Position numbers and translations under genes: made by a program. Under the pieces are notes generated by a model. The model was not told the DNA's origin. It did not search any database and saw only the letters and a list, made by a program, of their open reading frames with translations. A DNA stretch of 35,827 bases from a virus (taxonomy: Duplodnaviria > Heunggongvirae > Uroviricota > Caudoviricetes). This document shows, piece after piece, positions 1 through 35,827 of the stretch. How positions within the stretch are numbered: the stretch's first letter is position 1; the number at the start of each line of letters is the position of its first letter. Location: IMG/VR virus record IMGVR_UViG_2534681737_000011; one strand, written 5' to 3'.

Positions 1-94
1 AACGCGTTATAAATAAATGTATGAAGGGTGTTGAACGGGTCAACGCCTACGGGGGAGAACATCCCCCGCTTAACTTTTAAGAGGATATAAAACT

Positions 95-379
95 ATGGCT
101 ACTTTTATTACCTATGCTGTCATCATTACTATTCTGGCTGCTATCTCTGCTTATAAACTCGGAACCGAACCGAAAGAACGAGGCGAATTATTCTTAGGTG
201 CGTTTGTTGCATTTGCTAGCCTTGCGTTAATTGTCGAAGGAATTTCTTATATTGTTGGCCTAGTTAGTATGACACTTTTTAACTTCCATCCAACTATTGC
301 TATGCATTTGATGCTGACCGTACTTTGGGTATATTGCTTAATCGAATTTTTAACGTTTGTTTTCAAACAGACTAAATAA
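95..379 (+). CDS. small hydrophobic (membrane) protein, function unknown
   Basis: ORF with AGAGGA ribosome-binding site about 8 nt upstream of the ATG; translation is dominated by hydrophobic stretches consistent with 2-3 transmembrane helices. Confidence 0.5.
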   Translation: MATFITYAVIITILAAISAYKLGTEPKERGELFLGAFVAFASLALIVEGISYIVGLVSMTLFNFHPTIAMHLMLTVLWVYCLIEFLTFVFKQTK

Positions 380-534
380 TATTGTAATCTGCCTTTTCTC
401 CTTATGTGGTTTTAACAGGGAATTTTCGAAAGAGAGTTCCCGATTAAAAGCCATAAAACACATTCAGTACAGTGTTTTCATAGTCAGTGACTATACAACA
501 TAAAAACATAACAAGTATAGATTGAGTATTAATC

Positions 535-561
535 CTCCCGCCCTTCGGGGCGGTTATTTTT
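535..561 (+). terminator. rho-independent terminator candidate (UUCG-loop hairpin plus T-run)
   Basis: CCCGCCC-ttcg-GGGCGG hairpin at 537-553 followed by TTATTTTT. Confidence 0.5.
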
Positions 562-638
562 CTGGCTTTAAAGAATAATGTAGCATTATGTTCATTATAA
601 CCTCATCTTTGTTGTGCAAACCTAACCTAAACTTACTA

Positions 639-663
639 GGGACTCTTCGGAGTCCCTTTTTTT
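639..663 (+). terminator. rho-independent terminator (UUCG-loop hairpin plus T7 run)
   Basis: GGGACTC-ttcg-GAGTCCC followed by TTTTTTT; second of two tandem plus-strand terminators downstream of the 95..379 gene. Confidence 0.55.
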
Positions 664-1603
664 ATTGGCAGTAAGAAAAGTTAGTACCATACATTTCATC
701 ATGAAGCATTGCAGCATTGCGTTTCTGTTCTTCTTCCTCGTCTTCTACATCACTAGAGAAATAGGATTTTCCCTTGAAGGAACGAAGCAATTGCAGTGCA
801 GCCATCGGATCACGCATCACATCGATTTTCACTTCTACTTCATCATTTGCGGCCTCATCAGCCGCGTTTTCAACTACTGCCACCGGAGCAACTTCTTTAG
901 CTTTCAGTTCTTCAATCTCAGCTTTCTGTGCTTCGATAATCTGGTCTTTTTCTTTCAGTGCAGCTTTCAGTTCTGCGATCTGTGCTTCCAGTGCAGCAAA
1001 GCGATCTTCAACAACCGGAGAAACAGCATTCACCTGTGCTTCCAGTTCCAGAAATGCTTCGCAAGATTCAATACGTTCTTTCTCTTCACCTTCATAAGCA
1101 ACCAGTTCTACAACTTCTTTTTCGGTAGCGTGGCTGTTAAAGAAAACAGCAAAGTAAGGATTGCCGGATTTAGTGAAGTTCAGTTTAGCTTTTCCGGTAA
1201 CTTCTTTACGACGACCAAAGGTGATCTGGCAATCAGCGGTATCCTGAAAATCCATGTTAGGAGCGGAAACGATAGCAGTATCACCAGCAATAACCAGGTG
1301 GAACAGTTCAGAAGAGTTCTTAACGGTAAAAGTAACGATGTGGTCTACTGCAACGTCTTTAGCAGGTTTAACGCGGTCGATTGCTTTACGAATGCCGTTA
1401 GGCAGTTTACCGTCAACACCAAAGCCAGCCGCGATCAGTGCTTCACGATGTGCTTTAAAGCCAGCGAAAGCGGATTTCTGCTGCGCAAAGGAAACATGAG
1501 CAACAACTTTCGGCTGAATCTTCTTGTTTGCTTCGGTGCCAAATTTGATAACTGCTTTAGCGTTGGTTACTTCGTTAGTGAAAAAGTTAGCGGAAAATAA
1601 CAT
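662..1603 (-). CDS. hypothetical protein with central coiled-coil and acidic C-terminal region
   Basis: 313-aa ORF; on the minus strand a GGAG motif precedes the start (plus-strand CTCC at about 1612); heptad-like E/K/A-rich segment (AALEAQIAELKAALKEKDQIIEAQKAEIEELKAKE). No family recognised. Confidence 0.6.
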   Translation of the reverse strand: MLFSANFFTNEVTNAKAVIKFGTEANKKIQPKVVAHVSFAQQKSAFAGFKAHREALIAAGFGVDGKLPNGIRKAIDRVKPAKDVAVDHIVTFTVKNSSELFHLVIAGDTAIVSAPNMDFQDTADCQITFGRRKEVTGKAKLNFTKSGNPYFAVFFNSHATEKEVVELVAYEGEEKERIESCEAFLELEAQVNAVSPVVEDRFAALEAQIAELKAALKEKDQIIEAQKAEIEELKAKEVAPVAVVENAADEAANDEVEVKIDVMRDPMAALQLLRSFKGKSYFSSDVEDEEEEQKRNAAMLHDEMYGTNFSYCQ

Positions 1604-1649
1604 TATAAATACTCCTGTGGAAAGTTAGTTTTAATTGTTCATCGCAAAA

Positions 1650-1685
1650 GCCTCCTTGTTGCCGCAAGGGGGCTTTTTTATTTTT
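1650..1685. terminator. hairpin with flanking A/T runs, possible bidirectional terminator
   Basis: GCCTCCTTG-ttgccg-CAAGGGGGC stem-loop followed by TTTTTTATTTTT on the plus strand and preceded by AAAA; lies between two minus-strand genes. Confidence 0.45.
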
Positions 1686-1715
1686 AAAGCCATCATATAA
1701 TTCTCAGTCAAAGTA

Positions 1716-1898
1716 TCAGTAAACCTCGGCGGTAATCTTTACTTTAATGTCATACTTCTTTAAGAGTTTGTGGAAGGTTGATTGATCAATACCTTCACCT
1801 TTAAACCATTCACCCATCACTACATCAGGCGTCAGTTCAAAATAACGCTTTGCCATTTCTAAAACGATTTCACGAGTGAACTTAACAGGTCGTGCCAT
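1716..1898 (-). CDS. small putative DNA-binding protein (paralog of 5190..5423)
   Basis: 60-aa ORF with AGGAGG ribosome-binding site (plus-strand CCTCCT at 1906-1911); shares the pattern RP-x-(K/R)FT-xE ... GI ... F-K ... KK-x-DIK with the 5190..5423 product. Confidence 0.55.
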   Translation of the reverse strand: MARPVKFTREIVLEMAKRYFELTPDVVMGEWFKGEGIDQSTFHKLLKKYDIKVKITAEVY

Positions 1899-2338
1899 CT
1901 TGAATCCTCCTAAATCTGGATTAATGATTTCTTAAAAAAGAGCGTTAACCGCTCACTATTATTTATATGGGGATTGTATTTTATTTTTCAACCCCTCACA
2001 TTTATCTCTTATATATGTATTTATCACAGAGATATGTTAAAATGTTATTCAGATGTTATCAGACGTGTTAAATGTGTTAAACCACAGCACGAATTGCTAA
2101 AGCGAAGAACACGAATTAACCAAATTGATGTTTATGCAATCAATTTAGAAAATTGCATAGCACTTTTTGCTAAAGCGGTGAGTATTAATTGAGCTATGAA
2201 TTGTAAAGATTTGTTACAGGATTTCTCTCAGATCCAAGTCTTAACAGACATATAACAATTTAACAGAAAGATAACAAACGGAAGGAAAATCGGTAAATTT
2301 TCACTTTCAATACAAATATTATACCACATTTTTCTCCA

Positions 2339-2410
2339 ATTGTCAAGTGTAGCACCGATCCTACACAGTGTCAACAAAGGATTTTCAAACCTACACTAGC
2401 CCTACACTAT
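2339..2410. repeat. TGTCAA-flanked hairpin (GTGTAG/CTACAC) plus three CCTACAC repeats
   Basis: TGTCAA GTGTAG caccgatc CTACAC agTGTCAA arrangement, then CCTACAC at about 2360, 2390 and 2401; read directly from sequence. Confidence 0.6.
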
Positions 2411-2413
2411 GAA

Positions 2414-2654
2414 AATTGCCCATGAATTTTGCCCCTGAACCAAAATCCCCTAGATTTCACTATCCCATTTTTGCCCCTGAAACCTACTATTTTTGCCCCT
2501 GAAATTCTGGGAAACAGTGATTTTGCCCCTCATTTTTGCCCCTGAAATGCCAATAATTGCCCCTGAAAATCTAATTTTTGCCCCTGAAATTTGCCCCCGA
2601 AAAGGATTGGTGAGAAAAACTCTTTATAAAACATTAACTTAGTGAGGGGCAAAA
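2414..2654. repeat. iteron array: 13-bp direct repeat TTTTGCCCCTGAA (5 exact, 4 degenerate, 1 inverted copy)
   Basis: Exact copies at 2427-2439, 2468-2480, 2491-2503, 2534-2546, 2576-2588; degenerate copies at 2415-2426, 2521-2532, 2555-2567, 2590-2601; inverted copy TGAGGGGCAAAA at 2643-2654. Spacing is irregular (about 10-40 bp), so not CRISPR-like. Confidence 0.85.
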
Positions 2655-2742
2655 CGGGGAATCGGGCGTGCATAGATATTATATAACACATTCGCTACGC
2701 TCATGTGTAAAACCAAAAACAACAAATAACCAAAAAGATATT

Positions 2743-2762
2743 AGGAGGGCGTAGCCCGACTG
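2743..2762. repeat. 20-bp element AGGAGGGCGTAGCCCGACTG (copy 1 of 2)
   Basis: Near-identical to 3176-3195 (2 mismatches, both in the loop of a GGGC/GCCC mini-hairpin). Confidence 0.7.
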
Positions 2763-2780
2763 CGCGAAGCGCTAACCAAT

Positions 2781-3030
2781 TACTTCTAGTAACACTAATT
2801 TAAACTAGATGATACTAGATGGTCTTAGAAGGAATTAACTAGTTTGCTCGCTCGCTTCGCTCACTCTCAAACGTCTGCGACGCCACTGCGTGGCATCGAG
2901 AATCACTTTTGAAAGGATTTTCTTAGAAAGGGATTTTAAACTAGTTACTAACTGATTCTAGAAAGATAGTAATAATCACTTTGAAGATAATAGTAGTTAA
3001 CTGGTTACTAGATGATTCTAGATCACTTTA
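2781..3030. repeat. CTAG-rich block of short direct repeats
   Basis: Eight CTAG tetramers within about 250 bp; about 25-bp imperfect direct repeat TTAAaCTaGTTACTAacTGATTCTAGA (2937-2965 vs 2997-3026); ATCACTTT(T)GAA at 2901, 2974, 3021; TCTTAGAA(A)GG at 2823 and 2921; GC-rich island at about 2845-2900. Confidence 0.7.
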
Positions 3031-3052
3031 ATGATCATGAAAGGTATTGGTT

Positions 3053-3081
3053 ATCCCTTCGGGATTGCAACCTTCGGTTGC
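3053..3081 (+). other. two tandem UUCG-tetraloop hairpins
   Basis: ATCCC-ttcg-GGAT immediately followed by GCAACC-ttcg-GGTTGC; no adjacent T-run, so not a classical terminator. Confidence 0.55.
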
Positions 3082-3175
3082 TAAATTTCTTCCTGATTAT
3101 TATTTCTTCAAAAGAAAGATTCTTATATTCTAAAGATACTTCTTCGTTTTGATGATGTTTTAATCAAATCTATGA

Positions 3176-3195
3176 AGGAGGGCTTTGCCCGACTG
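3176..3195. repeat. 20-bp element AGGAGGGCTTTGCCCGACTG (copy 2 of 2)
   Basis: Matches 2743-2762; the two copies bracket the CTAG-rich block. Confidence 0.7.
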
Positions 3196-3286
3196 AATAC
3201 CAATCCCTTCCAAAATCATCAAGAATTTTCTCTTATAAATAATATCAGAATTACTTTGATTCACTTTCTTTTAGAGGATTTCCATT

Positions 3287-3754
3287 ATGAACCATAAACT
3301 GACTACCACTACTCCTTTTATCCTTCTGGGTCTGGATGCAGATAGCTTTCACAATGACAAGTTAATGAAGATGTTCCGTGAACGTGGTTATAACATCCTT
3401 TACAATACCGATGAATCCCATTTCTCTAGTGCATGGTATGTTTTCGGAAGAAATAAACGTCCTACCATCGTTGTTAACTGCTTCACCGATGAAGACCGCC
3501 TGAAATACCAGAACATTCCAGCAATCATTGTTCGTGATGACCTGCCTTTCGAAGTCCGTGATTATGACATTGATTTAGGTAGCTTCGTTACTGTCTATGA
3601 ACTGGATGAAGCCATGTTTAACTACGGCAAAGAACCCGCTCAGGAAGCCCCAGAACACGATGAAGAAGATGAGGAAGACGAAGAATACGCGCCAATCTGT
3701 TTCTCTTCTCACGGTGGCTTCTACGGTTACGATGAAGGCTTAGATATGCTGTAA
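3287..3754 (+). CDS. strongly acidic hypothetical protein
   Basis: 155-aa ORF with GAGGA ribosome-binding site; Asp/Glu-rich throughout with a poly-acidic tract (EHDEEDEEDEE) near the C-terminus. Confidence 0.6.
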   Translation: MNHKLTTTTPFILLGLDADSFHNDKLMKMFRERGYNILYNTDESHFSSAWYVFGRNKRPTIVVNCFTDEDRLKYQNIPAIIVRDDLPFEVRDYDIDLGSFVTVYELDEAMFNYGKEPAQEAPEHDEEDEEDEEYAPICFSSHGGFYGYDEGLDML

Positions 3755-3789
3755 GTTAGGTCAACCCTTTGGCGTCTTGTCAAGGGGTA

Positions 3790-3818
3790 TTGACAAAATT
3801 TTCTGACTTTTTTATGAT
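3790..3818 (+). promoter_or_regulatory. sigma70-type promoter (-35 TTGACA, 17-bp spacer, -10 TATGAT) with operator-like TTGTCAA/TTGACAA palindrome
   Basis: TTGACA at 3790-3795, 17-nt spacer, TATGAT at 3813-3818; inverted repeat TTGTCAAggggtaTTGACAA overlaps the -35 and a third TTGACAA lies at 3827-3833; sits upstream of the 3875 gene. Confidence 0.6.
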
Positions 3819-3874
3819 TATCGCACTTGACAATTTTGAACCTATTTGACCTAGATTTGTAAAGAGGATGTAAC

Positions 3875-4207
3875 ATGAAAGAATTTACCATCACTAAATC
3901 CCTGTATGACTGGACTGTTAAAATCTCCGGCAAAACCGTTTCTGTAAGCCCTAGCCATGTAGAAAATGATTGGGGCGTATCCCGTGAAACAATCTCCCGT
4001 AGTATGCATGTTCCGTTTGATCTGATGTCCTTAACTGGTATTCATGCAATGCTGGAAGTTCGCGAACAATTCGAAGCTGGTAATCACAATGCGACTCCAG
4101 TTAGCAATCACCTTCTTACTAATGAAGAACGTGAAATCATCGAAAACTGGCGTTATGAATATGCGATTCCTTATTATGAAGAAGATCAGGTAGAAATCGA
4201 TTGGTAA
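3875..4207 (+). CDS. hypothetical protein
   Basis: 110-aa ORF with AGAGGA ribosome-binding site 6-7 nt upstream; double TAA stop. Confidence 0.6.
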   Translation: MKEFTITKSLYDWTVKISGKTVSVSPSHVENDWGVSRETISRSMHVPFDLMSLTGIHAMLEVREQFEAGNHNATPVSNHLLTNEEREIIENWRYEYAIPYYEEDQVEIDW

Positions 4208-4296
4208 TAAATTTCTATTATAAATAAAATTGTTCCGGTGGTGATGCCGGAACTAGGAGGACCAAATCATTAAACCGTTTAAGGGGAATTAATACT

Positions 4297-5109
4297 ATGA
4301 ATACTGTTACCGTTATGAATACTGCTAAAACTGCTTCCATGTCTCTGGTTGTTGATAACACCAAACCGCTGACCATGTCTTCCCGTCAGATCGCTGAATT
4401 TACCGGAAAAGAACATAAGCATGTTAAACGTGATATTAAAACTATGCTTACTTCTCTTGAATTAGATGAGTCCAAATTTGGACGCATCTTTTTTGACCAA
4501 TATGGACGTGAACAAACCGAATATCACCTTGACGAAGAACTTACGCTGACTCTTGTTACTGGTTACGATGTTAAGCGTCGAATGATTGTTATTCAGGAAT
4601 GGAAACGACTGAAAGAAGAAAATGAAAAACTGCGTCAGGAACGTTTAGCTGCTAACCCGTATGCAGACTTTGAAGAAACCGATTGGATCGAACTGGCATT
4701 AAAGAAAACTCGCGAAAATAAAAAGCTGATTGAACTTCATTATCGCAAATCCGTAGATAGCCATTCAATGACCCGTCTGTTAGGCGCTAAAAAGGGCGCT
4801 ACGAAGGTTAAAGAAGCACTGACGGCCTTGCGTACTGCTGGCTACATTGAGCGCGTCTACGATGAAAATAACAAGCCGTGTGGGTATGTTGCTAATGACT
4901 CTTCTCTGTCTTTCTGCCGCATGAATGCTCACTACCAACTTGAGTTTACTGTTGATGTGCTTCCGGTGCTGGTTGAATTGGGTGTTCTGGAAGAAGAACA
5001 AAAAGCAACTCTGAATCTTCCTAAGCCGAACAACACTATTCTGATTCAAAATAAAGCGGCTGAACGTCTCCGCCAGAATGTTGGATCACTGGAAGTCTTC
5101 GGACTGTAA
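4297..5109 (+). CDS. Rha-family phage regulatory protein (N-terminal Rha-like DNA-binding domain)
   Basis: N-terminal segment SSRQIAEFTGKEHKHVKRDI ... YGREQTEYHLDEELTLTLVTGY matches the Rha domain pattern as recalled from memory; ribosome-binding site AAGGGGAAT upstream. Confidence 0.65.
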   Translation: MNTVTVMNTAKTASMSLVVDNTKPLTMSSRQIAEFTGKEHKHVKRDIKTMLTSLELDESKFGRIFFDQYGREQTEYHLDEELTLTLVTGYDVKRRMIVIQEWKRLKEENEKLRQERLAANPYADFEETDWIELALKKTRENKKLIELHYRKSVDSHSMTRLLGAKKGATKVKEALTALRTAGYIERVYDENNKPCGYVANDSSLSFCRMNAHYQLEFTVDVLPVLVELGVLEEEQKATLNLPKPNNTILIQNKAAERLRQNVGSLEVFGL

Positions 5110-5117
5110 TAATTTTT

Positions 5118-5143
5118 AGCCTCGCCTAGTGCGGGGCTTTTTC
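5118..5143 (+). terminator. rho-independent terminator after the Rha-like gene
   Basis: AGCCtCGC-ctagt-GCGGgGCT hairpin followed by TTTTT. Confidence 0.6.
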
Positions 5144-5157
5144 ATGCCTACAGATAC

Positions 5158-5181
5158 AAAAAAGCCACTCCGAAGAGTGGC
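5158..5181 (-). terminator. rho-independent terminator for the minus-strand 5190..5423 gene
   Basis: GCCACTC-cgaa-GAGTGGC hairpin preceded on the plus strand by AAAAAA, which is a U-run on the minus strand. Confidence 0.55.
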
Positions 5182-5189
5182 AAAGAGAA

Positions 5190-5423
5190 TCAAAAACCTG
5201 TTGCTTCTACGATCTGACCATCACCGATCTGAACATAGAATTTAATGTCTAACTTCTTCATATTCTTATAGAATTGGGCGATTGAGATCCCATGTTCACT
5301 AAGAATCTGTTCTTTCGATTCCTTACCGCGATCCGCTGTATAGTAAGCGTAGGCAATATCAGCCATCTGTTCTTGAGTGAATCGGCAAGGGCGACCGCGA
5401 GTAGCTTTAGTAGTCATAGTCAT
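5190..5423 (-). CDS. small putative DNA-binding protein (GRP motif plus helix-turn-helix-like segment)
   Basis: N-terminal TRGRPCRFTQEQ followed by an HTH-like ILSEHGISIAQFYKNMKK; paralogous to 1716..1898. Start may be the second ATG at 5417, which has better GGAGA spacing. Confidence 0.55.
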   Translation of the reverse strand: MTMTTKATRGRPCRFTQEQMADIAYAYYTADRGKESKEQILSEHGISIAQFYKNMKKLDIKFYVQIGDGQIVEATGF

Positions 5424-5451
5424 TTCTCCAAATTAAAGTGAATGTTCACCT

Positions 5452-6054
5452 TTATTTAGAGGACTTACATTTTATAGGAAAAAGTTCTCCATCGTCAACC
5501 GACATAAAGAACTCTGCTTTGATCCCGTACTGCCTCAAGCGTGAATAGTATGTACCTCGACTTATATCAACCTTGCGAAGCACTTCAAAGAACCCTTTAG
5601 GATCGTTGTAATAGTGGCTATATCGCACGTTAGCGAGTTCAACGAATAGTTCCCTTGTATCACCATATCCTTTCTTAAAAGCCTCGTTACGATAGCGTGT
5701 AACAGCGTGATTTAGCCTTTCATGCTTAAACACTTCCCTTAGTGGCTTCCATTGCAACCGATAGATCGGACCATCGTCGATTCTGTAAAACCGCTTAATG
5801 TCAAAATCAAACCAATCTCGGACTCTCCGAAACTCTGTATGTGATGTTCTATGCTTCTTAAAGAAGTTGTGAACGTCTGTATAACCATTATCACGGTAAA
5901 ATTCTATTAAAATCTCTTTCGCTTCCTCACGGCTAAAACCAGAAGTGGTTATATCTGTTTTTAAATGCTTATGCTTAACTGGTAAACGATATTCATGATC
6001 GGTACAAGACAAGGCTAATTCTAATTCATCTCTTTGTTGCTGATTAATTAGCAT
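5452..6054 (-). CDS. hypothetical protein with C-terminal HTH-like motif (ISRGTYYSRLRQYG)
   Basis: 200-aa ORF with AGGAGG ribosome-binding site (plus-strand CCTCCT at 6059-6064); the C-terminal motif resembles resolvase or homing-endonuclease type HTH; no catalytic motif recognised. Confidence 0.5.
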   Translation of the reverse strand: MLINQQQRDELELALSCTDHEYRLPVKHKHLKTDITTSGFSREEAKEILIEFYRDNGYTDVHNFFKKHRTSHTEFRRVRDWFDFDIKRFYRIDDGPIYRLQWKPLREVFKHERLNHAVTRYRNEAFKKGYGDTRELFVELANVRYSHYYNDPKGFFEVLRKVDISRGTYYSRLRQYGIKAEFFMSVDDGELFPIKCKSSK

Positions 6055-6141
6055 ACAACCTCCTTAAATCTTAATACCCGTATTTATTAAAAAATCAACA
6101 ATTTACTAAATACTCTCATATTTCGTAATGAGGGTAATTAC

Positions 6142-8049
6142 ATGAAACTGATTTCTAATAAGGCAAAATTAAAAAAGATTCTCAGAAATGCAGCCAAATA
6201 TATTACGCCACCTCCTAAACTCCTTCCGTCTGAATGGTGCGAAGCGAATATGGTGCTGGTAGATGGTCCTCAAGCGGGGGATAAAGTTAAATTGTTGTCA
6301 TTCCAAAAAGGCATGATTGATGCACCTTTCCTTGAGAACAAGAAAAAGTATGTCCTGATGACCAGTGCGCAGATCGGAAAAACTACCATCTTGAACGGCA
6401 TCCTGTTTAACCAGATGGCTAACGATCCATGCAATATGATTATCGGACAATCAACCGCTAAAGAAATGTCTCAATATCTCGCGGGTAAGATCCGACCGTC
6501 TATCGAAGCATGTGATGCATTAAAAGACGTGGTTACAGACAAGAATGATCGTAATGCGGTTAACAACAATAACCAACTCCAGCTAAAAACGAATCACTTC
6601 CTGTACATGGTATCGCTTACCAGTCCATCAACCCTACGTGGTAAGACCGCAAAGGTTGGATTGCTTGACGAAATCGATGCTGCTACAGCCTCAGAAGAAG
6701 GTGATCCGGTGGCACTGGCTGCTAACCGTTTAACTACTTTTGGAGATGAGGGTCGATTAGTCGTATCCAGTACCCCGACCAGTAAGCTGGGAAGCATTAA
6801 CCAGCAATGGTTATCAAGCGATATGCGTATGTTTTTTGTTCCGTGTCCTCATTGCGGTAGACACCAGGTGATCGAGTGGGAAAACGTTCAATTTGAATGG
6901 CGTAACATCGATGGTAAGAACTTACCCGATCCTGATACCGCTCGTTATATTTGCCCTCACTGTAAGCAATCATGGACAGAAGGGGAACGAATCAGGGCAG
7001 TAGCGCAAGGCGAGTGGAGAGCAACCCGTGAAAGTGAAGTAGCAGGATTCTGGATCAGTCGTCTATATTCACCTTTCAGCACGATCCGCGCTTGTGTGGT
7101 TGATTTTAGTCATGCGTGGCAATCCTTTGATTTACAATCATTTTATAACACCGTATTAGGTAAGGTGTACGACGATCAGGACACGGCAGTAGAAGCAAAT
7201 GAACTGGAACAACTCAAAACAGATGTTTCTATCGAGAATATCCCAGATGACGTGATTTTCTTGTGCTCAGGAATTGACCAACAATTAGACCGCGCAGAAT
7301 CTACCATCTTAGGCGTAGCGAAAGATAAGGTTTACATTCTGGATCACCGCAGCTTTTACGATCATAACTGTGAACGATATGAATCACCTGTTTGGGATCG
7401 TCTGGTTAACTTCAAGAAAACCAAATTCTATAACGTTAATGGTGAACGTGTGCCAATGCTCGCCAGTTTCCTTGATACATCGAACGGTCGATTCACTCAA
7501 GCCGGATACCGTATTTGCGGCAAGTGGAAGAACCTACACGCGATCAAAGGTAGTTCGTCTGGTAATGCTCCAGTGATTCCGGTTAAACCTACCCGCACAG
7601 GTGGTCATGAATTGCTTATGCTGGGTGTTAACGTTGGGAAATCCGCTGTTCGTGAAATGTTGGTTAGAAACCTGAAAGACAATCCTCACATCGGCTTAGA
7701 AATATCAGAAACCGTTCCTGATGATTATCTCGATCAGCTTTTGAGTGAATCCATCAAGCGTACTACTACTGGCGTGCGTTGGGTGAAAAATCCAGGTAGT
7801 ACCCGAAACGAGGCTCTCGACTGTCTGGTTTATAGCTATGCTGCTTCTCGCTACGTTCTTTCAAAAATGTCATGGGATAAACTCATTGCAATGAAAGACA
7901 GCTTAAACCGTGTTGTCGAAGAATCCGTAGAAGCTCCTAAAACGCAATCTGACGAGCAAATCGAAGAAACTAAGCCAATCACACGACCACAACGTCAAAA
8001 CATCGCCAGACGCCCAAATAGAGGCCGTAGCTGGGTAACATCGTTCTAA
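6142..8049 (+). CDS. terminase large subunit, lambda GpA-like
   Basis: Walker A (SAQIGKTT) and Walker B (VGLLDEID) motifs; C-terminal region with CPHCG ... CPHC metal-binding motifs typical of GpA-type terminases; lies directly upstream of the portal gene. Confidence 0.85.
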
Positions 8050-8055
8050 TAACTC

Positions 8056-8074
8056 GCCGTCCTTCGGGGCGGCT
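8056..8074 (+). other. UUCG-loop hairpin after the terminase gene
   Basis: GCCGTCC-ttcg-GGGCGGC; only a weak U-tract follows, so termination is uncertain. Confidence 0.4.
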
Positions 8075-8121
8075 TACTCCTAAATATTGTTAATCCAATA
8101 ACAATTAAATAAGGGGTAATT

Positions 8122-8616
8122 ATGAGTTTAGAACTAATTCCCTTAGTAATTCGTAAAGGCGAAAAAGTCACGCTGGCGAATGAAGAGGGTGTAACAATTC
8201 AGGTAGGAAATAGTAAAGGTATCATTTATCAGGTTGATGATACTCCGGCTAATCATGAGATTAAAACTCTCTCGTTCGAGATAGGTAAATATACCATCGT
8301 AATAACTTTGGAAGAAGAACTGGTATCAATGCAGGAATTAACTGTATTGCCAGTCTTTGCCAAACAATCCAAAAAAGAATATCTGCGGGAAACTATCGCC
8401 TTAATCGAGCAAGTTATTTTCGCCCGTTTATCTGGGGACGAAGCCGCATTATCTGCAATGACAATAAAAGGGAACTCATTCGCCTATGAGTCATTGGGTG
8501 TTCTCCAGCAATTGAAGACTGATTATGAACGTCAGTTATCTAAATTAATTCAAGCCGAACGACGTAAGCAGGGAATTAGCCCGATTAAAAATATCAAATT
8601 ACGTCTTACGCGATAA
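8122..8616 (+). CDS. hypothetical protein between terminase and portal
   Basis: 164-aa ORF with AAGGGGTAAT ribosome-binding motif; function not recognisable. Confidence 0.55.
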   Translation: MSLELIPLVIRKGEKVTLANEEGVTIQVGNSKGIIYQVDDTPANHEIKTLSFEIGKYTIVITLEEELVSMQELTVLPVFAKQSKKEYLRETIALIEQVIFARLSGDEAALSAMTIKGNSFAYESLGVLQQLKTDYERQLSKLIQAERRKQGISPIKNIKLRLTR

Positions 8617-8626
8617 GGGGTAAATC

Positions 8627-10138
8627 ATGTTTAATCTTTTTCGACGCAATAAGGCGGTAGAAACTCCAGTTAAAACTAATCACCGCCAGCAACAACCAAA
8701 AATTTTCATCGATAAGCAAGTAGAAAAATTCCAGAAAGACCTATCTAAACGAAGTTTAGGTCTGGTTGGTGATCGCATTGATGGATCGCTTCAACAAGAC
8801 ACCATTACCGGAACCTTCAATAAGGCTCTCAAATCGAACGGTAAGCGCCTTTATGATCAGGGTCGTACTCTGGCTATAAACAATGCTGTAGGCAAGCGAT
8901 ACAAGCAGTATATCGTTGACCAAGTTGTTGGTACGGGGCTTGATCCGAAACCATCAATCGTTAAATCAAATGGCAAACTTGACACCGCACTGAATAAGCA
9001 GATCGAGAATGCTTTCTGGAAGTGGGCGCAGAGTGCTAAACGCTTCTCTCGCAACGGTCGCTTTAACTTCCGTGAAATGCTGGCAATGGCAGAATCTGAA
9101 CGTGTTCAGGGTGGAGAATGCTTCATCGTTTTAACCAAAGAGAACAATGAGTTACAAGTTTCTATTCTGTCTGCTGATAGGTGCGACTGGTCGCTTAGTC
9201 GTGAAATAAGCAAAGAACGTGCGATCTATCAGGGGATTGAGTATGACGTAGACACAATGCGCCCTGTAGCATACTGGTTTAGAAAAATCAATCTACTGAC
9301 TCAGACCTACACTGGCGAAAATTATCGCGTAGATGCTTCTCAGGTGTGCCACTACTACCAGCCACTGTGCGCGGAAAGTTTACGTGGTGTGACTGACTTC
9401 CTGCCAGTGATTAAGGATATTGCGCATCAAGAAGCGTTCCGCGAAACCGCGATCGTCCAGAAACGTATTGCAGCTAGCTCTATGGGCTTTATTGAACGTC
9501 CGAAAGATTCTGGTGACGATTTTGATACTGGTGAAGAGGATGAACAATATCAAGCGCCGGAAGTAGTACAGGACTTTGCACCGGGTACTATTCAGGAATT
9601 GCCGGAAGGGGCAACGATCAAGAGCATCCAGGCGACGCAAAGCGGTGATGATTTCAATTCCTTCAATGATGCGATGTTTACTAGCGTATCAATGGGCTTA
9701 GGCGTGTTCAAACAGGGCTTAACAGGAGATTGTTCACAGATCAACTACTCAGCCGCACGTTTTGGGGAACTAACCCAGCGTAACCGCATTAAAGCACTGC
9801 AAAACAAATTGATTGAAACAGTGGTATTGCCAATTTTTGAAGCATATCTACGCCATTATTCCGCGCGTGGTATTGTTCCGATTCGTATTACTGCAATTCC
9901 GCATATTATCGATAATACAACTATTATTCGTCCGCGTTTTGAATCCGTCGATCCTATTAAAGACGTAAACGCCGAGATTGCTTTAATTCAAAATGGTCTT
10001 AAATCACGTACTGCCGTTATATTGGAACGTGGTGATGATCCTGAAAAAGTATTCTCAGAGATTCAAGCCGAAAAGAGCGCACTAAATATTATCGTTAATG
10101 GCGAGGGTGAAGAAAAAAATTCCCCAGCCGATCCCTAA
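8627..10138 (+). CDS. portal protein (lambda-like)
   Basis: 503-aa ORF immediately after the terminase region and before the protease-capsid gene; size and position fit a portal; acidic C-terminal tail. Call rests mainly on synteny. Confidence 0.7.
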   Translation: MFNLFRRNKAVETPVKTNHRQQQPKIFIDKQVEKFQKDLSKRSLGLVGDRIDGSLQQDTITGTFNKALKSNGKRLYDQGRTLAINNAVGKRYKQYIVDQVVGTGLDPKPSIVKSNGKLDTALNKQIENAFWKWAQSAKRFSRNGRFNFREMLAMAESERVQGGECFIVLTKENNELQVSILSADRCDWSLSREISKERAIYQGIEYDVDTMRPVAYWFRKINLLTQTYTGENYRVDASQVCHYYQPLCAESLRGVTDFLPVIKDIAHQEAFRETAIVQKRIAASSMGFIERPKDSGDDFDTGEEDEQYQAPEVVQDFAPGTIQELPEGATIKSIQATQSGDDFNSFNDAMFTSVSMGLGVFKQGLTGDCSQINYSAARFGELTQRNRIKALQNKLIETVVLPIFEAYLRHYSARGIVPIRITAIPHIIDNTTIIRPRFESVDPIKDVNAEIALIQNGLKSRTAVILERGDDPEKVFSEIQAEKSALNIIVNGEGEEKNSPADP

Positions 10139-10183
10139 TAACCAACGGGGGCGCAATGCCCCCAATTAATTAAAGGTGATTAA

Positions 10184-12190
10184 ATGCTTAAATTTCGCCG
10201 CGATCTTAACGGTTACGGTGGAGTTATTAACGAAGGGCATAACGATCAATACGAATTTGAAATTGCTTTCTCCAGTGAACAGCCGTATCAGCGCCAATTC
10301 TGGGATGAGCAAAATCAAGAGATGGTGGTACTAGATGAAATTCTGGTACATACACCGGAAGCGGTTGATCTGTCTCGTCTGAATAATAACGCTCCGTTGC
10401 TGTTCAATCATAATTTCGATAATCACATTGGTGTCGTTTGTAACGCTCGAATCGATGCGGATAACGTAGGCCGTGCTCTGGTTAAATTCTCTAAGCATGG
10501 CACTTTGGCTAATGATATTCGCAATAAAGTCATTGAAGGTACGATGGAAAAAATTTCTGTCGGTTATGACATTAAAGAATATCACATCGACTACACCAAA
10601 GGACAATTGATTGTTACTAAGTGGGCACCCTATGAACTCTCATTTGTCACCGTTCCCGCAGACGATACGGTCGGTTTAAATCGCTCTCTAAATACTATCA
10701 CAGTTAATTTGGAGGCTAAACGCGATATGACTAAAGAACAAATCGAAGAAATCAAAGAAGAACAAGAAGCCGCTCAGGTTGAAGAAACTCCGGTAGAAGA
10801 AAATAAAGAATCGGAAGTTGAAGAAACTCAAGAGCGCCAAGTTGAAGAGAATAAAGAAAATGAAAATCTCGAAGACGGAAAAGACGCTGAACATCCTGAA
10901 AGTGTTGATGATGATAGTTCAACTGTTCGGGAAGAAGAAGAAGTAAAAGAAGAACGTGAAGCCGCTCCGGTTGAAGAAGAAAAAATTGAAGTGGCTGAAC
11001 GTTCCGAAGAAGACGAATTAGAAATTCGCGAAATTGCACGCGAACTAAATATTAACGAAGACGATGAAGAATTTAAACGCGCATTGACAAATAAAGAAAT
11101 TACGCCGGAAGCATTCCGCACTAAGGCACTAAATAATCTCGTCAATGCTCAACGTAATAACGAACAAATTAATAAGGAACAAATCATGGAAAAAACTTTC
11201 GATCTTAATAACGTAATCCGCTCCCTGGTAGATGGCGACGTGCTCGGCGCTAACGAAGCTGAATATTCCGCTATGGCTGCTACTGCAACTATGCAGCGTG
11301 GTCGTGCTGCTCGTGGTGGCTCTGTATTCGTTCCGGCTGCTGCTATGCGTGCTGCTGCTGCTGGTAACACCAAAGCTGACCTGACTGCTATCACCGACGA
11401 AAAACTGCTGACTGAATCCTACATCGAAATGCTGATGCCGGAATCCGTTCTGGGTCGTCTGGGTGTGACTGTTTACAGTGGCTTGACTGCTCCGACCGCT
11501 ATTCCAAAAATGACTAAATCCAGCGTTGACGCTTTCGGCTTCGTTGATGAAAACGGTGCTGCACCGGAAGGCAAAGCTGAATTTGCAAACGTGAAACTGT
11601 CTCCTAAGACTTTTGCTGGTGGCAACCCGATCAGCCGTCAGAGCATTAAAACCGTTCCGGGTATCGCTACCCTGATCACTGATCACATCAACCAGGCTGT
11701 TCGCATCAAACTGGAACAACTGATTCTGTCTGACAAAGACAATGAGCGCGGTCCTGCTGGTCTGGTTAAACAACTGGTTGATGCAAGCCGTGTTACTAAG
11801 AAAGCCGCTTTCAGCTACAAAGACTTCCTGAAAGAAATTGCAGCACTGACCGACGCTGGCGTTCCTGCTCAGGCGATCAAGTTTGCGATGAGCGGTGCAA
11901 CTGCTGCTGAACTGGAATCTACCCTGAAAGATAACGGTGTTTCCGGTTATATCATCGAAAACGGCAAACTGGCTGGTTACGATGTAGTTACTTCTGGTGT
12001 TATCCCGGCAGATCACATCGTTCTGGGTGACTTCTCCGGTATTACTATCGGTGAGTGGGGCGGTCTGGAACTGGATATGGACGACACCACCTACCGTGCA
12101 CAGTCCGCTATCGTTCCGCGTATCTGGGTAGATCTGGACTATGTTGTAACCCAGCCGGAAGCTCTGAAAGTTCTTCACATCTCCGAATGA
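10184..12190 (+). CDS. fused prohead protease / acidic scaffold-like linker / HK97-fold major capsid protein
   Basis: N-terminal about 170 aa match the HK97-type prohead protease pattern (LLFNHNFDNHIG ... SVGYDI ... ELSFVTVPADD); Glu-rich low-complexity segment at about 10730-11070; C-terminal about 330 aa capsid-like. Ends in TGA-A. Confidence 0.75.
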   Translation: MLKFRRDLNGYGGVINEGHNDQYEFEIAFSSEQPYQRQFWDEQNQEMVVLDEILVHTPEAVDLSRLNNNAPLLFNHNFDNHIGVVCNARIDADNVGRALVKFSKHGTLANDIRNKVIEGTMEKISVGYDIKEYHIDYTKGQLIVTKWAPYELSFVTVPADDTVGLNRSLNTITVNLEAKRDMTKEQIEEIKEEQEAAQVEETPVEENKESEVEETQERQVEENKENENLEDGKDAEHPESVDDDSSTVREEEEVKEEREAAPVEEEKIEVAERSEEDELEIREIARELNINEDDEEFKRALTNKEITPEAFRTKALNNLVNAQRNNEQINKEQIMEKTFDLNNVIRSLVDGDVLGANEAEYSAMAATATMQRGRAARGGSVFVPAAAMRAAAAGNTKADLTAITDEKLLTESYIEMLMPESVLGRLGVTVYSGLTAPTAIPKMTKSSVDAFGFVDENGAAPEGKAEFANVKLSPKTFAGGNPISRQSIKTVPGIATLITDHINQAVRIKLEQLILSDKDNERGPAGLVKQLVDASRVTKKAAFSYKDFLKEIAALTDAGVPAQAIKFAMSGATAAELESTLKDNGVSGYIIENGKLAGYDVVTSGVIPADHIVLGDFSGITIGEWGGLELDMDDTTYRAQSAIVPRIWVDLDYVVTQPEALKVLHISE

Positions 12191-12325
12191 ACTAGCGTAG
12201 AACCTTCTGTACCTTCCCCCGATTTGGGGGAAGAAAATCTGATTCCATCTCAGGAAGAAGAATCCCAGACGGTTACGGCGAAAGCCACAGCTAAAAAGGT
12301 GGGACGTCCACCGAAAGCAAAATAA
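12191..12325 (+). other. stop-free in-frame extension after the capsid TGA (44 codons, ends ...TVTAKATAKKVGRPPKAK)
   Basis: Translated directly: TSVEPSVPSPDLGEENLIPSQEEESQTVTAKATAKKVGRPPKAK then TAA; same frame as the capsid gene; contains the 24-nt block at 12272-12295 that is identical to 18186-18209. Confidence 0.5.
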
Positions 12326-12330
12326 TAATT

Positions 12331-12357
12331 AGCCCTGCCTAACGGTGGGGCTTTTTT
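12331..12357 (+). terminator. rho-independent terminator after the capsid gene and its extension
   Basis: AGCCCTGCC-taac-GGTGGGGCT (two G-U wobble pairs) followed by TTTTTT; near-identical to the terminator at 18239-18267. Confidence 0.7.
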
Positions 12358-12387
12358 GTATGTAAATACTCCATAAAGGGGGTAACT

Positions 12388-12678
12388 ATGTTCAAATTAT
12401 CAGAATCACAATTATCAAGAATGTTTAAGAGTGCTCCTGTATTTGTGGTGGAAGGTGGTAAATCAATTCGTGCTTATCATGAAATTACTACTACCGACGA
12501 ATCAGGTGTAATGACAGAAACCGAATTTCTATTCTGTCGTGAGGGAGACTTAAAGCAAGGTGATATTGTCACAGTAGAAAACCAGCGTTTCAAAGTTCAA
12601 TACGTTAAGCGCAATGGTGACAATACTTGTGATTGCTTTATCACTTTAGCAGGGGGTACACATGCTCGCTACCGTTAA
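12388..12678 (+). CDS. small virion or head-tail joining protein candidate
   Basis: 96-aa ORF with AAGGGGGTAACT ribosome-binding motif, immediately downstream of the capsid gene; function inferred from position only. Confidence 0.5.
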   Translation: MFKLSESQLSRMFKSAPVFVVEGGKSIRAYHEITTTDESGVMTETEFLFCREGDLKQGDIVTVENQRFKVQYVKRNGDNTCDCFITLAGGTHARYR

Positions 12679-13084
12679 TAATATGCCGAGACTGAAAATC
12701 AAACGCGCCTTGCAAGATATTATCGAACAAGATTTAGGTCTGGCTTTAAACGTAGAACAAACTCAGCAAGGCTTTAGTGATGACGTGGTTTGTTGGATCA
12801 CCGGAATGAATGAGACTTACACTAGGGTCCGTGGTGGTAATGCAATGCAAGCTGAATGCGTTATCGAAATGCAATTATATTCTCAGATTCATGAAACCAA
12901 AATTCATGAGGGTATTTGCCAGATAATCCAGATTCAGCCGGATAACCCACGTTTTAAAGATTTGGGCTTCTCTATTTCAGATATCACTCCAGTAGCCTCT
13001 AATACCGATTATGACGCTGATTCTAGTGATGGGGGTATCGTTGGGACACTTAGTCTTAAATTTTCTTATCTAGCGCGTTTTTAA
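12662..13084 (+). CDS. small virion or head-tail joining protein candidate
   Basis: 140-aa ORF overlapping the previous gene by 17 nt with a GGGGGT ribosome-binding site; position suggests a connector or completion protein. Confidence 0.5.
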   Translation: MLATVNNMPRLKIKRALQDIIEQDLGLALNVEQTQQGFSDDVVCWITGMNETYTRVRGGNAMQAECVIEMQLYSQIHETKIHEGICQIIQIQPDNPRFKDLGFSISDITPVASNTDYDADSSDGGIVGTLSLKFSYLARF

Positions 13085-13093
13085 GGGGTAATA

Positions 13094-13927
13094 ATGAATA
13101 TTACACAAGATAACTTAGATATTTTCACTGGATCACATGTTGAAGTGTCGATCTCTAACCAGATAGACAATCAGGTCGACTTTTTCGATCCTAGCTTTAG
13201 TTCTATGGAGAACATCGCAGCATTCCCTACGCTAACCGAATCCACAGAGATAGAAACTCTGGAAGAGTACGATCAGGACGCTACGGGGAAACTTGCTGGT
13301 TATCGTAGACTGGAACCGACGACACTCACATTAAACCGTGTTCTTGACGATGAACATCAAGCAATGTTGATGAAAGCGGTAGAGGATAAAACACCTTTAC
13401 GCTTCCGTATGTTCTATGTTGTGAACTCTGGCTATAGTGCTGCTAACACTGGTTACTATGTCATCTATGATGCTTATGTCACTAGCCATAAAACACGAGG
13501 CGGTGATAACAAAGCTGTAACTATGGAATTCAAACTTGAACCAGATGGCGGGATTCTTGCAAGGGGTATAGCGACCGAGGGAAAACTCATCCGACAAGGG
13601 GATTTTGGCGTAGGCTCAGGCGTTAGCCCATTCACCGGACCTATTGATAGTGAATCTCTGACAGGAAACCGCTTTGTAACCTACAAAGGAACGGCTAGCA
13701 CTAACCCTTATGGTGCTGATACATCGTTAATTCATCTTCAAGCTAATGAGCATGGCGCATGGCAATTAACGTGTAATACTTCCGGTGCTCCACGTTTGCG
13801 GGTACGAAATATTCAGGACAACGGAAAATCGGAATGGATTAAAGTCTATACAACAAACGAGAAGCCTACGCCAGCCGAAATTAATGCGGTTGCTAAGACT
13901 GATAGAATCGACTTCGGGGAATACTGA
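13094..13927 (+). CDS. putative virion structural protein (unassigned)
   Basis: 277-aa ORF with AAGGGGTAAT motif; ends in TGA-T followed three codons later by TAA. Confidence 0.5.
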   Translation: MNITQDNLDIFTGSHVEVSISNQIDNQVDFFDPSFSSMENIAAFPTLTESTEIETLEEYDQDATGKLAGYRRLEPTTLTLNRVLDDEHQAMLMKAVEDKTPLRFRMFYVVNSGYSAANTGYYVIYDAYVTSHKTRGGDNKAVTMEFKLEPDGGILARGIATEGKLIRQGDFGVGSGVSPFTGPIDSESLTGNRFVTYKGTASTNPYGADTSLIHLQANEHGAWQLTCNTSGAPRLRVRNIQDNGKSEWIKVYTTNEKPTPAEINAVAKTDRIDFGEY

Positions 13928-13953
13928 TCACTTCTCTAAATAAAACATGACGC

Positions 13954-13986
13954 GGGGAGGTTAATTCCTCCCTTATTCCTGTTTTA
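13954..13986 (+). terminator. hairpin plus T-rich tract, terminator candidate
   Basis: GGGGAGG-ttaa-ttCCTCCC followed by TTATTCCTGTTTTA. Confidence 0.45.
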
Positions 13987-14001
13987 TAGTGAGGTGATTC
14001 A

Positions 14002-17000
14002 ATGGAGTCTATCCAATTTAAACGCACACAGACGGCTGGTAAAAAGCCAACGCCAGAACAACTGGCACAGGGTGAGGTAGCAATTAACCTTGCCGACCAC
14101 GTAATTTACACCAAAGACAAAAATAACGCAGTAGTTCAAATCAGCGTTTCCCCAGAAAGTCATAATGCTTTAAACACGAAAGTAGACAATAACAAGAAAA
14201 CTACTGATTCTACTATCGCGGCAAATAAAACCGAAGCTGCTAACGCTCTGGCTACCGCTAAATCTGAACTGAATAACACTATTAACACGAAAGATACAGC
14301 GACCAATAAGCGCATTGATGCTACTAACACCACTGTTAGTAACTTAACCCAGACAGTCACGGCAAATAAAACCGACGCTGACACCAAGATCAATAACCTT
14401 ACGGGGACAGTTGCGGCAAACAAATCAGCTATTGAAACTACCGTAGCGAATAACAAACGAGACGCGGACAATAAAATCTCAGCTTTAACCACTACGGTTA
14501 ATGACAACAACACCGCGATCAATAGCCGTGTTGATACCACTAACACCAATGTTAGCAATCTGACCAAAACCGTTACAGCTAACAAGTCTGATGCTGATTC
14601 CAAGATCTCCAGCTTAACGAGTACCGTTGCAGCTAACAAATCAGCCATTGAAACTACGGTAGCGAACAATAAACGCGATGCTGATACGAAGATCACCAAC
14701 TTAACCAACACTGTTAATAGCAACCATACCGCCATTAACAACAAGGTTGACCAGAATAAAACCAGCACAGATGCAGCGATTGCAGCCGCTAACAAGCGAA
14801 TTGATGGTATTGAAGGTAGCAACGATGCTCTTTACATCAAGAAGAACACAAATACCTATCATCACGGCTATCTGTTAACCAAAACAGCTAACTATTTTGA
14901 TGATGCTGGTGCTCGTAACCTTGATTATTTTGGTGCGTTTCGTCCGAACAATGCCGAAGGTTGGGGTAACTTAATCCTTAACATTCCTCATTCTGGCGGT
15001 AAAGCACACGGTCGCGGCTTTGAGTTCCATTATGGGTCTAGCTCATCTCAGGTTAAAACCTATGGCTTTGATAAGGACGGTAACAAGAGATTCAGCTATC
15101 GCATGTACCATGAAGGTGATAAGCCGACTCCTGATGAATTGGGTGTGTATAGTAAAGCCGAAGTTGATCAGATGTTCATCAAGAACGTTAGAATGACCGT
15201 TCCTTCTGGTGATGCTACTCGTGGATACTTCAAGATCGCAACCGCTACGATCCCACAGAATGGTCGAATGGTAATGCTTCGTATCTTCGGTGGTAATGGT
15301 TATAACGTTAACTCTTATGATCAGGTTGACTTTGTAGAAATTGTCATCCGTTCCGGTAACAATAACCCGAAAGGCGTTAGTATTGCTGCTTATCGTCGAA
15401 ATGCTCTGAACGTTCATCAAGTATTTGCGGTTAATACTTCCGGTGATAACTACGATATCTACGTTAACTACGGTCGTTACACCGATAACGTTATTGTCGA
15501 ATACGGTAAAACTGATGGCGTTACTCTGACAGTACATGATGTTCCTGAATTAACTCTCGTTAAACCTTCTGTTGGTGTTACCGATGCTCGTGTTATTACG
15601 ATGTTCAACACCGAAAACAAAGCCGGAACGTTGATGTTTGATAATAACGGTCAAGGAACGTATGATATTATCAGTCTGAATAACTCAACTGATACAAATA
15701 AAAAATATCTTCGTAAATTCCGTAGCAAATCAGCCGAAACAATTTGGCATGAAGTTGTTGAAGGTAGTGTCTATCGTTTAGCTACTGGTGTTACTGATAC
15801 AGCGGATCAATTAAAAATTGATTTTAATGGTGTTACTGTAAACCGCCTTTTTGTTAAGGGTAATAACGCTATTAGAATGGAACGCCGCGACGGGCAAAGT
15901 AACTATATCGAATTCTTTGATTATCGTTCTGGTGCTAATCGTCGTCAGGGTTATCTAGGTTATGGTGATGGTACTACTAACACTGTACAGTTAGTAAATG
16001 AATTAACGGAAGGTAATAACTCTGTAAGACTGGATGAGAACGGTCAAGTTTCATTATCCACTGGCAAAACAAAAATTGTGTACACAAACGGCGAATATGT
16101 TGCTGCATACGCTAACGCATTCCGTATGATTTACGGTAACTACGGTGCATTCTGGCGTAATGATGGTGGTAAAGTTTATCTTCTTTCAACTGCCGAAAAT
16201 GATAAATTTGGTGGCTGGAACGGCAACCGACCATTCATTTACGATTTGACTACTGGTAAAGTTACTTTAGGTGGTGATGGTAACGAGGGTGCATTAGTTC
16301 TCGAACGAGATAGCCGTGCTGCTCGATTTGCTGGTGATATTTACGTCGGTAAAGGAATGTTAACCTTTGATGCTGGTCGATTAAATTCTCGCGACTACTT
16401 CCGGTTTAACCATTGGGGCGATAGCAATAACGCTCGTGATAATATCTTACAGCTTGACGATAGCAAAGGTGCACACTTCACCACTGAACGTACTTTAGCA
16501 ACTGGTGCGATTAAAACTAAATTCTTCGGTGATTTAGAAGCTGCTGGACAAATTCGCTGGGGTAAAGGTACTGCAACTTCTACGTTTAATATTCGTGCAT
16601 GGGGCGCTGATGCTCGTAAACAAGTGTTTGAATGTGCTGATGAAAGCGGTTGGCACTGGTATACCCAACGTGCTGGCGGTCCTGGTACTGAATTAATCGA
16701 GTTTGCTATTAACGGTACTGTTAAGCCTAAAGCAATCCACACTGGAGGCAATATCACCCTGAATGGTGCTGATATTGAGTTTAAGCGCACTGGTAACAAG
16801 CATTTATGGTTTAGAGATCCAAACGGCTTAGAGTTGGGTCTGTTGTACTGCGATGATGCTGGTGTTATGCGTATGCGCGGTGAGAAACAAGCCGAAGTCT
16901 GGAAATTCGGCGGTAAGATGATTCACCTTGAAACGGGCACTGTATCCGGTGGCGGTAATGGTCTTATTCGTGGTAGCGTTGCTGGTGGTAGTTGGGCTAG

Positions 17001-17589
17001 CTGGCGTGATCGTGCTTCCGGTATTCAGGTCGACTGCCAGCAATCAACCGATTCCGCTCATAACATCTGGAAAGCAACCCATCAAGGTAAATATCATATC
17101 GCCGCAATGGGTGTACACGTTCCTAGCGGTACTATCGGTAACGCTCTTGTTCGTCTCCATGTTCATGATGCCGTCTTTGACTTTAACGCATCCGGTGACA
17201 TGACGGCAGGTCGTAACGGTAGCTTTAACGATGTTTACATTCGCTCTGACTCTCGTCTGAAAATTAACAAGGAAGAATTACAGGACGGTGCATTAGAGAA
17301 AGTAAACTCCCTGAAAGTATACACCTACGATAAAGTTAAATCTCTTTCTGATGACACGGTAATTAAACGCGAAGTAGGTATTATTGCTCAGGATCTGGAA
17401 AAAGTATTGCCGGAAGCAGTAGGTATTCAATCTACCGAAGATCCAGAACATCCAGAAGCAATCAAGACTATTTCTAACTCTGCTGTCAATGCTTTAATCA
17501 TCAAGGCTATGCAGGAAATGGATGCTAAGTATCAAGCTAAGATTGATGCACTGACTAAAGAATTAGCCGAACTCAAAGCAACTAAATAA
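14002..17589 (+). CDS. long tail fibre protein with C-terminal S74-type intramolecular chaperone domain
   Basis: 1195-aa ORF with GAGGTGA ribosome-binding site; N-terminal repetitive T/N/K/A-rich region with two tandem units of about 72 aa; C-terminal SDSRLK motif followed by a coiled-coil tail, as in self-cleaving fibre and tailspike chaperone domains. Confidence 0.8.
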   Translation: MESIQFKRTQTAGKKPTPEQLAQGEVAINLADHVIYTKDKNNAVVQISVSPESHNALNTKVDNNKKTTDSTIAANKTEAANALATAKSELNNTINTKDTATNKRIDATNTTVSNLTQTVTANKTDADTKINNLTGTVAANKSAIETTVANNKRDADNKISALTTTVNDNNTAINSRVDTTNTNVSNLTKTVTANKSDADSKISSLTSTVAANKSAIETTVANNKRDADTKITNLTNTVNSNHTAINNKVDQNKTSTDAAIAAANKRIDGIEGSNDALYIKKNTNTYHHGYLLTKTANYFDDAGARNLDYFGAFRPNNAEGWGNLILNIPHSGGKAHGRGFEFHYGSSSSQVKTYGFDKDGNKRFSYRMYHEGDKPTPDELGVYSKAEVDQMFIKNVRMTVPSGDATRGYFKIATATIPQNGRMVMLRIFGGNGYNVNSYDQVDFVEIVIRSGNNNPKGVSIAAYRRNALNVHQVFAVNTSGDNYDIYVNYGRYTDNVIVEYGKTDGVTLTVHDVPELTLVKPSVGVTDARVITMFNTENKAGTLMFDNNGQGTYDIISLNNSTDTNKKYLRKFRSKSAETIWHEVVEGSVYRLATGVTDTADQLKIDFNGVTVNRLFVKGNNAIRMERRDGQSNYIEFFDYRSGANRRQGYLGYGDGTTNTVQLVNELTEGNNSVRLDENGQVSLSTGKTKIVYTNGEYVAAYANAFRMIYGNYGAFWRNDGGKVYLLSTAENDKFGGWNGNRPFIYDLTTGKVTLGGDGNEGALVLERDSRAARFAGDIYVGKGMLTFDAGRLNSRDYFRFNHWGDSNNARDNILQLDDSKGAHFTTERTLATGAIKTKFFGDLEAAGQIRWGKGTATSTFNIRAWGADARKQVFECADESGWHWYTQRAGGPGTELIEFAINGTVKPKAIHTGGNITLNGADIEFKRTGNKHLWFRDPNGLELGLLYCDDAGVMRMRGEKQAEVWKFGGKMIHLETGTVSGGGNGLIRGSVAGGSWASWRDRASGIQVDCQQSTDSAHNIWKATHQGKYHIAAMGVHVPSGTIGNALVRLHVHDAVFDFNASGDMTAGRNGSFNDVYIRSDSRLKINKEELQDGALEKVNSLKVYTYDKVKSLSDDTVIKREVGIIAQDLEKVLPEAVGIQSTEDPEHPEAIKTISNSAVNALIIKAMQEMDAKYQAKIDALTKELAELKATK
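14320..14750 (+). repeat. two tandem copies of an about 216-bp coding repeat inside the tail fibre gene
   Basis: Protein units IDATNTTVSNLTQTVTANKTDADTKINNLTGTVAANKSAIETTVANNKRDADNKISALTTTVNDNNTAINSRVD and TTNTNVSNLTKTVTANKSDADSKISSLTSTVAANKSAIETTVANNKRDADTKITNLTNTVNSNHTAINNKVD; also visible at nucleotide level. Confidence 0.75.
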
Positions 17590-17596
17590 TAAAAGT

Positions 17597-17622
17597 CGGG
17601 GGACTAGTTCCCCCGTTATAAC
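17597..17622 (+). terminator. hairpin after the tail fibre gene, weak terminator candidate
   Basis: CGGGGGA-ctagt-TCCCCCG followed by TTATAAC, a short U-tract. Confidence 0.4.
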
Positions 17623-17645
17623 AAATTCAATTAAGGGGTAATTAT

Positions 17646-18122
17646 ATGTCTCAACAATTCAAAGATATTTTTACTGGTGGTCTGGTAAGTATGTTCTATC
17701 AAGCGGACACTACTAATGCCGATCTCTCGGCAGAAAGCTACGAAGAAATTAAAGAGTGTGCTGGTTTTCCTGAAACTGGTATCGAACGCGGTACTGTAGA
17801 AGTTAAATCCTTCTCTTCTCAGTATAACCGTAAACTGGTAGGGAAACTGAACGTTCCTGATCTGACTCTGACCGTTAACTACATCCCAGGTGATGCGGTA
17901 CACGCTAAACTGGATAAGGCAGCCGAAGATGGCACGCGTATTCAGATTAAGATTGAATATTATGTTGATGCTGGTAAGCAGACTGGTATTCGCACCGCTT
18001 TCAACGGCTTTATCTCTAAAGCGGCTATGCAGGGTGGCGATGAAGAAGTCGTAACTAAAGAATATACCTTTGCTGTTGATGGTGCTCCGATCAAACAGGA
18101 AGTGTTTACCGCTGGTGGTTGA
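17646..18122 (+). CDS. major tail (tube) protein, gpV-like
   Basis: 158-aa ORF with AAGGGGTAAT motif; segments (ADLSAESYEE ... GFISKA) recall the lambda gpV N-domain; lies directly upstream of the chaperone pair and tape measure gene. Ends in TGA-A. Confidence 0.6.
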   Translation: MSQQFKDIFTGGLVSMFYQADTTNADLSAESYEEIKECAGFPETGIERGTVEVKSFSSQYNRKLVGKLNVPDLTLTVNYIPGDAVHAKLDKAAEDGTRIQIKIEYYVDAGKQTGIRTAFNGFISKAAMQGGDEEVVTKEYTFAVDGAPIKQEVFTAGG

Positions 18123-18233
18123 ACTTTCGAAGAACAACCCCAGCCAATTCAAGATGAACCTACGGTGATTCCTGAAATTGAGGTTGTTACGGCGAAAGCC
18201 ACAGCTAAACGAAGCCGCAAGGCTAAAGATTAA
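18123..18233 (+). other. stop-free in-frame extension after the major tail TGA (36 codons, ends ...VVTAKATAKRSRKAKD)
   Basis: Translated directly: TFEEQPQPIQDEPTVIPEIEVVTAKATAKRSRKAKD then TAA; same frame as the tail gene; contains the 24-nt block at 18186-18209 identical to 12272-12295. Confidence 0.5.
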
Positions 18234-18238
18234 TTATA

Positions 18239-18267
18239 AGCCCTGCCTTAATGGTGGGGCTTTTTTA
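18239..18267 (+). terminator. rho-independent terminator after the major tail gene and its extension
   Basis: AGCCCTGCC-ttaat-GGTGGGGCT followed by TTTTTT; near-identical to 12331-12357. Confidence 0.7.
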
Positions 18268-18281
18268 TTGGAGTAATCAAA

Positions 18282-18788
18282 ATGGCAAATGTCGTTAAAG
18301 TTCCCGGCTGGATCGGGTCATCGGCTGTATCAGTGACGGGTAAGCGATGGATGAAAGAAGCATTAACAGCTTTAAAAGTTCCGGCTCCGCGTAATATGTC
18401 GGCAATGGCTGGTCGTGGTATGGATACGGTTGTTGCTACTGCTGCATGGTCTACCTCATTGGGTAATAACTGGGGTGTAACTGCTTCAAACTATCCAGTA
18501 ACTGACATGCGCGGTAAAGGATCTATGGAGAACCCCGAAAACGTGGGCGTAGGCCATCTGGTTGGCGTTATCGTTGGTCAATTCAATGGCGGTACTCCTA
18601 CTATGGCTGTATATCTCCAGAACGGTAGAGCGGGGAATATAACCGTTAATTTGGGTGGTGCTGCTGTCACTGTTCCTTATAACAGTATGCAAAGCGGTTT
18701 TCATTACTATTGGTTAAGCAATCCTCCGGCTGCTTTCCTCAATAACATTAAGAAGACTGGCACTAAGCAGACTTTGAAAATCTCTTAA
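18282..18788 (+). CDS. hypothetical tail-module protein
   Basis: 168-aa Gly/Ala-rich ORF with GGAG ribosome-binding site, between the major tail protein and chaperone genes. Confidence 0.5.
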   Translation: MANVVKVPGWIGSSAVSVTGKRWMKEALTALKVPAPRNMSAMAGRGMDTVVATAAWSTSLGNNWGVTASNYPVTDMRGKGSMENPENVGVGHLVGVIVGQFNGGTPTMAVYLQNGRAGNITVNLGGAAVTVPYNSMQSGFHYYWLSNPPAAFLNNIKKTGTKQTLKIS

Positions 18789-18833
18789 ATTCTAAATAAA
18801 TACAGCGTAATCACTATTAATGAGGAAACAATA

Positions 18834-19142
18834 ATGAATCTGAATGAAATGCTGAAAGCTCTTTCTCCGAAACGTGAATCTTTAACCCTCGGAGGATTTA
18901 CGTTCTATGCTCGCCCTATGTCGGTACAAGAATTTAATGAACATGTTTTCAATACTGATAAAAAAGACCGTGATGAACGCTCTATTCTTCGTTGTATTGA
19001 AGATGAAGACGGTAAGCCAGTATTTGAATCTATTGAACAAGTTAAGGCATTGTATACTAGCGTCCGCAGCGAATTAATCGGCTTAGTTGCTCAAGCATCA
19101 TTGATGAAAGATGCGGCGGTAATTGAAAACGAGGTAAAGTAA
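18834..19142 (+). CDS. tail assembly chaperone (gpG-like position)
   Basis: 102-aa ORF with GAGGAA ribosome-binding site, directly upstream of a -1 frame ORF and the tape measure gene. Confidence 0.6.
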   Translation: MNLNEMLKALSPKRESLTLGGFTFYARPMSVQEFNEHVFNTDKKDRDERSILRCIEDEDGKPVFESIEQVKALYTSVRSELIGLVAQASLMKDAAVIENEVK

Positions 19143-19150
19143 ACCCGCTC

Positions 19151-19525
19151 TTGAATTTTTATTTTCGGCAAATGATGCGTCGGGGCTTGAGTAAAGATGA
19201 GATGGATAATATGCCAATTACGCTATTTTGGGCGTTGCATATATTCGATACATATCTTGAACCACAAAGCCCCCTGTTTCAAGATGCGCGACATGCACAG
19301 TCGATGTATTACATGCACGTTACATCTCCTAACATGACTCGTGAATGGTTGAATAAAATCAATGTTAACCAATTCCGAATGATTAAGGACGACAAGCAAT
19401 TTAAAACGCAAGAAGAAATAAAAGAAATTGCTCGTAAGAAAGAGGAAGAACGTAACGCTGCTTTGGTTGATAGTTTTTTCGACGCTTCATTATTACAAAA
19501 GCTCAAGAGCGGACAATTGGGGTAA
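19151..19525 (+). CDS. tail assembly chaperone, gpT-like frame (possibly expressed by -1 frameshift from 18834..19142)
   Basis: ORF in the -1 frame relative to the upstream chaperone, open from 19127; no convincing ribosome-binding site or ATG at its 5-prime end; in the same frame as the tape measure gene, separated from it by one TAA and one codon. Confidence 0.45.
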   Translation: MNFYFRQMMRRGLSKDEMDNMPITLFWALHIFDTYLEPQSPLFQDARHAQSMYYMHVTSPNMTREWLNKINVNQFRMIKDDKQFKTQEEIKEIARKKEEERNAALVDSFFDASLLQKLKSGQLG

Positions 19526-19528
19526 TTT

Positions 19529-21883
19529 ATGACAAGACATATAGTAACAATAGAAGGAGATAATGACGGTCTAAGGAGAAGTACCAATCAGGCGATAGAG
19601 ATGCTTGATAACCTTTCAGAAAGGGCAATGAATCTTGATTTGTCTGGTGGTTTATCTAGTTTAAGTGGAACCCTTCGCGGAACTGGTGGATCGCTTGCTT
19701 TGGCTGCTGGTGGTTTTGTTGGTTTGGCTGCTGGCGCTATTTCTGCTGCAAATGCCATCGGTGATTATGTAAAGGAATACAGCGAAGTTTCAAAAGCAAC
19801 TGGTTTAACCGTCGAAACACTCCAGAAATTAGAGAAGCAATTCTCCGGTACTGGCTTAACCGTTGAGAAATTTGGTGATATTAACAAAGACACCTTAGAT
19901 AAGCTGGCTGATGCATGGCGTAACGGTGGCGGTATTGAAGACGACCTAGAAAGTGTAGGTTTGAAGATTAAAGATTATGCCGAGTTTATGAACGATCCAC
20001 AAGGCGGGATGAAAGCGGCGATCAAGGTCTTCTATGATATGCGCAAGGCTGGTGCGTCTATCGCTGATGTTAAGTTTATGATGGAATCGTTAGCCAGTGA
20101 TTCAAGTCATATGGCTGATGAATTGCAGAAATACGGATCTTATCAGGAAGCTGTAAACGCCATTAATCAGCAAACTGTTAAAATCACCAATGACACAGCC
20201 GAAGAATATAATAAATTCTCTAAAAATATGGATACCCTTACCGATAACTTAAAGGGTATGGCTGCAAATGCACTAAATCCAGTTGTTGAAGGGATGAATA
20301 ATCTTTACAACTGGTTTGATAAAGATTGGGAAAAGACCGCTTTATTCAACGCATTAAAGACTTTTAATGAAAGGTTTGAAAAAGCTCGCCAGAATATGGC
20401 TATGGCTAACGGTGGTTTTATTAACAAGCATGGTTATAGTTCTACTGGTCTAGCGGGTGGACAAGCCAGCTTCAACAATAAACCAAATTATCCTGATCGT
20501 TGGGTGGATAGTGAAGGCGTTACCCGTGATAAAAACGGTGATCCGGTAATTACTATCACTGGAAATAAATCGGATACCGGATTTACCCCAACGGGTCAAG
20601 GTGGAGGCGTCACCGGACCATCGAAAAAAGAACAAGAAGAAGCCAAGAAGAAAGCGGAAGAGGCAGCTAAAAAGGCTAAGGAAGCCGCAGAAAAAGCACA
20701 GAAAGCACGCGAGGATGCAATCAAGCGACTGAATGCTCTTGATGTTAAATTGCAAGGACAGACAGCCGCGTCTATTGCTTCTCAAAACAAGCAGTTAGAA
20801 GCCAGCTTGAAAGATTTAGACACTGCTTTAGATATGGGCTTAATCTCTCAGCAAGACGCAGCCGCTAAACGTCAGCAACTGTTAGATCAGAACGCAGAAA
20901 ACATCTATAAAATGATGTTGGGTGCTGATCCGATTGATGCTCTGAATGCCTTAACAGTTTTGCAACAAATCAGGGACAACGAGCTAGAAAGCCATAAACG
21001 GTTACTTGATGGTAAAGCTATCTCCTACGAAGAATATATGCGTCGTGTGAATGATACCGAGCAAAACTATTCTCAGATTGATAGTCAGTTACAGGGAATG
21101 GATGGTTTTAAAACCAATCAATTGACTAATAGCTTAGACTATCAGGATTCAAATAACCCGTTTGCTAAATTTAATGCAATCGATCAAGAGAAATCGGAAG
21201 CTGAACAAGATTATAAGACCGAAAAACTCAATATTGATGGTATTAATGATCCAGCTAAACGGATGGCTGCATTAGAAAAACTCAATGAAAACCATCAAAA
21301 ACGGATGGCTGCAATTGAAAAGAAATATGCTGATGCTCGCCAGTCAATAGCCGATGATATGTATGGCGGTTTTGCTGCTGCAATGACTCTCTTCGGGCAG
21401 GAAAACACTAAAGCTATGCAGACGGCTTTCAATGCTCATAAAGCATTCTCCATTGGACAAGCGACGGTGAACATGTGGACGGCTGCTACCGATGCATGGA
21501 ACGATCCGACCAACGTAACCACAGGACAAAAGATCGCTGCTGCTGCATTGGCTGTTTCTCAGAACATGGGGAACATCGCAAACATCAAATCGACTAACGT
21601 TAGCGGTATGGCTCATGATGGTATCGATAATATCCCTCGTGAGGGTACATGGTTGCTTGATAAGGGTGAACGAGTAGTTGATCAGCGTACTAACGGTGAT
21701 TTGAAAGACTTCTTATCTGCTCAAAAATCAGGCGGTGGTAACTCTCAGCCGATTGAAGTTAATGCGCCTTTGAACATTAACGGCAACGTTAATAGCTCAG
21801 ACAAGATGGTTATGGATGCTATCAAACGTCACGCTAAGTTAGTTGCTCAGGCGGTAGAAGACGCACAGCGTCGTAAGATGTAA
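19529..21883 (+). CDS. tail tape measure protein
   Basis: 784-aa ORF after the chaperone pair; Gly-rich N-terminal segment, long helical regions (KKEQEEAKKKAEEAAKKAKEAAEKAQKARE), typical position and composition. Confidence 0.8.
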   Translation: MTRHIVTIEGDNDGLRRSTNQAIEMLDNLSERAMNLDLSGGLSSLSGTLRGTGGSLALAAGGFVGLAAGAISAANAIGDYVKEYSEVSKATGLTVETLQKLEKQFSGTGLTVEKFGDINKDTLDKLADAWRNGGGIEDDLESVGLKIKDYAEFMNDPQGGMKAAIKVFYDMRKAGASIADVKFMMESLASDSSHMADELQKYGSYQEAVNAINQQTVKITNDTAEEYNKFSKNMDTLTDNLKGMAANALNPVVEGMNNLYNWFDKDWEKTALFNALKTFNERFEKARQNMAMANGGFINKHGYSSTGLAGGQASFNNKPNYPDRWVDSEGVTRDKNGDPVITITGNKSDTGFTPTGQGGGVTGPSKKEQEEAKKKAEEAAKKAKEAAEKAQKAREDAIKRLNALDVKLQGQTAASIASQNKQLEASLKDLDTALDMGLISQQDAAAKRQQLLDQNAENIYKMMLGADPIDALNALTVLQQIRDNELESHKRLLDGKAISYEEYMRRVNDTEQNYSQIDSQLQGMDGFKTNQLTNSLDYQDSNNPFAKFNAIDQEKSEAEQDYKTEKLNIDGINDPAKRMAALEKLNENHQKRMAAIEKKYADARQSIADDMYGGFAAAMTLFGQENTKAMQTAFNAHKAFSIGQATVNMWTAATDAWNDPTNVTTGQKIAAAALAVSQNMGNIANIKSTNVSGMAHDGIDNIPREGTWLLDKGERVVDQRTNGDLKDFLSAQKSGGGNSQPIEVNAPLNINGNVNSSDKMVMDAIKRHAKLVAQAVEDAQRRKM

Positions 21884-21889
21884 TTAAAA

Positions 21890-21933
21890 GCCCCCATAGT
21901 CATAAATAATCATAAAACTATGGGGGCTTTTCT
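21890..21933 (+). terminator. rho-independent terminator after the tape measure gene
   Basis: GCCCCCATAGT ... ACTATGGGGGC long hairpin followed by TTTTC; the next gene's ribosome-binding site lies within the 3-prime arm. Confidence 0.6.
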
Positions 21934-22494
21934 ATGTTCAAATCCAAGAATATTAAAATCACAGATTTTACTCTTAAATCAAAACAACCTTTCTTCAAGG
22001 CGCAATCTATCTCCGGTAAGTTCCAGCGTCGCTTTACTGGCATTCATTTTTATGAAGCAGAATTTACAGCTAATTTCATGGCTCAGGACATTAACGAAGT
22101 AAAAGAATTTGTAGCACGTCACCTTTTTGGTCGTCCTTTTAGTGTGCCACTGTCTTACTTTTCAAAATATACAGGTGATGTACGCCAGATGGTTACGGCT
22201 GCTGCTGGTACTGCTCGCGGTGGGCGTAAGGTGAGAATCTCCAACTTCACCGGAACACTGAAAGCGGGAACTGTCATCCAGTTTGAGAACCACAAGAAAA
22301 TCTACACGATCACCGAAGACGTGAAATCAGGTGGTGAAATGAAACTCTTCCCTAACTTGCGTCAAAACGTCCTGGCTGGTGAGGTGATCAAGTATCAGAA
22401 CGTAGAAGGCGAATTTGTTCTCAAAACTGAAAATATCGATTGGAAGATCGCCCAGATTGGCAAGATGAAATTCGAATTAGTGGAGAATGTATAA
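21934..22494 (+). CDS. minor tail protein (distal tail, gpM-like position)
   Basis: 186-aa ORF immediately after the tape measure gene; call from synteny. Confidence 0.55.
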   Translation: MFKSKNIKITDFTLKSKQPFFKAQSISGKFQRRFTGIHFYEAEFTANFMAQDINEVKEFVARHLFGRPFSVPLSYFSKYTGDVRQMVTAAAGTARGGRKVRISNFTGTLKAGTVIQFENHKKIYTITEDVKSGGEMKLFPNLRQNVLAGEVIKYQNVEGEFVLKTENIDWKIAQIGKMKFELVENV

Positions 22495-23147
22495 TGGCAA
22501 CTATTCAGGAATCATTCAGCAAACTATGCACTAATCTGGACTTCATCGAGGTCTACAACGACCAGACAGGTCAGAATGTGTCTAGATTGACTCTACCGCA
22601 GCTTTTCTCCACTGGATCGATGTTTCACATTATCGAAGTAGTAACCGCGTCAGGGGACGTTCTACGGCTTACAGATGGGTATTTCGATCTGGACTATAAC
22701 GGATTTACGTATCTCGCAACGGGTGATTTTCTTCAAATCTCATCGAATACCGAAGAGAAGGAGATCAACAACAACGGGATCAACGTAACTGTTTCTAACG
22801 TTCGCGAAGAATACATTACCCTGATTCGAAACAAGCAATTCGATAAATCTGATGTGAAAATCGAGATGGTTTTCCTTAACCCCAACACGGGCAAGGTTGA
22901 AACTACTTACCCTGTTTTCCGTGGGGTAGTCGATTCCATCGGTATTAACATCGAACATGAAGATGATGAGTGTAAAAACGAATCAGAATTTCAGCTTAAT
23001 AGTATCTGGGAAGTTCTAGATAAAAACGCTCGTAGTCATGCCTCCGATGGTATCCACCGATCCTATGTTGGAAACGAGAACGATCTATTCTTCTCAAGGG
23101 CGGGTCGCTGGCAATCAGAAAGCAAGTGGCATTCATCGAAGAAATAA
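22494..23147 (+). CDS. minor tail protein (gpL-like position)
   Basis: Start ATG overlaps the previous TAA (TAATG) with a GGAGA ribosome-binding site 7 nt upstream; the ORF-track start at 22440 lacks this support. Confidence 0.55.
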   Translation: MATIQESFSKLCTNLDFIEVYNDQTGQNVSRLTLPQLFSTGSMFHIIEVVTASGDVLRLTDGYFDLDYNGFTYLATGDFLQISSNTEEKEINNNGINVTVSNVREEYITLIRNKQFDKSDVKIEMVFLNPNTGKVETTYPVFRGVVDSIGINIEHEDDECKNESEFQLNSIWEVLDKNARSHASDGIHRSYVGNENDLFFSRAGRWQSESKWHSSKK

Positions 23148-23193
23148 TCCCTTCTCCCTAAGCCTAGTAAATAACTGCATGGAGGTATTCAAC

Positions 23194-23613
23194 ATGCTAA
23201 AAACTAGGCTTATCACCGATTACATCAATTCTTTAATAGGTCAGGAGTTCGTTCAGGGTGAGAATGATTGCAATCTAATTGCATGTAAGATCATCGATAT
23301 TCTCGCTGGTACTGACCTATATAATTCTCTTTATAAAAAATATTCAACTAAAGAAGAAGGTTTGAAAATCTGCAAAGAATTAAGCGGGTATTCAAATATC
23401 CTTCAACCAATTAAGAAACATTTCAAATTAGTCACTGATGATTTACAGGACGGCGACTTACTGGTCACAGCCCACAAATTAGGAAACCGTAATTATTATT
23501 CCGTAGTTCCTCATTATTCCGGTTATGGCCTCGTTGAAGAAGATGGTATCTGGATGACCATTCCTGTTTCAGACATTGACTATGAACAAGTTTATAGATT
23601 CGGGGGTGAATAA
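23194..23613 (+). CDS. tail assembly protein, gpK-like (NlpC/P60-like Cys/His motifs)
   Basis: GGAGGT ribosome-binding site 8 nt before the ATG at 23194 (the 23038 start would overlap the previous gene); ENDC ... GDLLV ... H pattern suggests a papain-like NlpC/P60 fold. Confidence 0.55.
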   Translation: MLKTRLITDYINSLIGQEFVQGENDCNLIACKIIDILAGTDLYNSLYKKYSTKEEGLKICKELSGYSNILQPIKKHFKLVTDDLQDGDLLVTAHKLGNRNYYSVVPHYSGYGLVEEDGIWMTIPVSDIDYEQVYRFGGE

Positions 23614-26600
23614 TGGGATTTGAAGTATTGGTAGGCGCGGTTATTGCTGGTGCTTCGGCGGGGATGGCGGCAGCCGCAACATTTTCGGTTATGACCGCAG
23701 TCGCTATCGGTATGGCTGCTGGTGCAATGACTTTGATCGCTTCCACTGTAGGCGCACCAAAAACACCTAAAGTACAAAGCCCAGATAATGCGGTGACACT
23801 AGGAACATCAAACGATCCGAAAGCGGTGATACCAGTCGTTTTCGGTACTACCCGCACTGGCACAAACTGTGTTTACAAAGCAGTTTCTAAGCAAGAAAAC
23901 AATAAGCTAGTGCAAATCTTCTCTGTAGCCGAGGGTGAAATCGACCATTACAAAGCACTCTTTATTGATAATAAAAATGTTCTTGTTGGTAAGAACATGA
24001 CGATCCGTGATGGTATTCTCGATAAGGGCAACATTAAAGAAGAATATCGTAAAGTATTAGAAGTCGAGTTCCGCACGGGCAAGAATCCTAACACCGCTTT
24101 GTCGCTGGCAAAACGTCATTTAGGCTCAGACTGGACCGACGCTTTCAAGGGTAACGGCATTGCGACCATGTGTATTGTGTTACGTCGTGATGACAAATCT
24201 CTTGCTGCTGGTGTTGATATTCTCCAGCCAAATAGCCAGGTAGCAGTAGACGTTTGCGGCCTTAAAATCCGTAACCTTGAAACCAATGCTATTGAGGCTA
24301 GCACTAACGGCGTGGATCAGATTTTCCACTACCTAACAAATGAAAAATATGGCTTATCCGTACCAATTGAAAACATTAACGTTGATTCATTCCTGAAAGT
24401 ACGTAAACAAGTACGCCAGATGGATCTACATTCAAACGGTGCATGTGATCCGAACGCCAGCTTTAAAGAGAACTTGACTAATCTTATGCAGACTTTCGGC
24501 GGGGTGATGTTCGAATCCTTTGGACGTATTACGCTGAAACTGGATGCTCCTGATATTGTTAAGCATACCTTCAATGAAGACAATATCATGATGGGTAAGG
24601 TATCACTGAAAACAGGTGGCACTAACGGTTATTTCAATACCATTAACGCGATGTATCAAGAACCATCAATTGACTATTCAGAGCAAATGCTACGTTATCC
24701 GGCTGATGCTGAAAACGATGCTACTGTTCGCGCAGATGGTCGAATTATTGCTAAGGATGTAGAATATCGTTTCGTTAAGTCTAAAGATCAGATTGATAAA
24801 CTCGCGAGCATTGAGCGAAATAAATCTCGTATCACTCAGGTTATCAGCTTTATGACTACTGACGCATTCACTGCCGAAGTTTGGGATGTTATCAGCGTAA
24901 CCTATGATGAATTGAAGCTGAATAATTCCTTATGGCGTATTACTGCAATTGATCGCTCGATTGATTCTGGTATTGCTGGGATGATGACTATCACCGCCAC
25001 AGAATATAATTCTCAGGTTTATACTGACCTGAACTATGCGGCTAACCCAGATAACCGACCAAGTGGTTTACCGGATTCAATGACAGTACAGAAGCCTACT
25101 AATTTCAGGATTAAGGCAACTGGTGAGACGATTTACGGTAAAAACGTTACTTTGACATGGGACGCGCCGGAAGATTTTAACCGTTATGGTTTTCAGATTG
25201 ATTACCGTGTAAGCGGATCACCTAACTGGATTAAGCTGGGACAGACTTCACAGCAAATTTTTAGTGTCAATGCACTGGCTAAAGATCGTTCCTACGATTA
25301 CCGAGTTTGTGCTTTCGGTATCATCGCTCGATCCGATTGGGTAGAACTGGTTAACCAGAATCCGACTGTTACCTATGAATTGCCGACTCCGGTTATTCGA
25401 ATCAAAAATCAGGGTAGCACGCCTGGTACTTTCGAAGGCAATGATCTGATTATCGAATGGGAAAATCAGCAACAATTAGATGTTGAGATCAACGGTGAAA
25501 CTAACAAGTTTAGTGACCTGTTTGAAGCATACATTATCAAGGTGACTAACAAGGCTGGTAAGTCTATTCAGTACCGTACCCGCGATCCTGAATCATGGAC
25601 TTATACGCTTGATATGAACCAGTTTAACGGCCTTTCGCGTCAACTGACGGTAGAAGTATCAGCTAAGGGCTATAACAACTCAGAGAGCGCCCCAGCGCGT
25701 TTAGTGGCTATCAACCCACAACATAAGCCAATGAAAGGTTTTAGTGCGCGTGGTGGCTTTAATACTGCGTTTGTTAGCTGGGCGGATGACGTAGAACATG
25801 ACTATGCAGGGTCAATCATCCAGTATGCAACCGATAACACTTTCTCAGATGCAAGGGCGGTAAGCACGAATAGTGTTAGCCATACTTCCTTTGATTTGGC
25901 AGACGGTGATTATTATATCCGTGGTGCTCACTACGATATTTTCGGTATGGATGATGCTGTTTGGTCTGAACCGTATTTCATGCAAATGAAATCTACCATT
26001 AGCTGGGACGATCAGGACAAAGAAGCACTGGAAGACCTGATTGGTTTACAAGACCGCTTAGATGAAACTATCGCGGATGCTATTGCTCAAGCTGGCGCTA
26101 ATGCCGATGCTAAAATTGATGCAATGCATAAGCAAATCACTACCGAAACAGGGCAGACGGTCCAAGCCTCAGCCAATACCTTAAAGAGTCTGATTGCTAC
26201 CAGCGAGCAAGCTAGCTCCACTAAGATTGATCAGGTTAAAGCTGAACTGAAAGGCGATATCACCAAAGAAGTTAGTGCATCTGCTACTACCCTGAAACAA
26301 GCTATTGCTACCAGTGAAGCAGCAAGCGCAAGTAAGATTGACCAAGTTCGGGTAGAAATGGATGGCAAGATTGCTGGTGTGAATCAGGAAGCAGATGTAA
26401 AAATCGATGCTTTGAAGGGAACCATTAACAGCAAATATAATCTGGCGGTTAATGCAGATGGTCGCGTGGCTGGTATTCACATGAGCGCAACCAACGATCC
26501 GGCGCAACCGACGAGAATCATCTTTAATGCTGATAAAATTGCGGTAGCTCCACAGAACGGATCGGAAGTATGCCCGTTTGGTATCGAAGGTAACAAGGTT

Positions 26601-27389
26601 TATCTCGATAATGCGATGATTCGTAATGCTGCAATTGGTACAGCCCAGATTAATGATGCGGCGATTACCACGGCTAAAATCGGCAATGCTGCAATTAACA
26701 GCGCGAAGATTCAGGACGGGGCAATCACTAACGCGAAGATCGTAAACGGTGCAATTGATAACGCTAAAATCGGTAACTATATCCAGTCTTCCAACTGGAA
26801 CGGATCGACCGGATGGCATATCAACAAGAACGGGTCCGCTACGTTCATGAATGCAACCGTTAAAGGTAATATCACTGCCGATTCTGGTACTCTGAACAAC
26901 GTCACGATTAACTCTAGCTGTGTTATTAAGGGTATGCTTGAAGCTACTCAGGTTAAGGGGGATTTCGTTAAGGTGATTGGACGTAAGTTCCCGCATCGTG
27001 ATGTTAACGTTGATAATGGTTATGCTGGTTATCCACAGGGTACGGTCACTGTTCGCGTTGAAGATGATCACAAGTTCGATCGTCAAATCGTTATTCCGGC
27101 TGTTAGTTTTGGTGGATTGCGAGCGCGTGAAGGGTCGAACAATAATACCTATTACGACACCTGTCGCCTGATTGTTCGTAAGAATGGGTCAGAGTTGTAT
27201 AATAGGGCGTATGGCGGTAATACTGGTCTTTACTCAGGTGTTATTGATATGCCAGCGGGTAAAGGTGCTGTGACCTTGACCTTTGAAGTGCAATCAAGCG
27301 CAATCAACAACTGGACGCCTAGCACATGGATCAGTGATTTAACAGTAATGGTAACTAAAAAAGCCACTACTGGTATTACTGTTTCTTAA
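23613..27389 (+). CDS. tail tip / central fibre host-specificity protein, lambda J-like with N-terminal gpI-like hydrophobic segment
   Basis: 1258-aa ORF starting at a TAATG overlap; first about 60 aa (GAVIAGASAGMAAAATFSVMTAVAIGMAAGAMTLIASTVGAPKTPK) resemble the lambda gpI C-terminus; C-terminal region (DDHKFDRQIVIP ... IDMPAGKGAVTLTF ... MVTKKATTGITVS) resembles the lambda J receptor-binding end as recalled from memory. Confidence 0.8.
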   Translation: MGFEVLVGAVIAGASAGMAAAATFSVMTAVAIGMAAGAMTLIASTVGAPKTPKVQSPDNAVTLGTSNDPKAVIPVVFGTTRTGTNCVYKAVSKQENNKLVQIFSVAEGEIDHYKALFIDNKNVLVGKNMTIRDGILDKGNIKEEYRKVLEVEFRTGKNPNTALSLAKRHLGSDWTDAFKGNGIATMCIVLRRDDKSLAAGVDILQPNSQVAVDVCGLKIRNLETNAIEASTNGVDQIFHYLTNEKYGLSVPIENINVDSFLKVRKQVRQMDLHSNGACDPNASFKENLTNLMQTFGGVMFESFGRITLKLDAPDIVKHTFNEDNIMMGKVSLKTGGTNGYFNTINAMYQEPSIDYSEQMLRYPADAENDATVRADGRIIAKDVEYRFVKSKDQIDKLASIERNKSRITQVISFMTTDAFTAEVWDVISVTYDELKLNNSLWRITAIDRSIDSGIAGMMTITATEYNSQVYTDLNYAANPDNRPSGLPDSMTVQKPTNFRIKATGETIYGKNVTLTWDAPEDFNRYGFQIDYRVSGSPNWIKLGQTSQQIFSVNALAKDRSYDYRVCAFGIIARSDWVELVNQNPTVTYELPTPVIRIKNQGSTPGTFEGNDLIIEWENQQQLDVEINGETNKFSDLFEAYIIKVTNKAGKSIQYRTRDPESWTYTLDMNQFNGLSRQLTVEVSAKGYNNSESAPARLVAINPQHKPMKGFSARGGFNTAFVSWADDVEHDYAGSIIQYATDNTFSDARAVSTNSVSHTSFDLADGDYYIRGAHYDIFGMDDAVWSEPYFMQMKSTISWDDQDKEALEDLIGLQDRLDETIADAIAQAGANADAKIDAMHKQITTETGQTVQASANTLKSLIATSEQASSTKIDQVKAELKGDITKEVSASATTLKQAIATSEAASASKIDQVRVEMDGKIAGVNQEADVKIDALKGTINSKYNLAVNADGRVAGIHMSATNDPAQPTRIIFNADKIAVAPQNGSEVCPFGIEGNKVYLDNAMIRNAAIGTAQINDAAITTAKIGNAAINSAKIQDGAITNAKIVNGAIDNAKIGNYIQSSNWNGSTGWHINKNGSATFMNATVKGNITADSGTLNNVTINSSCVIKGMLEATQVKGDFVKVIGRKFPHRDVNVDNGYAGYPQGTVTVRVEDDHKFDRQIVIPAVSFGGLRAREGSNNNTYYDTCRLIVRKNGSELYNRAYGGNTGLYSGVIDMPAGKGAVTLTFEVQSSAINNWTPSTWISDLTVMVTKKATTGITVS

Positions 27390-27406
27390 AATTTAATTTT
27401 AATAAT

Positions 27407-27448
27407 TAATCCCGCTTAATTCTTTTGGGTTAGGCGGGATTATTTTTA
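27407..27448 (+). terminator. rho-independent terminator after the J-like gene
   Basis: TAATCCCGC ... GCGGGATTA hairpin followed by TTTTTATC. Confidence 0.65.
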
Positions 27449-27493
27449 TCTAAATAATTTTGCCATTAAACTATATAAAATATCGGGGGCGTA

Positions 27494-27772
27494 ATGACTG
27501 AAATTATATATGGCGGTATCGGTGTTATCGCCTTAATTTGTGGTGGATTATGGAGACTTCACCGAAATCAATTAGCCACAGAAAATAGATTGTCGAAATT
27601 AGAATCCAGCGACGCATTGTTAAACCAGAAGTTTGAGACGATGCAAAGTAACCATGACCAGATCGCCGAGAGAGTTTATCGCATGGAACAAACCCTTCAC
27701 GGTATAGAAAAGAAAGTGGTTGCGATGGACGCTAAATTTGACCAAGTTCTAGACATACTCAAACAAAAATAA
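27494..27772 (+). CDS. membrane-anchored coiled-coil protein (lysis-associated candidate)
   Basis: 92-aa ORF with GGGGG ribosome-binding site; N-terminal transmembrane helix (IYGGIGVIALICGGLW) followed by a helical, heptad-like segment; triple TAA stop. Confidence 0.5.
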   Translation: MTEIIYGGIGVIALICGGLWRLHRNQLATENRLSKLESSDALLNQKFETMQSNHDQIAERVYRMEQTLHGIEKKVVAMDAKFDQVLDILKQK

Positions 27773-27791
27773 TAATAAAAGGGGTGAATAT

Positions 27792-27962
27792 ATGAAGAAT
27801 AAACTTAAGAAATATTTTGGTTATCTCTTGATTGTCGCCCTCACTTATAACGTAGCAATTAGACCTCTGCTAACGTCCTTTGGGCTTGAACTCCCGGCTA
27901 TGACCGTGGATGAACAATTGCTAAGGACACTGGCGGGGGTCTTTTCGTTATTAGGGGGCTAA
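27792..27962 (+). CDS. small membrane protein (56 aa), holin-like candidate; not in the ORF track
   Basis: AAAGGGGTGAAT ribosome-binding motif 6 nt before the ATG; translation MKNKLKKYFGYLLIVALTYNVAIRPLLTSFGLELPAMTVDEQLLRTLAGVFSLLGG; its stop overlaps the next gene's start region. Confidence 0.45.
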   Translation: MKNKLKKYFGYLLIVALTYNVAIRPLLTSFGLELPAMTVDEQLLRTLAGVFSLLGG

Positions 27963-27963
27963 C

Positions 27964-28647
27964 ATGGCAACCAGTACCAATAAACGAAACGCTCTAAGGA
28001 CTAAGAAAGCGTTGAGGCAATGGTCTGAAAAGGCAACCGATACATTCGAAAGGGCGATAGGGGAAGGGGCGATCTTTGCTTCCAGAGCACTCCAGAAGAA
28101 GATTAACAAGAATGTTGATAGACCTACTCGCTGGACTCAGCAAGCTGTAGGTAATACCAACTACAAGAACCGATCAGGGACGAGACACCAAATCTTCATT
28201 AAGGGCGCAAGGGATAAGGACAAGAAGATCGGCAGTCAGGATGACTATCTGAAACACTATTTCGATGGTGGCAAAATCAATAAGCTAGTGCCAATTGCCA
28301 ACGGTAAGGTCTTAGACGCCCACGGGAACATTAAGGCCATCAAAGGCGGTAAGATGATGCGTAACATCGAAAATGGCAACTTCATCAAGGTAGAGAACAA
28401 GGAAGGGACTTTTATCATGAAGAAGTACAAGCCTAAGAAATCCCGAACCAAACGCGCTAAGAATGGATCGGCGGTGGCAAAACGTCGCTTAGAGAAACGC
28501 ATCCAGAAACAGAGTAAGCGAATTGTTGCCGTTAAGTCGGATAAAATTTCTACTCGTTATTCGACGCTAGGATCGTGGGAAAGCAACGAGGAAATGATGC
28601 TTAAGAACATTAATAAGCACATTAAATCGCGCATGAGATACGTTTAA
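27964..28647 (+). CDS. highly basic Lys/Arg-rich protein, function unknown
   Basis: 227-aa ORF with very high K/R content throughout; no catalytic motif recognised. Confidence 0.55.
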   Translation: MATSTNKRNALRTKKALRQWSEKATDTFERAIGEGAIFASRALQKKINKNVDRPTRWTQQAVGNTNYKNRSGTRHQIFIKGARDKDKKIGSQDDYLKHYFDGGKINKLVPIANGKVLDAHGNIKAIKGGKMMRNIENGNFIKVENKEGTFIMKKYKPKKSRTKRAKNGSAVAKRRLEKRIQKQSKRIVAVKSDKISTRYSTLGSWESNEEMMLKNINKHIKSRMRYV

Positions 28648-28685
28648 TCCATAAATACCCTCATAGAATCTTATGGGGGTATAAC

Positions 28686-29033
28686 ATGGCTAAAAATATT
28701 TTCACTGAATTTCCTACTTATCCGGTCGATCAACTTTCCGGTATTTTTATCAATGGCATTAGCCCAGAATCAATGACCTATGATTTTGAGGCGAAGAGAG
28801 TTAAACATAAACAATATAAAGAATGTATCCGTGACCATGAAAAGGGGACCGTGTTTTGTGTCGCTACATTGGCTAAACGTCCTAAGTATCGTTTTCGTGT
28901 AGGACAAGAAGTTGATGTGGTTAATCCTTATAGTTTTAACTGTCTGGGCGATGCACGCGCGGTGTGTGTAGGCACTGCTCCTTATTATATCAAGGGTATG
29001 CGCTTTATTGGTTATATCTTCGAAATGATCTAA
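28686..29033 (+). CDS. hypothetical protein
   Basis: 115-aa ORF with GGGGGT ribosome-binding site. Confidence 0.55.
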   Translation: MAKNIFTEFPTYPVDQLSGIFINGISPESMTYDFEAKRVKHKQYKECIRDHEKGTVFCVATLAKRPKYRFRVGQEVDVVNPYSFNCLGDARAVCVGTAPYYIKGMRFIGYIFEMI

Positions 29034-29042
29034 GGGGGTAAT

Positions 29043-29396
29043 ATGTTAAGTAAGCATTTTTCTCGCAAGGAATTTAAATGTAAATGCGGAAAATGTGATT
29101 ATGATACTATCGATGCCGAATTACTGGTAATTCTTGAGGATGTACGAGAGCACTTCGGTAAACCAGTGATTATTAACAGTGGCAACCGTTGCCCGACTCA
29201 TAACAAGAATGTAGGCGGTGCAACCAATAGCTATCATGTTCGAGGCCGTGCGGCTGACATTGTGATCAAGGGTGTCTCCCCTGATATTGTCCATGCTTAT
29301 CTTGATGGGAAATATCCTACTCAATACGGCTTAGGCAAATATAAAACCTTTACGCATATCGATTCCAGATCGAAAAAATCACGATGGAATGGATAA
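29043..29396 (+). CDS. endolysin, zinc peptidase M15-type (L-alanyl-D-glutamate or D-Ala-D-Ala peptidase-like)
   Basis: Motifs SRKEFKCKCGKC, SYHVRGRAADI and FTHID fit the H-x6-D ... H zinc-binding pattern of M15 peptidases; AAGGGGGTAAT ribosome-binding motif. Confidence 0.7.
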   Translation: MLSKHFSRKEFKCKCGKCDYDTIDAELLVILEDVREHFGKPVIINSGNRCPTHNKNVGGATNSYHVRGRAADIVIKGVSPDIVHAYLDGKYPTQYGLGKYKTFTHIDSRSKKSRWNG

Positions 29397-29397
29397 A

Positions 29398-29426
29398 ATT
29401 AAAGCGCCTCTAGTGGGCGCTTTTTT
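29398..29426. terminator. bidirectional rho-independent terminator between convergent genes
   Basis: AGCGCC-tctagtg-GGCGCT hairpin flanked by an A-run upstream and a T-run downstream. Confidence 0.65.
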
Positions 29427-29427
29427 G

Positions 29428-30927
29428 TTATATAGCAATTGTTTTAGTTGCATAGCTGAACTTGTCGGTTAGATAATAGCGGATTCTCTCAAGTGCATGT
29501 TTTACCGCATAATTTTTATGCTTGACTTTTCCGTTACGACCGAATATACACAGATGATCGATAAGATCCCAGACCGTTGCAATGTCTTTCGAACCATGTT
29601 TACGCAATGCACGACCGATACTCTGACGAACGATAGTTGATTCCTTCACTGGATGACCGAAAATAACATGGTGCAAATTCTTAATTGAAACACCAGTAGA
29701 GAACACACCATAGGATGCAACGCAAATGATCCCTGTTTCCCCTTCCGCTAATTTCTTAAATTCATCACGTTCTTCTGTCTTAACCCCACCGTCAATATAA
29801 TAAACCTTGTCGTGTACCTTCTGTAACGCATCATACATAAGTTTTCCGTGCTTAGTGTTGCGGAACATCAGGAATACGTTTTCGCCCTTCTTAGCGAGTT
29901 TTAGCGCCAAATTACAAGCAAACTTATTTCGTCGTGGATTAGACGTAATATACTTGATCTCTTCCGCATATTCTCGCCCCTTAACCGCGCTACATTCCTC
30001 ATCGGTATAACGAAGGAAAAGACAGTTAATTTTCAGTTTTGTCACCTGCCCTTCTTCCATCAGGCGGTCAATGCTAACGATCTTAGAAATATCACCGAAA
30101 AGCCCGACATACTGCATTAAATGGCACTTTGATTCTTTCGGGGAACCAGTCATACCGATTTTGAACTGGCAATGATTCATTCCGTTAATGATATTGGTAA
30201 TATTTTTGGCACTAGCCTTATGCGATTCATCAACTATCAACATTCCATATTGTCGGAACCATTCAGGAGGCATCTTGCAAGCTGATTGCCAGGTACTAAC
30301 CGTGATTAACCTGTCTCCCGGATGTTTCCCGCTACCACTCATCATTGTATGAATTGCTTCATAAGGGAATAGCCTATAATCGATGAAATCATCCCTCAGT
30401 TGAACCACTAGCGATGTAGTCGGAACAATGATTAGAACTTTTCCGGTGTAATGCTCTAAGTACCAACGAGACAGCATACAAGCAATCAATGACTTACCCG
30501 CACTGGTAGGAAGAACCAGCATTCTACGGCGATTATGGATACCCTGAAAGACTGCCTCCCTTTGATACCAATAAGGATTGATTTTATTGCTACCGGAATA
30601 CACTTCTAAGGAATCAATCCATTCATTAATCGCGTCTTTGGTTACATCTTCCTTATCAAGCAATCGCGGGTCAATCCAGACTGAATAGCCCATATTTTTA
30701 ACGAAGACACCCAATGTTTTTAATAGTCCAATTGGTAGGGTATTTTCATGCGTAAACAGTCTTATTCGTCCATCCCAGCCGGAATACTTGTAGCGGGGGC
30801 TAAACTTAGCCCCTTCAACCTCAAACGAGAAATAATCTCTTAATTCCATTCCGATAGAAGGAGAGCAATCAACCTTAACGAAACTGTAATCTTGAAAATG
30901 AATTTTAATATCTTGCATTAGTTCCAC
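29428..30927 (-). CDS. uvsW: ATP-dependent DNA helicase, UvsW-like (superfamily 2)
   Basis: Walker A (LPTSAGKS), DExH box (IVDESH) and C-terminal helicase motifs (VASYGVFSTGVSIKNLHHV); N-terminal region resembles the T4 UvsW N-domain as recalled from memory. Confidence 0.75.
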   Translation of the reverse strand: MELMQDIKIHFQDYSFVKVDCSPSIGMELRDYFSFEVEGAKFSPRYKYSGWDGRIRLFTHENTLPIGLLKTLGVFVKNMGYSVWIDPRLLDKEDVTKDAINEWIDSLEVYSGSNKINPYWYQREAVFQGIHNRRRMLVLPTSAGKSLIACMLSRWYLEHYTGKVLIIVPTTSLVVQLRDDFIDYRLFPYEAIHTMMSGSGKHPGDRLITVSTWQSACKMPPEWFRQYGMLIVDESHKASAKNITNIINGMNHCQFKIGMTGSPKESKCHLMQYVGLFGDISKIVSIDRLMEEGQVTKLKINCLFLRYTDEECSAVKGREYAEEIKYITSNPRRNKFACNLALKLAKKGENVFLMFRNTKHGKLMYDALQKVHDKVYYIDGGVKTEERDEFKKLAEGETGIICVASYGVFSTGVSIKNLHHVIFGHPVKESTIVRQSIGRALRKHGSKDIATVWDLIDHLCIFGRNGKVKHKNYAVKHALERIRYYLTDKFSYATKTIAI

Positions 30928-31487
30928 TCCACACTTGCAATATTCTTTATATTGTTTAGTGATTTATTGCAGTAGTGGAATGTTTCAGTTTTGCCGTATT
31001 CAATCCCGCCTATACCCACATCCAGTAATCTCTTTATTGCTCTTTCAGTGGCTAAAGCATGTTTCATTGATGGCATTTCACCAGCAAAGACAATATCAAA
31101 GTCATGACCGGGATTGCGTACACCTAGATTAATGCGTCGCTTGATGATTGACTTTGTAACACCAAATTTACCAATATCCCCTGATTTCATTACATAGAGA
31201 TAAGGCACACCCGCTTTATATTGAAAGTAATCACTTTTGAGACAAGCACAGCGTTTACCTTCATTAAGCAGGTTAGTAGCTGATTTGTCGGCTCTATTGC
31301 CACATCGGGTACATGTAAGAGCAATTCTTGAATGAAGCCCTTTAAACTCACCCAGAAAGCCATGAAAGACTAATGGTAAGTCCTTATCTTTGATGTGAGT
31401 CAGAATGCGTTGTTCTAATGCCGATGGAGTTACAGCACGGGAGGATTTAGGAGTAAAAACAATATCTTTAGCCATTACTGGAATCAT
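30918..31487 (-). CDS. zinc-finger / GIY-YIG-like (T5orf172-type) putative endonuclease
   Basis: GTGAGGT ribosome-binding site before the ATG at 31487; Cys-rich segment CTRCGNRADKSATNLLNEGKRCAC; C-terminal YLYVMKSGDIGKFGVTKSIIKRRINL fits the GIY ... YIG ... R pattern; 3-prime end overlaps the helicase gene by 10 nt. Confidence 0.55.
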   Translation of the reverse strand: MIPVMAKDIVFTPKSSRAVTPSALEQRILTHIKDKDLPLVFHGFLGEFKGLHSRIALTCTRCGNRADKSATNLLNEGKRCACLKSDYFQYKAGVPYLYVMKSGDIGKFGVTKSIIKRRINLGVRNPGHDFDIVFAGEMPSMKHALATERAIKRLLDVGIGGIEYGKTETFHYCNKSLNNIKNIASVEWN

Positions 31488-31529
31488 ATAGACCTCACTT
31501 TTTAACTTATAGGCATAACCTCAATATGG

Positions 31530-31558
31530 TTGGTTTGGGATTTAGGGTCGCGTATTAT
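31530..31558 (+). promoter_or_regulatory. candidate sigma70 promoter (-35 TTGGTT, 17-bp spacer, -10 TATTAT)
   Basis: Located in the 153-bp divergent intergenic region, about 80 bp upstream of the 31641 start. Confidence 0.4.
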
Positions 31559-31640
31559 ACACATCCAGATAGAGAATGCAATAGTAAGACAATTTTCTCT
31601 GATAAATAGTAGTGAACTTATTATTTTAGAGGAAACTACT

Positions 31641-32816
31641 ATGAAACTTGCTTACGCTGCCGAAATTCCTTTTGTTAAGAAAACTCGCGGTTTATCGCCG
31701 GAAGAGTACCAACAACGAATCATCGCTAAACTGGAACCTGCTTTCGTATTTGGTGGATTTATCCTACCGTGGAAGGGTAATCACACTTACTTTCGAATCT
31801 ACAATTTAGACACACAAGAATATAAGGACTACAAATTACGCAAACTGGAAGATACTAACGGGGGTGAGTTATTCCAGACTGAAAAGGCTGTATGGTTGAA
31901 AATGGAATCTCGTTGTAATGAGAAGGGAAAGAAATTCCTCGGATGGCAAGGAGAATGGAAAGGGCGAAATAGAACGAAAGCCCGTGTTTTGTGCCCTGAA
32001 CACAATCAAATCATGACGCCATCTCTATTACATGCTCTCAAAGATGATTTCGATTTTGATTGCAAAATCTGTATGGCTGAAAAATCCCAACGGGTAAGAA
32101 GTGGCAAGACTTTTGATGAAGTTATTAAGGACAAAGAGACAATCATCAATGCACGTTGCGAGAGTACGCCTTACACCTTCAAAGGATTCATCATAAACAC
32201 CCCACACCTAAAGGATGTTAAATTTAAAACCTATTGCAAGACACATAACCACGAATGGGAATCTCATTTAAGATGTGCTGATTCTTTCACTTGTCCGCTT
32301 TGCATTAAAGACCAACTGGTGCAACTGTCTAACCGGACTTATCAGGGTAAGGCTAGTTTCTACATTCAATTATTAGATGACAAATTTATTAAATTTGGAA
32401 TCACTACCCGGAAACCAGAAGAACGAATGAGAGAGCAAACCAGAAAGAGCAACTTCACTCACCGCTTAATCTTTACTCATGAGTTTGAGGATGGTTGGAA
32501 AGCCGTTGATTTAGAGCATGAAGTAAAACAACGCTTCAAGACTCATGCAGCACCCTACAAAGATTTCAAGGATGGATGGTCGGAAACTCTGACTATTGAT
32601 GAGTTGCCACACTTACAGCAACTGGTTTATGACTACCTAACCAATCAACCGGACGAGGCTAATATGTGGGTATCCCCGAAAGATGTATTTGATGACGATA
32701 CATTCAAGCTACATACTCACTTCTACGGCATCAATAAACCGGAATTTTTCTGTATTGATGACGACAGTCCTGATTTAATGGATGAATACTTTAATGCTCT
32801 CTTAGATGCTGCCTAG
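31641..32816 (+). CDS. zinc-finger / GIY-YIG-like (T5orf172-type) putative endonuclease, divergent paralog-like partner
   Basis: Start chosen at the ATG with AGAGGA ribosome-binding site (31627-31632) rather than the track start at 31530; repeated Cys/His modules (CPEHNQ ... CKICMAEK; CKTHNHEW ... CPLCIKDQ); C-terminal FYIQLLDDKFIKFGITTRKPEERMRE fits the GIY ... YIG ... R ... E pattern. Confidence 0.55.
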   Translation: MKLAYAAEIPFVKKTRGLSPEEYQQRIIAKLEPAFVFGGFILPWKGNHTYFRIYNLDTQEYKDYKLRKLEDTNGGELFQTEKAVWLKMESRCNEKGKKFLGWQGEWKGRNRTKARVLCPEHNQIMTPSLLHALKDDFDFDCKICMAEKSQRVRSGKTFDEVIKDKETIINARCESTPYTFKGFIINTPHLKDVKFKTYCKTHNHEWESHLRCADSFTCPLCIKDQLVQLSNRTYQGKASFYIQLLDDKFIKFGITTRKPEERMREQTRKSNFTHRLIFTHEFEDGWKAVDLEHEVKQRFKTHAAPYKDFKDGWSETLTIDELPHLQQLVYDYLTNQPDEANMWVSPKDVFDDDTFKLHTHFYGINKPEFFCIDDDSPDLMDEYFNALLDAA

Positions 32817-32828
32817 CGCAATTAAATT

Positions 32829-32853
32829 AAAAAGGGGTACAGATGTACCCCTT
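32829..32853. terminator. bidirectional terminator between convergent genes
   Basis: GGGGTAC-agat-GTACCCC hairpin with an A-run on the plus side (a U-run for the minus-strand recombinase transcript). Confidence 0.6.
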
Positions 32854-32889
32854 AAAGTGTTTAGCTCGTTATACGTCGATTTAGGCCGC

Positions 32890-34569
32890 TTAAATTCCAA
32901 ATTCCTGTAATGGACCTGGTATTTCTTCCTCTGGTTTCCAGTTCTTATCTGTCAGCATGTCTAAACATGGATGCAGAACAAGCCCGTTGCTTTCCAGAAT
33001 CTGCCTATCATTGATAGTTTTCAAATCGACAAAGATTTGTCCTTTCCTCGTTCCTCTTGAATTTTCTATTACAACTCTCTGGGTCTTTCCATCGATGTAT
33101 TCCAGTACAAACAAGTTTTTGTTTCTGTCAATCCTGCTACACCCGATCCGCTTTAGAGCTTGCTTAATCTTAAACCGGACCTTTAGTCGTTCCTCGTTGT
33201 AAACATCTTCTAAATCAAATTCTGCGAGCTTCTCCCAGCCTTGAGAGTCAACAGAATACATTTCCTCTTCTGCCATCTTGATCTGATTGTAGAGTGTTTC
33301 ACGCTCGCTATTGAGGGTAGTAATCTGATCGGCTAGCTCCTTCGTTGCTCCTGTCATAGCAGAAAGGGCAATCAGGTTATCAATCTTGCGTGATATTTCA
33401 TCAACCTGTACTTTCAACGCCGGAACCGGATTAGCCTTATCCTCAGCAATCCAGATTTTATCAGCCAGCAATTGCAATACAGCTTTCTCTAATTGATCAC
33501 CTCGAAAACTCCAGTTTGGATGCTCGCAATCAAGTCTACGTGAACGGGTCGCATCACATGTATAACGATACTGGTCAGAACGTTTGTTCGTTCCCTTCAC
33601 TTTAACCATAGCGCAACCGCAATGATCACATTTCAATAGGCCAATACCACTAAGCAGGGGGATCGGTTTAACTTCTTCCTTGTCTCCAAAGTTCCATGCT
33701 CTAGCACCAATATTTTTCTTAAGGTGATAGAACGTAGGGTCATCAATAACACGAGGGTAATAATCCTTTAACTCATAGTTAACGCCATCTACAGATATTT
33801 CCTTGATACCAATCAAAGCGCGGGTATGAAACAACCTTTCAACCATTGCCCGTGACCATTTTGAATGCTTCTTGTTGCTAACCGCTGGTGGCGGTGTATA
33901 AGTCTCGTTAAGGTGATCCAGTATCTCGGCGGTTGAACGTCCATTCTTCCGCAATTCCACAATCTCCTGAACAACAGGGAAGTATGTAGGATGAGGCAGC
34001 ACATAACCGGAAGTGGTATCCGTCCACCACATATTCTTTCCAACTTCCTCGATTGCCACTGCCGGATTCTGGGGATTTTCTTGATGGGCTTTAATCTTAA
34101 TCAGTGCGCTTGAGTTAGTACGATTGCGCTTAGTCTGGCTTTCCTCATTACCACGGATGAATAAAAGGATGGAGAACATCAGGTCCATCGGGTTAGCGGT
34201 AACAGTATCCAGCGAGTAGATCTTGTTATCCATGCCAGTAACAATGGTTATCCCCCTACGGATTATTGAAAGGAATAACTCCTGCGCACTGACAATATCG
34301 GCACGGGATAAACGGTCCAAGTTTTCGATGAATAGCCAGCTACCAACAGGAACGGATCTACCTATTGCATCAAGGAAACGAGATAGCGCCCCTGTTTTAG
34401 AGTTAGCACCTTTAAACGCAGATACACCCAGATCCTGATAATCATTTACCAGTTCTAAGTCATACTTTGCCGCAATCTCTCTCGCCATCCTGATTTGTCG
34501 TTCATAACTCGAACCATCACTCTGACGCATAGACGAGAAGCGAATATACGAATACAGTTTAGTTTTCAT
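32890..34569 (-). CDS. large serine recombinase (integrase or invertase family)
   Basis: N-terminal resolvase catalytic motif YSYIRFSSMRQ and DRLSR motif; large C-terminal extension with Cys cluster (CDHCGC ... C ... C) and coiled coil as in large serine recombinases. Start at ATG 34569; an upstream in-frame TTG at 34584 is the alternative. Confidence 0.8.
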   Translation of the reverse strand: MKTKLYSYIRFSSMRQSDGSSYERQIRMAREIAAKYDLELVNDYQDLGVSAFKGANSKTGALSRFLDAIGRSVPVGSWLFIENLDRLSRADIVSAQELFLSIIRRGITIVTGMDNKIYSLDTVTANPMDLMFSILLFIRGNEESQTKRNRTNSSALIKIKAHQENPQNPAVAIEEVGKNMWWTDTTSGYVLPHPTYFPVVQEIVELRKNGRSTAEILDHLNETYTPPPAVSNKKHSKWSRAMVERLFHTRALIGIKEISVDGVNYELKDYYPRVIDDPTFYHLKKNIGARAWNFGDKEEVKPIPLLSGIGLLKCDHCGCAMVKVKGTNKRSDQYRYTCDATRSRRLDCEHPNWSFRGDQLEKAVLQLLADKIWIAEDKANPVPALKVQVDEISRKIDNLIALSAMTGATKELADQITTLNSERETLYNQIKMAEEEMYSVDSQGWEKLAEFDLEDVYNEERLKVRFKIKQALKRIGCSRIDRNKNLFVLEYIDGKTQRVVIENSRGTRKGQIFVDLKTINDRQILESNGLVLHPCLDMLTDKNWKPEEEIPGPLQEFGI

Positions 34570-34588
34570 ACCATTTCCAAACAAAAAC

Positions 34589-34618
34589 GCCCCTACCGCG
34601 TATTATAACGATAGGGGC
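34589..34618 (-). terminator. hairpin plus U-run on the minus strand (terminator candidate, or part of a recombinase-adjacent site)
   Basis: GCCCCT ... AGGGGC arms around an 18-nt loop, preceded on the plus strand by ACAAAAAC; lies between the 34635 gene and the recombinase start. Confidence 0.4.
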
Positions 34619-34634
34619 ATTGGTTAGTAAGTCA

Positions 34635-34880
34635 TTAATATTTCTTTCCAGTTAGTTTTGCATCACGTTTATTAATATCCTCGATATGACTCCATACACA
34701 CGCAGTAATAAAGTCGTCATCGTCACCAACTCCGGCAACCTGTGCTAATTCAGTACACAGTTGATTTAAAGAAGGTGCAACGGCAGCACGTTTGACACTA
34801 TCACCCTGTACATATTGTTCGGCATTTGCAGCACCAACCAAACCCAGAGCAAGAACGATACCAGCGATAATCTTTTTCAT
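34635..34880 (-). CDS. small secreted or periplasmic protein (signal peptide, no lipobox)
   Basis: N-terminal MKKIIAGIVLALGLVGAANA-EQ looks like a signal peptide with an AxA cleavage site; acidic DDDD tract. Confidence 0.55.
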   Translation of the reverse strand: MKKIIAGIVLALGLVGAANAEQYVQGDSVKRAAVAPSLNQLCTELAQVAGVGDDDDFITACVWSHIEDINKRDAKLTGKKY

Positions 34881-34911
34881 AATTGAATTTCCTCTTGTTA
34901 TTAGAATTTAA

Positions 34912-35253
34912 TTAGTCTTTGAAGTCGATGGTCACGTTACCTTTAAGGGCAAGTTCCATTAAACAACTGCGCTCGTCCTTCATGCTCTTACACAATTTCA
35001 TCCCGTAAACAACGAGATTATCTTTCTCTTTCCAATATTTTTGTTTATCTGCATAAACCTCGCTATATTCACTGTCTTTGAGTGAGAGAGCATTTTCTAA
35101 CTGGCTAATCTCCTGATTCAGATCCTTAATCTCGGCCTTATTTGACCGGATAGTCTCTTGATGTTGAGTATCGGAATAGTCATACCCACAAACAAATCCA
35201 CCGATGCCACCAACACACACAGAAACAATAATTGCGTAGATAGTCTTTTTCAT
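34912..35253 (-). CDS. membrane-anchored coiled-coil protein
   Basis: N-terminal hydrophobic helix (IYAIIVSVCVGGIGGFVCG) followed by a heptad-like segment (EIKDLNQEISQLENALSLKD); the architecture resembles an inner-membrane spanin, but no lipoprotein partner is seen. Confidence 0.5.
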   Translation of the reverse strand: MKKTIYAIIVSVCVGGIGGFVCGYDYSDTQHQETIRSNKAEIKDLNQEISQLENALSLKDSEYSEVYADKQKYWKEKDNLVVYGMKLCKSMKDERSCLMELALKGNVTIDFKD

Positions 35254-35294
35254 AATTGAATCCTCTTTGAATGAATTACGATATATTTATATCG

Positions 35295-35420
35295 TTAAAA
35301 GTTGATGCTGATTACCAGACCAAACACAACCGCACCAATCAAATCAATCCAGTTAATACACAATCCGCTATATTCTTTCTTGAATGTCTTAGATGAAATG
35401 CCATCATGAAATTGTTTCAT
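35295..35420 (-). CDS. small membrane protein (41 aa); not in the ORF track
   Basis: Translation MKQFHDGISSKTFKKEYSGLCINWIDLIGAVVFGLVISINF; preceded by a GGGGTGAG ribosome-binding motif matching the motif used by other genes in this window. Confidence 0.4.
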   Translation of the reverse strand: MKQFHDGISSKTFKKEYSGLCINWIDLIGAVVFGLVISINF

Positions 35421-35423
35421 TGC

Positions 35424-35504
35424 TCACCCCATACTAACGACAATATAAGAAAGGCTGATCATAGTTGTGAGACTACCTCCCACGAATGAGATAAAAGCTA
35501 ACAT
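35424..35504 (-). CDS. very small hydrophobic peptide (26 aa); not in the ORF track
   Basis: Translation MLAFISFVGGSLTTMISLSYIVVSMG with GGAGA ribosome-binding site 8 nt upstream; stop overlaps the ribosome-binding site of the 41-aa ORF. Confidence 0.3.
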   Translation of the reverse strand: MLAFISFVGGSLTTMISLSYIVVSMG

Positions 35505-35521
35505 GTTTGATTCTCCAGTTT

Positions 35522-35548
35522 AAAAAGCGGTGGGAATTGCACCCACCA
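35522..35548 (-). terminator. rho-independent terminator for the 35558..35827 gene
   Basis: GGTGGG-aattgc-CCCACC hairpin (with flanking pairs) preceded on the plus strand by AAAAA, which is a U-run on the minus strand. Confidence 0.6.
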
Positions 35549-35557
35549 AATTAGAAA

Positions 35558-35827
35558 TTACTTCTTGCTAATAAACTCTTTGTAGATAAAATCTAAGACT
35601 TCCTTTAACTTCTTATCGGTGCCAATCATCGCCGGAAGTTCTTCTTTAATATCGCGAGGAAGATACACATTACCTTTCCAGAACAAGCAACCACATTGAG
35701 CAATCGAATAGCTGAACATCCATTCACAATCTTGTTCTATCTCCCAGAATCTAACCTGCTCATCTTCGAGTTGAAGTTCGATTCCACGGCGGCGAGCATA
35801 GTTATGGATTGCTTTGGTAATGTTCAT
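35558..35827 (-). CDS. hypothetical protein (start codon at the window edge)
   Basis: 89-aa ORF whose ATG coincides with the last bases of the window; upstream signals lie outside the window. Confidence 0.5.
   Translation of the reverse strand: MNITKAIHNYARRRGIELQLEDEQVRFWEIEQDCEWMFSYSIAQCGCLFWKGNVYLPRDIKEELPAMIGTDKKLKEVLDFIYKEFISKK

Follow-up and report, generated by a model that had tools for sequence, protein, structure and literature searches.

A large serine recombinase that is very probably the integrase of an enterobacterial prophage inserting into ycdX

Phage large serine integrases such as PhiC31 Int, Bxb1 gp35, TP901-1 Int, Listeria A118/LI Int, and SPbeta SprA share one domain order, in which a catalytic domain is followed by the alpha-E helix, a recombinase domain (RD), and a zinc ribbon into which a coiled coil is inserted. 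A 2-bp core and symmetric attP arms are typical of serine integrases, and their attP often sits directly upstream of the integrase gene. In the phage enzymes, the central dinucleotide is non-palindromic, the attP measures ~50 bp with imperfect inverted symmetry, and attB is located within a host gene, which integration disrupts, as in the case of SPbeta and spsM (PMC5499854). Hin, Gin, Pin, gamma-delta/Tn3 resolvase, and Sin have the same catalytic fold and residues as the recombinase described here, but a short C-terminal helix-turn-helix replaces the RD, zinc-ribbon, and coiled-coil parts; the sites of these enzymes lie on a single molecule, and accessory sites or proteins take part. The closest relatives in deposited phages are the YbcK-type proteins (DLP12 and lambdoid E. 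coli phages) and those of Burkholderia JC1, Bcep176, and Bcep22, at 28-31% identity over 80-94% of the length. YbcK genes reside in lambdoid phages that use their own tyrosine integrase, so YbcK is not the integrase there.

We analysed a 35,827-nucleotide stretch of viral DNA (IMG/VR record IMGVR_UViG_2534681737_000011), hereafter the window. A first-pass annotation had called a large serine recombinase (LSR) at positions 32890-34634. The call holds, as the catalytic, recombinase, zinc-ribbon, and coiled-coil parts are all present in a 559-aa product. The interval does contain the recombinase, but its end, 34634, is the base preceding the stop codon of the upstream gene and lies outside the recombinase. 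The gene and its parts are as follows.

32890..34569, minus strand: LSR gene, probable prophage integrase, 559 aa plus stop (ORF, Pfam, PHROG, AF2 model)
34192..34569, minus strand: catalytic (resolvase-type) domain, residues 1-126 (Pfam PF00239; invariant residues)
34534-34536, minus strand: predicted nucleophile S12, within the catalytic domain
33985..34191, minus strand: long alpha-E helix and linker, residues 127-195 (model helix 127-164; allele breakpoints)
33670..33984, minus strand: RD, residues 196-300 (Pfam PF07508 on residues 198-287)
33454..33669, minus strand: zinc-ribbon domain (ZD) before the coiled coil, residues 301-372 (Pfam PF13408, residues 310-368)
33250..33453, minus strand: coiled-coil motif, residues 373-440, with helices 382-406 and 410-436 (AF2 secondary structure)
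32893..33249, minus strand: C-terminal part, residues 441-559 (AF2 model; without a Pfam match)

The minus-strand ORF (32890..34584) would encode 564 aa if started at TTG. The ATG at 34569, which yields the 559-aa product, is the PGAP start in six related genomes, and all homologues begin there. The sequence YIRFSSMRQ occupies residues 8-16 (nt 34522-34548) and DRLSR residues 85-89 (nt 34303-34317). Across 20 homologues, down to 29% identity, R10, S12, Q16, D85, R86, and R89 are invariant, as are the zinc cysteines C314, C317, C338, and C348; the catalytic serine and arginines are those conserved in the phage large serine integrases. Searched with the whole protein, Pfam returned Recombinase (PF07508) at 1.2e-08, above the Pfam cut-off, and Zn_ribbon_recom (PF13408) at 1.1e-10. 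Resolvase (PF00239) was absent from that result at E<=0.01 and scored 9.8e-15 when residues 1-150 were used alone. PHROG 95 'integrase' matched at 9e-63.

Using the AF2 model as a Foldseek query, the top matches were the full-length serine integrases 9dxf, 9iu2 (Bxb1), 9tep (PhiC31), and 4kis (LI integrase), with E values of 2e-17 to 4e-9 over 350-650 aligned columns and sequence identities of 13-18%. As a single sequence, the recombinase had no phmmer match among solved structures; a family profile was needed, and it reaches PhiC31 integrase at 4e-11. The helical hairpin of the predicted coiled coil (382-406/410-436) has a block-mean pLDDT of about 80-90. Unlike the phage large serine integrases, the model carries an extra C-terminal alpha/beta domain at ~460-540, predicted to comprise a helix (460-471) and four strands (472-479, 484-491, 496-502, and 512-515). 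Similarity to XisF is weak (1.3e-13 over residues 140-459). The NCBI models for XisF and CcrB score 50.7 and 15.9 bits, far under their equivalog cut-offs of 375 and 900, so the recombinase belongs to neither group.

Between integrase, invertase or resolvase, and remnant, the options left by the first-pass annotation, integrase proved the right choice. The recombinase is very probably the integrase with which a temperate, siphovirus-like enterobacterial prophage inserts into ycdX; we infer its catalysis, directionality, and regulation. The gene set had been described as lytic-looking, a view that does not survive comparison with bacterial genomes, since dozens of complete E. coli genomes contain this sequence as an integrated prophage. 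Integrated copies with flanking host DNA, the check proposed in the first pass, were found: prophages ~98% identical to the window split ycdX in E. coli chromosomes. Among 5426 complete E. coli genomes, 58 have the 4.3-kb right end of the window on their chromosome; no plasmid has it, and megablast of positions 31500-35827 against plasmids gave no relative. PSJ-22 (98.6% identity) has its ycdX, located between ghrA and ycdY, interrupted by an element of 36.9 kb, and the intact ycdX of K-12 (MG1655) represents the empty site. The attR junction was found in at least 25 genomes and attL in at least 27. Salmonella (71-76% identity) and Edwardsiella (60%) orthologues sit at the same ycdX position and codon.

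The window itself is a provirus cut at gene boundaries, its right end falling on the ATG of the last gene (89 aa). It contains neither junction, and its own insertion site is therefore deduced from near-identical prophages and from its RD+ZD allele. Its IMG/VR relatives are proviruses likewise trimmed at gene boundaries and so hold no junction. One metagenome contig among them is an exception, carrying a hicB junction. Megablast of the recombinase region and of window positions 1-25000 against deposited phages found no close relative, the sole match being a tail-fibre gene at 80% to RB49-like phages.

The junctions allowed attP to be reconstructed as 26+2+26 bp, GTTATTGTGGGTACATGATATTAGGG-AA-CCCGAACGTAGTCAACCCCCAATAAC. 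The attB lies within ycdX at codon Asn134 and reads ...CATCCCGGA-AA-TCCCAAATATG..., with the core context CCGGA-AA-TCCC. Integrated copies read ...CCGGA-AA-CCCGAACG at attL and ...TTAGG(G/C)-AA-TCCCAAAT at attR, and the predicted read-through of the attP junction is ...GGGTACATGATATTAGG[G/C]AACCCGAACGTAGTCAACC.... When attL, attR, and the empty K-12 site were compared, identity was limited to AA, with mismatches on both sides, which confines the crossover to a 2-bp core. The attP arms match as an inverted repeat at 18 of 26 positions (binomial tail 2.6e-6), and in 11 genomes the attL similarity ends exactly 26 bp beyond AA. Core, attP symmetry, and a disrupted host gene are thus as in the phage large serine integrases. 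Unlike in those systems, the host is enterobacterial and a variable cargo block intervenes between attP and the gene: the attP core lies ~1.3 kb from the recombinase start codon rather than adjoining the gene, and its centre is placed 43-44 bp beyond the right end of the window, joined to DNA ~935 bp left of position 1. Viral contigs contained 0 exact matches to a 29-mer spanning the core of the excised attP, which is not evidence of inactivity. Two 19-mer matches in metagenome contigs were rejected as excised attP; they lie within an unrelated gene and are chance matches to a pattern that is too short.

Three further features concern the flanks of the gene.

34586..34621, minus strand: predicted intrinsic terminator of the upstream gene 34635-34880, a G+C-rich hairpin with a T-run to ~34576 (terminator scan, RNA fold)
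32832..32853, no strand assigned: hairpin terminator between the convergent recombinase gene (stop 32890) and a GIY-YIG gene (stop 32816) (terminator scan)
34635..35827, minus strand: variable block of small genes, from the recombinase to the prophage end (ORFs, PHROGs)

An imperfect inverted repeat at 34589-34618 had been proposed earlier as a terminator or part of an attP-like site. The repeat exists, slightly wider than described (34586-34621); 7 of its 14 pairs are G-C, the loop has 8 nt, and there is a T-run on the minus strand. Its RNA fold reaches -23.7 kcal/mol (z = -3.5), and 0 of 200 shuffles fold as well. Being directly upstream of the gene and an imperfect palindrome, it has the position and form that might be expected if it were, or overlapped, the recombinase's attachment site. 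For the integration site that reading is refuted by the junctions: the repeat is internal and uninterrupted in every lysogen examined, at least 1.25 kb from the host junction, has no similarity to the reconstructed attP or attB, and takes a conserved intrinsic-terminator form (G+C-rich stem, T-run) on the strand of the upstream gene. The junction sequences place the actual attP core outside the window, and of the two proposals only the terminator stands. The hairpin, its loop TATAAT, and the T-run are kept in E. coli and Salmonella relatives, and the upstream flanks diverge. As judged from sequence, the predicted terminator would end transcription of the cargo genes upstream and shield the integrase gene from it. 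Tentatively, the TATAAT of the loop may also act as the -10 box of an integrase promoter. The second hairpin (32832..32853) has 9 pairs, a loop of 4, and a T-run; an Rfam search of the window matched no family.

Within the window, the cargo block encodes proteins of 81 aa (with a signal-peptide-like N-terminus), 113 aa, and 89 aa (PHROG 6147). Its content varies among prophages with the same junction, being either 2-5 genes or an IS911, and one junction is common to six genomes despite different cargo genes. The 89-aa gene adjoining attP was considered as a directionality factor and set aside, as it is absent at that position in hicB-type prophages; no directionality factor was found.

Natural variation in the recombinase offers a view of how the target is chosen. 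All four combinations of catalytic allele and RD+ZD allele occur, and one RD+ZD allele is found with ycdX and the other with hicB, whatever the catalytic-domain or C-terminal allele; roughly 15 loci were examined for this rule. Between the ycdX and hicB types, there are 18 substitutions in RD, 13 in ZD, and 2 differences in the coiled coil, and the RD+ZD module comprises 31 differing residues from position 196 to 351. In mosaics, the allele switch falls between residue 140 and 176-199, within the alpha-E helix/linker. These patterns point to target choice being set by the recombinase and zinc-ribbon domains, not by the catalytic domain. Geometry, outer arms, and AA core of the attP scaffold hardly differ between the two types. 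We consider it reasonably probable that this reflects a natural 'cassette' form of retargeting, in which the catalytic, RD+ZD, and C-terminal modules recombine separately and exchange of RD+ZD alone shifts the target between ycdX and hicB. If true, redirecting an integrase native to E. coli to another target would take no more than a small, defined set of substitutions. The natural mosaics constitute a ready domain-swap series, useful for work on integrase specificity.

The dependence of the insertion site on the allele of the DNA-binding domains also bears on whether this recombinase is the enzyme responsible. It might instead be an accessory protein, as YbcK appears in its own phages, or an invertase or resolvase acting on internal sites, with something else integrating at ycdX. 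In favour of an accessory role are the presence of YbcK-type genes (31% identity) among the closest deposited-phage relatives and the 1.3 kb between gene and junction; PHROG 125 'DNA invertase', a weak second match (2.4e-11), would suit an invertase. Besides the allele dependence, the 2-bp core and symmetric attP fit serine and not tyrosine chemistry, and in Edwardsiella, where the block is absent, 228 bp separate the gene and the ycdX fragment. Neither attP arm has a copy within the window at up to 3 mismatches, which argues against internal inversion or resolution at sites of this kind, although unrelated sites may exist. Unlike YbcK, the recombinase is the only one annotated in its element, near the element's end: the PSJ-22 annotation shows no further integrase, recombinase, or transposase from attL to attR, a statement that draws mainly on PGAP, supplemented by scans of some of the ORFs with Pfam, PHROG, and NCBIfam. 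We regard an accessory, invertase, or resolvase role as very unlikely and retain the recombinase as the integrase.

The gene could also have lost its activity, as a remnant within a defective prophage passed on solely by vertical inheritance. No free phage (the phage collection holds no isolate of this lineage) and no excised junction was found, and IS911 sits directly upstream of the gene in one genome. The first-pass remark that no repressor is obvious also holds: Pfam, PHROGs, and NCBIfam recognised no CI/Cro-type repressor, and among the early-region proteins they returned only a Rha-family regulator. Against decay, the ORF is intact with all catalytic and zinc-binding residues conserved, its 90%-identity cluster has 975 member sequences with orthologues across four genera, and the set of structural and lysis genes appears complete. 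Unrelated strains, which come from several continents and from humans, pigs, a dog, a cat, and cheese, share identical junctions but carry different cargo. BS74R-D and UTME-9 are double lysogens with one prophage each at ycdX and hicB, and variants of the protein show reassortment of its catalytic, DNA-binding, and C-terminal segments. We consider an inactive remnant extremely unlikely.

By reference to the established serine-integrase pathway, integration at ycdX would proceed as follows. Recombinase dimers would bind the ~54-bp attP and the attB inside ycdX, and two dimers would synapse via their coiled-coil motifs. At the central AA, Ser12 is predicted to make 2-bp staggered cuts in all four strands, after which half of the complex would turn 180 degrees and the ends would be rejoined, with orientation fixed by the non-palindromic AA. 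Insertion would truncate YcdX after residue 134. Precise excision would restore YcdX and should require a phage-encoded directionality factor.

A literature search returned no paper linking ycdX with a phage integration site. The tested recombinases tabulated by Durrant et al. 2022 (PMC10083194) include neither this protein nor these sites; the protein-site pair may appear in the large prediction table of the same study. A lead on hicB in the LF82 paper was dropped, as it concerns plasmid-borne HicAB. Phages of Streptomyces, Mycobacterium, Lactococcus, Listeria, and Bacillus are the sources of the characterised serine integrases matched in this analysis. For a serine integrase native to E. coli, the present locus offers a full att pair open to testing, consisting of a 54-bp attP, the ycdX attB, and an AA core. 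Lysogeny inactivates ycdX or, in the sister type, truncates the HicB antitoxin, and may affect host phenotype. The window thus represents a temperate prophage lineage without a deposited phage isolate, present in ~1% of complete E. coli genomes and found also in Salmonella, E. fergusonii, and Edwardsiella. In E. fergusonii, a more divergent RD+ZD module accompanies a third site, located in a cytosine/purine permease gene.

The window encodes an intact large serine recombinase, as indicated by its domains, its invariant residues, its modeled fold, and its structural and profile matches to serine integrases. The reading frame is called at 32890..34584 on the minus strand. Its start codon is likely the ATG at 34569, giving a product of 559 residues, since this start was chosen by PGAP in six related genomes and the N-terminal sequence MKTKLYSY opens every homologue. 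The motifs quoted in the first-pass annotation were found at residues 8-16 (YIRFSSMRQ) and 85-89 (DRLSR). A whole-protein Pfam scan returned the Recombinase and Zn_ribbon_recom domains, the Resolvase catalytic domain was detected (9.8e-15) when residues 1-150 were scanned separately, and PHROG 95, "integrase", matched at 9e-63. Across 20 aligned homologues, extending to 29% identity, R10, S12, Q16, D85, R86 and R89 are invariant, as are the four cysteines C314, C317, C338 and C348. AlphaFold2 modeled the following architecture with a mean pLDDT of 80.

Domains of the recombinase in the AlphaFold2 model
Residues 1-126: catalytic domain
Residues 127-164: long alpha-E helix
Residues 196-292: recombinase domain (RD)
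Residues 312-356: zinc-ribbon strands (ZD, zinc-ribbon domain)
Residues 382-436: two-helix coiled coil
Residues ~460-540: additional alpha/beta domain

The best solved-structure matches of this model are full-length serine integrases (9dxf, Bxb1 9iu2, PhiC31 9tep and the Listeria integrase 4kis). A family profile reached PhiC31 integrase at 4e-11, and a single-sequence search of solved structures returned no match.

By Pfam and PHROGs, the window carries genes for a Rha-type regulator, large terminase, portal, fused protease-capsid protein, tape measure, tail tip or fibre proteins, M15 peptidase, UvsW-like helicase, two CapR/GIY-YIG-type proteins, the recombinase and a few small proteins. This set had been described as lytic-looking, a description contradicted by a near-identical element (98.6% identity) in strain PSJ-22, which is a chromosomal prophage of 36.9 kb that interrupts ycdX between ghrA and ycdY. 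The proposed search for integrated copies with host flanks was thus borne out, and the right-hand 4.3 kb of the window is chromosomal in 58 of 5426 complete E. coli genomes. No close relatives were found among deposited phages or plasmids, and the capsid protein is at most 45% identical to that of any deposited phage. The start codon of the last phage gene coincides exactly with the right end of the window, and position 1 comes just past the stop codon of a gene whose 188-aa product matches the PHROG 57 small-terminase family (1.8e-16). Trimming of this kind is also seen in the related IMG/VR proviruses. The window is thus a provirus cut at gene boundaries with both junctions just outside; its own insertion site we infer. 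The small-terminase gene (L002 13965-14531 in a comparison locus) is the first gene after attL, with ~6 kb between it and the gene for the large terminase (window 6142-8049).

The attachment sites were defined by comparing both PSJ-22 junctions with the intact ycdX of K-12.

Attachment sites at ycdX
attB (intact K-12 ycdX): ...CATCCCGGA-AA-TCCCAAATATG...
attL (PSJ-22 junction): ...CATCCCGGA-AA-CCCGAACGTAGTC...
attR (PSJ-22 junction): ...GATATTAGG(G/C)-AA-TCCCAAATATG...

At the crossover, the phage and bacterial sites share two A's only, with mismatches on either side, and the register is fixed by the three A's counted in attL. The attR sequence is identical in six genomes with differing cargo genes (alignment A1). 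The reconstructed attP reads GTTATTGTGGGTACATGATATTAGGG-AA-CCCGAACGTAGTCAACCCCCAATAAC (26+2+26 bp); its arms match as an inverted repeat at 18 of 26 positions (binomial tail 2.6e-6), and attL similarity ends exactly 26 bp past the AA in 11 genomes. Such a non-palindromic 2-bp core, centred in an imperfect palindrome of ~50 bp, is the known hallmark of serine integrases. Tyrosine integrases work in another way. The attP centre projects 43-44 bp past position 35827, joined to DNA ~935 bp left of position 1, and neither arm was found inside the window at up to 3 mismatches. The ycdX attR junction occurs in at least 25 complete genomes and attL in 27; searches found no excised attP in public contigs and, among deposited phages, no isolate of the lineage. 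The same ycdX position, at AA|T of the Asn codon, is occupied by orthologues from Salmonella (71-76% identity) and Edwardsiella (60%). The Edwardsiella recombinase starts 228 bp away from the annotated ycdX fragment and no gene is called in that interval, so the small genes separating the recombinase from the ycdX junction in E. coli look like later insertions.

Apart from this recombinase, the annotation between attL and attR contains no integrase, recombinase or transposase. Sister prophages in E. coli (loci L006, L007, L012, L026, L047 and L048) interrupt the antitoxin gene hicB where it codes for the helix-turn-helix, so that hicA is retained along with the first 312 nt of hicB; there, attP and attB have a common stretch of 12 bp (GGCAAACCTAAA), as against 2 bp. 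The recombinases of the hicB prophages share 87-94% identity with that of the window, and their attP is homologous to the window type, keeping its 26+2+26 layout and central AA. The two reference types, ycdX and hicB, differ at 72 residues, which are grouped in blocks.

Differences between the ycdX and hicB reference recombinases
Residues 15-176, catalytic domain and alpha-E helix: 32 differences
Residues 195-351, RD+ZD: 32 differences, 31 of them within 196-351
Residues 389-511, coiled coil and C-terminus: 8 differences

Block combinations and insertion sites (Y, window allele; H, allele of the hicB reference)
Catalytic Y, RD+ZD Y: ycdX (window type, six genomes)
Catalytic H, RD+ZD Y-like: ycdX (P0015 / L050)
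Catalytic Y, RD+ZD H: hicB (L026, P0010 / L047)
Catalytic H, RD+ZD H: hicB (L006, L007, P0018 / L048)

Every combination of the catalytic and RD+ZD alleles is found, and the insertion site tracks the RD+ZD block alone. Two strains hold one prophage at each of the two sites, and an E. fergusonii variant with a far more divergent RD+ZD lies in a cytosine/purine permease gene with a ...TTAGGC-AA junction (one junction read). These natural mosaics provide the strongest argument, from sequence comparison, that the recombinase acts as the integrase, as a site that follows the DNA-binding domains is expected if the protein itself integrates. The integrase finding itself is ordinary; a natural module exchange that would retarget integration is what merits follow-up.

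Given the observed architecture, conserved residues, junctions, core, symmetry and allele-site link, the reaction would follow the established serine-integrase pathway. Dimers would bind attP and attB and synapse via their coiled coils, Ser12 would attack each of the four strands, staggered by 2 bp at the AA, and the subunits would rotate 180 degrees before the ends rejoin. In the integrated state, as read from attL, YcdX is truncated after residue 134 and followed by seven phage-encoded residues; precise excision would restore ycdX and is expected to require a phage-encoded directionality factor. Pfam, PHROGs and NCBIfam scans covering the early-region proteins recognised neither such a factor nor a CI-type repressor.

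The inverted repeat upstream of the recombinase (34589-34618) had been read as either a terminator or part of an attP-like site. It is an intrinsic terminator: on the minus strand, a 14-pair hairpin (34621..34586; -23.7 kcal/mol as RNA, z = -3.5) is followed by GTTTTTGTTT, 13 nt past the stop codon of an 81-aa gene and 16 nt ahead of the recombinase ATG. The hairpin, the TATAAT in its loop and the T-run are kept in relatives from both E. coli and Salmonella, whereas the sequence upstream of them diverges; the att-site reading falls because attP lies outside the window. As the gap from terminator to ATG is too short for a promoter, the recombinase may have a promoter whose -10 box is the TATAAT of the loop, with TTACTA (E. 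coli) or TTCACC (Salmonella) 17 nt upstream. In strain RMDEC332 (L007 5677-6845), IS911 lies directly upstream of the recombinase, replacing the 5' half of the hairpin and cargo genes.

All sequence and structural criteria tested place the protein in the large serine recombinase family, yet characterised members are only 13-18% identical to it in structural alignments. The nearest deposited-phage genes reach ~30% identity, and against the NCBIfam models of XisF and CcrB the protein scores below the cut-offs. In the literature searched, we found no paper naming ycdX as a phage attachment site. The recombinase is absent among those tested by Durrant et al. 2022, and the protein/site pair may be predicted in that study's large prediction table.

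Several other features of the window were recorded. A 1.4-kb stretch between divergent gene sets (1901-3291), without an annotated gene in a related prophage, holds repeats at 2414-2660 and 2803-3023: at least seven direct copies of TTTTTGCCCCTGAAA (spacing 13, 21, 22, 42 or 43 nt), two inverted copies and three copies of ACTAGATGATnCTAGA. The repeats look like an iteron or operator array, making the stretch a candidate replication origin or immunity region; an Rfam scan of the window returned no family match. Three minus-strand genes (1716-1898, 5190-5423 and 5452-6054) encode proteins of 60, 77 and 200 aa that matched no known family and have a common C-terminal motif resembling a helix-turn-helix, "..(S/T)..FY+..KK..IK", present twice in the 200-aa protein. 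They may be regulators of this prophage, in which no CI/Cro pair is recognisable. At 662-1603, ORFs of 313 aa (minus) and 311 aa (plus) overlap almost fully; PGAP annotates the minus-strand one only, whose product has an acidic, coiled-coil-rich C-terminal half and no family match.

At 29428-30927 (loci L043-L046) lies the UvsW-like helicase gene, with Pfam UvsW_N in orthologues and an adjoining UvsY gene in Salmonella relatives. These are recombination proteins of the T4 type, found in a temperate element of 37 kb in which no replication initiator or primase is recognisable. Between helicase and recombinase (30918-32816; loci L009 and L010) are two CapR-homology genes, one also with a GIY-YIG/T5orf172-type nuclease domain. 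This block is missing in strain CFSAN061761 and has other genes in its place in FXCREC043, a variability that suggests mobile nuclease or cargo genes. At the DNA level, deposited phages match the window in the 1195-aa tail-fibre gene (14002-17589) and nowhere else; across 2.5 kb this gene is ~80% identical to gp37, the distal long tail-fibre gene of RB49-like (Krischvirus) phages, which are lytic, T4-like myophages. This similarity points to a receptor-binding module that was exchanged recently between T4-like phages and a temperate prophage.

Follow-up and report, generated by a model that had tools for sequence, protein, structure and literature searches.

Genes and features of the att-proximal region

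The window, meaning the whole stretch of 35,827 nt that was analyzed, is a nearly complete siphovirus-type prophage of ~36.8 kb, located within the E. coli gene ycdX. Its att-proximal end is a cluster of four small genes: all are on the minus strand, directly upstream of a large serine recombinase gene, which has the same direction and is the directly downstream partner of the four-gene module. The original prediction had placed four consecutive minus-strand ORFs, coding for 81, 113, 41 and 26 aa, beside the recombinase, and all four were located. The features of the region are listed below, following the minus strand from 5' to 3', with the supporting evidence in brackets.

35558..35827, minus strand: 89-aa cytoplasmic gene, upstream of the module and outside the finding (phrog_6147, E=1e-31)
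35528..35548, minus strand: hairpin T1, GGTGGG-TGCAATT-CCCACC plus a U-tract, just 5' of ORF1 (terminator scan)
35424..35504, minus strand: ORF1, a 26-aa hydrophobic single-helix peptide (MLAFISFVGGSLTTMISLSYIVVSMG), conserved core, unannotated (alleles, pS>pN, Shine-Dalgarno)
35295..35420, minus strand: ORF2, a 41-aa tail-anchored peptide, conserved core (dN/dS, codon indels, synteny with the recombinase)
35278..35295, no strand assigned: palindrome ACGATATAAATATATCGT, between the ORF2 stop and the cargo (unique in the window)
34912..35253, minus strand: 113-aa cargo gene (AF2 model, heptad periodicity, dN/dS)
34834..34893 and 35207-35266, minus strand: duplicated translation-initiation and signal-sequence modules (55-nt direct repeat, 73% identity)
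34635..34880, minus strand: 81-aa cargo gene (AF2 model, dN/dS, signal peptide)
34586..34621, minus strand: terminator hairpin T2, between cargo and recombinase, with a perfect TATAAT in its loop (terminator scan)
32890-34569/34584, minus strand: large serine recombinase, or integrase (Pfam Recombinase and Zn_ribbon_recom; PHROG 95 integrase, E=3e-63)

For the recombinase protein a Resolvase domain was already on record. The phage's tape-measure protein is encoded at 19529-21883 and its tail tip protein at 23613-27389. The prophage is temperate and uses this enzyme to integrate into ycdX or, in some relatives, into hicB or ybgA. The 89-aa gene is the first of the att-proximal array, and the junction sequence places its ATG ~35–45 bp from the attL crossover in ycdX; its homologues are located among the small early-region genes of rV5/phAPEC8-like lytic phages. 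GC content is 0.425–0.431 over 33–35 kb and 0.39–0.475 elsewhere in the window: the composition of the cluster is not distinct from that of its surroundings. The prophage occurs widely among E. coli of animal and human origin, with exact proteins found in more than 1300 data blocks, and the region is present in 58 of 5426 complete genomes. A literature search on the ycdX prophage gave no relevant result.

Shine-Dalgarno-like sequences are present for all four genes, in agreement with the earlier statement that the tiny peptides have ribosome-binding sites of their own: GGAG is found 8 nt 5' of the ATG of ORF1, and GGGGTGAG, AGAGGA and GAGGA are the sequences of ORF2, the 113-aa gene and the 81-aa gene, respectively.

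Conservation of ORF1 and ORF2

Both tiny peptides contain one hydrophobic segment, as anticipated from their first description. In ORF2 the TM helix is C-terminal, while the predicted cytoplasmic N-terminus, MKQFHDGISSKTFKK, is invariant.

ORF1 is found as 12 distinct peptide alleles, 25–27 aa in length and all hydrophobic, with the common pattern ..LISF....I.S.VY.VV. In seven deeply diverged allele groups it stays a hydrophobic ORF of 25–27 codons, at near-saturating divergence, and pS exceeds pN (Fisher p 2e-4 to 0.02). The ORF2 family comprises ~18 alleles, about 40 aa long; dN/dS, determined for six of them, is 0.10–0.19, and indels involve whole codons, in frame. The N-terminal 15 residues, which feature the invariant pattern MxQFHxGISSKTF, are unchanged despite 5–6 synonymous changes, one of them a serine switch from TCT to AGC. 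An exhaustive HMM search for ORF2 returned proteins of 39–41 aa, one 90-aa protein, matching via its C-terminal 37 residues, and a single unrelated 2086-aa match at E=1.3e-4; nothing further was found. Comparison of the alleles establishes both ORFs, at the level of sequence, as protein-coding and under purifying selection.

ORF2 is intact in 72 of 72 loci, and ORF1 is found in 69 of them; of the three misses, two were examined, one being an intact Y->C variant and the other a last-codon frameshift. The two ORFs occur in all ~70 related loci, including non-E. coli relatives (loci L067-L075), whose recombinase is only 71–77% identical: synteny with the recombinase is kept over 71–100% recombinase identity and in a non-E. 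coli host. In the relatives examined, the most diverged members included, ORF2 is always upstream of the recombinase, directly so where no cargo intervenes. As judged from this synteny, ORF1 and ORF2 constitute a conserved pair of single-helix membrane peptides, accompanying the recombinase in every relative examined. In distant relatives, ATGA stop-start overlaps join ORF1 with the genes on both sides and ORF2 with the preceding gene; going by gene arrangement, the genes of the cluster are translationally coupled there, in one operon with the upstream genes.

The two ORFs had been reported as unannotated. This is the case for RefSeq/PGAP in the closest genome, but a few GenBank records list 41-aa homologues as hypothetical proteins.

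Cargo genes and their variability

The 81-aa product had been described as a signal-peptide protein, and it does feature an n-h-c signal peptide (residues 1–20) with an SPase-I AXA site (..GAANA before the cut and EQ after it), without a lipobox Cys. The mature part, 61 aa in length, is a predicted periplasmic helical hairpin, with helices at 27–49 and 55–77 (AF2 core pLDDT 76–91). Cys42, the first cysteine, and Cys61 are invariant. The product is predicted to be a free, Sec-exported periplasmic protein. Its family consists of 15 clusters, from E. coli only, with a dN/dS of 0.15 at dS~1.

The 113-aa product fits its description as a membrane-anchored coiled coil: an N-terminal, Gly-rich hydrophobic TM segment with a GGxGG motif (residues 8–22, KD 2.38) is followed by a helix of 62 residues (28–89), heptad-periodic, with a hydrophobic fraction of 0.61 at a/d positions, and by a short back-folded helix (AF2 pLDDT 72–85 for residues 31–110). 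The model predicts a coiled-coil stalk of ~9 nm, anchored to the inner membrane. Cys88 and Cys97 are invariant; in each of the two cargo proteins, the pair of cysteines probably forms a disulfide. The family includes 5 clusters, from E. coli only, down to 60% identity; dN/dS is 0.3–0.4 overall and 0.12 in the C-terminal part. By their substitution patterns, the 113- and 81-aa genes are real genes under purifying selection. Within both families dN/dS is purifying rather than diversifying, an observation that was counted against an exclusion role; diversity arises by cassette replacement.

The content of the cargo slot differs among related loci: 26 carry both the 113- and the 81-aa gene, 20 the 81-aa gene only, 11 a gene for 137/139 aa, 6 a gene for 106/113 aa alone, and one a 75-aa gene. 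A gene of the 113-aa type is present in 32 of 65 related loci and absent in 33; the 81-aa gene is present in 46 of the 65. In some relatives the slot hosts unrelated exported proteins with the same signal peptide. All cargo products after ORF2 are predicted to be exported or membrane-bound, the one exception being an inserted homing endonuclease of 348 aa. Other parts of the relatives' clusters contain secreted helical proteins of 75–80 aa with two cysteines, along with a 62-aa protein lacking an export signal, and the equivalent cluster of a distant relative encodes a 106-aa lipoprotein (ISGC). Four non-E. coli loci have no cargo: only the T2 hairpin separates ORF2 from the recombinase, with ~30–65 nt between the stop of one and the start of the other.

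The 81-aa family and the secreted 75–80-aa family of the relatives align by hhalign in their signal peptides only, with no homology shown for the mature parts; the comparison of the 113-aa family with the same secreted family was negative. Two scans for species range added no host: GTDB representatives yielded 0 matches in a pattern scan, and the sole return of a recombinase-based scan was a 512-bp contaminant contig.

Hairpins, repeats and promoters

Hairpin T1 has a folding energy of -11.4 kcal/mol (z=-2.65). Diverged alleles feature a compensatory stem, GCGGG/CCCGC, with an invariant loop and loss of the U-tract; T1 is missing in distant relatives, where ORF1 overlaps the upstream stop codon. 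T2 is a strong hairpin (-23.7 kcal/mol, z=-4.4), kept, along with the TATAAT in its loop, in distant relatives, with compensatory changes in the stem.

Across alleles the palindrome ACGATATAAATATATCGT hardly varies, and it varies less than the coding DNA on its flanks; a distant relative features a compensatory variant, GCGTTATAAATATAACGT; it is absent where ORF2 has no cargo after it. As far as its distribution tells, the palindrome is part of the cargo cassette, at the 5' end. Its candidate roles are those of operator, weak RNA hairpin and -10-like element (TATAAATA); folded as RNA, its energy is only -5.7 kcal/mol. TATAAATA, a T4-late-type motif, occurs 6 times in the window, where 2.9 occurrences are expected, and the excess is not significant.

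The two copies of the direct repeat each contain AGAGGA(A)TTCAATTATGAAAAAGA, followed by the first ~15 codons of a cargo gene. This pattern occurs twice, against zero expected by chance, and in relatives the 137/139-aa and the 75-aa cargo genes also have this 5' module in front of them. The duplicated modules are likely to serve, from their sequence, as homology arms for cassette swapping. Comparison of the loci shows the 113- and 81-aa genes to behave as independent, exchangeable cargo, placed behind a common ribosome-binding and signal-sequence module, in a slot bounded by the conserved palindrome and terminator T2.

No sigma-70 promoter above shuffle expectation was found by either the built-in scan or the PWM, in the module, in the reconstructed attP or in attL. 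On the gene strand, the only match of the built-in scan has as its -10 a TATATT within ORF1, encoding the conserved Y-I-V, and the top PWM match is the TATAAT in the T2 loop, which is yet below the shuffle median. The best PWM match of the region (10.3) is on the antisense strand, where it overlaps the palindrome and is directed into ORF2. This score is not significant, because it equals the shuffle median.

The genes had been proposed to be of moron type. For the 113- and 81-aa genes, which behave as presence/absence cargo in a variable slot, the proposal is compatible with the data. It does not extend to ORF1 and ORF2, present in every relative examined: by their conservation, the tiny peptides are core genes, not morons. 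It is further qualified by the GC content, the same as in the surroundings, and by the lack of a detected sigma-70 promoter.

Database searches

In the databases searched, neither sequence nor predicted fold gives a significant match for the module proteins. Neither the DNA search nor the tblastn search of GenBank phages, in which the region and the 113- and 81-aa proteins served as queries, yielded a match. Pfam, PHROGs, NCBIfam and PADLOC returned sub-threshold coiled-coil or signal-peptide noise only, with no meaningful PADLOC match in the module; in Rfam nothing came close to the gathering thresholds, and no antisense or sRNA family was found. Foldseek comparison of the 81-aa model to PDB reached no better E than 4.5, and no chain of Spackle was among the matches; for the 113-aa model, all matches in BFVD had E>1 and spanins were absent. 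Sequence-profile searches of PDB retrieved chance matches to coiled coils and one designed repeat protein, Spackle again being absent. Neither homology nor fold similarity was found between module proteins and known exclusion proteins. The families are confined to this lineage of prophages.

Discussion

The data lead us to favor, tentatively and at rather less than an even chance, a module with an accessory role in competition between phages: a device of superinfection-exclusion type, at work in the inner membrane and periplasm. The tiny peptides would be its constant membrane component, and the interchangeable periplasmic proteins its specificity component, which would intercept the tail tip, the tape-measure protein or the muralytic activity of incoming phages; in function, T4 Imm plus Spackle would be its analogue. 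The 89-aa gene, T1, ORF1, ORF2, cargo, T2 and recombinase would form one transcribed array, with T1 and T2 acting as attenuators; its activity would depend either on the circular state of the genome, in early infection, or on an internal promoter at the palindrome, weak or regulated. Coding selection, synteny with the recombinase, swappable exported cargo, the AF2 structures, the flanking hairpins and the precedent of Spackle were all counted in favor of this role, and so was the lineage restriction of the orphan families, a pattern typical of accessory phage genes. The early idea of moron-type exclusion genes is compatible with the data, and the presence/absence of the 113- and 81-aa genes in a variable slot strengthens it. 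The failure to detect a promoter inside the module, across attP or at attL counts against exclusion, since prophage-mediated exclusion needs expression in the lysogen, and a role related to integration could instead be indicated by the strict link between ORF2 and the recombinase.

A wider proposal, possible but doubtful, is that ORF1, ORF2 and a small, secreted, two-Cys helical protein make up an unrecognized three-part membrane/periplasm system, tied to the serine recombinase in ycdX-integrating enterobacterial prophages. It might be either a modular exclusion system, with a constant membrane pair and interchangeable periplasmic specificity subunits, or a membrane-tethered controller, coupling the envelope state or superinfection to the decision between integration and excision.

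Several other explanations have to be weighed. A link of the module to integration or to the establishment of lysogeny is unlikely, while drawing on the same synteny: ORF2, and perhaps ORF1 too, would encode small regulators in the membrane, expressed together with the recombinase and able to tether or modulate the recombinase or a directionality factor, or to titrate a membrane protease such as FtsH, the cargo genes being passengers. Lambda CIII, which titrates FtsH, is expressed from the int-containing pL operon. The position of ORF2 upstream of the recombinase in all relatives, without cargo in the four non-E. coli loci, fits such a role, as do the invariance of its cytoplasmic N-terminus under synonymous change and the lack of space for a separate promoter, except for the TATAAT in the T2 loop. 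The array, moreover, begins at the att crossover, and integration would thus cut it off from any promoter across attP. The synteny, however, may be no more than a consequence of close physical linkage at the end of the prophage; the known directionality factors of serine integrases are soluble proteins; the module proteins have no similarity to CIII or to any regulator; and the collection of only exported proteins in the slot is left unexplained. Somewhat less probable than a link to integration is lysogenic conversion for the benefit of the host, in which the 81- and 113-aa proteins would modify the envelope, like lambda Bor and Lom, with no phage exclusion, and affect resistance to stress, serum, bile or colicin, or adhesion, or act in a curli context. 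Small exported proteins of disulfide type in a variable slot at the prophage end, and the wide distribution of the prophage in animal and human E. coli, agree with such a benefit; no similarity to virulence or fitness factors was found, no promoter of their own was detected, and the conserved tiny peptides would have no explanation.

The remaining explanations concern single components. That the tiny peptides are membrane toxins, similar to type I toxins or involved in abortive infection and controlled by antisense RNA or by neighboring genes, is improbable: in being hydrophobic, single-helix peptides of 25–41 aa they do resemble Ibs, ShoB, TisB and Ldr, and the best promoter match is antisense and directed into ORF2, but that match is at the shuffle median, Rfam offers no antisense or sRNA match, and the peptides are in tandem, translationally coupled in a multi-gene operon, at variance with stand-alone type I loci. 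It is very improbable that the 26-aa and/or the 41-aa ORF is untranslated and that the stretch of ~300 bp is a regulatory leader with terminator, promoter or operator; PGAP leaves both ORFs uncalled, and the TATATT in ORF1 might be a -10, yet the low dN/dS of ORF2, its codon indels and its switch between serine codon families, the length and hydrophobicity kept by ORF1 together with its pS>pN, and the ATGA overlaps of the cluster frames in relatives all argue for translation.

The lowest probability of all goes to the 113-aa protein being an inner-membrane spanin, paired with the 81-aa protein or with a tiny peptide and disrupting the outer membrane at lysis; the original prediction had noted a resemblance of the protein to an inner-membrane spanin. 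Its N-terminal TM segment and its periplasmic, Cys-containing coiled coil recall Rz-type i-spanins, a weak match to phrog_739 (Rz-like spanin; E=0.0024, 19 bits) is the sole spanin signal, and no spanin is recognizable beside the endolysin. A six-frame lipobox scan of the whole window, however, revealed no credible lipoprotein ORF, be it embedded, overlapping or adjacent, and the candidate 81-aa partner has an SPase-I site instead of a lipobox Cys; the M15 endolysin gene (29043-29396, plus strand) is 5.5 kb away on the opposite strand, and the 113-aa gene is set between two terminators; the 33 related loci without a 113-type gene share the same structural and lysis genes; and no spanin is among the BFVD fold matches. 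The spanin reading was rejected on the absence of an o-spanin lipoprotein, the location outside the lysis cassette, the optional occurrence and the marginal profile match.

The analysis adds two evolutionarily validated small membrane proteins, of 26 and 41 aa, both omitted by RefSeq/PGAP in the closest genome examined, and defines four orphan families, without a Pfam, PHROG, NCBIfam or PADLOC model. It also describes a compact layout for the swapping of periplasmic effectors, composed of a conserved palindrome, a common ribosome-binding site and signal peptide, and a terminator. Should the preferred exclusion role be true, the module would be a new, very small, envelope-level defense, found in about 1% of complete E. 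coli genomes, and would bear on host range in phage therapy; should the module be tied to the recombinase, it would provide an unusual membrane input into serine-integrase control. Either way, it lends itself well to studies of how small proteins function.

Comparison with known systems

The 113-aa protein shares with Rz/Rz1 spanins the N-in bitopic topology, the periplasmic coiled coil and the periplasmic cysteines, and differs from them in that its gene has no accompanying o-spanin gene, lies outside the lysis cassette and is optional among relatives. Ibs, ShoB, TisB and Ldr are small, single-helix, hydrophobic type I toxins or membrane peptides of E. coli, missed by annotation pipelines. 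ORF1 and ORF2 are similar to them in length, hydrophobicity, single helix and escape from annotation; unlike them, they are in tandem and coupled in an operon, and neither an antisense RNA family nor sequence similarity was found.

Bor, Lom and Cor are morons, or lysogenic-conversion cassettes, of lambdoid and other temperate phages. Like these, the 113- and 81-aa genes, whose products are envelope proteins, are optional at a fixed position, have a strong terminator after them and are beside att and int. In contrast to them, no promoter was detected here, GC content is that of the flanks, the adjacent ORF1 and ORF2 are conserved, and the products are neither lipoproteins nor outer-membrane beta-barrels; receptor blockers of the Cor/Llp type also differ, as a lipobox is missing from all four window proteins. 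P2/P4-like elements are known to have variable cargo hotspots beside their integrases, and prophage-encoded defenses are found near mycobacteriophage integrases. There, as here, a fixed slot on the integrase side swaps unrelated genes via conserved flanks, whereas the cargo described here consists of tiny exported proteins with a common signal peptide, not of cytoplasmic defense systems.

T4 Spackle (gp61.3) is a periplasmic, helical protein, 75 aa in its mature form, with one disulfide, which inhibits the incoming tail lysozyme; it is the product of an early gene and works alongside the T4 gene product Imm (PMC7677548). No sequence or fold similarity relates this superinfection-exclusion pair to the system described here, which belongs to a temperate prophage and has a swappable periplasmic part; its membrane components, of 26 and 41 aa, are not Imm. 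Yet both systems combine a small, Sec-exported, all-helical periplasmic protein, featuring a pair of cysteines, with one or more small inner-membrane proteins, and both are encoded among small early-type genes.

Gene array at the prophage end

The original prediction placed four consecutive small genes on the minus strand beside the recombinase, and the ORF listing gives them identical coordinates. They are flanked on both sides by hairpins: T1 precedes ORF1, while T2 separates the recombinase from the variable genes, referred to as cargo (the 113- and 81-aa genes and their replacements in relatives). ORF1, ORF2 and the cargo together are indicated as the module.

Features of the array
32890-34569/34584, large serine recombinase, 559/564 aa, downstream of the cluster
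34621-34586, hairpin T2, folding energy -23.7 kcal/mol, z=-4.4
34635-34880, minus, 81-aa ORF
34912-35253, minus, 113-aa ORF
35278-35295, 18-bp palindrome ACGATATAAATATATCGT, separating the ORF2 stop from the start of the 113-aa gene
35295-35420, minus, 41-aa ORF (ORF2)
35424-35504, minus, 26-aa ORF (ORF1)
35548-35528, hairpin T1, folding energy -11.4 kcal/mol
35558-35827, 89-aa ORF, upstream of the four-gene cluster

The palindrome occurs only once within the window. The 113- and 81-aa genes begin alike: their ribosome-binding sites, start codons and initial ~15 codons make up a 55-nt direct repeat (73% identity).

The element is temperate and siphovirus-type, as indicated by PHROG and Pfam scans, which found large terminase, portal, fused protease-capsid, tail tube and tape measure genes, along with a J-like tip, a long fibre and an M15 endolysin. 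Proteins identical to the 113- and 81-aa ones turn up in more than 1300 data blocks, every one of them an E. coli chromosome or an E. coli-like contig; of 5426 complete E. coli genomes, 58 have the region. In strain PSJ-22 the element, about 36.8 kb long, interrupts ycdX; other copies are inserted in hicB or ybgA. The ATG of the 89-aa gene lies only ~35–45 bp from the attL crossover: the cluster therefore belongs to the gene array that lies furthest out in the prophage and points inward, and integration cuts this array off from the sequence across attP, the site of the circular form.

The prophage ends, attL and attR (end of the window at 35827; 995-1050 and 37899-37930 in the related locus L027), share the imperfect core GGGAT(T/G)GC(C/T)TA(A/T)TAT; on the attR side a non-coding stretch of ~360 bp is present. 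The 89-aa protein belongs to phrog_6147. Its 420 homologues sit among the small genes of the early region in large lytic myoviruses, those of the phAPEC8/rV5 type as well as phages of Campylobacter and Vibrio, which is a link unexpected for a temperate siphovirus-type prophage.

Coding status of the four ORFs

Judged by comparison among relatives, all four ORFs qualify as genes. Among 5.8 billion proteins, the 81- and 113-aa families are tiny (15 and 5 clusters, respectively) and confined to E. coli. Identity within the families goes down to 73% and 60%, with in-frame indels, while the cysteine pairs C42/C61 and C88/C97, respectively, are invariant. The dN/dS ratio is 0.15 for the 81-aa gene and 0.3–0.4 for the 113-aa gene (0.12 in its C-terminal part).

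For ORF2, word-based and exhaustive HMM searches found about 18 alleles of 39–41 aa, in all of which M[KR]QFH[DEQ]GISSKTF precedes a TM helix; dN/dS is 0.10–0.19, with dS up to 0.9, and single-codon indels occur at two positions. The invariant N-terminus includes 5–6 synonymous differences, among them a TCT to AGC serine switch, so that it is the peptide, rather than the DNA, that is under constraint. ORF1 has at least 12 peptide alleles of 25–27 aa, all hydrophobic, with the common pattern ..LISF....I.S.VY.VV; for several pairs pS is significantly higher than pN. These selection analyses contradict a reading of the tiny ORFs as non-coding. In distant relatives, ORF1 overlaps a neighbour at each end, its start with the preceding gene's stop and its stop with the next gene's start (ATGA), an arrangement with the signature of classic translational coupling.

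In one E. coli copy (L022, 9749-9850) a 1-nt insertion in a G-run, at the last ORF1 codon, lengthens ORF1 to 33 aa, overlapping ORF2; the recombinase of this copy is broken by an IS.

Core and cargo among relatives

What occupies the slot, which runs from ORF2 to the recombinase, was surveyed in the 65 loci carrying the palindrome.

Slot contents in the 65 loci
113- and 81-aa genes: 26 loci
81-aa gene alone: 20 loci
137/139-aa protein with the same signal peptide: 11 loci
113-type gene alone: 6 loci
75-aa secreted protein: 1 locus
homing endonuclease: 1 locus

The 113- and 81-aa genes thus behave as independent cassettes. The palindrome goes with the downstream cargo, and one relative shows a compensatory change in its arms. 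Distant relatives, whose recombinase is 71–77% identical to that of the window, are also inserted in ycdX; their host csgG is not detectably E. coli-like by default megablast blastn. In some of them T2 and the recombinase directly follow ORF2, and exported cargo, a helical protein of 75–80 aa that has two cysteines and a signal peptide of its own, is placed between ORF1 and ORF2. What stays constant is ORF1 and ORF2, two tiny membrane peptides tied to the recombinase; the slot is a recombination-friendly site that gathers small exported proteins.

Members of the 75–80-aa family, with the motif C-x(9-13)-C, are found in distant relatives at 3777-4004 (L067), 2145-2378 (L073) and 3762-4004 (L075); in another (L068/L069, 3417-3737) a 106-aa lipoprotein (lipobox ISGC) lies upstream of ORF1. 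A 512-bp contig from an Actinacidiphila cocklensis assembly (L072, JANCAF010000145.1), 98% identical to the recombinase of the window prophage, is almost certainly contamination.

Other regions of the window

A second cargo hotspot is the block at 29428-32816, between endolysin and recombinase. It carries a UvsW-type helicase and two GIY-YIG/CapR homing-endonuclease-like genes; its content varies greatly among relatives, where an inserted IS1, a Phage_Inh_N protein and further unknown genes occur. The lysis region (27494-29396) encodes an M15 peptidase endolysin (29043-29396), a holin-like protein of 56 aa (27792-27962; two TM segments), a protein of 92 aa combining a TM segment and a coiled coil (27494-27772), and a 227-aa protein that is very basic; neither a lipoprotein nor a recognisable spanin is found there. 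Neither a CI-type repressor nor a replication module stood out in the left 6 kb; the only regulator seen there is Rha/Ant-like (4297-5109). About 1.1 kb (2200-3287) lacks any ORF of 70 aa or more; in 662-1603 (~940 bp) each strand carries a long ORF (313 aa minus, 311 aa plus).

Predicted proteins, expression and function

In the AF2 models, the 81-aa protein (core pLDDT 76–91) is a signal peptide followed by a helical hairpin (helices 27–49 and 55–77), each helix holding one invariant cysteine. The 113-aa protein (pLDDT 72–85 over residues 31–110) features a Gly-rich TM segment, a 62-residue helix with heptad periodicity and a short back-folded helix (94–105); C88 is located where the long helix ends, C97 within the short one. 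No significant match came from Foldseek (PDB, BFVD), PDB profile searches, Pfam, PHROGs, NCBIfam or PADLOC. Homology between the mature 81-aa and 75–80-aa families is not detectable, signal peptides alone aligning. The four genes are orphan families, in a new variant arrangement of a familiar prophage-end accessory cassette.

Promoter scans of the module, the reconstructed attP and attL gave nothing above chance. Distant relatives have the array as a single coupled operon beginning at the att junction, so that the module may be expressed mainly from the circular genome. Expression would take place early after infection, alongside the recombinase; alternatively, a weak or regulated promoter might reside at the palindrome. 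The recombinase may be served by a perfect TATAAT in the T2 loop (34586-34621), just upstream of it and also seen in L067, L068, L073 and L075; among relatives the T2 stem is maintained by compensatory changes and the loop TATAAT is retained. T2 may be a recombinase promoter embedded within a terminator: transcripts starting in the loop would lack the 5' arm and, as proposed, escape termination.

What the original prediction observed stands, its interpretation only in part. The suggestion that the 113-aa protein is an inner-membrane spanin was dropped, as it fails three of the four defining spanin tests. Other roles have a lower probability: ORF2 could act in integration or establishment, the cluster could confer a conversion of benefit to the host, and the tiny peptides could be toxin-like. 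The module as a whole may have an accessory function at the envelope, most plausibly superinfection exclusion. It would be of more interest if ORF1, ORF2 and a periplasmic protein together made up a modular system of exclusion, or gave serine-integrase control an input from the membrane. The closest working analogy for the module is T4 Imm plus Spackle, the latter an early gene product and a periplasmic helical protein of 75 aa with one disulfide (PMC7677548).
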